Positions 1 through 64,000 of a stretch of 64,000 nucleotides of DNA are shown in pieces; positions within the stretch are counted from its first letter, which is position 1, and the number at the start of each line of letters is the position of its first letter. Source of the DNA: Ruditapes philippinarum (taxonomy: Eukaryota); contig NW_026861259.1 in NCBI RefSeq assembly GCF_026571515.1, positions 1 through 64,000 on the forward strand, written 5' to 3'. Under the pieces are notes generated by a model. It did no database searches. It was not told the origin of the DNA and was given only the letters and a program-made list of their open reading frames with translations. Made by a program: the position numbers and the translations under genes.

Positions 1-261
1 TTTTAAGAATAATACTAAAACATATAAACTTAAAGAAAATTTCGATTAAAAATAATATTGACAGCTTTGATCATTTGGGAGAAAACGGCCTGACATAGAT
101 TATCTTTTTGATACTTCATTTAGTATAATGACCATAGGTACAGAATCATATATGTGTAGACATTAACTATGAACTACATAGCAATGGTACGTGCTTGAAC
201 AGTCATTCGAATGAACCAAAATTTATTTTACTAATAAGATTTACCTTTTAAAATTTGCAGT

Positions 262-2030
262 AGTAGTATAAAACTGGGGGGAGAAATCACCACCTAGGTG
301 GTTCTTGCTTCTTGGGTTACTGCGCATGCGTGAAAGGGGAGATAAACGTGAAAATATGTTCAATGGCCTCCTGGGGGGCCACTAGAACCAAAAACAGGTC
401 TTAACTCCATTGGCACCAAAAATTCCTGAAAGTCTGCGAGTGCCTCAGAATCAGTCGCAGACCACTAAAATGGACTCTAGAAGGTCCCCAGAAGTTAAAA
501 ATGTCATTATCTGCATTGGCACCAAAAATTCCTGAAATTCTGCGAGTGCCTCAGACGCAGTCGCAGACCACTAAAATGGACTCTAGAAGGTCCGCAGAAG
601 TCAAAAAATGTCATTATCTGCATTGGCACCAAAATTTCCTGAAAGTCTGCGAGTGTCTTAAGAATCAATCGCAGACCAATGAAATAGACTCGGGAGAATC
701 CCTAGATGCCAAAAATATCATTATCTGAATTGGCACCAAAATTTCCTGAAAGTCTGAGAGTACCTCAGACACAGTCGCAGACCACTAAAATGGACTCGGG
801 AGAGTCCCTAGAAGTCAAAACTACAATTATCTGCATTGGCACCAAAAATTCCTGAAAGTCTGAGAGTACCTCAGAATCAGTCGCAGACCTCTAAAATGGA
901 CTCTACAGGGTCGCTAGAAGTCAAAACTACAATTATCTGCATTGGCACCAAAAATTCCTGAAAGTCTGCGAGTGCCTCAGAATCAATCGCAGACCAATGA
1001 AATAGACTCGGGAGAGTACCTAGATGCCAAAAATGTCATTATCTGCATTGGCACTAAAATTTCCTGAAAGTCTGAGAGTACCTCAGACACAGTCGCAGAC
1101 CACTAAAATGGACTCGGGAGAGTCCCTAGAAGTCAAAACTACAATTATCTGCATTGGCACCAAAAATTCCTGAAAGTCTGCGAGTGCCTCAGAATCAATC
1201 GCAGACCAGTAATATGTACTCTAGAAGGTCCCCAGAAGTCAAAAATGTCATTATCTGCATTAGCACCAACAATTCCTGAAAGTCTGAGAGTACCTCAGAT
1301 ACAGTCGCAGACCAGTAAAATGGACTTTAGAAGGTACCCAGAAGTGAAAATGTCATTATCTGCATTGGCACTAAAAATTCCTGAAAGTCTGCGAGTGCCC
1401 CAGACTCTAGAAGGTCCTTAAAAGTAAAAAAAAAAAAAAAAAATGTCATTATCTGCATTGGCACTAAAAAATCCTGAATGTCTGCGAGTACCTAAGAATC
1501 ACTCGCAGACCAGTAAAAAATGGTCTCTGGAAGATTCCTAGAGCTCAAAAATGTCATGATCATAGACCCAGTCTTAACCTCATAGACATCAAGAATCCTG
1601 AAAGTCTACGAGAATGCAACCAAACTATTCTATGACTTGAATACACTGAGAATTTTTGAAATGTCATTTTCCCACGATGTCTTCAAGTAATTTACATTTT
1701 TTGAACGTTCATTTACATTTAAAAAGGGTGTAAATTAAAACCACTCTATTAATAAAGAAACCTATTTCCTGCGCTGAATAGAAAATAACAAGATAAATAT
1801 CATAATTTTCATTAAAATGTAAATTTTATACAGGTGTGAGGGGTCTATAACCTCGTCCATCAAATACGGCTATTGAAACGTTGACAAACTTAATTACCCC
1901 ATTTCCCGTGTTTGAAAAGGTAGTATGATACACACCCGCTGATTTATAATTAAAATGTAAATTGTATACATATATGGTATGATACTACCCGCTGATTATA
2001 AAAAAGTAAAAAGTAAATTGTATACAGATA
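262..2030 (+). repeat. Left terminal inverted repeat region: near-perfect tip, ~106-bp array, degenerate inner segment
   Basis: 262-439 is the reverse complement of ~15759-15937 with about 1 substitution and 1 indel. ~1650-2030 is a diverged inverted copy of ~15195-15505. Inner boundary approximate. Confidence 0.9.
408..1560 (+). repeat. ~106-107-bp tandem repeat array, about 11 copies, inside left TIR
   Basis: CATTGGCACCAAAAATTCCTGAAAGTCTGCGAG...GCAGACCACTAAAATGGACTC...AAAAATGTCATTATCTG recurs at ~106-bp spacing (about 411, 517, 624, 731, 837, 944, 1049, 1155, 1261, 1366, 1459). Confidence 0.95.
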
Positions 2031-2261
2031 TGGTCTATTTTCCCACGAGAAAATATTTGTTAAAAAAGTGTCTCTGGCAACCCAAATATTTCATTCTTTC
2101 AGTCGAACTTAAATAGTGAACATCTTAAAGCAAGTTAAATGTTTGAAAATATTATACGAAATATACTCGGATATAATAGTGTTTAAGTTACTGTTTTTAT
2201 CAAAAACACATTGTATTAAAGATTTTGGCTTATCTGTGTATAGTGCATTTTACTTACAAAC

Positions 2262-2783
2262 ATGAAAAGAAGTCATAGTAGTGATGCTTCAAGTGATAGC
2301 AGTGATGAAGAAACTTACGGACAGATGTGTGAGAATGAAAAAGATAAAGAAAAGTTACTGTCCTGTCAAGTGTGTTTTAAAAAATATAAAAACAGACAAA
2401 CGTTAAAACGTCACATGCAAACTCACATAAGCAATCGTAAATGTGAATTGTGTGAAAAAGCATTTACGAGACTAGAGAGCTTACGAAAACACCAAAAGAA
2501 CATTCATGGAATACATCACGAGAAGAAGCAAAGCACGACTTCTTTCCTTTGTGAATTGTGTAACAAATGTTTTAAAACGAAATATAATCTTGTGCGACAC
2601 AAAAGTAAGGTGCATCAGTCTGCTACTCCTAAGCAGCAACAAAATCAGTTTTCCTGCCGACATTGTGAGATGGAATTTTAAAGTTACGACAAATTATTTC
2701 GTCATGTAACTCAGAGACATCCATTAAATCAACAAGGAGGAAGGAGTGCGGAAAGATCTCGCACACTTGATGTAAACGAGCCC
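2262..2783 (+). CDS. C2H2 zinc-finger array (4 fingers), probable N-terminus of pPolB, interrupted by TAA at 2679-2681
   Basis: Fingers are CQVC..HMQTH, CELC..HQKNIH, CELC..HKSKVH and CRHCEMEF*SYDKLFRHVTQRH, the last spanning the stop. The frame stays open from 2682 into the pPolB ATG at 2784 (same frame). Confidence 0.85.
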
Positions 2784-5700
2784 ATGCAGGATCACACTGA
2801 ACTGCAAGTCAATGTTGCAAATGATAAGACTGAGGCTGACGATGTTGCAGTCCATAAACAACGTCCTGAAAATCAGTTACATGAAACCACTGATGAATCA
2901 GCTTTGAGGAACGGCGTGCAGAACAGACATATTTATCCAAGAGGCAGTGAGAGATACGATTTAATGATTTTTTTCGGTAACATCCGAGATCAAATCACCA
3001 CATTTTTACGCAATCGTGTACGCATACTTGGAGGTATTAAATGGAACCTATGCGTGCAAATAGAAATGCAGAGAGATGATGGAGAAGACGCTACAGTTAC
3101 AGCGCCATTTTTTAGAAGTCGTACTTACTTCACTTTGTCGGCGGAGGATCTAAATGAGCATGACTTGAACGAGGCTATGCAAAAGATGTACGCGAGTCTT
3201 GAAAAATACATACGTGAAGGGTCGGGCTGGTATGTTAAAAAAGTTTTGAAACTCGAAATTCATACTGTGGTATACAAACCTGTAAACGGCTCTGCTTACA
3301 TTCCTTTACCAAAGTCACTGACCTTAAGTCACAGTCTATTGAACATTGAAAACGACGACGATAGATGCTTCTTGTACTGCCTACTTGCTTCTCTACATCC
3401 AACACAGACAGAGCCAGAACGTGTAGATAACTATTACCAGCATGAGAGTGAAGTCGACATGCGCGGTATCACTTATCCCGTTACTATACCGCAAATACGC
3501 AAGGTGGAAAATCAAAATCAAAATATGTCCATCAACGTATTTACCTGCGAAGAAGATTTGATCGTACCTCTAAGGATCACAGAGCATCGTCATCGTTTAC
3601 ATCACGTGAATTTATTGTGGTTGACCTGTGGAGAAAAGTCTCATTATTACTTAATTATGGACTTGAACCGCTTTCTGTCACGCTCAAAAACACATCGCGC
3701 TCAGATGTATTTTTGTTCTTATTGCTTGCACGGATTTTGGAAAGAAAAGTCCTTACAGGAACATGAACAATTTTGTTCAACCCATGTAGCGCAAAGAATA
3801 GAACTTCCTGTAAGCGGTAAAAATGATATTCTTGAATTTAAGGATTACGAAAAAACTTTGAAAGTCCCCTTCGTCATCTATGCCGATTTTGAAACGATTA
3901 ACAGAAAGCTGCACACCTGCGCTCCAAATCCTAAGCATTCCTCCACCACAGCGACAACAAAACTCGAAGTCTGCGGATTCGGATATAAAGTGGTGTGTGA
4001 AGATGAGAAATACACCAAACCTGCTGTCATTTACAGAGGTGAAAATGCCGGGATGAAAATGATTGAATGCTTGTTACAAGAGCAGGAGGAAATAAAAGAG
4101 ATACTTTCAACCATTGAACCTATGCATTTGACAGAAGAACACGATGACCTCATTGAAAACGCCACACACTGCTGCATTTGTAAAAAAGATTTCTCCATTA
4201 ATGATAAGGGCTATGGAAAAATAGTCAGACATCATAACCATCTGACAGGGGAGATCATTGGTCCAGCTTGTAACAAGTGTAACCTTAATTGTGAGCAGGC
4301 AAAATTTACTCCTGTGATATTTCATAACCTGAGAAACTTTGACGCGCATATTTTATGCGAAAGCCTCGGCCTGTTTAAAGACTTTCCTCTCAGATGCATT
4401 GCTCAGAATTCTGAACGTTATGTCAGTTTTTCTCTCGGTAAGCTTAGATTTATCGATAGCTTCCAGTTTCTTCCCGCCTCATTAGAAAGTTTGGTAGACA
4501 ATCTAGCGCAAGATGGATTACAAGCGTTTCCATCCCTTCTGTCAGAATGCAACTCTGAGGAGGAAGCCGAGCTCCTGCTTCGAAAGGGAGTCTATCCTTA
4601 TGACTATATGGACTCCTTCGACAAGTTTGACGAGTCATCACTACCATTAAAAGAAGAGTTCTATTCCACCATTAAAAAAGAACATATTTCGGGGGAAGAT
4701 TACGATCATGCGCAGGCTGTTTTTGATAGATTTAGTATGACGTCATTAGGAGAGTACCACGATCTCTATTTGAAAACGGATGTACTGTTACTGACTGATG
4801 TATTTGAGTCCTTTCGAGAGGTATGCTTGACACAGTATGAGCTGGATCCCTGTCATTTCTATACATCACCAGGTTTATCGTGGTCGGCTTTACTGAAGAA
4901 AACGGAAGTTCAGCTGGAATTACTCACAGATATTGATAAAATACTCATGGTGGAGGCTGGCATTCGCGGAGGTTTGTCACAGATCTCCAATAGATACAAG
5001 AAGGCCAACAATCCATATCTGGAGGAATATGACACATCTAAACCCCTGACCTACTTACAATATTTAGATGCCAATAATCTCTACGGGTGGGCTATGGTAC
5101 AGCCCCTTCCCATAAGCGACTTTAATTTCATGGAAAAAGAAGAAATTGGAAACTTTGATGTCATGTCTATTCCAGAGACTGGAGACTTTGGCTATATACT
5201 TGAGGTATCACTTCACTATCCTCACAGGTTACATGACCTTCACAATTGCCTCCCTTTAGCGCCAGAGCAGAAGGTTATCTCCAATGAGCAACTCTCACCA
5301 TATGCGCAACAATTGTTAAGAAAAGTGTATGGTTTAAACGATGCTGATCCATTACCTACACGAGGTCAAGAAGGGAAGTTACTGGCGACTTTAGAGGACA
5401 AAAATAAGTACATCCTGCATTACAGGAACTTACAGTTATACTTACTGCTAGGGATGGAACTCAAAGCTGTCCACAGAATTTTAAAATTCAGACAAGAAGC
5501 CTGGATGAAACCTTACATCGACTTTAATACAGAGATGCGTAAGAAGGCCACTTCCAACTTTCAGAAGAACTTTTACAAATTGATGAACGTTTCCGTCTTT
5601 GGGAAGGTCAGTGTGTGTAATTGTTTTTTATAATGTCTTTAGATATTTTTACGAAGTTTCACCGTTAATAATTTTATTATGAACAAAAAAATCTTTTTTT

Positions 5701-6890
5701 ATTTATAATTTATTAATCATTGAGAAAAAAAAATCAGAAAACTTTATACGTTTTTAATAAATTATTCTTTTCGTTTTTATTGTCAGTGGAAATAGAATTT
5801 GAGCTACTCTTTTTTATTTTTTTTATCACTCTTTTTTAAGACCATGGAAAATGTGAGGCGTCATAAAAACATTGAGCTGGTGCATACAGAAGAAAGACTT
5901 TTAAAAGTCACTGCAAAACCAACCTACAAAAATACAACCATCTTCAATGAAGACCTCGTAGCCGTTGAACTGCACAGAGCAAAAGTTGACTTGTTCAAAC
6001 CTATCTACTGTGGCATGTCCATACTAGGTGTGCGCTATTTTTTCTTTTTTTTTTTGTTCTTGTAATAATATTTTTACATTCTTAAATAATATTCTACAGT
6101 TTTTTTAACAGTCTTTTTTTTTTTAAAATGAAGCGTGTTTTTACGACTTCCATGAATTAATTAATTTATTCATTTATTTTCAGACTTAAGCAAATGTCTT
6201 ATGTACGACTTTTGGTACAATTACATCAAAAAGCGGTATGAGCAATCAGCTCAGCTTCAAATGACGGATACAGACAGCGTCTTATTTTCTTGTGAAACTG
6301 AAGATATGTATAAAGACATGGAATCCTCTGCAGAGTTCTTTGATACGTCTGATTATCCAAGAGAACACTTCCTTCACAGCGATAGGAATAAAAAAGTTCT
6401 TGGCAAAATGAAGGACGAGACCAATGGGAAACCTATTTCTGAATTTGTTGGTCTTAGATCTAAAATGTACAGTTTTGTGTGTGATAAAAAGGAAGAAAAA
6501 CGTGCTAAGGGTATCGCTAAGGTTACAGTAAAAAAGGATTTGAAACACGCGCACTATAAAAATACTCTTTTAGATGAGACCAGTGTTGTTTCTTCTATGT
6601 CATCCCTGAGGAGCCACAAGCATGAACTTTTTGGCGAAACTATTCAGAAAACGGGATTATCCGCCTTTGACGACAAGAGATATCTCATTAATGCGGTGGA
6701 TAGTTATGCGTATGGACACTATAAAATCTCTGACGATAGTGTTGATATGGCGCCTGAAAGTGATGCACAGACATTTACAGTTGCGCCTGTAGAGGACTAT
6801 TCAACCAATCATGCTGCTCGTTATCAAATGCTAGAGGAAAATGCATTTACGATTGGTGACTTTAAAATCACTCCTTGTATTAAACAGTAA
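2784..6890 (+). CDS. polB: Protein-primed family B DNA polymerase (pPolB), spliced; exons 2784(or 2262)-5606, 5841-6027, 6184-6890
   Basis: ExoI YADFE, ExoII FHNLRNFD, ExoIII YLKTDV, motif A YLDANNLYG, motif B KLMNVSVFGK|TMENVR, GMSIL|DLSKCLMYDF, motif C TDTDS. Also an N-terminal NDDDRCF..SHY (vOTU-like) region and an EndoVII-like CxxC..HHNH..CxxC insert. 1238 aa from 2784, or 1412 aa with the zinc-finger extension. Confidence 0.95.
5607..5840 (+). other. Spliceosomal intron 1 of pPolB (234 bp, phase 0)
   Basis: AAG|GTCAGT ... CTTTTTTAAG|ACC. AT-rich with a pyrimidine tract. Splicing gives FGK-TMENVR. Confidence 0.93.
6028..6183 (+). other. Spliceosomal intron 2 of pPolB (156 bp, phase 1)
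   Basis: CTAG|GTGTGC ... TTATTTTCAG|AC. Splicing gives SIL-D-LSKCLMYDFWY, in frame with the 6201 ORF. Confidence 0.92.
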
Positions 6891-6914
6891 ATACTCATTT
6901 TGTATCTATGTACA

Positions 6915-7005
6915 AATAAATTATATTTCTATTTAACAAATGAACTATACTAGATATCAATAAAATAATGACAAACTATCGTCTGATTTTTTCTCCCTAT
7001 TTATT
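6915..7005. terminator. Convergent polyadenylation signals
   Basis: AATAAA on + at 6915-6920 after the pPolB stop, and AATAAA on - at 7000-7005 just past the reconstructed protease stop (7029). Confidence 0.55.
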
Positions 7006-7028
7006 TATATATAAAACGTATTGAATAA

Positions 7029-7547
7029 TTAAAAGCATCCTTTTAAAAAGCTACATGCCTGATTAAAATGTTCATTCCCTATACAGTGGGAGTATGCTTG
7101 CAACATCGTGCCAGCCACATAATTGTCATTAGAATCTAAAGTGAATCCATCAAATCAATTTATAATGTCTTGATATGTATATCCAACGAGTCTTTGATGG
7201 AGAAACAATATACAATATAGTCCACATAATAATGAGTGATCACCCTGAATTTGAACATGATTTGACTGTAAACTGTATGCTTTCATGTCTAACCAACGCT
7301 GAAAATAATGGCTGTTTTGACTTGGCGTTCTTCCATAACTGTCAAAAAATTCCACATCTCCTTGAACATCGCTGAAAAAGGCGCACCAATGTTTTCCTGG
7401 TTTTGTATGAATGTCAGTGTTAGCAATAAATCCATAGGGTGTTCTTGGAAGTTGCCTAGGAAGTTTGTCTGCAGCAAAAACGCCGATGATTCGTCCATTT
7501 AAAACTGGATCACAATTAATCATGCATTCCAACTGTGACGTATTCAT
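7029..7547 (-). pseudogene. Adenain-like (Ulp1/C5 family) cysteine maturation protease, premature TGA at 7155-7157
   Basis: MNTSQL..GVFAADKLP..IANTD..PGKHW..EFFDSYG..QIQ..CGLYC gives the H/D/Q/C catalytic set. The frame continues past the TGA (FDGFTLDSNDNYV...GCF*) to 7029. Confidence 0.9.
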
Positions 7548-7551
7548 TTGT

Positions 7552-9046
7552 TTATGGAATAATAATATCTCTTTCGTGATTGATTTCAAAATAGCCAGGC
7601 CCTTCGCTGTAGGCAAGGCAGCTTATAGGTTCTGAAATACGATAAAAACAAAAAAAAATCATAAGTAAAAGGGTTTTTTTCTATAAGAATTCAAGACTTG
7701 AAGTAAAATAATATCTAAACAGGAAAACTTACATATATGTATATATATATTAAAAACTAAATACATTGAAACTAAAATAAAATTAGAAAAAAAATATTCT
7801 TACCTGTTAATGGCGTCTTGAAGACCACATCTAGCCGCACATTCCCCGTCTTTACAAGAGACAGATATTCTCCGTGATGTGAAAAGTTGGGCTCTAACTG
7901 GAACACGAACAAGGTTGAGCCGCTTAAATAGTGGCTCCTGTCTAGGAGATTGCCTTCGTCCTGTCTCCACTTTCCACTGGATAGAAGCAAGTTGGTGTAG
8001 GCGCGCATGATTGCCGTGCCTCCAGCAGCGTCAAAATCAAGTTTCAATGGATTTCCTCCAATGGGCAGTCCATCGCAGTATATGGCAATTTGTTGAATGG
8101 AGCAATTCTCAAAGTTGAAAGGGTTGGTCTTGTAATCACCGCTTAACGCCCTGCTTTTGACAAATCCCAAGATGATTTTGTTGGGACGTCTTCCTTGAAA
8201 CATATTTTCCCAGCTATAATTGGTTAAGCCAGTAGACATGCTCACTGATCTCACCTCCACTTTATCGTAGGGGTATAAGGCGTTCTGTTTCTCCAAAATC
8301 TTAGAATGCCCGTAGATGACGGCAGGGTTTACTCTGATTTTTCTAGCGAGAATATAGATATCCTCGATATTCACTTTGTAATGACTACCATCTCCAGTGA
8401 GCAGACAAAATTCGGGTGGACTTCTATACAGTTTCACTTTCACATCTACTTGATTTATCAAATATCTCTCCATGGAAAACAAGTCGTGAAAAATAGGTCC
8501 TTGCAAGTCAACGCGTTTAGATTCGCCGATGATTTGGGCTCTCAGAAACAGGCCGTTGTTATTTCCGTTGGGATCTGTCACTCCTGGACTGTCTGCATCG
8601 TCTCTGATAAAAAGCTGCGTATCCAGCTGACTGGTTATCGCGTCTGATCCATAATTCAGAAGCGTTTGCATGTAAGCTCTATAGGGGTTGTAATTACACG
8701 TGATGGTGGCTTTGTTTTGCAAAGTGACTTCAGCCGTTGAAAATAGTGACTGAAGAAACAGATTGGCAGGCCCCACCTTCTCCACCTTTACATTCGTGAG
8801 AGCCGTCCCATCTGACTTTTCTACCTTTAGTCGCACATAGATTTGTGAATTTTTCAAGTCCAGATAATCCATAGAGTTTTGCCCGCTGATTTTAAACTCA
8901 AAAGGGCTATCGCCAGACACCTGAGATAGTGGCCGAATTTCATCGTAGTAAATATCATTCACACTCGTTTGTGTGCTGGGCAAATCAAACAAAGCCAGCT
9001 CAGACACAAGTCCTTCTTTAAACTTCTCTTCATTGAACACTGACAT
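7552..9046 (-). CDS. Major capsid protein (double jelly-roll), spliced; exons 9046-7804 and 7631-7552; 440 aa
   Basis: SELALFDLPSTQTSV..EIRPL..PFEFKISG..YLDL, NPFNFEN and GNVRLDVVF motifs. Spliced C-terminus EPISCLAYSEGPGYFEINHERDIIIP matches the typical Polinton MCP end. Confidence 0.93.
7632..7803 (-). other. Spliceosomal intron in MCP (172 bp, phase 1)
   Basis: Minus strand ACAG|GTAAGA ... TTTTTATCGTATTTCAG|AA. Confidence 0.9.
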
Positions 9047-9049
9047 TCT

Positions 9050-9488
9050 TTAGTTGATTTCAAATATATCCTTTTCCCTTTTTGCGCGCGATTTTGTCTT
9101 TCCCTTTGAAAATGTTTTTTTCTTGGATTGTGTCTTTTTCTTGCCACTACCACGTTGACGTTTAAGTCCTTTATACGATTTTTTGCTAGTTTTCTTGCGC
9201 TTAGTTCCACGTCTCTGCTGCCTAGATGAAGACTGAAGCATGTCAACAACACTCGCTGGATTTATATCCTCCCTCTCTAGCTCAGATTTAGCTTGAGCAG
9301 TCGTTTGTTCTGCTGGTAATACCGCCTTTAGTGGATACACTTTATTACTGTCCACAGCTTTATATTCGTCCACAGGAATGACAGAAAAAACACCTCCCAC
9401 CTCCTGATTGGTTTAATGTCGTTTTTCCACTGCTGACACGATCAAAAAAATCCACCCACTTTTGTGGATTAGGCACATACAATTTCAT
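9050..9488 (-). pseudogene. Basic core-like virion protein, +1 frameshift near 9390
   Basis: ATG at 9488 gives MKLYVPNPQKWVDFFDRVSSGKTTLNQSGGGR. One extra T in a T-run shifts into SVIPVD..PAEQTTAQAKSEL..K/R-rich tail. Lies between minor and major capsid genes. Confidence 0.7.
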
Positions 9489-9491
9489 GTT

Positions 9492-9923
9492 TTAGTAAAA
9501 TGGATATTGCTTCAAATGAAGTGTTAGGTGCAATGGTGATTTTAAATATGACGGGTAACTACCATCTCCAAGCTTTATATAGATCTGAAATTCTCGCAGC
9601 TCCTTCCTTTTCACGGGTAGATAGTAAGGCGTGTTGAACATATAATTCCAACCGTTTCTTTCGTTTTTATCCAGCCGTCGCAACAGCGGTTGTTCCGCGC
9701 CATGCACAATACTTTCTTTGCAAAGGTCCGTGTAAATGTATAGGCTGTCCGTCGTTTTAGTTCTAGACTTAGAATCGTCTGCAGCGTTAAACTCTGTGAG
9801 CGCGACTGCCCATTTACCATTTAAAGTCAATGACATATTTAAATGCACTTTAAATCTGTACACTTCATTGTCAGAAAAGTAGTTGTCACTGTCGTCACTT
9901 TTGATGTATAAATATTTATCCAT
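9492..9923 (-). CDS. Minor capsid protein (penton, single jelly-roll)
   Basis: YLYIKSDDSDNYFSDN..FKVHL..WAVALTE..LYIYTDLCKESIV..PLLR..YYLPV..LTLHLK pattern and position in the morphogenesis module. Confidence 0.85.
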   Translation of the reverse strand: MDKYLYIKSDDSDNYFSDNEVYRFKVHLNMSLTLNGKWAVALTEFNAADDSKSRTKTTDSLYIYTDLCKESIVHGAEQPLLRRLDKNERNGWNYMFNTPYYLPVKRKELREFQIYIKLGDGSYPSYLKSPLHLTLHLKQYPFY

Positions 9924-10002
9924 GGTGTTTATGGAACGCGTTCCAAAACGTCTTTGATGTTAGTTGAAATTGATGCAACTATTTAATTTAGAAAACTAAT
10001 CG

Positions 10003-10356
10003 TTATTCGTCTGCCATATACATCGTGTCACTTTCAGCAGCTATGGTTTGGTAAATGTACTGAGGACGTAGTACTCTAGCTAGCAATGAATGATGTCTAA
10101 GTAGCGCTCTCATTTTTCTTCGTGTGTTTACTTGCCTAGACCCTATAGTTCTCATGGTGAGTTTTTGATCTTCAAAGATATAAGCATCGCGCTGGTTAAT
10201 GGGGATAGACCTAGTTGTTAATCTTCTCATAATTTCAGCAATGGCATCTATTTGTCCAGCAGTTATTTGACGAATTAAATGACGACGAGCACTTGCTACC
10301 GCATTTTTTAAGCTAAACAAATAATTCAGTTCTTGAAACACTCGCGAGCGTTCCAT
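10003..10356 (-). CDS. Small basic helical Polinton protein of unknown function; paralogue of 11967-12278
   Basis: ATG ORF in the packed gene block. LIRQITAGQIDAIAEI..IPINQRD..QKLTMR aligns without gaps to the 103-aa ORF. Confidence 0.75.
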   Translation of the reverse strand: MERSRVFQELNYLFSLKNAVASARRHLIRQITAGQIDAIAEIMRRLTTRSIPINQRDAYIFEDQKLTMRTIGSRQVNTRRKMRALLRHHSLLARVLRPQYIYQTIAAESDTMYMADE

Positions 10357-10371
10357 GATAACATAAGATGT

Positions 10372-11485
10372 TTATGCTTTACCTTCAGACACGTCTTTGA
10401 CGTCGTCAGCATCTACCCAGCTATTAAACGTTTTAGGGAAGCCTTGCCATTCCACAAAATATTGCAGTTTCTTATTTCTTTTTCGTCTTCTTAATATACG
10501 TTCTATGAACCATAAACTATTTTCATCTTTGTTTACCTTTTGAAGTTCGCCTGTGTAAAACAAACCCTTTTATACTGTCACCTTTTAAATCTGTTATCTT
10601 GTACATGGGAATACCTTGTTTTAGAATTCTTCCCGCCACTTTAAACACTTCTGTGGTGTATTGTTCTTGATAAGCACGTTGAAAGGGTTGTTTTGTGAAA
10701 CTAATACGTACAAGATCTCCCACTTTAAACTGAAAACTAGGCTTTGCTGTTCTTGTTTTTGACTTTTTCAAATACATTCGCGCCCACACATTAGCTTCAT
10801 TTCCTTTGTTCACATCGTTTGGAGCTAATCCATGTAACCCCCTGTGAGGAGTAGCGTTGTAGCTGGCTACCACATCTTGTAGATCATCGATATATCGATA
10901 GGTTCTATTGTGTCTCATCATTCTATACAATTTCTCTTTCAGTGTCCTCTGAACTCTTTCCACAAAGTTACTTTTGGGAGGATTGTTTGTGGTGAAAAAG
11001 TCCTTCATATACTTCTTAAACCACTGGTTGGAAAACTCGCTCCCTTTATCCGCGCGAACTTTCTGAATTTTCGTTGGAGAAATGTCCTGCAGAATGTCTT
11101 TCATAGCTTTTAAAACCACCTTGGCCGTCTTGTTTTTTAGAGGTCTTACCCAAAGTTTTCTAGATAAGATGTCAATGACGCAAAGCAGGAATCGTACGCC
11201 ATCATTTTCGTCAGCTAGATTCGCCATGGACAGAAGATCTATATCTAGCTGTTCCCCAATAGAGGTGACACGCACATTCGCCGTCTTAAATTTGTGTCTT
11301 CTGGTTTTCTGCAGTGAATAAGCGTCTTGGTCGTTGAGCCATTGTTTGATGTAAGCTTTTGTAAATACTCCTGAATATTTCTTATCAAGAACTTGGAACA
11401 CCTTTTGAGCACCCGCATACGCGGCGGGATTTTTTGTCTCAAAATAATACTTTTGTAAAATGTTATTTTTCTCTTTCTCATCCAT
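10372..11485 (-). pseudogene. Retroviral-like DDE integrase (c-integrase) with C-terminal chromodomain, +1 frameshift near 10563
   Basis: LDIDL, RADKGSEF, VERVQRTLK and YNATPH motifs. GGG-T-TTG-TTT-TAC: removing one T joins IKG to LFYTGELQKV..IERILRRR..YFVEWQGFPKTFNSWV (chromodomain). Confidence 0.93.
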
Positions 11486-11584
11486 GTTATTCAGTTACTG
11501 TTATTCTCACGAAATGAACGAAAGCTTTACATGGTTTCCTTATTTGAACTGGACTATGTTTTTTTTTTCTTTCACCTTTTCACA

Positions 11585-11962
11585 TTATATAGTGTAATTA
11601 ATCCATCGTGATTTTATGCCTTTCTTCTTTGCACTAGACAATTTCTTTCCGTCAAAATTTCTTTTCGCTATCTTTCTTTGTTTGCCTTTAGAAGGTGATA
11701 ATTTTATCCTGTTGAAAGGCATCCTGGAGAGTGGTTTGTCTACATAGAATCTTGGTTTCTCCTCCATACTTTGCTCATTTTCACCTTTGCTATTGCTTAT
11801 GTGCTTCTCCTCGGAATCCATGTTTTCTGACCCAAGATCAGGATAAGACAAGTCTTTATTCTCTCTTTGACCGCCGATTTGTTCCTTCAGTTTAGAATCT
11901 TCCATAAGTTTCACTAAATGTTCGTATTTACTTTTGGGAATGAGCACAAGCTCACGCGCCAT
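11585..11962 (-). CDS. Polinton hypothetical protein (125 aa from ATG 11962)
   Basis: MARELVLIPKSKYEHL N-terminus, QIGG motif, basic tail ending RWINYTI. Tightly packed with its neighbours. Confidence 0.7.
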   Translation of the reverse strand: MARELVLIPKSKYEHLVKLMEDSKLKEQIGGQRENKDLSYPDLGSENMDSEEKHISNSKGENEQSMEEKPRFYVDKPLSRMPFNRIKLSPSKGKQRKIAKRNFDGKKLSSAKKKGIKSRWINYTI

Positions 11963-11966
11963 TACT

Positions 11967-12278
11967 TTATAACAGTTCGCTTTTGACTGCAGCAATAAAA
12001 GGTAAAATATATTTGAAGTATTTCAGAAGCAGTTCTTTTCTCTTTTTCAACGAAAGTCCTTTGCTCACAAATTGCCGAATGATAAGTTTTCGTTTGATTA
12101 CATGCTTTTTGTCTTTTTCTGTCAGTGGGCGAACGCCAATCAGGATATTATACACAATCTGCACAATAGCGCTTAACTGCAACTTCTCAATGTTTTGTAT
12201 TAAAACCTTCTTCTGTTTGTCAGATGTATGGAGAAGTAACAATAAAAAATCCTTCTCTTTTCTAATCAAAGGATTCAT
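11967..12278 (-). CDS. Small basic helical Polinton protein of unknown function
   Basis: ATG overlaps the ATPase TGA (ATGA). LIQNIEKLQLSAIVQIVYNILIGVRPL pattern resembles a small ORF recurrent in animal Polintons. Confidence 0.8.
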   Translation of the reverse strand: MNPLIRKEKDFLLLLLHTSDKQKKVLIQNIEKLQLSAIVQIVYNILIGVRPLTEKDKKHVIKRKLIIRQFVSKGLSLKKRKELLLKYFKYILPFIAAVKSELL

Positions 12279-13074
12279 GCTGCCTTTTCTGGTTGATAAA
12301 CTATCATTAACTGACCAGGCAATATGTTGGTGCGAAGTTTATATTTTGGGTCTGAATGTGGAGATAGATCCACCAGGAGATATCTATATTTCTCCGCAGT
12401 AGCCTTCTTGTACGCGTCCATAAAAAACTTTACTCGCCCAGGGAAGATTTGACGTCCTAAAGTCTGTATTTGTAATTCATCTCGGCTGCTTTTAAACAAA
12501 AAGAAATAATGTGTGTTTAAACTGATGGTGCGAAATTCGCGTCCTGGACAAAATGCGTTTTGACAAATAAGAAAGCAGAAGTATTTGTAATGGTGGGCAT
12601 ATTTGCAATAAATGTCGACTACATCTTTGCTTTTGGCGCTCTCACTCATTAAGTCATCAATGACTAATATTTTTTCTCTTGGCTCATTCATGTGCCAAGT
12701 TTCAAGTTCAGCTTTTGTGGGAAGTCCTTCATAAAAGGTAATGCTGGGAATGGCTTTCTTCACTTCAGCATAGAGAGGTTGATCTACACTATAGCAGTAA
12801 TAGATGGCTTTAATTGGTTTTGTGAAAGCTACGTTGGCATGTTTCAATAGTTGAAACACGAAACTACTTTTTCCAACATTGCTCGGGCCTACAAAGAAAA
12901 AAGAAATAGAAAAATCATTGATAAAGTTTGTTTTTATTAAAAAATAATCTTCATATATATACTAAATTAGAAACCGTCTAGTAACGATGTTGTCAACAAC
13001 AGCAATGAAATGTAGAACTAACCTATTACTTGTGCTGTAGAATCTACTTCTAGTTTAACATATAAGTCATCCAT
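12275..13074 (-). CDS. A32/FtsK-HerA-like genome-packaging ATPase, spliced; exons 13074-13023 and 12888-12275; 221 aa
   Basis: Spliced N-terminus MDDLYVKLEVDSTAQVIG|PSNVGKS (Walker A), Walker B ILVIDD, LICQN and RTISLNTHY motifs. Confidence 0.93.
12889..13022 (-). other. Spliceosomal intron in ATPase (134 bp, phase 1, within the first Gly codon of Walker A)
   Basis: Minus strand ATAG|GTTAGT ... TTTTTTCTTTGTAG|GC. Confidence 0.9.
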
Positions 13075-13352
13075 TCTCTCTCAAGTGATGCAACGAAAAT
13101 GACATCAAGAAATACTTTTCAAGATATATTTATATAAGAGGAGGGAGGGCTAAAAGGGACGTAGTTTGCAAAAAAAAAGTAACATCTTGTGAAAGTTTAT
13201 AATGTTTATTAGCAGCAACCTTCAGATACAATTTACATATCAAGATACATTAAAACATTTACAAATACGTTTTCACAACACATCTTAATGATTCACTAAA
13301 CCGTTATCTGATCCTTTTCAACAGCAAATAGTTTTCACTCGCTCTAAATAAG

Positions 13353-13751
13353 TTAACTGAATCGGTTTTCCAGTGAAAGCAGTCGCAAACTCATTCTTAT
13401 CATTTTATTTTTCCACTCTAAAGTTGCCATGTTCATTTCGCGCCAGTCTTTCCAGTAGATCTTTAGCTCCTATAAATCCAGTAGCTCAGAAGATACATGA
13501 AGGACAGAAGCAACTTCGTGCAATTTCATTAAAATCTTAAACTCATTGACTTCATGCAGAACATCATTGAAATATAACGTTAATTGTTGCTTATTTGATA
13601 AATTGATGCACATATGATCCAGTTGTGATAAACAAGATTGTTGACATCCGAAACACTTCTTTTTAAACACAGAATAGATTTTCTCACGTATTTCTTCGGC
13701 GTAGAAAAAGTCAAAATAAGATTTCAGTAATGAAACTTTACTGAGCTCCAT
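13353..13751 (-). CDS. Polinton accessory protein with CxxC..SQxxHxC motif; TAG at 13470-13472 possibly premature
   Basis: CFGCQQSCLSQLDHMC. The frame stays open 38 codons past the TAG (ELKIYWKDWREM...ENRFS*). AATAAA on - at 13205-13210. Confidence 0.65.
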
Positions 13752-13769
13752 ATTTCTGTTACATATAGC

Positions 13770-14138
13770 TTAGATATCCACATTCACTGAGGAAAATGCA
13801 CCATAACCCCAACACCGTGGTTGATTATCTGATGTTGTCCCTGTAAGCCCAGTTAGTTTTAAATAAACGCATTCAGATGACCACTTTAGGTGTTCAGCAA
13901 AGGGAGTATCATTAACACTCCACTGATACACTCTAGCTCCGCAAGCAAAACATTCCACTATATCTCCCTCCTTGGTGTAAAAGAATCCTGCATTAACTAA
14001 AGTATATTTATCCTGTTTCAGTTGTTTGGGCCATGTTTCAAAAGTAGACAGCCGATCTTCATACTTCGCATACTTTTCCCATTTCAATTTACATCCAAAA
14101 AGTAGAGTGTCATTGGAATTCATGTTTGCGCTTGTCAC
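13770..14138 (-). CDS. Single-BIR-domain inhibitor-of-apoptosis-like protein (likely ATG at 14123)
   Basis: RLSTFETWP..LVNAGFFY..GDIVECFACG..W..DTPFAEHLKWSSEC is a complete BIR CX2CX16HX6C. No RING domain. Confidence 0.92.
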   Translation of the reverse strand: MTSANMNSNDTLLFGCKLKWEKYAKYEDRLSTFETWPKQLKQDKYTLVNAGFFYTKEGDIVECFACGARVYQWSVNDTPFAEHLKWSSECVYLKLTGLTGTTSDNQPRCWGYGAFSSVNVDI

Positions 14139-14150
14139 TCAAATACTTTA

Positions 14151-14900
14151 TTACCAGGTTTGAAACACACCATTCACTACAGTAATTGGAAACGATGTGT
14201 TCGATTCGTTTTGTGCAGTATATTTTGTAGGCTGTTCTTGTCCCGCGCTTTCATAAAGGTAATTGCTATCATTTAAATTATTTTGTAAAACGTTGTCATA
14301 TACAGTATGTTTTGTAGGCTGTAACTGTTCAACGCTTTCGTAAAAGTCGTTGGCGCCATTTTCGTCATTTAGTGTTTCGCTGCCAACGTTCCAGTCATCC
14401 ATAATCCCAGGCACACCAAGTTGGTTCTGAGGAACCTCCTCAAACATGTTGTAGCTTGATTCTTCATTAAACAATTCACTGTTTACATGATCATGTACTA
14501 TAAATGGCTGACTCGTTTCCAAATCGCTACAGCTATCCTTACATATTTTGTCATATATGAAGCTACCTTCTTTAAGCGTATCTCCTATAATTTTGAACTG
14601 TTCACATTCTCCTTGTTTTTCTGGCGTGGTGTTGTTTAACTCTTCAGTAGAAATAGTACCTTCTAGCTGTTTGTTAGTTTTTGTGTTTTTAAAACACCTT
14701 TTTTTAAAGTTTTTCTTTGTAAAATGATATTTACTTCCCAAATGACGAGAAACGTAAAATTCAGTCATCCACTTTTTACACGTTGCACAGAATATGTTTT
14801 TTATTCCATCCTTTTTCATTTTTGACGTAATACAATGCCTCTCATAGTTTTGATGATAAATTTTACTTTTATCTAATATATTCAGTTGTGCCTGTGTCAT
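14151..14900 (-). CDS. Hypothetical 249-aa protein with one C2H2/matrin-like zinc finger and an acidic repeat tail
   Basis: FCATCKKWMTEFYVSRHLGSKYH, plus internal repeat FYESVEQLQPTKHT / LYESAGQEQPTKYT. Confidence 0.65.
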   Translation of the reverse strand: MTQAQLNILDKSKIYHQNYERHCITSKMKKDGIKNIFCATCKKWMTEFYVSRHLGSKYHFTKKNFKKRCFKNTKTNKQLEGTISTEELNNTTPEKQGECEQFKIIGDTLKEGSFIYDKICKDSCSDLETSQPFIVHDHVNSELFNEESSYNMFEEVPQNQLGVPGIMDDWNVGSETLNDENGANDFYESVEQLQPTKHTVYDNVLQNNLNDSNYLYESAGQEQPTKYTAQNESNTSFPITVVNGVFQTW

Positions 14901-15194
14901 GACTGCTTAATAAGCTAATGCAAACAAGACTGTTTTCATTTATTCAAAAATTGGGAATCACACACATTAAAGTACTGCCTCTTATTTTTTATTGGTTGAA
15001 AAGAATCACGTGTTAGGCTTCTGTATTTGATATATATATTTTTAGATCTGAGACATTACATGATTCTATAAAAAATTATGCTAATACCATTTATAATTGA
15101 TGGATTCTTTCTGTTGAACCTAGGTTTTACAGAAATTTTAATATATTAGATTTTTTTTAAATTAAACACACCAGGACCACCAGTCAATTGAATG

Positions 15195-15937
15195 AAATTT
15201 TACATTTTAATTTTCTAAAGCAGTGGGTAGTATCATACCACCTTTTCAAACACGTGAAATAGGGTGATTAAACCTGTCAACGTTTCCATTGTGAAATTTG
15301 ATGGATGAGGTTATGAACCTCCACACCTGTACATAATTTACATTTCAATGAAAATTGCCAGATTTATCTAATCATTTTTCTCTTCAAGACAGGACATTGG
15401 TTTTATTTTCACCCTTTACAAATGGTAATTGAACGTTCAAAAGTTTAATCTAAATGTAAATTACTTGTGACATCGTGGGAAAATGACATTGCAAAAATTC
15501 CACAGAATAGTTTTGGAGAGGGTGGGACTGGGAGGTGCTTGCATTCTTGCTGACTTTCAGGAAATTTTGGTGCCAATGCAGATAATGACATTTTTGACTT
15601 CTAGGGACCTTCTAGAGTCCATTTTACTAGTCTGCGACTGATTCTGAGGCACTCGCAGACTTTCAGGAATTTTTGGTGTCAATGCAGATAATGACATTTT
15701 TGGCATCTAGGGACTCTCCACAGTCCATTTCAGTGGTCTGCGACTGTTTCTTGCACTGTCGCAGACTTTCAGGAATTTTTTGGTGCCAATGGAGTTAAGA
15801 CCTGTTTTTGGTTCTAGTGGCCCCCCAGGAGGCCATTGAACATATTTTCACGTTTATCTCCCCTTTCACGCATGCGCAGTAACCCAAGGAGCAAGAACCA
15901 CCTAGGTGGTGATTTCTCCCCCCAGTTTTATACTACT
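15195..15937 (-). repeat. Right terminal inverted repeat region, only about 2.3 copies of the 106-bp unit
   Basis: Reverse complement of the left end. Repeat units at ~15550-15790. Confidence 0.9.
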
Positions 15938-16257
15938 TGCAGTTCTTTTAATTTTGTATCAATGATCTCTGACGTTTTGTTTTGTAGTGCTTCGATTGTC
16001 TCACCAAACTTTTGCTATGTTGTGTTAATGCTTAACGAGTGTTTCGCCTGTTTTTCAACCATTTCATTTAGTTTCCGGTCAACACTTTTCACTGTTTGTT
16101 CCATTTCAGATTTCATTCTCTCCATTTGAAATTCCATGCGAACCATTTTCTCTAACACTTTCTCTTCGAAATCATATTTTGAACAGTGCAGTTCCTCCGA
16201 CTTTGCACATGTTAGTAGGTAACTCAATAAAAAAAATTTACAGAATGAAATTCTCAT
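15938..16257 (-). pseudogene. C1qDC copy F exon 1, split by the Polinton (rest at 245-261, donor GT at 244-243), nonsense TAG at 16015-16017
   Basis: MRISFCKFF..CSKYDFEEKVLEKMVRMEF..TT*QKFGETIEALQNKTSEIIDTKLKELQ|ILK. Paralogues read TTQEKLSEK. Exon 2 would lie left of the window. Confidence 0.92.
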
Positions 16258-17631
16258 TTTTATTTTTAAAGTGACACAAAATTTTGCAATGCGAAGAAGT
16301 TTAAATAAAAAGGAAGAGGGCCTAGTATGAGGGAAGCACAGGAAACATCAGTCTTATATACCACAAATTTAAAATCATGAGGGATGTATAAAAAGTACAG
16401 ACATAGCTTATTAGTCCATTAGTGCTTTTCATATTAAATTTGTTTTTCTTAAGATAAGCAGACAAAAACTATCAGGAAGAAAGTTATTTGGGGAAGCATT
16501 TTAAACTGTTGAGAAATTTATAGTTATCCACAATCCATAAACTACTTTACATGTTATTTTAAAGGCACATTATACTTCAGAAATCAATGTTTTCTTCATT
16601 CTTTACATATGTCAAATTTGAGTTTAATAATGTTTTAAAGATGGATTAAGAGTACGTTAGATATTAAACAGCTGAAAATAAGTTTTGAACGTTAAGTTGT
16701 GTATCGTAAAGGTAGGAAAATATAAACAAAATAGTATTTTGACTTCCATACAAAATACTTATCACTATAATTATACCAATTGCCAATACAGCAAAAGGTA
16801 AAAAATATAGATCTTGTATATAGCAAATTAGTAAGTTTTGAGAAACTGAAACAAGACACCAAACATTAACAGTTTTTGAGAATAAAAATGATACCATTTC
16901 TGAGGCAAAATGGGTTTTAAGCCAAAATTTGTCTTCCTTTTCTATTCAAGGCCCTTATATAGAAGATATCTATGAATAGCTACTTCATCTACTGCACTTG
17001 ATAGTTGTAACATTCATACTACTTTTTAAAGTTGTTTTTTTTAATCGGAATGGATTTGTATTAAGACATGCAGTTTTAACGTACGTTGATTTTCATTTTA
17101 AATTATTTATAATTAACTCAATATTTCTTTGACTTTTGTAATAGTTACTGCATAAATGCAAATAATTTGTAAATGAATATTGCTACTTATATTTGAAAAA
17201 AAACACACATTTAGCAAATATCCGAGATTTTCCGATTGCTGTAACCAAGATAGAGAGGATTATAAATTCGAAGAATGCACGGGCGAAGTGAAGTTCATAA
17301 AAAAAATTCAAGCAAAATGATATTGACGAGGGAATTATGGGCGTAATATTATTTACGACGACTGCGTGAGAAAATTTACATTCGTGAAGATTACGTAGAC
17401 GAAATTCTAAGATTGCACAGGCGAAATATTTTCTTCATATCAAACTTCGTGAACCAAATTATATTTATAAGGCAAAGGAAACTCGGGAAGACGGCGTGTT
17501 AAAATTGAAATTTACGAAGGCTGCATAGAATAAACGATATTCATGATGTGTGCATGACAGGAATGATATTCATAAAGACTGCAAATTAAATTAATTAAGG
17601 TTGAATGGGCGGCCGAATTGGCAAAAAGACG

Positions 17632-17908
17632 TTTTGTTGGGTTTTACGTTTTACCATCACAGTATAAGTCATATGGCGACTTCCCAGCTTTACTGGTGGA
17701 GGAAGACCTCAGGTGCCCTTCCGGTCATTATTTTTGGCACGAGCGGTAACCTGATTAGAATCTGGGTATAACCACCGACGTTCCGTGAGCTAGCTAGATA
17801 GCTTATTTTACATGAAAAAATTCAAAATCCCTGTTGGAATTCGGACCCATAACGATTACGAGAAAGTTGTTTGAAACAAGGGCCTAAACCACTCGGCCAC
17901 GGTCGCCG
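17632..17908 (-). mobile_element. tRNA-derived SINE (mollusc Meta/MESC-type core)
   Basis: Minus-strand head GGCGACCGTGGCCGAGTGGTTTAGG and body ..GAGGTCTTCCTCCACCAGTAAAGCTGGGAAGTCGCCATATGAC. Homologous copies elsewhere in the window. Confidence 0.75.
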
Positions 17909-17994
17909 GCAAAATGACAGTATTTCAGTCATTACATTTTTCGATTTCTCAGGAATTCGACATTCTCTCTCACTTAAAAACCGCGTTGTTTTTG

Positions 17995-19564
17995 TTTTTA
18001 GCTCACCTGAGCATATGCTCAGGGTGAACTATTAGGATCACTCTTCGTCCGTCGTCTGTCGTCCGTCGTCCGTCGTCCGTCGTACGTCGTCCGTTGTCCG
18101 TTCACACTTTTCAAACGACATCTCCTCTGAAACCATAAGGCAGATCATAATGAAACTTCACAGGGATGTTCCTTGTGTGAAGCCTTAACAAAGTTGTTCA
18201 AAGAATTCCATTCCATGCAGAACTCTGGTTGCCATGGCAACCAAAAGAAAAAACTTTAAACATCTTCTTCTAGATAACCCAAAGAGCTAGAGCTTAGATA
18301 TTTGGCATGAAACATCTTCTAGTGAGTGTCTACCAAGATTGTTCAAATAAAAGCCCTGGGGTCAAAATTGGCCCCGCCCCAGGGGGTCATTGATTTTCCC
18401 TATAGGCATATAGTAAAAAACTTAAAAAATCTTCTTTTAAAGAACCCAAAGAGCTAGACCTAAGATATTAAGCATGAAACATCTTCTAATAAGTGTTCTA
18501 CCAAGATTGTTCAAATAAAAGCCCTGGGGTCAAAATTGGCCCTGCCCAGGGGTCATTGATTTTCCCTATATGCATATAGTAAAAATTTTAAAAAATCTCT
18601 ATTAAAAAACCCAAAGAGCTAGACCTAAGATATTAAGCATGAAACATCTTCTAATAAGTGTCTACCAAGATTGTTCAAATAAAAGCCCTGGGGTCAAAAT
18701 TGGCCCCGCCCCAGGGGGTCATTGATTTTCCCTACATGCATATAGTAAAAACTTTAAAAAAATCTTCTTCTAAAAAACCCAAAGAGCTAGAGCTTAGATA
18801 TTTGGTGTAAAACATGTTCTAATGGATGTCTACCAAGTTTGTTCAAATAAAAGCCCTGGGGTCAAAATTGGCCCCGCCCCAGGGTTCATTGATTTTCCCT
18901 ATATGCATATAGTAAAAACTTAAAAAAATCTTCTATTAAAGAACCCAAAGAGCTAGACCTAAGATATTAAGCATGAAACATCTTCTTATCAGTGTCTACC
19001 AAGATTGTTCAATAAAAGCCCTGGGGTCAAAATTGGCCCCGCCCCAGGGGGTCATTGATTTTCCCTATATGCATATAGTAAAAACTTAAAAAAAAATCTT
19101 TTAAAGAACCCAAAGAGCTAGAGCTAAGATATTTAGCATAAAACATGTTCTAATGGGTGTCTACAAAATTTGTTCAAATAAAAGCCCTGGGGTCAAAATT
19201 AGCCCCGTCCCAGGGGTCATTGATTTTCCCTATATACATAGAGTAAAAAGTTTAAAATCTTCTATTAAAGAACCCAAAGAGCTAGAGCTGAGATATTTAG
19301 CATGAAACATGTTCTAATGGATGTCTACCAAGTTTGTTCAAATAAAAGCCCTTGGGTTAAAATTGGCCCTGCGTGGGGGAAGGGGGGGGGACAAAAGTCA
19401 TTGTTATTCATAATTTGTGTATAGTAAAATCTTAACATCATGAAATATCTTCTAATGGGTGTCTTCCAAGTTTGTTCAAATAAAAGCCATTTGGTTTAAA
19501 ATGGCCCGGCCCTGAGGGCCTATGTTCAGGTGAGCGACCCTAGGGCCATCATGGCCCTCTTGTT
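17995..19564 (+). mobile_element. Non-autonomous Helentron-type element (HINE) carrying a ~166-bp tandem array (about 7-8 copies)
   Basis: Subterminal IR GCTCACCTGA / TCAGGTGAGC, (CGTC)n microsatellite, 164-168-bp repeats with GGGGTCAAAATTGGCCCCGCCCC, 3' hairpin AGGGCCATCATGGCCCT, T-rich flanks. Confidence 0.85.
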
Positions 19565-19919
19565 AAATCACATGAGCGTTGATGTGACCATGGGCAACTG
19601 TAGAGAACATATAATATATCAACCCAATACATTTCGAGATTTTCTTAGAAACATGAAGCATTGAAAATTTGCCGCGTCAATCTACGTATTGGTAACTTTC
19701 GGAACACATACTTGATTACCAATAATCATGATAGTCGGTTTCCGGACGGAAAGCGCAGAGAAAATGCTAGTATTTATTGATACTTACTTTTTAAACTACC
19801 CTCTAAATCATGGCAGTCTGCTCTCAATTACAGATGAAATGTTAGAATAACAGAATAACAGGATATGTAAAACACGCTTAATATTTAATGAATATATCAC
19901 GGATGTTTACGGCCTTTAA

Positions 19920-20966
19920 CACGGTGCATATCCATATCGGTACCCTCTTTGCGAAATCTGCTGAAACGGCACCCTCTTTGTACATGCACAGGCCACTCTC
20001 TGCTCAAAACAAACCAGCGATGGATATCAAGCCAGTAAAAATTCATTGCAATAAGGAAAGGAGGTATAACACGTGGAAAAGATGTATACCACGGAACACT
20101 AGAATGTTTTATCTATGTACTGATTTGCCATGTGCCCGTTTTTCATGTACTGCAACTTCACAATAAGCTACAAAAAATCGACATGTCTTACCTCGCCCAT
20201 CACCTCGACATACTTTTCGGGCTGAAATGAACAAGTGGCTTGATTATGTATGCATCATACTTATTCAATATGTTTATTTACATATCATCTTCGGACAAAT
20301 GGCAGTACATTGTCAAAAATAAATGTAAAATTCATAAAAACACCCTACTTTCGGTTTTGCAGCGGCACGGGCTACCTCTCTTCATTTGAATTTTTATATC
20401 ACAGGTACCCTCTCATTTTTAAACACACATAGGTACACTCAATGCACGACATATGATTTTATTTGCGTTAATCGTTAAGTATGTAATATTTACATAAAAG
20501 TAAGAAATAAAAACTGAGAGGTAGCCCGTGCCGCTGCAAAACCGAAAGTAGGGTGTTTTTATGAATTTTACATTTATTTTTGACAATGTACTGCCATTTG
20601 TCCGAAGATGATATGTAAACGAACATATTGAATATGTATGATTCATATATAATCAAGCCACATGTTCATTTCAGCCCAAAAAATATGTCGAGGTGATGGG
20701 CGAAGCAAGACATGTCGATTTTTTGTAGCTTATTGTGAACTTGTCGTACATGAAAAACGGGCACATGACAAATCAGTACATAGATAAAACATTCTAGTGT
20801 TCCGTGGTATACATCTTTTCTACGTGTCATACCTTCTTTCCTTATTATTACTGTATGGTTATCCATCGCAGATTTGTTTTTAGCAGAGAGTGGCCTGTGC
20901 ATGTGCAAAGAGCGTACCGTTTCAGCAGATTTCGCAAAGAGGGTACCGATATGGATATGCACCGTG
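19920..20966. mobile_element. Foldback non-autonomous DNA transposon with CACGGTG...CACCGTG ends and 5-bp TSD (Transib-like)
   Basis: Arms 19920-20380 and 20516-20966 are inverted copies. TTTAA at 19915-19919 and 20967-20971. The paralogous empty site near 42040 has a single TTCAA. Confidence 0.8.
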
Positions 20967-21289
20967 TTTAAGACTTTGTAGACCGGAATCTTAATTGTAA
21001 AAACCAAATATCCTAAAACATAAATCAGCCATGTCATAAATTGCTGCGTTTCTCACGCACATCTTCCGTATGTCTGTTTTTTAATAAAATGAAAGCAAGT
21101 ACAGTTAAACCCTTGAACTTTATGTATTATATAAAATATTATTATTGTATGGATGAGTGCTTCAGACTAGATAAAGTCACTTTATTGGATACTCGGAAAG
21201 AGTTCTTCAATAACTTCTACTACTGCTATTTTACTACTGCTGTTACTTGGCTGCTACTTTAATTTAATGACACATTTGTACCAAGTTTC

Positions 21290-21600
21290 TTCTTTTGTGA
21301 TGCCTATCCCTTTTCTACCTTTTTTATTGCTACCTCCTTTCTACTTATTTGATGCATACCACGTTTCTATCTTTTTGTTTTCTACCCGGTTTATACTTTT
21401 TGTGTTTTACCCCTTTCTACCTTTTTGTTTGCTACCTCCTTTCTACTTTTTGATGCATACCACGTTTCTACCTTTTTGATCGCAACCGCCTTTTACTTTT
21501 TTGATGCATACCCCGTTTCTATCTTTTTGTTTGGTACCCCATTTCTTCTTTTTATTTGTATCCCGTTTCTACCTTTTTGTTTGCTACCTGTTTCTAATTT
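21290..21600. repeat. Degenerate pyrimidine-rich minisatellite
   Basis: Recurrent GATGCATACC(A/C)CGTTTCTA(C/T)CTTTTTG and GCTACCTCCTTTCTAC units. Confidence 0.7.
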
Positions 21601-24600
21601 TTGTTCTCTTATTGTTAAAATTACATTTAAAAATCATTAGATTGGTAAGTGCATATATGAAGAATTGAAATCAATTTATTTGATACTCTAGTTTGAAAGT
21701 TTCGTAAATCTGTAGGCGTCAAGCTTTAACACCCCCGGTATACTCCGATTCTATATGACTGAAAAATAAAATTCATGCCATATAATAAATATGAACAAGA
21801 CAAGAAAATCAACTAAGACATGAATGGTAATCGTTGGCAAGCTCGAGAGAGTGAGAATTCTTTTAAAAGTTGTCGACATTACGATTTATTTACAAGATAA
21901 CATATATTTGCATTTCATGACTTTATCAAGTGCTTCGCTTACAGCTATCGATTTCCCCATATATTCCTTATAAAAACTCTTAATATGAGTCAAAACTTTA
22001 TGTGTCGAATTTTTCGATGTGTCTACGTATTTAAGTGGTCCGTATAGAATAAATCAAGTACAATCTACCACAATTTCGTCACAGTCCTTCGATTTGTTGA
22101 CTCTTTCGATCTCGAGACAGTTTTACAACTTTTCTGACTGCAAAGGTGATTTCCGATCAACTTGTGTCACAGGTGTTAATTACGGAGCCGTGTCGTCTAA
22201 CAGTCTTAACATGCATTCAGGTGTGTGATAAAATGCTTTAATTGATAACATTAAATTGTCGTAGTGTAGTAGGGACAACTTTTATTTGAGAAATTCCGTG
22301 ACCCGGTGTCCAGTGATAATCACACGAGATATATTTACTATATGCTGGTTAAGTTATCCCCCTTTTCATTTTATTTCGCCTTTTGTAACTTGCTTGTAAA
22401 TGTCAACGGCTCGAACTTTTGTCATCAAATTGAGATCGATTCATCAGTTGAAATTCCGATGTGTCGAAGTTTTTACGCAAGTACCTTCAACTGCTACTTA
22501 CCGAAGTTTTACTGTATTTAAATAAAGAATATTCGCAATATGTAGAAAACATACCGGCAATGACTTACGTTTCTTATCAGCATGCCAAACTTTCAGTATT
22601 GACATTAAATCAGCACGCCTCCAAATTCATGCTTTATGAAATTTTTGAAATACATTTAAATCTAAAAAATTGTAAGATGAACTTAGAAGGGAATTTACAC
22701 ATTCAACTGGCACTTGCAATACCAATAAAGTCCAAATGTGCAAACTAAAAACAACTTTCAATATATTAGTCACACAGTAGAAACATTCAGATAAATACTG
22801 CAAGATCAGCCTTTTAATCGCATTTAAAATGTAAATTATTACCCAGACATTTTTCTTAAAAATTCTCAAATTTGATTTCTTGAAACATTTTGGCTGATAT
22901 GGAGGCATGTTGCTTTAAAATGGCCGAAAATGTTTTTGTTTAAAGTCATAAAGGGCTATTAAAGTACAATGTAATATGATGATTAATTAGATTTAATGGT
23001 GACGGATGTGTAAGTGGAAACCTTTCCCACAATTACGCATATGAAGTTCCTGTTAGGCAATTAGTGACAAGTAGTTTAAAGTCAGCAATATAATTATAAT
23101 TTACACAGTCATGAAGGAGGTAACAGAAAGTTTGAAAAAAGTGTCAGACATTTGGTCTAACAAACCCTTGAAATTTGTCAGACCGACACAAATCTGTTAG
23201 ACCGACACATTTACAGCAATATAAATTTATGAATATAATTTTATTTCAATAATCTTCAAATTAAACTCAATCACTGTTATATAGCATAAGTTTATTTTAG
23301 TTCAGCAGGTCATTCTGAAAGTCTATACTCCTGACCTGGATTGCATATGATGTCGATCTCATTGTGAAATTAAACGTATGATAATTCAAGATGTTCGACA
23401 GCAGAAATGCGAACATTTTAACATGCAGTTATAAATGTATTATTTCTTAATTTTTTCGTGTTTTTCAACATTGGTACCGGCACTGTTGTAGAAACTTATA
23501 GAGGAGGAACAGCGTATTTCGTTTTTTACATGGTTATATATCAGCCAAACCCGCCCTTTTTCCATTTACCTTTAATCTTCTTTCAGGCCGGTTTTTATAC
23601 TCTTTTTCTTCTTTTCTCTTCTTTCTGACCGCTTTTTTCCTGTGCACAGTGCCTTTGTATTACTTCAAGCATGCAGTACTGTAAACGCCGATTATACGGC
23701 TATCAACCATTAGTCGATGTCACAATATTGACCAATGCTAATCATTTTTACATAACGCAATTTTCAAGGAAGAGAAATCTCATTAGCAACAAACGAGGAA
23801 ATCATCAATATAAGTCTCCCTTGCCCCTGAAATATCGGACAATCGGACCGGGTCGAAGCGTCTATTTGGCGAAACGTCAAAGGGCTATGTCAAGTTTCTA
23901 ACAACAAAAGGGCCAAGCTGGCTTTACGTGGCTCACCTTACCCATCATTTCACTGTAGTTCAAGCGATATCAAAAATATCAGAAGTAGGTCAGCTGATGT
24001 CAAAAATAAATTCAGCATTAAAAAAATATACCACTTACACCCCTGATCCAAATTTCAAATATGTGTATCAAAAAAACAAGAAAGTACTTCAAATGACATC
24101 AAAAATACCAAAAGTAGATCAGATAGTATCAAAATTCAACTCGGCACCAGAGATCACACCCTTGGTAAAATTTTTATGTCTATTGTCACATATAACTTGG
24201 ATATTGCCATATTTAGCTACTTTAACATTGGTGTGGATATTCTTTTGTATAATTTAAAGCCTTTAGATGAGGATTGTCTCAAACCCTTCCAGATGTGATG
24301 TAAAGACGAGGATTTACCAGGATATTGACGAATGTACCTGTATTTGATATGAAATCTAAATAAATTATTTGTGTAATTTTCAGGTTTTTGTGTTCTGCTT
24401 TTCCTTGTAGGTTAAAAAACTGCATGTGTGTTCGAGAAGAACTCACGCCCTGGATAGTGATGTGTAATTGGGAAACAAACCCCGACTGCGTTTCAATACT
24501 AAATGAGTGTAATGTCGATGAATTGTTTTAATTGGCCACCTGAATTTTATCACATCTTGATTAAAATATAAATAACCAGTTGTGTGTAAAATTTCATTTA

Positions 24601-25948
24601 TTGCTCGAATGTTAAACAAAACTTCGCTGAAATTTATCAATTGAAACAAACAAGCATAACGGAGAAGATTTACAGTCACCTTTAAAACAAAAACTTCAAA
24701 ATGAATCAATGTCGTATATGATTTTGTTTCAATACTGTGTATGCGACAATTACAGCAAGGCTCCTTGTCCAAATTGGTACAAGTATCTATTTAATAAGGT
24801 TTTTTATTTTGAAGATACTGTTTTTGTAAAAGCGACTACATAATATTAATTATGATAAATAACACGCCCTAAGGTACCTGAAATAAGGGAAATGTGACCG
24901 GGCATACACTACGCTTAACGGGTCCGAGTCAAATATTAAGATTGACCACTCAATTTTATTTTAAGATTTAATCGCATAAATTACCTATAGGCTGGTAAAA
25001 ATATGCATACGTCAACGTTTCGCACTTATATCAATAAATAAAGCATAAGCATCTTTACAACAACGCTTAACTAACATAACGCCGGAGGCCCGGAAATCAT
25101 GATTCCATCGGTTTGAGAACATTCTGTGCAGCTCATTCTTGGTATATTTAATATAAAAAAAGAATCAACAAAGAACACATTTGTATTAAATACGACAACT
25201 ACTATACAGTGTACACGAAACGTAGGTGTATATAATTTACTTACGCATGTGCTTTTGTTTATCGTGAATGTAAATATATAGATATTTGTGTACAATACTA
25301 AAATAATTATTTCTTGACATATTTTTATTGAGTAGCTTGTAAAATATTACATTTCATAAAATTGCATACTAGAAATTCGTTGAAGTATAGATTAAATACT
25401 AAATATATTGAACGAGTTGAAAATCTTACAGAACGTCGGTGGTTCAACTGAGGGGCCCATTTGTGCCATAGTTCTTAATATCATTTTTGATTACATCACG
25501 TATATATAAATCAACATCAACGTAATATCGTTTTTTTGTTGTTGTTTTTTTTTTATTTTATTTTTGCTTTTGTTTGATTGTTTTAATGTTTTTAAATGTT
25601 GTCTTACATGTTATTCTACTTTGTACCATATGTATAACAAAATGATAGGAAAAAATACTTGATTTTTAGAACACTATTTGAACAGAAGAAAGACCTTTAA
25701 AGTCCATAAAATGATAGTGAAAAAGAACATTTACACAAAACCAGAAAACTCATAGATCGTATCCGTGAAGGAGGTTATTGAAATTTCAAAAATCATTAAT
25801 AATGTTTAAAATACTTCTATTTATCAAATGGTCTTAGAAAAAGAATTTAAAATTTGTTGACATAAACTATGAACTTGTTGGCATTGGTTCGTGCTTGAAA
25901 ATTGATTGAAATAAACTTAATTTATATGACTTATAACTTTAAATTAAC

Positions 25949-26153
25949 CTTTTAAAATTTGCAGTTTCTTACTTCTTGTTTCAATGCTTTTTACTGTCCA
26001 TTTCAGATTTCATTCTCTTCATTTGAAATTCCACGCGACTATTTTCTCTCAAACTTTCGTTTCCAAACCATATTTTGAACAGTGCCGCTCCTCTGACTTT
26101 GCACATGTTAGTAAGTAATTGAAAAGGGAATTTTTACACAATGAAATTCTCAT
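25949..26153 (-). pseudogene. C1qDC copy E exon 1 (orphan, degenerate)
   Basis: MRISLCKNSLFNYLLTCAKSEERHCSKYGLETKV* followed by a frameshift. Intron homology runs down to ~24500 but no C1q exon follows. Confidence 0.85.
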
Positions 26154-27116
26154 TTTTATTTCCAAAATACCACAAATGTATCTTCCTATGCGAGAAAGGT
26201 AGTTTAAAAATAAAAAAAAACAACAAGAGGGCCTAATATTTAGGGAAGCACAGCGACAATCAGTCCCATTTACCACACATGCATTCATTACCACGAGGGA
26301 AGTTTAAAAAGTACATTAATAGCAAATTAGTTTATAAGTGCTTTTCATATAAAATTTGCAGTCTAAAGATAAGCAAACAGAAATTCGGCGTATGGCCAGT
26401 AATGTGTCCTTTAGGAAACAACATAGAACGTGGATAGCACGAAAATAATGACAATAAAAAGTTCATATTCAGTCGGATTAAAAGAAAATAATTTGATTGA
26501 CAAGATGACTGGTGAATTTGATATTCAAATGATCTGTTATTTAATCCATCAATATTATAGCCCAGCCAAAATAAATGACTTATTTTACAATAATATATAA
26601 ATGTGTTAACATATTTGGATACTGTGATATCGGTGAGGTCGCAGTACCTGCGGGAAGCATTTTTCTAGTGTTCAATTTGCCTTTTATCTAAGATAAAATC
26701 CATGTACTTTCAAAACATATATGTAAGCAAAATGATTTGATTTCTGTCCGAAAATCGATATTCTCACTGATAAAGTCACATGCAAGTTAAGGCCATTTGG
26801 CTAATGTCATTAACTTTGTTGATGCATATTTAGAGTTCTGAAGACTATCACGCTGGGTACTCGAACAAATATATCTCCATGTTGTGCAGAATGATGTAAA
26901 ATATTCTGATATTATACTTAACGCTAGTGAGATAACAAAGCAATGGAATATTGTGGCATTGTGTTTTCATATACTTTTGTACTATAATATCAAATGTCGT
27001 TCAATTCGTTCATGAAAATTGTTAAAAAGTTATCCACAGTATTGCTTGTCATTTATGTTATCAACATATTTGATAATAATATTTAATAATTACTCATGTG
27101 AAATCTTATGCAGTGT

Positions 27117-29411
27117 TCATTTATGGAGTAAAGTGCCAGAAAAAGTGCTCCAGTATGATGAATCGTGCTGTATTATATTACCAGAGACACTACCAGACGG
27201 CTGAACCCACACGCTCTGTCCGGACTTTAACACAGCGATAGCGTCAGCTGTAACGCAGTCGTCATAAAGGTCGCCATATATATTTGTCTTAGTGTATGCT
27301 ACACCATCAATCAATATAGCCACGTGCAAAAGTTTTTCATGTTTCATACATAATCCAATAGTAAATAGATATGTTCCGTTTGTTGTGGCCATAAATTTTC
27401 CAGTCTTACTGCTGTAGGCATCTCCTTCATTGAAGAGTACTACAGGAAACACTATCACCTGACCTTTAGGAGCAGCAGTGTTAGCATTTACCCTTGCCTT
27501 GAATGCCACGGTTGGTGTCACACTTTGATCTAAAATAATAAGAAAGGTTGTAATATAATATACATACATAGAGGATATTGAATGAGTGCACACTTCGTCG
27601 AACTGCTCATTGGCCACCTACATTTTATCACATCTGGATTTAATATAAATAAAGAGTTTTGCCTCTAATTTATGTAATACAAAACTGTGTCGAAATTTAT
27701 AAACGTGAACACGCATAACGGACCGGGTTTACAAGGTCACCCTTCAAGATACTGTTGCTAAACTGGCGTCTACATAATCATGATGATGAAAAACACACCT
27801 TAAGGTCTTTTGAAAAAAAGAAAATAGCGACCGGGCACAAACTTTACGAGTCCAATATTAAGATTGACCACTCGTGTTTTTATTTACAAGCTGTATTCGC
27901 ATAAATTGCCTAAAGACTTGATTACGCCAATGTTTTGCATTTATATCAATAAATAAAACATAGGTCAGATCTAACAACGAATCTTAACTAACCAAAACGT
28001 CGGAAAGCATAATTTCGTCGGTTTGAGAACATTCTGTACAATTAATTCTTGGAATGTTTAATATTTTTCAAAACAATCAACAAAGAACGCATTTGTACAA
28101 AGTACGACATCTACCGTGCCGTGTACGAGGAACGTAAGTTATTATCTATTTAGGCATTCCAATTGTTAGTTCTGAATGTTAATATATAGGTTATTATGTA
28201 TAGTGCTAAAATAACCATTTGCTAGACTTATTGATGAAGTTACTCGCAAAAATAAATATTTTATAAAATGGCCAATTAGATATTTGTTGAAGTATAATTT
28301 TAATACTACATGTATTGAAAGAGTCGAAAGAAATCATATTATGCGAGCCTCTGCTATTGTTTTCATTTACACATCTTGTAAAGCAACAATTATACACAGC
28401 ATTAGATCTAGTCTTTCATTGACACTTAGTCTTTTTAGGCAAAGAGACAATCGCGGCCCAGGGGTTAAGGTCGTTGACTTCAAACCAATTGCATCTCACA
28501 ATTGAATGTTCAAATTGCGCCAGCGTCTTCAAATATTCTTTGATGTGAGGAAGCTATCCAATAAGCTACCAGAACGTCGGCGGTTCTACTCAGGTGCCCG
28601 TTTGTGCCTGAAATAGTGCACAAGATGACATCTAAGGTCAAAGCTGTCAAGTCACCAAAATACCTACACTTGTTGGTGCGACGTAAAGCGCAATACAAAA
28701 AAGTTTCGGTAATGAGATGAACGGAGAGGACGACAAATAATTGTAATTTTTCATATAGCCTATAGCTCTTGTCCATTTGCATAACTTATCAATCTACATT
28801 CGAATACATATCTGTCTCTATGTATAAATCGACCTGCACGTATACATAAATAAACCTCAACGTAAGTTTCTTTTTTTTTTAATATTAACATGTTGTCTCA
28901 CAGGTTATTCTGCTGTGTACATTATGTATAATCAAATATCAGAAACATGATTTTTAAGAACACTCTTAAAACAAAGAGCCCTATAAACTTCATGAAATCG
29001 AACTGAAGAAAAATACATTTACACAAAATGTGAGTATCCTAGAAAAAGGTTATTGAAATTTCACAAAACATTAATAATGTCTTTATTTCATCAAATTGTA
29101 AAGCATTAAATATTTGTTGACATAAGCTATGAATAATTTAGCATTGGTTCGTGCTTGAACATTGATTCAAATAAATATTTATATGATCTATAAATTTTAC
29201 CTTTTAAATTTTGCAGTTCCTTAATTTTTGTATCAACGCTTTTCGCTGTTTGTTCCATTTCAGATTTCATTCTCTCCATTTGAAATTCCATGCGAACCAT
29301 TTTCTCTAAAACTTTCTCTTCGAAATCATATTTTGAACAGTGCGGTTCATCAGACTTTGCAAATGTTATCAGGAAAATCAGAAAGAAAATTTTACAGAAT
29401 GAAATTCTCAT
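27117..29411 (-). CDS. C1q-domain-containing secreted protein, copy D; exons 29411-29201 and 27529-27117; 207 aa; no 40-aa repeat
   Basis: Signal peptide, CSKYDFEEKVLEKMVRME, short coil, phase-1 intron (G|GTAAAA..TTTTAG|AT), then gC1q VAFKAR..IVFPVVLFNEGDAY..TGKF..GTYLF..GQSVWV..TFSGTLL. Confidence 0.92.
28452..28690 (+). mobile_element. tRNA-derived SINE copy in intron of copy D
   Basis: GGTTAAGGTCGTTGACTTCAAAC head and GAGGAAGCTATCC..CGGTTCTACTCAGGTGCCC body, same family as 47648-47910. Confidence 0.7.
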
Positions 29412-32400
29412 TTTTATTTCCGAAGTGACACAAACGTTTCTTCAAATGCAAATAAGTTTATATAAAAAGGAAGAGGGCCTAGAATGAGAGAAGCACAGGA
29501 AAAAACGTATTTTTATCACAAAATTATTACCACGAGGGAAGTTTAAAAAGTAGAGTCATAGCTATCAGTCCACAGTAAATTTCAAGTTCCTGCGTCTTTG
29601 TCCTACAATCAATACGTATGATAATTCTGATACCAAACTATACAACCTGGAAAAAGAAAACACATTTTGTTGAAAACATATATGACATAATAATTTGCAA
29701 ATCTACAATGAAATTACCTCATCTGTAATAGTCAGGCAGTCAAAAAAGTTGCTATTCATTCCGTTAAAGCACAACATCTACTATGGCCCGAGACCCCAAA
29801 ACTAAACATTTTTTTCCCTCTGGCAAAAAAGACATGCAAATATACAGGCTAAAGAAACACCGTCTCTGCTTAAGCAACTTCCTATACATGTACAATATCA
29901 CAAAGAAAAACAGGAACTTGACCTTACAGATGTTTTGTTATTGCTTAAAGTTTGTACCCCTGGTAAATAACTTGTTCTTACCGAGCATGTTGTTAAAAAC
30001 AATATTTACGAACAATTGTGTCCTTCATATCTATAATCAACAACATGTAATTTCTGACCAAGTTTTCGAATTTGCCAATGATCATATTAGATATCAAATA
30101 CAAATTTAACTTTAAAGACAACCAGGTATTTAAATCAAGAATAGTCACTATATCCAAGAAATCATCCCGGTCATTCGAATCTGTGGCTTACATCACTGTG
30201 GTCTGCTACCCATAGCTTATTAGTTCAGAGCTTTTCATATCAAATTTAACAATCCATTTACTGCATAACATTTTATATTAAGCAAAAGCATTTCGATTCT
30301 AGCACTTATACTGAAGATTTCTGTGAAAAGTTACTTCATTAGTCTTGACTTACAAAGTACATTTGAGAATATTTCCTAAAGTTTCTTGCAACTCGGCATG
30401 GTTGTGGATAAAGGCATGCAGTTTTAAATGTACATATGTTTTCAGATAAACTTTCATAAATAATTAGCTCAATAGTTTTTGGATTTTAGTAATAGTTCCG
30501 GCATCAATGCAAATAATTTGTAAATGAATATTGCTACTTATATCTGGAAAAGGCACAAAAAACGACATTCACGCAAATGTCCGAGATTTTTCGATTATTG
30601 TGATCAAGATAGAGAGGATTATAAATTCGAATAATACACGGGCGAAGTCAAATTCGTGAGAACTTCGTGAGCAAGATGATTTTTACAAAGTTTAGCAAAA
30701 TGATATTTGTTGAATTTCCCTCAAAATTGTAGATATCTGCTCTTAATTACTGGTATATGTTAGAATAACAAAATATGTAATATATGTAGTATCATGCTAT
30801 ATAATTAGCAAATATCTCACTGACATGACGTATATCTTAATTGGAAACACCTGAAATCCTGCAACTAAGATCAGCGGAGACCACACACACAAACACACAC
30901 TCAAAAGGAACAACAGCGTTCATAATTATGGGGATGTGTCTTTTGAAATATTCGCATATATAATGAAAAAATAGGCCTTCAGATAAAATGAAAGTTTTTC
31001 AAACAAATCATAATGAAATAGAACTTCTACTACTACAAATCCTGCCATATGATCTATACTGTGTCGGTGTGACTTTAAACCAAATCAATCAAACAAAAAA
31101 AACAAAAAGAAGGAATAAAAGGACAAGAAAGAAAGAAAGAAAGAAAGAACGAGTTATATAATAAACGCTATAAAATGTTGCATTTAATGAGTTCTAGCAT
31201 GTGAATCATGATATCATATAGCTGAAACTATACGTTCAACAGAAGGATATTTATATGACGTGCTATTTTAAGCATTTATATTTTAGACATAAAATGAAAC
31301 CTGTAATTTTCGTCTGAACTACATGTATATGCTTATTGAGTTTAGACCCAATACATCAGAGATTTATATTAAGGGCTTACCAACTCCCCGCAATAAAATA
31401 AATTAAAAGCGAAAAAAATCTGCCGACGATGACTTCCATTTGTATCATTATGCCGCAAACAACTTCCAATCAAAAGATAAGTTATTTTTTAAATTGAATC
31501 AAATGCCAATTATCACTGACGTTTTGTTAATGTTTTGTTAATACAGCAACAAATGAAGTTTAGAGCAACTTCCTCACTATTTATTTTGATTAGATAATTA
31601 TAGACGTCTAAATTTTCTGCTACAAATATCGTTATTCCAACAAGAATTAATATTAAATAGCACAAAAGAAGATAAACAATTAAAGACTTATTTTGAGGTC
31701 GATGTATTGTGGGTTTTTTTCACCTTAAACAAGTTATACCTTTCTTACGTATCTGTTAACAAGAAACAGAAACATAAGTCACCATTGTTATATCGTAAAA
31801 GTGTATGCTCTTATTTCGTTAAGATTTTATTTACCGTTGTTTTTCAAAGATTTAAAGGCAAATAAAAAAACAAATTAATGTACTTCTTTATAAAGAATTT
31901 GATAATGTTTGAAACATTGTTAAAGACAATGTTAGATGCTTGTTACCTGAATAAAGTAGCGAAAATGATATTAGTAAGTAAATTGCCATTAAAGTAGCAT
32001 ATGTAAACAAAGAACTATTATTTCCTCCTTTCAAAATACTTATTGGTAAAAAGCAACAGATGAAAAAGATTATTCGGGTAAATGGCCAGTGAGTAACCTT
32101 TTGGATACTATTAATGTACATCAAAATTATAAAACTTTTGAGAAAAAAAGCATGTCTGGTATAATGGGCCTTAAAAAAATATAAAGGAGTGACACCTGAC
32201 TTTAATTGTGAACAAAATCATTATATCAAATATTATATGGGAGATCTTTGTCTAATGATTTGGTTTGTTACGGATCCCTGCTACAGTGTTATTTCACTGG
32301 CCAAATAATCAAGAGTGCACGGGTTCGATATCCCGCTACTTAGCTGACAAAATGTTTTTTTAGAAACGGAGGTCCCATATATCTATTGGTGTTCTGCACC

Positions 32401-35119
32401 GGACATGTAAAAAACCCTAGTCCTTTTTGGAATTGGGCAACAACTGTATAATTCACTACTCTTGAAAAAAACTCTACTTACACATCAGTATGGCAAATTT
32501 GAATGATAACTTACAAAGGGTTGTTAATCGAATCGTTTTGTTTTGCCGTCTTACAGCGGTTACCTCCCCTTCACTACACAGAAACGACAACTGGTGATAA
32601 AATATTATTCGACTTGCATTATATCGGTAAATACAAATCATTCTTGTACATGTATATAACATTTGTACATGTTAACAACATTGTTTCCTTCAAATCAATT
32701 ACATACTAGTTAACCATAACATTCAAAGTTTAATTTTGCATTATGTACTAAAGCTTCATATAAAAGAGATGTTTATTTTCTAGCTATTATTTTCCAAGAA
32801 AATAATGATTTGTATAAAAAAGATGTATCGTCCTCGCTTATATGATTGACAGACACTAATGTCTACAGTTTTAATATTTAATATCGTATACCATTAACAA
32901 AAGTTTATGAGCTTATTTCTTTAATATTTTATTGATTTTACTGATATAAAATTATAAAGCAGTGGCACCTTACTGAAATTTCTCTCAGGTCTCCTATGTA
33001 ATATACTATCATTGTTTATATTCTTGATAATATATAACGATCACATTCATGGCATTCTTCCATTCTAAATGCAATTGTATTAATTCTATTACAGTATTTT
33101 TTGTCTTATGTACATATGCTCATTGCATTGCCATGGTTTCACTTTACTAAATGTTTCGTTATAGGGTTGTTTTCTCGTATGCCCAGTTTGGCCATGAGGA
33201 ATCGATAAAAAAATGTTCTGCACCGAAAATGTAAAGAACCCAGGTTCCCTTAGGAAAGGGGAAGCAACTGTATCATGCACTGCCCCGAAAGAAAAAAACT
33301 CAACTAACTTATGAATATGGCAAAATTGAATGATATCTTACAAAGGGTTGTTAATCGAACTGCTTTGTGCTGCCATCTTACAACACTTATTTCCCCTTTA
33401 CTACACAGAAATGACAACTGGTGACAAATATCCTTCGACTTTTGACTTGGAATTTTCGGTAAATACCAATTATTGTTGCACATGCATTTATACATTAATA
33501 TAAGTTCAAAAATTATTTAAGACAAAAAGAAATGTGTCAGTAAGACACGGGTGCCTCCTTTCTGCTGTAGCGGATAGCGAAGTACAAAAATGTATGCATT
33601 ACATAAATGCGATAATGTACAAACATGTTATACTTCAATTAGATCACAAGGTAAAAATATGTGCTGTCAATACGGATTTTTATTTTTAAACTTAAAGCAG
33701 CATGCTTCCAGACGTTATTTTTATGTATTGTATTTATAAATAAAATATTGTGAAGCGAACAAAAAATGTAATTTACACATTGTACATTGCAAACCGCCCT
33801 TACAATCCACGTAAGTTACCAAAAAATATGTACAATAAGCAAAAATAGCCTTCACTGTGTTTATCACGCAGTAAAATATGTTGAAAAATACTGTAAAAAT
33901 CTGTCATTATCCGCACAAAACATGTAAATTATTACTTCAATCTTGATTCTCATTTCATGTCTTATATACTCTTGAAGGTCGGTGGTTCTGTTTTCTAGCT
34001 CCTGGATAAAACGTTGCATATAAGAAAACTTCAAGTTAGAAAAGAAAAAGAAAAGATTTTTGAGTCAAGCTTGTTTTATTTTCAAACCATTTGTGATTTG
34101 ACAATTTAACATTTCAGCCAAGTTATGGAATGACTTTTGTTGTCTTGTAGGGTTGTTATTACTTTTGCTGTACATAATATCTACATTTATATATATAGAA
34201 ATACATGTATATCAACCATCCGTTATTCTATGTTTGTTTTTCTCATTTCATTCGAGCTTGGAATACTGACAAATTAAGTTAACAAATTCAGAGTCGTCTG
34301 CTAGCACTAGTCGTATCACGTCAGGACCAATTTCAACTAAACCTGGCAGTTCCGAAAATATTTGACTAACAAAAGTGAATGTATATATAAGAAAATCAGA
34401 TCTGAGATTTCGTTGAGGTCTGCTATATGTGAATAGAAAAAAAAACTAAATATGCAGCAACGTTAATGCTTTGTGCAGTAAATATTTGCCAACGTTTGTA
34501 ACGCCAGTACAGTATTTGCTACTACTGTTCTTAGAGATAAGGGAGTTAACTCTGATCTTCATAGAGTTGTTATGAAAAGACTTATATCATTTTAAATGTG
34601 TGAAGTTTTTGTTGTTGCTTTATTTTCATTGCCTTATGTTAGGGCATGTGTAATAAGACAGCTATACCATAGGTTAGACATTTTAAAAGATAGGACGGAT
34701 CTTACGTCCTATTTTTCGGCACGTTATATTTGAATACATTATGAATTGATAAAACTGCTTTTTATGCCCGGTAATGGGTCAATAAGTACAAATAAATCTA
34801 AATGTTTTACCAAATATGGCCTTGGTTTTTTATTGAATCTTTGATATAAACGCACATACGACAACAAACTATTATATACTAAATATGACCTTTTATTTTT
34901 GGAAACAACATACATTTGAAACTAAATATACGAATAAGAATAAAAAGTTTTATTCAGCATTAAACATGTTAAAACAATGAATATAGCCTTTACAAATCCA
35001 AAGTACAGTGTGAATAAAAACATAGAAAAATGAAAAGCAAATAACAAAATACCATTTTTACATTATAAATCGTACAGTTATCAGAAGTGATTATTTAATG
35101 AAACGTTAGTCTAATTTAA

Positions 35120-35713
35120 CCCTCTACCTGATACAGACGTGTTTTGAAGGCTTTTCAACCCTCCTCCCTTTTTAAGGCCTCAAACAGTGAAAAATTACCC
35201 TATTAATGCCTAAAATACTTTTTTTGTTTGGGAAATGTTGTTTAAAAAAGTGATGACTTTTCGGCGACCTCTTTATCAAAAAGGTACCTCAGGGGGTTGT
35301 CAGAAGGGGCGTGTGCCCCCTTCTGTTTCGGGGGTTGCCGCCCCCCCCCCCCTCATCGCTAAGAAAATTTTGACATTTGACATGTCGATTGTAAGGTAAC
35401 GTGTAACCAATGCTGAAGCGCCTTTTACTACACCTCAATCCATTGAGAAGTTGCAGCACTTTGAAAACAGTTTTGATGGAGAAAAACAATACAAAATAGT
35501 GTTTTTGGCCATTTTGATATGTCCCCCGTTGCAATGGTAAGAGGAAATTTACAATTGAGTATGCTGTTACAGAGGCTATGGTCCAGACAACATTTGTGCC
35601 AAGTTTCTTCAGTATTGAAGCATTTTTCATAGTTTTATAGCAGTTTGAACTTGTAACAAGAGGCTTTTCAATGAAAACGGCTATTTATCACAATATGCTC
35701 ATGCGGTAAAGGG
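35120..35713. mobile_element. piggyBac-type MITE
   Basis: TTAA|CCCTCTACC...GGTAAAGGG|TTAA. Empty sites with a single TTAA at ~45635 and ~57029. Confidence 0.85.
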
Positions 35714-36742
35714 TTAAGAAGGAAAAAAGTATCATAAAATATGACCTTTATCTTTCATAAAATAATATCCATTTTAAACCAAACTACTACATACTAAATA
35801 TGCCATTTATCTTTCATAAAAACGTACAATCCAAAGTCATATAAAACAAACTGTTAAATACTAAATACGACCATTATCTTTGATAAAAAAACATGCATAT
35901 CAAACAAAATGTTATTTACTAAATTTGACCGTTATCTTAAAAAAGGACATTTGAAACAAATAATTATATACTAAGTATGACCATTATCTTTTATAAAAAA
36001 AACTACATATAAAACAAACTATTACATACTAAATATGACATTTATCTCTAGAACTTGCATAAATGAGAAATTTTGGGCATGCTGTGACTACCTTATCTTA
36101 ACAACATTGTACTATAACAACGGTTTACTACAACAACGTTTGTATTTTAACTTTAAAATACACGTTTACACGAATATAAAACTTTAAGTAAAAAGGGAAA
36201 GGATGGAGGCAAATCTGCCCTATTTATAGGTAGCGCCTTGCATTCAAATTTATGAATGCTGGCATTATCCCGATATCGGCGAGGACACATTACCCACAGT
36301 GATAAGATACATGCGTTCGTAAACATATATTCAATCAAGAGAATTTGATTTTGTTTGCACATCGATACTTTTCATGCAAAATTTCACATGTTGCTAAAAG
36401 CCAAGTTTTATATACTATTGTCATTTAAGCTCTGGCTACGAACCGTTGTGAGTTCTTATCTATCCGGCTGCATGGTTACTCGTCCAAATACATGTATACA
36501 ATGATGCTAATAAATCTGATGCTATATTTAACATTTGGAGTGAGATAACTAAGAATTGAGATATTGTGACATTGTGTTTACATAACTATACCAAGTAAGT
36601 AATATCAAATGTCTAGTTCATGAATGAAAAAGGTTTAATAGTTATCCACAAAATCATTTTTCTTTTGTTTCATCAACATTTTTGATGATAATTAATAGTT
36701 ATATTGCAACTTGGTTGAAATCCTGTGCACGAAATAATGTGT

Positions 36743-39046
36743 TTATTTATGAAGCAAAACTCCAGAAAATGTGTTCCATCTGATAGAATCATGGTCTATT
36801 ATATTACCAGAGTTACTACCTGATGGTTGAACCCACACGCTTTGTCCGGCTTTTAATACAACTATAGTGTCAGCGGTAGCACAGCTGTTATTTGAGTCAC
36901 CATAAAAGGTTGTCTTAGTGTGAGCTACAGCATCAACCAATACATCCACGTTCAACCATTTCTTTGCCTGCACACAAAATGCTATAGTAAAAAGATAGGT
37001 TCCGTTTGTTGTGGCCGTGAATTTCCCTGTCTCACTACTGTAGGCATCTCCTTCATTGAAGAGTACTACAGGAAACACTATAACTTGACCTTTAGGAGCG
37101 GCAGTGTCATCCTTTATCCTTGCCTTGAATGCCACGGTTGGTGTCACAATCTGATCTGAAATAGGATTACAAGTAAGTTTTATTGAACGCCGCCTTTCCT
37201 TGTTGATCTTGTTTATCATATTGTACAAAATAATATGTCTATGAAACAGACATAAATATAGAATATTGAATGAGTGTACACTTCGTCGAATTGCTAATTA
37301 GCTACCTTTATTTTATCACATATTGGTTAAAATAGAAATAACCAGCTATGTTTCTAATTTCATATATTGGTTGTATGTAAAACAAAATTATGTTCAAATT
37401 AATAAACGGGAACAAGCATAATGGAGCGGGTTTACATGGTCTTTAAACAAAAACCGCAAAAAGAAATCATGTCATAAATGAACTTAATTTTCAACTCGAT
37501 GCGACAATTATAGCAGATAGCAGGTCACATTGTCCTTATCGGTACAAGTATTTATGTATCTTATTAGATAATGTGGTGGATAATAATTATGTTGAACAGC
37601 CCATCTAAGTTCCCTGAAATAAGGAAAAGCGACTAAAAAAGCACGCAGTTTACGCTTAACGATATTACAAAGGTGTCCTAAGGTTGACCTCTACAAGATT
37701 TATTCGCGTATATTACCTGTTAGGTTGATAAAAACATCATAATTACGGTAATGCTTTGCACTTCTATTAATAAATTAAACATAGTGCAGCTACAATTAAG
37801 ATTTACTAACCAAGACGCCGGCACGGATACTCCGACGGATTAAGAGCATTCTAAGCAGCTCATTCTTGGAAGGTTTAATAGTTTTCATAAACGAAAATCA
37901 ACAAAGAAAGAATTAACACTAAATACGACAACCACCATGCTATGTACAAGAAACGTGAGTGTATTTTCTATTTACGGACGTGTCGTTCTACATGGATCAT
38001 TTTGAATGCGAATACATAATGTATTTTCTTTTATTAAATTGATAGATAATTGATCGCAAAATATCATATTATACAAATGGTCAATTAGACACGCGTTGAA
38101 GTTTAGATTAAAAACTTAATTTATTAAACGAGTTGATAAAATAATATTGTGCAAGCTTCTTGTATTTTTCCATTTACACATTTAGATAGTCTAACGCTGA
38201 AATAATGCACAAAGCCTTCCGCAAATCTTTAGAAAAATCGTCATTTGACCCTATTCTGTGCAACACTCACCCCCTAAAAAAAAGAAAGAAAAAAAAATAA
38301 AGGAATGTAAGGAGCCGACTTCACGTATTTGTATTTTTCTTTTTTAAACCAATAGTTTTTATCCTTTTTGATCATTTATATTAAAATCTTCATTCGCGTA
38401 CATATTTTCATCTAGGTCTATATCAGCCTGCAAGTATAAATCAAACATTTCTTTTTATTTAAAATATTGATTTGTTGTCTTATACAGGTTACTCTGCTTA
38501 GTACACTGTACCTTGTAACCTAATACCAGTAGCAAATATAACAAATAACAAAAACAATATTCAAATAAAAATAAAGATATAAACTTAAAGAAATAAAAAT
38601 TTAAAAAACAAAGACAATTACAAAGATTGACAGGTTATATCGTTTTTGAGAAGACAGTTATTGAAATATGAACATTAATAATGTTTTGAATACTTCAATT
38701 AGGTAAAACATAAACTACGAACTACATAGCATTTGTTCTTCCCTGAACAATAATGTGAATAAACTAAAATTTATATGACTGATTAGATTTACCTTTTAGA
38801 ATTTGCAGTTCCTTTAATTTTGTGTCAATAACCTCTGTCGTTTTGTTTTGTAGTGCTTCGATTTTCTCACTTAACTTCTCCTTTGATGTTTTAATGGTGT
38901 ACGAACTTTTTGCCTCTTTTTCATCAATTTCTTTCAGTTTTCGGTCAACACTTTCCACTGTTTTGTTTTGTAGTGCTTCCATTTTTTCACTGAACTTGTC
39001 CTGTGTTGATTTAATGCTATACGAAAATTTTGCCTCTTTTTCATCC
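36743..39046 (-). pseudogene. C1qDC copy C; intact C1q exon 37155-36743, exon 1 (to 38793) lacks ATG, signal peptide and CSKYDF block
   Basis: At ~39046 upstream/5'UTR-homologous sequence (CAATGCGAAG) is joined directly to DEKEAK coiled-coil codons. Splice sites are intact. Confidence 0.8.
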
Positions 39047-39589
39047 AATGCGAAGTAGTTTAAATTAAAAGGAAGATGCTCTAGTATGGGGGAGGCACAG
39101 GAAACATCAGTCTTATGTACCACAAATTTAACACCATGAGGGAAGTTTAAAAAGTACAATCATAGCTTATTTGTCCATAGGTGCTTTTCATATAAAATTT
39201 GTAGTTCTAAAAATAAGCAAATAATGTTAAATAGGAACATAGTTATGAGGAAAAGCATTTAAAACTGTTGAGAAATTTATAGTTATTCACACTCCATTAA
39301 CTACTTTACATTTGGCATATTATGCCTCGGAAATCAATATTTTCTTAATTCTTTATATATGACAAAATTAAGTTTAATAATGTTTTAATAATGGATTAAG
39401 AGCATTTAAGATATTGAACAGTTGAATTTTAGTTTTGAACGTAAAGGTATGTATGTATCGTTAAGGTAGGAAAATATAAACAAAGTCCATACAAAATACA
39501 TATTCATTTTAACTATACCAATTGCTAGTAGCACAAAAGGTACAAAAGATAGAACTTGTATGTAGTAAATTAGTATGATTTTGGAAACT

Positions 39590-40980
39590 TCTATCATGTA
39601 ACCTTTGACCTCTAAGTGGGACCTTGACTTTGGAGGTAGGGGTGCAGGTGTTGTGCATGGCATATCATCTTATTAATATTACTATTTGTGCCAAGTATTT
39701 TCAAAATCCTTTTAACTATCTAGAAGTTATAGATCAGACATTAAATATACCCTATAACAGACTATGTCAATCTTTGACCTTTAAGTGTGACCTTGGAGGT
39801 AGGGACCAATGTTTTGCGCCTGACATATCATCTTATTATTGTGATTATTTGTGCAGGTATTTTTAAAATCCCATGTTATGGACTGGACTCAAAATATACC
39901 CTTCAACAGAATATGTAAATCTTTGACCTCTATGTGTGACCTTGGAGGTAGGGACACATGTTTTATGCATGACATATCATCTTATCATTGTGACTATTTG
40001 TACCTAGTTATTTCAAAATTCTGAAGAAGTTCTAAATCAGACACAAAACATACCCTAAAATAGACTATGTTAACTTTTTACCTCTAAGTGTGACCTTGAA
40101 CTTGGAGGTAGGGATGCAGGTTTGCGAACGACACATTGTCTTATTATAGTGACTATTTGTGGCAAGTATTTACAAAATCCTCGATCTATGAAAAAGTTAT
40201 GGACTAGACACAAAATATACTCTGTAGAAGACTATGTTAATCTTTGACCTCCAAGTGTGACCTTGACCTTGGAGGTAGGTGACCGGTTGTTGCGCATGAC
40301 ACATCGTCTCATTATTGTTAAAAATTGTGGCAAGTATTTACAAAATCCCATCAAGATAGAAAGTAATGGACCGGACACGACATATACCATCAAATAAACA
40401 ATGTTGACCTTGAATGAGCAAGTGCGACCTTGACCCTGGAGGTAGGGATCTGGTTTATGCAAATGACACATCGTCTTATTATAACAAAAATGTGTGCTAA
40501 GTTATTTCAGATTCCTTTGATAAATGAAAAAGTTATGGACCGGACACAAAATATACCCCGCAATAGACTATGTGAATCTTTGACCTCCAAGTGTGACTTT
40601 GACCTTGAAGGTATGTGACCGGTTGTTGCGCAGGACACATCGTCTCATTATTGTGAACAATTGTGGCAAGAATTTACACAATCCCTTCAAAAATAAGAAC
40701 GTTATGGACCGGACACCACATATATCCTCAAATAGACAATGTTGACCTTGAATGAGCAAGTACGACCTTGACCTTAGAGGTACGGGTCTGGTTTATGCGC
40801 TTGACACATCGTCTTATCATAACAAACATTTGTGCCAAGTTCTTTCAGATCTCTTTGATAAATGACAAAGTTATGGACCGGACACGAAAGTGTGACGGAC
40901 GGACGGACAGACAGACGGGCAGACAGACGGAGCCTATTACTATATCCCCCTTTTTTCTTCAAAAAGGCGGGGGACAATAA
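39590..40980 (-). mobile_element. Helentron-type/HINE-like element with ~150-170-bp TGACCTT-rich tandem repeats (about 8 copies)
   Basis: TTTGACCTC.AAGTGTGACCTTGACCTTGGAGGTAGGG recurs, with a (GACG/GACA)n microsatellite and CCCCC..GGGG hairpin at the right end. Absent from the paralogous site near 62450-62505. Confidence 0.8.
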
Positions 40981-41492
40981 GGCAAATGGGCTTTAAGCAA
41001 AGATTCAAGGCACTTATATAGAAGATATCTATAAATAGTAACTTCATCAGGCATAGGCTACAAACTGCACTTATTTTCAGACCACCTTTTAAGTTTCTTT
41101 TTATTCGGCATGAATTTGGATAAAGGCATGCAGTTTAAATATACAGTACATTGGTTTTCAGTTTAAAACATTTATTCCTAACTCAATATATCTTGGATTT
41201 TCGTAATAGTTACTGCATAAATTCAAATTTGTAAATGAATATTGTTACATATACAAGGATAAAGCAGAGAATAATAAAAACGACATTCACGAAAATGTTG
41301 GAGATTTTCGTCATGCAAAACTTCGAGAGCAAAGTTATATTTATTAAGGCGTCAAAGACATAACAGAATTCATAAAGACATCATGTCATGGGCGAAATGA
41401 AATAGACGGGGACTGCATGGAATAAACGATATTCATGGAGAGTGGATGAAAGGAATGATATTTATAAAGACTTCAAATGAGATGAAGGTTTC

Positions 41493-41706
41493 TTACCAGC
41501 TTTACTGGTGGAGGAAGACCTCATATGCCTTTCCGTGCATACAGGCAAAAAGGTCACCGTAGTAAACCTAACGACATTCCATGTCTTAGCTAGATAGATA
41601 TTCCTCACATGAAGGAATAAGAAATCCTGTTTGGACCAAAACCCACAACGGCTAGGTACAGGTGGTTTGAAGCCAACGACTTAAACCACTCGACTACATA
41701 CGGCCG
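41493..41706 (-). mobile_element. tRNA-derived SINE copy
   Basis: CCAGCTTTACTGGTGGAGGAAGACC..TTAAACCACTCG, paralogous to 17632-17908. Confidence 0.7.
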
Positions 41707-43384
41707 CGAAATGACAGTTCTTCAGACATAACATCTTTTTATTTTTTTTTTCAGAAATTCAGCATGTGTCTCACTTGAAATCCGAGATTATCTTAGAAAC
41801 ATAAAGCATCGAAGTTTGACCAGTTGATATTATCTACGTATAACTAACGAAACGCATCCTTGATTGCCAATAATCATAATAGTTGCCTTCCAGACGGAAA
41901 GGGCAGGGGAAAGGTTAGTTTCTAAGGTTACTTACTTTTTAAACTACCCTCCAAATTATGGTAACCTGCTCTCAATAACAGATTTAATGTTGTGTAAACC
42001 ATGCGAAATATTTAATGAATTTCTCACGGATGATAACGACCTTCAACACATTGTTTACTTTTATTTTAAGCACCAAATACCGGTATCCTGAAACAGATCA
42101 GTTAAGACATGATAACAGCGTTTCTCACGGCCCATTTTCCATATGTCTGCTTTGTCTAACAATTACAAAATGAAAGCAGGTACAGTTAAACTCTTGAACC
42201 TTGGTTTTAAAGCATTAAAGATAACAAAAAATAACAACAAAGATAGAGAGAAACCCAAAACAATAACAAAAAAATAACACTAAAAGATAACCTTGGTGAC
42301 AAATTTCTTTTAAGATTTTAACTCTAATTGGCACTTTTTTATATATGATGGTAAATGTGATTTTTTTTCTTTTGGAAATAGTTTAAAAGCAAGTTTATTT
42401 ATAAACACGGATGCTATCAATTTATGAAGATTTGTTTTCTAAAAAAGATACTTGCTGTATTATAAATTAATTATAAGCTTTTCTGACGGGTTAATTGGAC
42501 GTTTATAAACGGTAAATTGCAATATGATATATTTACAAATAACTGTTTATATAGGGCCATATAACCTGTCAAAATCATATATCATTCCATTAATAAACAA
42601 ACCTTGTATACTTAGATTAGGCCACTAAATCACAAGAGTGTTGTCAATACTAGGGTTTTACGTTTTCAAACTAAAAGCAGCATATCTCCAGTTTCATGCT
42701 AATCTAATTAGAAATTTAAAATGTATTTAAAAGTAAAATATTGTAAAGTGTACAAAAATGTATATTAGACATTGTACATTGCAAAATGCACTTACAAATC
42801 ACGTATATTACCACAAAATATGTACAATTATGCAAAATGGCCTTGACTGCGTTAGTCACGCAGTAAAAATATGATGATAAATACTGCAATAACTGTCATT
42901 AATACCACAAACCAAATAGATTATTATTTGAATCTTGAATTTGTGTGCTTGTCTAAAGCTTTGTATCAAGTTTTTTTCTTAAAGTTGTTTTTTTTTTAAA
43001 TATTTTAGCTTATGCAGGTATGCAGTTTTAATAGTTTTGACTTTGTTCTATACACACATAAGCTTACTTCTGTTCATGTCATGTATGCTCTAGAAGGTCG
43101 GCAGTTCTGTTTGCTAGCTCCTGCATGAAATATTGCATATGAGGAAACTTTTCTTCGACCAGAAAAAATATTCAAAAGTCGCTAATGTCTTGTAAAGGGG
43201 CGGGGACTGGGTCAACTTATTAAAGTTAGATAGAAAAAAGAAAAGTGTTTTGACCTTAGCCTGTTATATTTTCGACAAATGTTTTATTATTTGAAATTTA
43301 TGATTTTTAGTGTGGTGTTGTTGTTGTGGTTGTTGTTTATTTCATTGTACATTATATCTTCATTCTATAGGACAAATAGAACGA

Positions 43385-44000
43385 AAACACCTACTTGAAT
43401 TACACACCTCAGGCAAAATGCAAGAAATTCCCAAATCATCCAATTACGGCATTTAGAAGAGATTATTACATACAGGATATTCTTGTTCATAACAAATCCC
43501 ACAGCAAACAATTTTTTCATCAGTAGACACATTTATTGGTATGAATGGGGTCTCGTAATAGGCATGCAATCAGATCACATGTAAATCTACTAATGTGGTG
43601 TATGCAGTTTATTGTAAGCGTAGCGAACGTCACATTTATTATGGTAAACAGGATGTAAGCTGTACCAAAGACATCTTTTTAATTTATCAAGAAAACTGAC
43701 CAAGTACTACGATCCGTTAGCGGCACAATTTTACACAAACGGGCACACAGCCATTGATTTTTCAATAATTGGGCTAGAAAAGTATACGGGAATGACCAAT
43801 ACCGAAGAACTTGCGGGAAAATTGCTGAAAAATAGATTAAAATAAATACTAAAGAATAACACGACAGACTGCAAGCAACGCCAAGGTGGACGTTGCTCAA
43901 TGGCGTTAAGTCACTTCCATTGTTTTGTTTGATATATTCATATGTTTCATAAATGCTGCTGAAGAAGGCCGAAAGCTATAGCGCATTTGAATAAGCGTTT
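43385..44000 (+). mobile_element. Degenerate Penelope-like retroelement 3' fragment (GIY-YIG endonuclease remnant)
   Basis: Interrupted translation gives HPITAFRRD..QDILVHNK and QITCKSTNVVYAVYCKR..IYYG(K)..GCKLYQRHL. Hammerhead-like core at 43951-43988. Confidence 0.75.
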
Positions 44001-46362
44001 TTGATTACACTTCTAAATATATATAAACATATTATCATCCGCGTTATATTTAAAACACCATCCAAGTGTTTCTTTCTCATTTCGTTTAAAGTTACATTAA
44101 ATAAATATGTTAACATATTTTTGCCGTCGGCCTAAAAACCAAGCATTCTACAGTTTCATTAACCTTTTTAACAGTATCGTTGTAAATCTCATCAAATATT
44201 GTTCATAAATTAGGATTTTAAATGGAAAACCCCACGGTAACACTAAAGTTTTTATACGAATTTTAACATGCAAATGAAGACTATATTCAGCTGGTGTATG
44301 CGCTACGTCACGGAGTTATAGTTGCTATCCGGAACACAGCAAACATAAGATTTTCTAGTGCAAACACACTTTTACCGTTTAAGCTTCACGGTGCACTAGG
44401 CCTGTGGTTCAGAAAAAATAATCATCTCATAAAAAAGATTAAATTTGTATGAAAATATCCGTTTCAATGCGGAAATATACCGTTAAATAAGGACTGCTAC
44501 TTTTAGTCATGTTTGTTGATTTAATATTGATGTACGGATGATCTGAAGGCGGAGTTTCTCATGCAAACAGAAATTGTACTTCCGAATTCGCTACAATGAG
44601 GTTGCACATTTGTATGCTCATTAAACTCATTTTGGTTGCCTGGACACCAAAATGAATGATATGAAACCCAATTTATAAATGGAATGTCGCTATTTCTTTT
44701 TTGATGAAATTTATTTAATGTAACTTTAAGCTTGGAATACTTTCAAGGTTAGCTTGATATTTTTAGAACTAGTCGTACCACATCGAACATATTAAAACAG
44801 GTACAATTTCGTCTTAACAAAGCTGCTGCGGGATTATTTGACCGAAAAACAAAGTGCATTTGGTCACAGAACAGTCAGTGAATGTAAAGATTAGAAAATC
44901 AAATCTGAGATTTTGTTGAGGTCTGCTTTATGTGAATAGAAGAAAAAAAGGCGAAATACATGTATGCAGTAGCGTTGGTTCTTAGTGCAGTAGATATTTG
45001 CCTTAGTTTGTAACGACAATTAAGTATATGCTACTATTGCTCTAAGAGTTACGGGATTTACTCTGATGGTATATATGGATTTCATTGGGCATAGAGTTGT
45101 TATGAAAAGACTGACCTCATTTTAAATGTGTTAAGTTGTTGTTGATTTATTTCTTTTCTGTAATGTTATGGCATGTACAATAAGACAGCTATAACATAGG
45201 TTAGACATTTTTAAAGACAGGACGGATCTTACGTGCTATTTTGGCATATTATATTTAGATATATTATGAATTGAAGAAACGGCTTGTTAAGCCCGGTAAT
45301 GGGTCTATAAGTACAAATTAAGCTAAATGTTTTACCAAATATGACCTTTGAGTTTGACTTTAATCTTTGATATAAACACACATACGAAAAACAAACTATT
45401 ATATACTAAATATGACCTTTTATTTGGAAACAACATACATTTAAAACTAAATATACGAATACGAAAATTTTATTCAGTATTAAAAATGTTAAAACAATGA
45501 CATTGTTTATAGCCTATACAAAACCAAAGTAAAGTTTGAATAGAAAAATAGAACAGCAAACAACAAAATGTTATTTATACATTATAAATCGTACAGTTAT
45601 CAGAAGAGATTGTTTAATGAAACGTTATTCTAATTTAAGAAAGAAAAAAAGAAAGTATCATAAAATATGACCTTTATATTTCATAAAAAAACATACTTAC
45701 AAAACAAACTGTGACATACTAAATATGCCCTTTATTTTTCATAAAATACATACATTTAAAAACAAGCTACTACATACTAAATATGCCGTTCATCTTTTAT
45801 AATACATATCAAACAAACTGTTACATACTTAATATGACGATTATCTTTAAAACCACGGTTCTTGCTTAAATGAGACAAAATGAGAATGCCTTGCTTTTAC
45901 TACCTTATCTTTACAACATTGTAGTTTTATTAGAGGTTGTATTTTTACTTTTAAATACACGTAAACACGTGTCATACAAAACTTTAAGTAAAAAGGCAAA
46001 TGATAAAAGCCAAGTTGCCCTTTTTATATGTTGCGCCATGTATTCAAATTTACAAATGCCGGCGAGGACGCAGTACCCGCAGTGAAGAAATACATGCATT
46101 CTTAAATCATATATCTTCATGTTGTGTACAATGATGTCAATAATTATGATGCTTTATTTAACATTTGTGAGATAAAAAAGTAATGAGACATTGTTGCATT
46201 GTGTTTTATATAATAAGTTAGTTATATCAAAGGTCGTTAAACTCATTCATGAGAAATGTTTAACATATATCCACAGTAGCGCTTTTCATTCGTTTCGTCA
46301 ACGTGTTTGATAATATTTAATAATTGTATAGCAACTCGTATGAAATCCTTTGTAGGAAATAT

Positions 46363-48826
46363 TTATTTATGGAGCAAAACTCCAGAAAATGTGTTCCATC
46401 TGGTTGCACCTTGGTGAATTATAATACCAGAATTACTATCAGATGGCTGCACCCACACGCTCTGACCAGTTTTTAACACAGCGACAGCATCAGCTGTTAA
46501 ACATTCGTGATTTGCGTCGCCATAAAAAGTTGCCTTAGTGAATGCTACACCATCAACCATTATATCCACGTACAATGTTTTTTGAAACTTCACGCAAAAT
46601 CCTATAGTAAAAAGATATGTTCCGTTTGATGTGGCCGTAAATTTCCCTGTCTGACTGCTGTAAGCATCTCCTTCATTGAAGAGTACTACAGGAAACACAA
46701 TAACTCGACCTCTAGGAGCGGCAATGTCAACGTTTAGTCTTGCCTTGAATGCCACAGTCGGTGTCACAATCTGATCTGAAATAGAATCATATGTAATCTT
46801 TACAAAATGATACGCAAATGAAAGAGATATTAATAGGGGTTTTGAATGAGTATAAACTTATAATTTTTTCAATTAATATAGCAAAGAATCCACATGAATA
46901 TAATATTTTATTTATCAAATAGTCGGAATAAGCACAGTTTACAAAAAAGTCTTATGTTTTCATTTAGTCGTCTGTACTGTATAGTGTAGCATTTGCTCGC
47001 TTTATGTTTGTGAATAATGTAATTATCATCACGTCAAATTGTTATAACACCTAAAATTTGTCGTTTAACGCAATTACATGAAAATTATATTACAAGGGTG
47101 ATAACACTTTGACTTGACGTCATTTGCTGGAGATACAAATATGGGTTTATTACGCTCTAACGCCGTAGCTTATGTGATAAAGATAAAAACGAAATTATTC
47201 AAGTGAAATACATTGTAACACTTTGACGTGACGTCATGTTCGTTACATTAGAGTGTGCTAATGTAAGCGTTACACAATTGGCACGACAGTGAAAATGACT
47301 CTTTTTAAATGTTAACCATTCGTATTTTGAAGATCTGATAAATAGACTATTATTCATTAATTCGTGTATATTCAATACTAAATTTATTGAAATCTTTGAA
47401 TAAAATAATATCATGCTCGCCAGAGGCTCGCATAATTTGATTGTTTTCAGCTTGTAATTAAAACTACATTCATTCAATATCCTCAATTATAAAATGATAT
47501 TATTACAACGTGCCGTGGTTTATGTTTAAATTTTCATTTTAAGAACTACAACCTTGGGGCAATAGCACGACTTAATGTCAAGGAAAGACTAGAGATTATA
47601 TTTTATTATTGTGTAAACAGCGAACACAAAAAAGTTTTGTTGGCAAAGGGGCGTCCGTGGGTGAGTGGTTAAGGTCATTGACTTCAAACAATTTACCTCT
47701 CACAGTTAACGTTGTGGTTTCGATCTGCACTTGCGTCTTTGTCTTCTGTCATGTGAGAAAGATATCCAGCTAGATTTCGGAACGTTGGAGGTATTACTCA
47801 GGTGCCGTTAGTGCCTATAATAATGCCCAAAGTGACACTTGAGGATCTTTCTCCATCAGTAAAGTTGGCATGTCGCTATTTGACCTATATTGTGTTGGTG
47901 CGACGTTAAGAAATATTTAGGCAAGGGGATGTAAGGAGACGAATGACACGCATTTGTAAACTTGATACAAGCCAGTTCGTTTTTCATATTATAATTCGAC
48001 ATTCGCGTACATATCTACCTCCAGGTATAAATCAACATGCACGTATATATAAATCAACCCTTGACGTAAAATCATATTGATATGTTGTTGTACAGGTTAC
48101 CCTGCTTTGTACTTTATAATCAAAAAGCAGTTACATTTTTTTTTGAATTTTAAGAACCAAAAAATGACTAGAAATAATTATGAACTACATAGCATTGGTT
48201 CGTGCTTGAACAATAATTTTAATGAACTAACATTTATATGACTAATTAGATTTACCTTTAAGAATTTGCAGTTCCTTTAATTTTGTGTCAATAACCTCTG
48301 TTGTTTTGTTTTGTAGTGCTTCGATTTTCTCACTTAACTTTTCCTGTGTTGTTTTAATGGTATTCGAACTTTTTGCCTCTTTTTCATCCATTTCATTCAG
48401 TTTCCGGTCAACACTTTCTACTGTTTTGTTTTGTAGTGCTTCCATTTTCTCACTTAACTTTTCCTGTGTTGTTTTAATGGTATACGAACTTTTTGCCTCT
48501 TTTTCATCCATTTCATTCAGTTTCCGGTCAACACTTTCTACTGTTTTGTTTTGTAGTGCTTCCATTTTCTCACTTAACTTTTCCTGTGTTGTTTTAATGG
48601 TATACGAACTTTTTGCCTCTTTTTCATCCATTTCATTCAGTTTCCGGTCAACACTTTTCACTGTTTGTTCCATTTCAGATTTCATTCTCTCCATTTGAAA
48701 TTCCATGCGAACCATTTTCTCTAACACTTTCTCTTCGAAATCATATTTTGAACAGTGCGGTTCCTCCGACTTTGCAAACATTAGCAAATAATTAAGAAAG
48801 AAAGCTTTACAGAACGATATCTTCAT
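46363..48826 (-). CDS. C1q-domain-containing secreted protein, copy B; exons 48826-48256 and 46775-46363; three 40-aa coiled-coil repeats
   Basis: MKISFCKAFF signal peptide, intact GT/AG sites (G|GTAAAT..TTTCAG|AT) and a complete gC1q domain. Confidence 0.92.
47648..47910 (+). mobile_element. tRNA-derived SINE copy in intron of copy B
   Basis: A-box-like TGGGTGAGTGG, B-box-like GGTTTCGATC, and shared body ending TTGGTGCGACGTTAA. Confidence 0.75.
48300..48663 (-). repeat. 120-bp coding tandem repeat x3
   Basis: Sequence at 48421 and 48541 is identical over 120 bp. Encodes TV(K/E)SVDRKLNEMDEKEAKSS(Y/N)TIKTTQEKLSEK(M/I)EALQNK. Confidence 0.97.
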
Positions 48827-49082
48827 TTTTATTTTCAATGTTTCACAAGTTTCTATCGAATTGAAAATACTTGAGATGTATGGGAAAGTGGATACAATTT
48901 GAGGGAACAGTACACACTTCAACGTTTAACCTAAGAGGGAAGTTTAAAAAGTATCTTCATATTTTATAACGTCTCAGATTTAAAACTACGCTGTAATCAT
49001 AAATAACACCATGGCATGGGTGTAGCAAGTAAATGACAGAGTGAGCCATGGAATTGATAAACAACCCAAGTTGTTGTGGTGT

Positions 49083-49168
49083 TTCTTCTTCTCCTTCTTC
49101 TTCTTCCTCTTCTTCTTCTTCTTCTTATTATTATTATTATTATTATAATTGTTATTATTATTATTATT
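49083..49168. repeat. (TTC)n(TTA)n compound microsatellite
   Basis: Visible directly in the sequence. Confidence 0.95.
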
Positions 49169-50264
49169 TTGGGAGGTGAGGATAAGTATTATTATAAAAT
49201 CTACCACATCTCAAGATAAGTAAAACACATTTTTTATCTTAAAAGAGATATCATATGTTCGAGAAAACTAAATTTTAAGAAGTTAAAAATTAAAAAAAGA
49301 AATCATTAAAGGTTCAAGAAGTTTCACAACCCATATTATACTTTATATGCAATGAAAAATGACTAAATTGCTTTTATTGTAACTTTAATAGTTATATAAG
49401 TTCTGTAAATAGTAAGTACATTTAGCTATCTAAAATCTCTTATCCTACTTTTGTCATTGAAGTTTAATCTTTTTTTTAAATCAGGATGATATTGAATATA
49501 TCAATAGATTTTCATACAATGGAATATAGTACAAGTAACATTATGTATAAACAAAAATCTTGGTACTATATAGTGGTGAAACTTATCATATTAATAGTCA
49601 TGTTCCAACACTTAATAATCTTTTTTTCTTTTCTTCTAATGCATGGAATACAAACTTTGCCAACTTATCTTTAATATTTTCAGCCTGATAACTCATTGAT
49701 ATATTTAATTTATGATTATATTTGGATTAACAAAATATTTGCTCGGTAAGTATTTTGATCCTAAATTTTTGTGAGCTGTACATATCATTACAAAATGGTA
49801 TTTTGTTGCTACTGAAACTTTACATAAATTAAATATACGCTCAGATCTCTCTTCTTGTCTATATCTACCTCTTTCAATGTTGAAATCATGTGATGAAGTA
49901 CGTCATTCTGCAAGTGCATTTCTCAATTACAAATTAAACAACAGATAAATATGTCTCATGGATAAACTTAGATTTATACAAACGATATAAATCTAACTTT
50001 TAACTTTGATTTAAATGTTCGTGCAAATTCTGCCTATATTGATCTCTCATTCTATAAACAAATAATTTTAGAAAAATGTTCCCATCATCTGCAACAATCC
50101 ACATATTTTGTGAACGCAAGTTTACAAAATGTGTCGGCAAAAAGAATGGCACTCCTGCGCATGTCCGAAAATTTCCAATTTTTGTAACCACGATAGAAAG
50201 CAATATACTATCATGATAACTTAAGAGCGTAAGCATTATTATCTTAAATTCTGGCCTTGTCAAA

Positions 50265-50395
50265 ATGCATGGGCGAAATGAAATTTACTAAATTTGTATG
50301 GGCGAAGTGAGATTTACGTGAACTGTATGGGCAAAATGAAAATTTTATAAAGACTGCATGGGCAAAATGTGATTCTTAAAGACTGCATGGGCAAT
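50265..50395 (+). repeat. ~31-bp minisatellite (related arrays at ~17270-17580, ~41380-41470, ~62860-62950)
   Basis: TGCATGGGC(G/A)AAATGAAATT..AAAGAC units. Confidence 0.7.
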
Positions 50396-52203
50396 ATGCG
50401 TCAATCCGACCTTTCTCGAATCTTTATCACCATTGGTAAAGGATAAGGTTTGTGTCGTGTTGGCAACATCTATTGTTATCAGTTTAAAACCAATAATCCA
50501 TCAGTTTGTTATGATTGAAATACGCTTAAAGTTGACATTGTATTGATACAGTTATACTAGTATTTAAGGATACTTACTTGTTACACCTCCCTCAAAATAG
50601 CGGATATCTGCTTTGTAATAACAGGATATGTATATCATGATATATTTAATGAATATCTCACGAACTTTTATGCCCTATGACAAAAGTTTTTTCCCATTGT
50701 TCTTCGAGCTTTGGAAGAAAGAAATGAAAACAATAACAAGGTCTTACCAACTTTCTGTGCAAATTTGAAATTAGAAATATGATACATCTTCCCAAATGTG
50801 CATAAACTATCGATCATGCAATTCAAAATACTACCTACAAAATAACAGTTTTACTTAATTCAACCGAATGTTAATAGAATATCAATTATGTAGCTTGTTA
50901 TAAGTTCATAGGTATGCTCAGGATGATACCTTTGTCGAATATTTACATTCTTAGTTTCATTTAACGCGCTTGATTTAAGTTTAAACTAAACTTTAATGAC
51001 ACTTCGATAACTGTATAATTATACAACATTACGTCTCATCTGCAGTTTGGCGATTGCGTCAGAGTGGAATGCATTTTCATATTTTATCAAGTAGTTATTA
51101 ATCAGCACTTTACATGTATTTTAAATAGTAACTTTCAATTCGAATTATATTCATTTGAATTCGTTTAGAATATTTAGTAGTGTCATGCCTTCGCAGCACA
51201 ATTGGAGCATTAAAATTCCTAAAGAACACCAAAACGGCAAAATTGAAAATGTTTCAGACTAAGTCTAATTGAGCCTGTTCATGGAAGTACTGTCAAGTGC
51301 AAGCTACTGTCTATGCCCCTTAATACCGGCTAATGCAGTATCAACATTAAATCATGTTATCATAAAATTTTGAATTTAGAAACAATCGCAGATGTTATCA
51401 TACGGCGGTGATTCATATACGGTAGCAAACCAATGCCTACATCCACAGCAAATTTGTTTGTTATTCATTTCATTTTTTTTTTGTCTAAGTACGATGAAAT
51501 ATAATGTGTTCTTATAACTATAGAAAATATTTCTACTTCTTATTTTATTGATTACGGAAATAACGGAATACTTCTATAAAATATCAATTCAGTCGCTATT
51601 TTTTTTTTTACGTTAAAAAACGACTGAGATTTATGGAAAGAGAATTTGTTTATTAAAGCATGATTCTTGTTAAAAAGGAATAAATTTAAACTTTTTAAAT
51701 TTAAAAATTTAAAAAAGGTGGGAAAAATGAAATAGAATTTCAAAAAAAACTTTTAAAAGAAATTTTTTTCCTTCAAAAAAACGTACTTTTAGAATATTAT
51801 AAGAACCTAGAACTTATTAAATTAAGGTATATTTGTTTGCTACTGTAACCTTATGTAGTACTAAAATATTGCAGTTATCAACATTTAGATCTTTTTTGAA
51901 GACATAATTACTTTGATTAGTGTTGTCACTTCTATCTTTCTTTAGGGGTATTTACCTCTTACCCTTGAAAGAGGGGGGGGGGGTAAATAAAAAAATCAGG
52001 GAGTATATAAATTTGTACAGTATATGAAGTATGCTCAAAGTGCAAAAAGTGTTTTATATCTCGTGGTAATTATGATGAATTAAAAAACACTTAATCTTTG
52101 TTACAAGAAGGAAATAAAATCAAATGGTTGTTTAAATATTTACATGTTGTCTCACAGGTTATTCTGCTTTGTACATTATGTAAAATCAAATATCAGAAAC
52201 AAA

Positions 52204-52512
52204 TGCTGCTGCTTCTGCTACTGCTGCNNNNNNNNNNNNNNNNNNNNNNNNNNNNNNNNNNNNNNNNNNNNNNNNNNNNNNNNNNNNNNNNNNNNNNNNN
52301 NNNNNNNNNNNNNNNNNNNNNNNNNNNNNNNNNNNNNNNNNNNNNNNNNNNNNNNNNNNNNNNNNNNNNNNNNNNNNNNNNNNNNNNNNNNNNNNNNNNN
52401 NNNNNNNNNNNNNNNNNNNNNNNNNNNNNNNNNNNNNNNNNNNNNNNNNNNNNNNNNNNNNNNNNNNNNNNNNNNNNNNNNNNNNNNNNNNNNNNNNNNN
52501 NTACATCTTCTT

Positions 52513-52544
<32 letters not shown>

Positions 52545-52595
52545 GCTGCTGCTGTTGCTGCTGCCGCTGCCGCTGCCGCTACCGCTACCACTACT
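52204..52595. other. Assembly gap (N at 52228-52501) flanked by (GCT)n/(ACT)n microsatellites
   Basis: 274 N bases with trinucleotide repeats on both sides. Confidence 0.99.
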
Positions 52596-54492
52596 TTTCA
52601 CGCTGTCTCTATCACTTATAATTAAATCATCTTAGGTTGTTAAGTGCTATAGACTAGTTTACATGACTTTAATTGTTCACTTGATGATAGCGTAATTGTT
52701 CGAAAGTTTCAAAAACCATGACATTGAAGTAAGTGTGCTGCTTTATTGCACGGTGCTCCGATTCTTAATTAAATAGTACAAAAAAGATATACAATTAAAG
52801 ACTTATTTCGAGGTCGATGTATTGTGTTTGGGTTGTTTTTTCACCTTAAACAAGTTATACCTTTCTCGCTTATCCGGTTAACAAGCTATATATTGACAGA
52901 AACATAAGTCACCATTTTTATATCGTAAACCATAAAAAATAGTGTATGCTCTTATTTCTTAAAGATTTTCTTTACCGTTGTTGTTCAAAGATTAAAATGC
53001 ATGATTTGTCTCAAAAACAAATAAATGTACTTCTGTAGAAAGGCAATCACGAATATAATAATGTTTGAAGAATGGTTTAAGAGAATGTTTTGATGCTTGT
53101 TACCTGAAGAAAGTTGCGAAAATGATTCAGGTAATTGGCAATAACCTTTTGGATACTATAAATGATCGTCAAACTAATAAAACTTTTGAGAAATAAAAAT
53201 AAAAGCATTTCTGGTATAATGGGCCTTTAAAAACTATAAAGGAGTGACACATGACTTCAGTTGTGAACAAAATAATTATATCAAATATCGTATGGGAGAT
53301 CTTCGTCTAATGATTGGGTTTGTTTCGGATCCCTGCTACAGTGTAAACTCACTGGCCAAATAATCAAATGTGCACAGGTTCTATTTCCAACATGTATTTA
53401 AGAAACGGAGGTCCCATGTATCTATTGGTGTTCTACACCGGGCATGTAAAAAAACACTAGTCCCTTTTGGAATTGGGCAACAACTGTATAACTCACTACT
53501 CTTGAAAAAAACTCAACTAACCCAGCAATATGGCAAAATTGAATGATATATTACAAAGGGTTATTAATCAAATCGCCTTGTGTCGCTATCTTACAGCGGT
53601 AGCCTCCCCTTCACTATACAGAAACGACAACCGGTGACAAATATTATTCGGCTTGCATTTTATCGGTAAATACCAATCATTTTTGTACATGTATAAAACA
53701 TTTGTACATGTTTATAAACATTTTTCCTTCAAATTTATTAATATATACAATGTTGACCTTCGATCTTTCAAAGATTTAAAATTAGGAAGCAGTGACACCT
53801 TACTGAAATTATTTTCAGGTTTCATATATAATAAATTTACTGTTTTTTTTATTCTGACTTCTTATTTTTAAATCCTTTTGTATTAATTGTATAAAAAAAC
53901 ATTAATTTTTCTTTTGACATATCTCATAAAAGGCATTGCCCATGGTTTCATTTTATAATTTCGTTATTTGGGTTTCCCCGCATGCCAAGTTTGGGCCCGA
54001 GTATCGATAAAAAAAATGTTCTGCACCGGAAAATAAAAAAAAACTAGGGCCCCCTTGGAAAATGCAGAACTTTATTTATGCATGCCCCAAAGAAAAAAAA
54101 AGCAAATTTAAATTATAAAATTGGCAAAAATTTAATGGTACCTGACAAAGGTTTGTTAATCGAATCGCTTTGGTTTGCAGTCTTACAGCAGTTACTTCCC
54201 CTTCAGAATACAGTTAAGATAATTGGTGACAAATATCCCTCGACTTTTGACTTGGAATTTTCGATAAATACGAAATGTATCATAGTATGCGGACCTTTCT
54301 GTTTAAAATGTGTCCGAGTTAAATTGTATACATATACATGCACCGTGCGTTAACTGGATTGCAGGTGTTATTTGCCCGCACTCCAGAGCATACCCATTGA
54401 TTGGCTCATTTTTGCTGGAGTTTACTTATTGTGACGGAAGAGAAAGGGAAAGCGACAGAAATATCATATTAAGATGCTCGTTCATTGGTTAC

Positions 54493-55570
54493 TTTTCTCC
54501 GGGGTTTCATATTGTGCCCACAGGGAACGTGGTTTTATGTTTCACTATGATACAAAAGAGGAGGAACATCAAAACACTCGACAGTTTGAACTGGCGTCTA
54601 CAAAATCATGATGATGAAAAACACAACTTAAGGTCTCTGCAAAAAGAATCAATTAGATAGCCACGGGTTTTGATGCTCTTTCTATTACTTATTCTTGCAC
54701 ATGCATTTATACATTAATATAAATTCAGAAATTATTTAAGACGAAAAGAAATGTGACAGTAAGACACGGGTGCCTCGTTTCTGCTGTAGCGGATGACGAA
54801 ATGCAAAATGTATGCATTACATAAATGCGATAATGTACAAACATGTTATACTTCAATTAGATCACAAGGTAAAAATATGTGCTGTCAATACTGATTTTTA
54901 TTTTTAAACTTAAAGCAGCATGCTTCCAGACGCTATTTTTTATTAATATGTATTTATAAGTTAAATATTGTGAAGCGAACAAAAAATGTTATTTACACAT
55001 TGTACATTGCAAATCGCCCATACAATCCACGTTTTCTCCGGGGTTTCATATTGTGACCACAGGGAACGTGGTTTTATGTTTCACTATGATACAAAAGAGG
55101 AGGAACATCAAAACACTCGACAGTTTGAACTGGCGTCTACAAAATCATGATGATGAAAAACACAACTTAAGGTCTCTGCAAAAAGAATCAATTAGATAGC
55201 CACGAGTTTTGATGCTCTTTCTATTACTTATTCTTGCACATGCATTTATACATTAATATAAATTCAGAAATTATTTAAGACGAAAAGAAATGTGACAGTA
55301 AGACACGGGTGCCTCGTTTCTGCTGTAGCGGATGACGAAATGCAAAATGTATGCATTACATAAATGCGATAATGTACAAACATGTTATACTTCAATTAGA
55401 TCACAAGGTAAAAATATGTGCTGTCAATACTGATTTTTATTTTTAAACTTAAAGCAGCATGCTTCCAGACGCTATTTTTATTAATATGTATTTATAAGTT
55501 AAATATTGTGAAGCGAACAAAAAATGTTATTTACACATTGTACATTGCAAACCGCCCATACAATCCACGT
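54493..55570 (+). repeat. 539-bp direct tandem duplication
   Basis: TTTTCTCCGGGGTTTCATATTGTG starts at 54493 and at 55032. The copies differ by only a few substitutions. Confidence 0.93.
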
Positions 55571-58073
55571 AAGTTCCTAACAAATATGTACAATAAGCAA
55601 AAATAGCATTTACTGTGTTTGTCATGCAGTAAAATATGTTGATAAATACTGCAAAATCAGTCATTATACGCACAAAACATGTAAATTATTACTTCAATCT
55701 CGATTCTCCATGTCATGTCTTATATACTCTTGAAGGTCGGTGGATCTGTTTTCTAGCTCCTGCATAAAACGTTGCATATAAGGAAACTTAAAAAAAATTC
55801 TCCACCAGAAAAACTCACAAGTCGCTAATGGAAGGTTTCCATGAACAGGCTCAATCAAACCGAGCCTGCAACATTTTACAATTTTGCCGTGTTGGGTTTT
55901 CTTTAGGGATTCTGTTTTCTCTATTTTAACACATTAAAGTTAAGAAAAAGAAAAGATTTTTGAGTCAAGCTTGTTTTATTTTCAAACCATTTGTGATTTG
56001 ACATTTTAACATTTGAGCCAAATTATGGAATGATTTTTGTTGTCTTGTGGTTGTGGTTGTTGTTACTGTTATTGTACATTATATCTATATTTATATATAT
56101 AGAAATATATCAACAACGTATCATCCGCTTTATATTTACAATATCATCCGTTATTCTATGTTTGTTTTTCTTATTGTTAATAAATTCAGAGTCGTCTGCT
56201 AGCACTAGTCGTACCACGTCAGGACTAATTTCAACAGAACCAAGAATATTTGACTAACAAAGTGTGTTGGGTCACAGTACATTTAGTGAATGTAGAGATA
56301 AGAAAATTAAATCTGAGATTTCGATGAGGTCTGCTATATTTGAAAAGGGAAAATACGAAATATGTGGCAAAATTGTTGCTTAATGCAGTAAATATTTGCC
56401 AATATTTGTAACAACTGTACAGTATTTGCTACTACTGTTCTTAGAGATAAAGGAGTTAACTGTGATGGTATCTATGGATTTCACTGGGCATAGAGTTGTT
56501 ATGAAAAGACTTATTTCATTTTGAATGAGTGGAGTTGTTGTTTTATTTCAATTGTCCGTTAGGGCATATGCAATAAGACAACTATAAAGCAGGTTGGACA
56601 TTTGAAAAAAATAGGACGGATCTTATGTCCTATTTCTTGGCACATTATATCTAAATATATTTTGAATTGATAAAACTGCTTGCGATACCCGGTAATGGGT
56701 CTATAAGTACAAATAAAGCTTAATGTTTTACCAAATATGACCCTTGTTTTTTTTACCTTAATCTTTGATGAAAACATACATACGAAAACAAACTATTATA
56801 TACTAAATATGACCTTTATTTTTGGAAACAACATACATTTAAAACTAAATATGTGAATACGATTTTTTTTCAGTATTAAAACAATGTTTATAGCCTATAC
56901 AAATCCAAAGTACAGTGTGAACGAAAAAATAGAAAAAAAAAGAAAAGTAAATATCAAAATGCTATTTTTACATTATAAATCATACAGTGATCAGAAAAGA
57001 TTGTTTAAAAAAAAAACGTTACTATAATTTAAGAAAGAAAAAAGTACGTATAATAAAACATGACTGTAATCTTTCATTTAGAATCAAATTACTACATACT
57101 TAATATGCCGTTTATCTTTTATAAAAAGCAAACGTTTAAAACAAACTGTTACATACTAAATACGACCTTTACCTTTGATAAAAAAAACATGCGTATAAAA
57201 CAAAATGTTATATACTAAATATGAACGTTATCGAAAAAAAGCACATTTTAAACAAACCATAATCTATAATACACTAAATATGACCATTATCTTTCATAAA
57301 AACATACATTTAAAATCAAACTACTACATAATAAATTTGACGTTTATCTTTAGAACTACGGTTCTTGCGTAAATGATAAAAAATGAAAAGGGCTTTCTGT
57401 TTCTGCCTTATCTTGGATGCATTGAAGTATCACAAGGGTTGTATTTTTACTTTTAAATTTACGTATACACGTGTCATATAAAATTGTAATCAAAAAGGGG
57501 TAGAATTAAGGCCAATCTGCCATATTTATAAGTAGCGACTTGCATTCTATATATTCATAAACGTTGGCATTACTCCGATAACCGGGGAGGACGCAGTGCC
57601 AGCAGTAATAAGATGCATGCATTTACAACATATTTTTAATTCCAAAGGATTTACTTTGTGTGCAAATCAATAATTTTCATGCAAAAGCCACATGTAAATA
57701 GACGCCAAAGTATATGTTTTTGTTTTTTAAGCTGTAGCTTGGAACCGTTGTGAGTTCGTATTTAGAGTTATGATGTCTATCCGGATATATGGTTACTCGT
57801 TCAAATATATCTTCATGTTGAGTACAATGATGTTAATTAACCTGATCTTTTATTTACCATTAGTAAGATAACGCAGTAATGAAATATTGTGACATTGTGT
57901 TTACATAATTATACCAAGTAAGTAATATCAACTGTCTTTTAACTAGCTCATTAATGAAAAGGGTTTAATACTTATCCACAGAGTCATTTTTCTTTTGTTT
58001 TCATAAACATGTTTGATAATATTTAATAATTATATTACAATTCGTGTGAAATTATAAGCAGTTAATAATGTAT

Positions 58074-61000
58074 TTATTTATTGAGCAAAACTCCGGAAAA
58101 TGTGTTCCAATAGTATGAAGGATGATGTTGGATTATTTTACCAGAGTCACTCAAAGACGGCTCAACCCACACGCTCTGTCCAGCTTTTAACACAACGACA
58201 GTGTCAGCTGTATGACAGTCGTTATTATCTTTGTCTTGAATGTATGTCCTAGTATATGCTACACCATCAACCATTATATCCGCGTACAAATACTTGCTAC
58301 CCAGCACACATAATGCTATAGTAAATAGATATGTTCCGTTTATTGCGGCCGTAAATTTCCCTGTCTGACTGTTGTAACCTTCTCCTTCATTGAAGAGTAC
58401 TACAGGAAACACTATAACTTGACCTACAGGAACGGCAGTGTGACCATTTAGCCTTGCCTTGAATGCCACAGTTGGTGTCACAATCTTATCTGAAATAAGA
58501 TCATTAGTAGGGTTTACAATTAGATATGGTTATGAAAGACACATTAATAGAAGGTATTGAATGTGTGCACACTTCGCCAAATTGCTACATGGCCACCTAC
58601 ATTTTATCACATCTGGATTAAAAAAGAGAATAACAGGCTGTGCTTCTAATTTCATTTATTTCTTGTATGTAAAACAAAACGTTGTTGAAATTTTCTAAAG
58701 GGAACAAGCATAATGGAGCGGGTTTACATGGTCAGTCTTCAAACAACAACTGAAAAATGAAACTATGTGACTGTTATATATGCTTTTGTTTCAATACTAT
58801 ATATTTTAACTCGATGCGACAATTAAAGCAAGAAATTGGTACAAGTATCTATAAAACTATGTATCTAATTTTACAAATCATGTGGCGAAACTGGCGACTG
58901 CCTAATAATTATGTTTAATAACACACCTAAGTTCCCTGAAATAAGAAAAAAACGACCGGGACACGAACTTAAATATGTTACAAATGTCCCGTAAGGTTAA
59001 ACACAGAGACTCTTGATCTTATTTACAAGCTTTATTCCATCAATTACCTATTAGGTTGATAACGCTAATGATTTGTACTTCTATCAATAAAGTTAACATA
59101 GTGCAGCTACAAAGATGCTTTACTAACCAAGACGCCGGCAGGGATAATCAGACCGATTGTGGGCATTTTAAGCAGCTCATTCTTGGAAAGTTTAATATTT
59201 TTCATAAAAGAAAATCAAGAAAGAACGCATTTACACTAAATACCACAACTTCAATGCCGTGCACGAGAAACGTAAGTGTTTTATCAATTTACGCACGTGC
59301 CGTTCCGCATGGATAATTTTGCATGCAAATACATAATGTATTTTCTTTTATTTGATTGATAGATAATTGTGTACAATACTAAAATAACCATTTATTTAGA
59401 TCGCAAACCATTCCTTAAGATCTCAAAATATTTTATCATGAAAAATGGTCAATAAGACACTCTTTGAAGTTCAGATTTAAAACTATATTTTTAACGAATT
59501 AATAAAGTCATACTGTGCGAGCTTCTGGCATTTTTCCCCATTTTCTCGTTTTAATAGTGTAACGCTAAAATAATGCAGTCTTCGCCTATAAAGCTAGCAA
59601 ATCGCCATTTGACCATTTATCTGTGTTGGTGCAACTCAACAGAAAATAAATAAATAAATAGATAAAAATGAAATAAAAATAAAGGAATGTAAGAAGACAG
59701 AAGACACGTATTTGTAATTTTTTACAATTAAGTTACAATCTTTGTATCCTTTTTTGATAACTTGTATCATAAATCTACCTCTATGTTTAAGTTAAACTGA
59801 GTTATAAATCAATGGTTTCTTTATTAATTTCTTTTTAACATTTAAAATATTGACAGGTTGTTTTACAGGTTATCATGCTTTTTACCTTACAAACAAATAG
59901 CAGAATAACAGTAATAGAAACTTGTTTTTAAGAATAATATTCAAACAATAAGTCATCATAAAAATTGAAAAAAAAATAAACAAATACATTTACAGAGAAT
60001 TACAGGTTAGATCGTTTTGAGAAGACGATTATTGAAAATTCAGAACACATTAATTATGTTTTGAACACAGGCGCTAGTCACATAATCAAATATTTTACAT
60101 AACCGGTCTATATATGTATATAAAGATATAAGGCCCCCAACGAAACAAAAACATCATGCGGAACAAGCAAGAACACTGCTGCAAGAAAGGACCAGATCAC
60201 GGTTATCTCTTTCTGGTCGCCATCTGAAAGGGTCAATCCAAGCGTTAACGCTTTTTATTTCATTAAAATCCCTCAAATATTAAAGAAATGAGTACAAGTT
60301 TCACAAAATGCCAATATTTTCAATCCATGTCGTTTTCGACGTCCAATCTTTTCATGTATACAAACACGATTTCTGGTCGATTTTTACGAAAAAAACAAAA
60401 AACGGCTAGAATTTCCACGTACGTTCCATAAACAAACTCTTTTCCTATCGATCTGCGAAGTCTTAACTGATCAAATGCCCTCTTCATACGTAATTCATTA
60501 AAAAATACACAAGGATCTCGCTTGTGACAGTATATTTTATCGCCATGTATATACTGTTCTGCTCTGAATATCATACAAGGATTTGATTGGTTAAGATAAT
60601 TATCGGAATACTATTGACCAATCGTATAATACTATTTCTTTGCTTCATTTACCTGTCACTTCAAAGTAAAAATGGCGCACTTTACTCGATTTCCGTTTCT
60701 ACAAACAATAATTTTTAAATATTTGCGTACAAAGAGGGCTCTAGTTCAATTTAGACTTCGCAGATTGATAGAAAAAGAGTTTGTTTATGAAATTTATGAG
60801 GAAATTTTAGACGTTTTCTGTTTATTTCGTAGAAATCGACCAGAAATCGTGTTTGTATACATGAATAGATTGGACGTCGAAAACGACATGGATTGAAAAT
60901 ATTGGCATTTTGTGAAACTTTTACTCATTTCTTTGCTATTTGAAGAATTTTAATGAAATAAAAAGCGTTAACGCTTGGATTGATCCTTTCAGATGGCGAC

Positions 61001-61902
61001 CAGAAAGAGATAACCGTGATCTGGTCGTTTCTTGCAGCAGTGTTCTTGCTTGTTCCGCATGATGTTTTTGTTTCGTTGGGGGCCTTATATCTTTATATAC
61101 ATATATAGACCGGTTATGTAAAATATTTGATTATGTGACTAGCGCCTGTGGTTTTGAATACTTAAATAAGTAAAATGGTAAATTTTTAACTGTGAAGTTG
61201 AGTTGAATTTGTAATATTTATTTTTAAAAAACTGCTAAAACAAATAAAAATGAATATGATTCAATATGAAAATTACCCAAATTATAAAAAGACTGCCCCA
61301 CTCTTTTTAAGAATTGTGCGTTACCAATGAATGTTCTGAACGATATTTATAGAATGTCCGTTGTTCAAATAGAATTTTCATGTTTTTTCATGGTAAAGTT
61401 AAAAATTAAACACAATATTGACAAATGTCTAGTTAGTTTTCTATTTACCCGCTCAGTGACCATTTACACTCGGATGGGCATATATATGTGCAAATATAAT
61501 CTATGAAGTACATAGCATTGTTTCGTTTTAAAAATAGTGTGAATAAAGCTTATATGACTAATTAGTTTTACCTTTGAGAATTTGCAGTTCCTTTAATTTT
61601 GTATCAATAACCTCTGACGTTTTGTTTTGAAGTGCTTCCATTTTCTCACTTAACTTTTCCTGTGTTGTTTTAATGGTATTCGAATTTTTTGCCTCTTTTT
61701 CATCCATTTCATTCAGTTTCCGGTCAACACTTTTCACTGTTTGTTCCATTTCAGATTCCATTCTCTCCATTTGAAATTCCATGCGAACCATTTTCTCTAA
61801 AACTTTCTCTTCAAAATCATATTTTGAACAGTGGGGTTCCTCTGAATTTGCATATATGAATAGGTAATTCAAAAAGAAAATTTTACAAAATGAAATTCTC
61901 AT
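58074..61902 (-). CDS. C1q-domain-containing secreted protein, copy A; exons 61902-61572 and 58489-58074; 248 aa; one 40-aa repeat
   Basis: MRISFCKIFF signal peptide, CSKYDFEEK block, G|GTAAAA..TTTCAG|AT splice sites and a complete gC1q domain. Confidence 0.92.
60066..61150. mobile_element. Foldback non-autonomous DNA transposon with CACAGG...CCTGTG ends and 8-bp TSD (P-element-like)
   Basis: ~440-bp inverted arms. GTTTTGAA at 60058-60065 and 61151-61158, with a single copy at the paralogous empty site ~38683. Confidence 0.85.
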
Positions 61903-63065
61903 CTTTATTTTCAAAGTGACACAAACGTATCTTCAAATTCGAAGAAGTTTAAATAAAAAGGAAGAGGGTCTAGTATGAGGGAAGCACAAAGAACATTAGT
62001 CTTATGTACTACAAATTTAACACCGTGAGTGAGGGAAGTTTAAAAAGTACAATCAAAAGTGTTTTTCATATTAAATTTGTAGTTCTAAATAAAGTTTAAT
62101 AGGAATATAGTTATGTGGAAAAGCATTTAAACTGTTGAGAAATTTATAGTTATTCACAATCCATTAACTACTTTACATTATGCACATTATACCTCAGAAA
62201 TCAATAGTTTCTTAATTCTCTATATACATGTATGTCAAATTTGAGTTTCATAATGTTAGAGCATGTTAGATATTGAACAGCTGAAAATAAGCTTTGAACG
62301 TAAAGTTATATATCGTAAAGGTAGGAAAATACAGATAAAGTAGTATTTTGACTTCCATACAAAATACTCATGCACTATAATTATACCAATTGCTAGTAGA
62401 GCGAAAGGTATAAAAGATAGATCTTGTATATACCAAATTAGTATGATTTTGAAACCTGAAACAAGATACAGTTTTTGAGAAATTAAAATGATACCATTTC
62501 TCAGGCATAATGGGCTTTAAGCAAAAATATGTCTTACATTTCGATTCTAGGCAATTTTATAAAAGATATCTATGAATGGTGATTCATCAGGCTTAGCCTA
62601 AACTGTACTTGCTTTTAGACCACTTTTTTAAATCTTATATATACAGTATATTAGTTTGCAGTTTAAAACATTTATAATTAACTATATATATCTTGGATTT
62701 TTGTAATAGTTGCTGCATATATGCAAATAAACTGTAAATGAATATTGCTACTTATATTTGAATATAGCACATTATAATATTCGTCATGTAAAACTTCGAG
62801 AGCAAAGTTATATTCATTAAGGCGTCAGAGGCGAAACAGAATTCATAAAGACATCATGTCATGGGCGTAATGAAATAGACGAAGACTGCATGGAATAAAC
62901 GATATTCATGGAGAGTGGATGGAAGGAATGATACTCATGAAGACTGCAAATAAGATTAAGGTTACTTACCAGTTTTACTGGTGGGGGAAGACCTGAGATG
63001 CCTTTTCGTGCATTATTTAAGGCAAAAAGGTAATCGTAGTAAAACTACCGACGTTCCGTGACTTA

Positions 63066-63805
63066 AGGCCTCAACAGACGGTAGGATTTAGTTGTACAGC
63101 ACTAATTAGAGATAAGATGTACAATTTTCAAAGCTATACAACACTTGCATTCAGAAGGTAATTCTACACTGTAAGAATCATCTGAGGTTTCCCCTAAAAA
63201 GGATCCCTTTACATTGATCTTATACATACTTTACTCACTAAATACTTTTTTCGCCATGAGTAATGATTGAAACACCTCCATTAAAAAATATATATATATC
63301 TTTTTAATGTGAAGTGAAGCCTGACCGAGACTCAAACCTGGGACCCTCGGAATACCGTACTGCGGCTCTACTGACTAAGCTATCTGACCGCATACAAACT
63401 ACCTCCCCTCCCGTAATTAGAGAAAAATTCAATACCGTGACATAATCATTTTCGGAATAATTTGGGATTCGAACATAACACAACTTTGGGTCTCCTGAAG
63501 AGCTTTTCAACATCATTTTTACCCCATCTTACTACTATGTTTACTTTTTAGCCCTAATTGTTCTGGAATTTCATTCATAACACCCATTATCAGGAGATAA
63601 TTTGGTTATCTGTTACTTGTCATTGTGGGAGGTCTGTAAAAATCTGTACGACAAGATTTTCAAAATAGAACATGTCCTATCCCTTACATCTAGACTTAAG
63701 GTTTCCGAAATCAAGAAATAGTAGCCTTCACACATTAAGATTTGTCTGTACATCTTAGTTTTAATTGGATGTTGTACTTCAAAATCCTTCCGTCTGTTGA
63801 GGCCT
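63066..63805. mobile_element. PIF/Harbinger-type MITE
   Basis: 24-bp TIR AGGCCTCAACAGACGG(T/A)AGGATTT and TTA TSD (63063-63065, 63806-63808). Empty site CTTAGCTAGATAG at ~41585. Confidence 0.85.
63314..63391 (-). other. tRNA-like sequence (pseudo-tRNA or SINE head) inside the Harbinger MITE
   Basis: Minus strand GCGGTCAGATAGCTTAGTCAGTAGAGC..GGTCCCAGGTTTGAGTCTCGGTCAGGC carries A- and B-box-like motifs with imperfect stems. Confidence 0.55.
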
Positions 63806-64000
63806 TTAGCTAGATAGATTCCTCAAATGACGCTACATACGCCCTCGAAATGACAGTTCTTCAGGCATTACATCTTTCACTTTCTATTTCTTCAGAAATT
63901 CAGCACGTGTCTCACTTGAAATCCGAGATTATCTCAGAAACATGAAGCTTCGAAGTTTGCCCACATCTTGGATTGCCAATAATTATAATAGTCGCCTTCC

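Follow-up and report, generated by a model that had tools for sequence, protein, structure and literature searches.

A bivalve-associated Polinton/Maverick clade whose core genes probably carry inherited spliceosomal introns

When the polymerase, capsid and ATPase genes of a Polinton are interrupted by non-coding segments, are these segments introns inherited by a lineage or damage acquired after insertion? The question is raised by an element in the bivalve Ruditapes philippinarum, lying in a stretch of 64,000 nucleotides at the start of contig NW_026861259.1 (the window). Polinton core genes are usually described as intronless, as the earlier note on this DNA had stated. No introns were seen in intact vertebrate elements (Barreat and Katzourakis, 2021; PMC8097293), intactness is equated with intronless ORFs and large insertions are scored as decay (PMC8097293), and Widen et al. 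(bioRxiv 10.1101/2022.07.12.499685) report intronless core genes and confine introns to the cargo. With a probability of roughly 85%, the answer at this locus is a bivalve-associated Polinton/Maverick clade whose core genes carry ordinary U2-type introns that are inherited and removed by the host spliceosome.

The element and its gene set

The Polinton/Maverick spans positions 262-15937 of the window (15,676 bp, ~15.7 kb; Table 1). Its terminal inverted repeats (161-nt arms with AGTAGT ends) are 99% complementary, and a perfect 6-bp target-site duplication, TGCAGT, flanks it on both sides. The element had inserted into a C1q-family gene of the host, within a coding exon, and the same six letters are single copy at the matching empty sites of C1q paralogs. 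Signs of mobility include empty-site reads in run X22 and a different flank in run X15; relatives differ from the window element in gene order and flanks, and short non-autonomous derivatives exist, each with its own 6-bp target duplication. The element, known from its genes alone, resembles described Polintons/Mavericks (polintoviruses, animal adintoviruses; PMC8097293, PMC8502044, bioRxiv 10.1101/2022.07.12.499685) in size (15-20 kb), in its terminal inverted repeats, in the 6-bp duplication and in its set of pPolB, integrase, ATPase, protease and double jelly-roll capsid genes, but differs from them in that three core genes have inherited introns. With four introns it departs from the intronless state of core ORFs, which is a descriptive trait and an intactness filter and does not define the group.

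Exo and Pol motifs were located in pPolB. PF03175 was precomputed on an identical protein (P0115), and direct Pfam and PDB sequence scans of the window pPolB did not match the polymerase family; PDB sequence searches matched nothing useful. The integrase scored 30.2 bits with rve, against a cut-off of 32.6 (E 5.5e-7, Pfam scan), and Pox_A32 was above cut-off on the ATPase homolog P0036. A capsid model with a pLDDT of 77 matched the Sputnik, PBCV-1 and mavirus capsids in Foldseek (E 3e-14). In the Atlas, a conserved 143-aa ORF near the capsid gene (9492..9923) has viral clusters as neighbours, none of them with a Pfam name; it is probably the minor capsid protein (penton), in Polintons a single jelly-roll protein.

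Both assembled copies of the element, in the window and at a sister insertion described below, bear frame damage. The window copy is broken, with an in-frame stop in pPolB at 2679-2681 and a disrupted ORF at 9050..9490, and the sister insertion has frameshifts in the capsid and integrase genes, so either copy may be inactive.

Table 1. Features of the Polinton/Maverick and its insertion site, in window positions
Feature	Position	Strand	Evidence or remark
Left target-site duplication TGCAGT	256..261	+	single copy in C1q paralogs
Left terminal inverted repeat, starts AGTAGT	262..422	+	99% complementary to right arm
Subterminal tandem repeats, about 106-nt	after left arm to about 1520		
pPolB exon 1: C2H2 zinc fingers, endonuclease-VII-like insert, Exo I-III, Pol A, Pol B	2262..5606	+	
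pPolB intron 1, phase 0, 234 nt	5607..5840	+	skipped in X1 and X15 contigs
pPolB exon 2, 187 nt	5841..6027	+	dN/dS 0.055 vs sister insertion
pPolB intron 2, phase 1, 156 nt	6028..6183	+	skipped in X15 record 8
pPolB exon 3, Pol C (DTDS) and KxY motifs	6184..6890	+	
Adenovirus-type maturation protease	7155..7547	-	Pfam Peptidase_C5 E 7e-4, under the curated cut-off
Major capsid protein exon 2, last double jelly-roll beta-strand	7552..7631	-	model strand 417-431; dN/dS 0.05
Major capsid protein intron, phase 1, 172 nt	7632..7803	-	skipped X1 record 4, retained X15 record 9
Major capsid protein exon 1	7804..9046	-	fold match: Sputnik, PBCV-1, mavirus capsids
Conserved basic ORF upstream of capsid gene, frame broken in window copy	9050..9490	-	
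Probable minor capsid protein (penton), 143 aa	9492..9923	-	inferred: size, position, conservation
Retroviral-type integrase, uninterrupted	10523..11485	-	Pfam rve E 5.5e-7, slightly under the cut-off
Packaging ATPase exon 2, Walker A after its Gly and Walker B	12275..12888	-	homologs carry Pox_A32
ATPase intron, phase 1, 134 nt	12889..13022	-	retained in both contig sets
ATPase exon 1, start codon and strand before Walker A	13023..13074	-	
BIR-domain (inhibitor-of-apoptosis-like) accessory gene	13770..14123	-	Pfam BIR E 5.9e-21
Right terminal inverted repeat	15777..15937	-	99% complementary to left arm
Right target-site duplication TGCAGT, within host C1q-family coding exon	15938..15943	+	

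Four introns and their positions in relatives

All four segments begin with GT and end with AG after a pyrimidine tract, exactly where the earlier note had placed them. It had also described them as AT-rich and mutually dissimilar, and both descriptions hold: GC content is 0.20 and 0.21 in the two pPolB introns, 0.18 in the capsid intron and 0.24 in the ATPase intron, against 0.31-0.44 in the exons, and 12 mutual comparisons gave a lowest p of 0.03. Each intron contains stops in all three frames, two of the four have a branch-point-like word, and donor sequences differ between copies. The pPolB gene is interrupted after the Lys of FGK (phase 0) and within the Asp of ILD (phase 1), the capsid gene within the Glu preceding the last capsid strand and the ATPase gene within the Walker A Gly (both phase 1). 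Unspliced, the polymerase ends before Pol C, the capsid protein is without its last strand, and the ATPase is without its start codon and Walker A context. To judge from these reading frames, splicing is obligatory for all three proteins, and the lineage very probably needs the host splicing machinery.

Spliced alignment to uninterrupted homologs (54-67% identity) returned the exact coordinates of both polymerase introns and of the capsid intron, with three of three templates in each gene; because the templates were themselves uninterrupted, the coordinates are not circular. The 17-codon first exon of the ATPase was reached by none of four uninterrupted templates in spliced alignment but was reached with a Mya arenaria NCBI model; against eight uninterrupted N-termini this exon scored 123, and 1000 shuffles reached at most -6. 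A search for a fifth intron in the integrase, protease and minor capsid genes, and in the run contigs examined, gave none. Group I introns were considered and rejected, the segments appearing too unlike them (GT-AG ends, AT-rich, 134-234 nt, unconserved), as was an assembly artefact, the same segments being present in runs and in other copies.

A separate insertion (G000:C12520, the sister insertion), 82% identical, has all four introns with GT/AG intact, at lengths of 185, 128, 160 and 113 nt that differ from those of the window copy. The capsid intron is also present in C8727 (58% identity) and in six of eight metagenome loci, the other two of which stop at the junction. The positions are common to elements at 58-77% protein identity and to other hosts; independent insertions share them, and the possibility that other copies lack the segments was not borne out. 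The idea of a four-intron lineage stands in part: all four introns recur in the sister insertion, but the set is not fixed, since gain, loss and shift occur. Losses are apparent within the clade (P0119, P0131, P0133 and P0134), and one polymerase intron is shifted by 5 nt.

Database proteins tell the same positions from the other side. Nearly all ORF-called capsid homologs of at least 62% identity that reach the junction stop there (78 of 79), while 17 of 18 below 62% run through it; the family N-terminus is kept by none of 51 ORF-called ATPase homologs at or above 64% and by 31 of 42 at 45-63%. Proteins in databases end at the junctions, which supports the expectation that ORF surveys would miscall such genes. 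In the ATPase homologs P0013 and P0022 the intron at the Walker A Gly is in frame and is translated through, uninterrupted relatives read CAG/G at that site, the same exons are put together in NCBI gene models from Ruditapes, Mya and Mercenaria, and one capsid variant is interrupted in P0380 and joined in P0382 (a short Logan contig).

Of 21 polymerases, 8 belong to intron-less lineages that share the genome with the intron-bearing ones, and an uninterrupted polymerase with 14 cluster members, several of them full-length on megabase contigs, is nested in the clade. A second, distant lineage bears its own introns, and in both lineages the polymerase, capsid and ATPase genes are hit on the same motifs or no more than 5 nt away from them. 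Fourteen IMG/VR relatives (38-54%) had no intron at the two polymerase sites, in a scan by exact peptide words for which the absence of closer relatives is weak evidence. On these comparisons the introns mark a clade; with the quick trees used, a single gain with losses is not told apart from repeated gains. The polymerase motif classifier includes the NVS variant, P0211 in the polymerase tree is a truncation and not a broken gene, and weak intron calls in degraded or distant copies were left out (C4638 aa750, C1145, C4396, C13927b, L115, and the C945 and C14985 polymerases).

Between the window and sister insertions, dN/dS was 0.02-0.12 for the large exons and 0.055, 0.05 and 0 for the three small ones, with dS saturated beyond the sister insertion. 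These ratios indicate purifying selection on the small exons.

Splicing and competing explanations

Contigs of runs X1 and X15, whose run type is not on record, precisely skip three introns (both in the polymerase and that of the capsid gene) and, apart from the skips, have about 99% identity near the junctions. Both contig sets skip polymerase intron 1, one of the two skips the capsid intron (X1 record 4; X15 record 9 retains it) and neither skips the ATPase intron, proportions that are not a measure of retention, as rarer forms are lost from contigs and a contig may come from pre-mRNA or from DNA. The RNA nature of X1 and X15 is suggested by their sizes (184 and 195 Mb, against 1351-1551 Mb in three other runs), by contig ends near gene ends and by mixed intron retention. 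No splice joint was among those listed for the raw RNA runs X22 (4% of the run read; 2012 reads placed, many only 90-95% alike or partial fits) and X24 (6% read; 8 reads placed). The proposal of splicing-dependent core genes is supported by contigs for three of four introns, provided that X1 and X15 are RNA; the ATPase intron is retained in both sets, and comparative evidence argues that it is genuine.

We propose that the element is transcribed in the nucleus, where the host spliceosome would remove both polymerase introns and the capsid intron, if X1 and X15 are RNA, and presumably the ATPase intron. While resident in host chromosomes the element probably gained its introns one at a time, at AG/G-type sites within conserved codons, and daughter insertions would inherit them. 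Their persistence would follow from DNA-to-DNA copying, a mode without reverse transcription that could remove them. Selection would keep only the splice signals, so that intron length and sequence drift, and positions would occasionally be lost or shifted. Shared positions, purifying selection, skipping of three of the four introns in contigs and junction-ended database proteins all support the claim that the introns are inherited by a lineage and did not arise as post-insertion damage.

Damage of that kind, by small transposons or introners in a dead copy, is the least credible alternative. The window copy is indeed broken elsewhere, and introners populate Polinton-like elements in dinoflagellates, mostly after integration (PMC11957031). 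However, no transposon hallmarks were found: the introns lack terminal repeats (5-7 of 15 nt at best), repeats at the junctions are only 2-4 nt, mutual similarity is absent, and the two of four introns searched genome-wide match only the sister insertion or nothing else (simple repeats skipped). The positions shared across independent insertions refute such an origin. It is also very improbable that the host domesticated these genes and that they gained introns as host genes; NCBI does annotate them as host multi-exon genes, but the full architecture, with near-identical terminal repeats and a fresh target duplication inside a C1q exon, the empty sites, the differing gene order and flanks in relatives, and the non-autonomous derivatives with their own duplications all speak for a mobile element. 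The joined forms in X1 and X15 might instead be DNA variants that had precisely lost single introns, in which case they would not demonstrate splicing. The unrecorded run type and the apparent losses within the clade leave this a small probability; several independent precise losses would be needed, in copies about 99% identical near the junctions and combined differently from run to run; the sizes of the runs and the ends of their contigs suit transcriptomes, and intron-bearing copies, with small exons under purifying selection, would still need splicing.

The earlier note raised a regulatory switch or a likeness to host transcripts as possible roles, and the introns might be adaptive control points, with retention in the ATPase and capsid transcripts delaying particle assembly while the polymerase is spliced, or with introns shielding the transcripts from a host silencing that acts on foreign genes without introns. 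This reading is compatible with the inherited-intron explanation and adds a selected function to it. HUSH in mammals silences intron-less elements, and both the gradient of skipping from polymerase intron 1 to the ATPase and the same motifs hit in two distant lineages lean this way; yet contigs do not measure retention, the intron-less lineages coexist in the same genome, the nested uninterrupted polymerase has 14 cluster members, and donor sequences are unconserved between copies. On balance we consider it unlikely. A more elaborate version is somewhat more doubtful still: a large bivalve polintovirus clade invisible to ORF searches, with constitutive polymerase splicing, introns at the ATPase start and last capsid strand removed only under induction as a latent-to-particle switch, and two distant lineages that became intron-bearing independently at the same motifs.

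Known systems and significance

Dinoflagellate Maverick/Polinton-like elements likewise have intron-like inserts (Gozashti and Corbett-Detig, PMC11957031), but those are repeated intron-generating transposons acquired mostly post-integration, whereas the clam introns are unique, mutually unrelated and old, at clade-shared positions. Ginger1 DNA transposons (PMC2836005) are also DNA-based and keep GT-AG introns, 1-4 in number, at conserved places, and molluscan Tc1-like elements with introns (named in a title that PMC10294476 cites) share this likeness; unlike the window Polinton, both are single-gene cut-and-paste transposons without polymerase or capsid. A search of the main texts of open papers turned up no account of spliceosomal introns inherited in the core genes of Polintons, and such exons or introns may be recorded in Repbase entries or in supplements. 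In adenoviruses and other nuclear DNA viruses, the host spliceosome processes replication and structural mRNAs, and a chlorovirus DNA polymerase carries an intron. Adenovirus splicing mainly joins leaders to alternative ORFs, whereas the window introns are host-like and AT-rich, fall inside the conserved motifs of an element that integrates, and undergo turnover.

Intron-split genes escape searches that expect unbroken genes. Maverick surveys that count only intronless ORFs as intact score such lineages as decayed, and the lineages otherwise turn up among uncharacterised host genes or, as truncated proteins, in bacterial bins. The clade offers a compact, countable system for the gain, loss and shift of spliceosomal introns in ancestrally intron-free genes. 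Polinton expression would be tied to the nucleus and spliceosome of the host, a point relevant to how adenoviruses and other nuclear viruses came to need splicing.

Element, insertion site and neighbouring repeats

The element is a Polinton: every defining feature tested fits, with the minor capsid protein assigned as probable and virion formation predicted from gene content. Inverted repeats of 161 nt (99% complementary, first letters AGTAGT) delimit it, and TGCAGT, a 6-bp target duplication, adjoins it on left and right. The insertion splits a coding exon of a host gene in a tandem array bearing C1q domains, and two paralogous segments preserve the empty-site state, matching both flanks with a 6-nt overlap. 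A zinc-finger-pPolB gene occupies the plus strand; genes for a BIR protein, ATPase, integrase, probable minor capsid, major capsid and protease lie on the minus strand. The modeled major capsid fold (43-sequence alignment, pLDDT 77) matched the double jelly-rolls of Sputnik, PBCV-1 and mavirus at E about 1e-13. Proteins identical to those encoded here bear the NCBI label Ruditapes philippinarum. The window copy is broken, with an in-frame stop in the polymerase and a disrupted frame in the ORF that precedes the capsid gene. The BIR-domain gene is also present in contigs C8727 and C13927, and was not found in the stretches fetched of C12520, which carries the sister insertion.

Coordinates of the element, its introns and associated features
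Feature	Location	Strand	Remark
Polinton	262-15937
pPolB intron 1	5607-5840	+
pPolB intron 2	6028-6183	+
Capsid intron	7632-7803	-
ATPase intron	12889-13022	-
In-frame polymerase stop	2679-2681
BIR-domain gene	13770-14123	-
AATAAA	7000	-	only minus-strand one found just downstream
Extent of X1 record 4	6993-13039	-	5.9-kb contig, ATPase to protease
Empty-site paralogs	48175-48426, 38708-38963
C1q-domain gene array	15937-62000		at least 5 members, one disrupted by the Polinton
Inverted-repeat elements	19914-20972, 60066-61150		arms 331 and 442 nt, 93-95% complementary; probably MITE-like
Tandem repeats	18246-19510, 39614-40889		units of about 166 nt
Short elements, clam assembly G000	C4614:19703-26509, C813:78376-84322		6.8 and 5.9 kb, identical terminal-repeat type, each with a perfect 6-bp duplication of its own; probably non-autonomous derivatives

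Introns in the window and in other clam copies

The earlier note had placed all four introns exactly, with GT/AG ends and a GC content of 0.18-0.24. With uninterrupted homologs as independent templates, the two polymerase introns and the capsid intron each came back at precisely these coordinates (3/3 templates each). The short ATPase exon 1 was recovered only with a closer template, a Mya arenaria model; its homology to the N-termini of uninterrupted ATPases is clear. In the fold model, the capsid intron severs the last strand (residues 417-431).

That these segments are transposon insertions is very unlikely: their junction repeats measure 2-4 nt, the four show neither terminal repeats nor mutual similarity, and other copies hold the same introns. 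Two of them, searched against the genome, matched only the sister insertion or nothing. The C12520 insertion (82% nucleotide identity, ATPase block inverted) has 4/4 introns at the window's positions, with lengths of 185, 128, 160 and 113 nt, which upholds the expectation that intron positions are common to independent insertions. Between the two copies, dN/dS is 0.02-0.12 in the large exons and 0.055, 0.05 and 0 in the small ones (61, 24 and 12 codons), values that indicate purifying selection on both classes.

Intron content varies among more distant copies. The capsid intron occurs in 2 of 30 other loci examined from 68 matches (C12520, and C8727 at 58%); 26 align through without it and two fall short of the site. 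Among 21 other polymerases (from 78 matches), intron 1 is at the window's position in one and 5 nt upstream, in the Gly codon of the same motif, in seven (three at 60-64%, four at 30-37%); five are degraded nearby and eight uninterrupted. Intron 2 was seen only in C12520. One of 11 other ATPases has the intron, seven are uninterrupted, one is degraded, and two distant ones have an unconfirmed break, acceptor-like, one codon upstream. At the site itself, the closest two of the uninterrupted ATPases carry CAG/G.

The 5-nt pair in the Pol B motif is seen between window position 5607 and loci L003, L004 and L046. The Gly-Lys codons there look like a donor (G/GTAAG) as well as an acceptor (AAG/), which may offer introns a way to slide. 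The same genome contains a second Polinton lineage, a distant one with introns of its own (contigs C14624, C10581, C6604, C7967, C1945, C12418 and C945; loci L056-L063, L074-L075, L080-L082). These include shared polymerase introns at residues 728 and 821, another at 939, a phase-1 capsid intron at residue 161 (four loci, 31-34%) and, probably, an ATPase intron one codon ahead of Walker A. A separate, abundant family in this genome comprises about 50 ATPase-like matches at 32-34%, within much longer open frames (400-560 aa).

Homologs in databases and their phylogeny

For database proteins, only the protein ends informed the intron state. The 120 best of 298 capsid homologs include 17 that fall short of the junction; among those that reach it, all but one of the 79 ORF-called proteins at 62% or more (78) stop there, mostly ending in Gly-Lys/Glu/Thr/Arg as expected from a read-through donor; below 62%, 17/18 run through, and 5/6 NCBI models are joined. 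The family N-terminus is kept in none of 51 ORF-called ATPases at 64% or more (14 have unrelated residues ahead of the Gly, 37 start after it) and in 31 of 42 at 45-63% (112 homologs). ORF-based surveys thus miscall such genes, as had been predicted. NCBI pipeline models already include these exons without naming the element. Six of eight metagenome capsid loci (64-77%, two of them nearly identical) contain the intron, of 105-181 nt, and the remaining two stop at the junction.

Of the best 120 of 7913 polymerases, 32 are at 62% or more: 14 break as FGK-V, four break otherwise, two have intron 2 only, four are uninterrupted, five are joined models and three are short. Below 62%, 77/88 are uninterrupted. 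A quick polymerase tree (77 rows) was drawn with a midpoint root, for display only, and without three of the four weak uninterrupted rows. It groups intron-bearing close relatives with the Mya and Mercenaria models in a single clade (36 rows, SH-aLRT 99), which also contains uninterrupted rows; the distant intron-rich lineage has a long branch and is separated from that clade by uninterrupted families. In the tree of capsids (63 rows, with two of the three broken rows omitted), a single clade holds all intron-bearing rows, plus three subclades of uninterrupted rows at an unresolved fork. Bacterial bins that carry the labels Thiodiazotropha or Sedimenticola contain several clade members (P0122, P0133, P0140, P0275, P0035 and others) as truncated proteins, presumably from host DNA.

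Transcript-like evidence of splicing and proposed mechanism

Four of 24 listed sequencing runs were compared with the window: X1 and X15 (contigs) and X22 and X24 (raw RNA). Contigs from X1 and X15 skip polymerase intron 1, and X15 record 8 also joins across intron 2, so that one contig has both junctions. The capsid intron is skipped in X1 record 4 and retained in X15 record 9; the ATPase intron is retained in both sets. X1 and X15 are not on record as RNA; we infer that they are transcriptomes because of their small assemblies (184 and 195 Mb vs. 1351-1551 Mb for X16-X18 and 1408 Mb for the genome), contig ends near gene ends and mixed retention. No splice joint was listed for either raw run (X22, 2012 reads, of which many were diverged or fitted in part; X24, eight reads). 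In all, three of the four introns are skipped precisely in the contigs of X1 and X15. In addition, one capsid variant exists in two states, interrupted in JGI record P0380 and joined in the 2.7-kb Logan contig P0382.

X1 record 4 ends at the AATAAA, which late genes may share as a poly(A) site, although one contig need not be one transcript. Over the 5'-most 3.5 kb of the polymerase (window 2073-5603), expressed copies show about 160 letter differences from the window, but further 3' they are about 99% identical to it, a contrast that suggests recombination among copies. Thirteen X22 reads join both flanks, and one X15 contig links the left end to another flank; these are signs of insertion polymorphism, but the reads could come from close C1q paralogs.

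Shared positions, purifying selection and three skipped introns bear out the claim of lineage-inherited introns over post-insertion damage. Read unspliced, the genes yield truncated products; the host spliceosome would remove the introns. These may have been gained at AG/G sites while the element resided in the nucleus, and would persist because replication has no RNA step. Some were probably lost, and the 5-nt shift would reflect either a slide or two gains. Skipping in contig sets (polymerase 2/2, capsid 1/2, ATPase 0/2) would fit a late-gene switch, although contigs cannot measure retention.

In the portions available, earlier work describes intact vertebrate Mavericks without introns, with intronless ORFs used as a filter (PMC8097293), intronless Maverick core genes with intron-bearing cargo genes (Widen et al.), no introns in endogenous mavirus-like elements (PMC8547959), introners in dinoflagellate elements (PMC11957031) and conserved introns in Ginger1 (PMC2836005). 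The accessible parts of PMC8502044, PMC12220804, PMC11296320, PMC5718144, PMC6431247, PMC10294476 and further preprints contain nothing on such introns. Our literature search, with the founding papers and Repbase outside it, found no report of them in Polinton core genes. The intron-bearing Polinton is real, and its contribution is transcript-like evidence together with intron turnover at the level of a clade.
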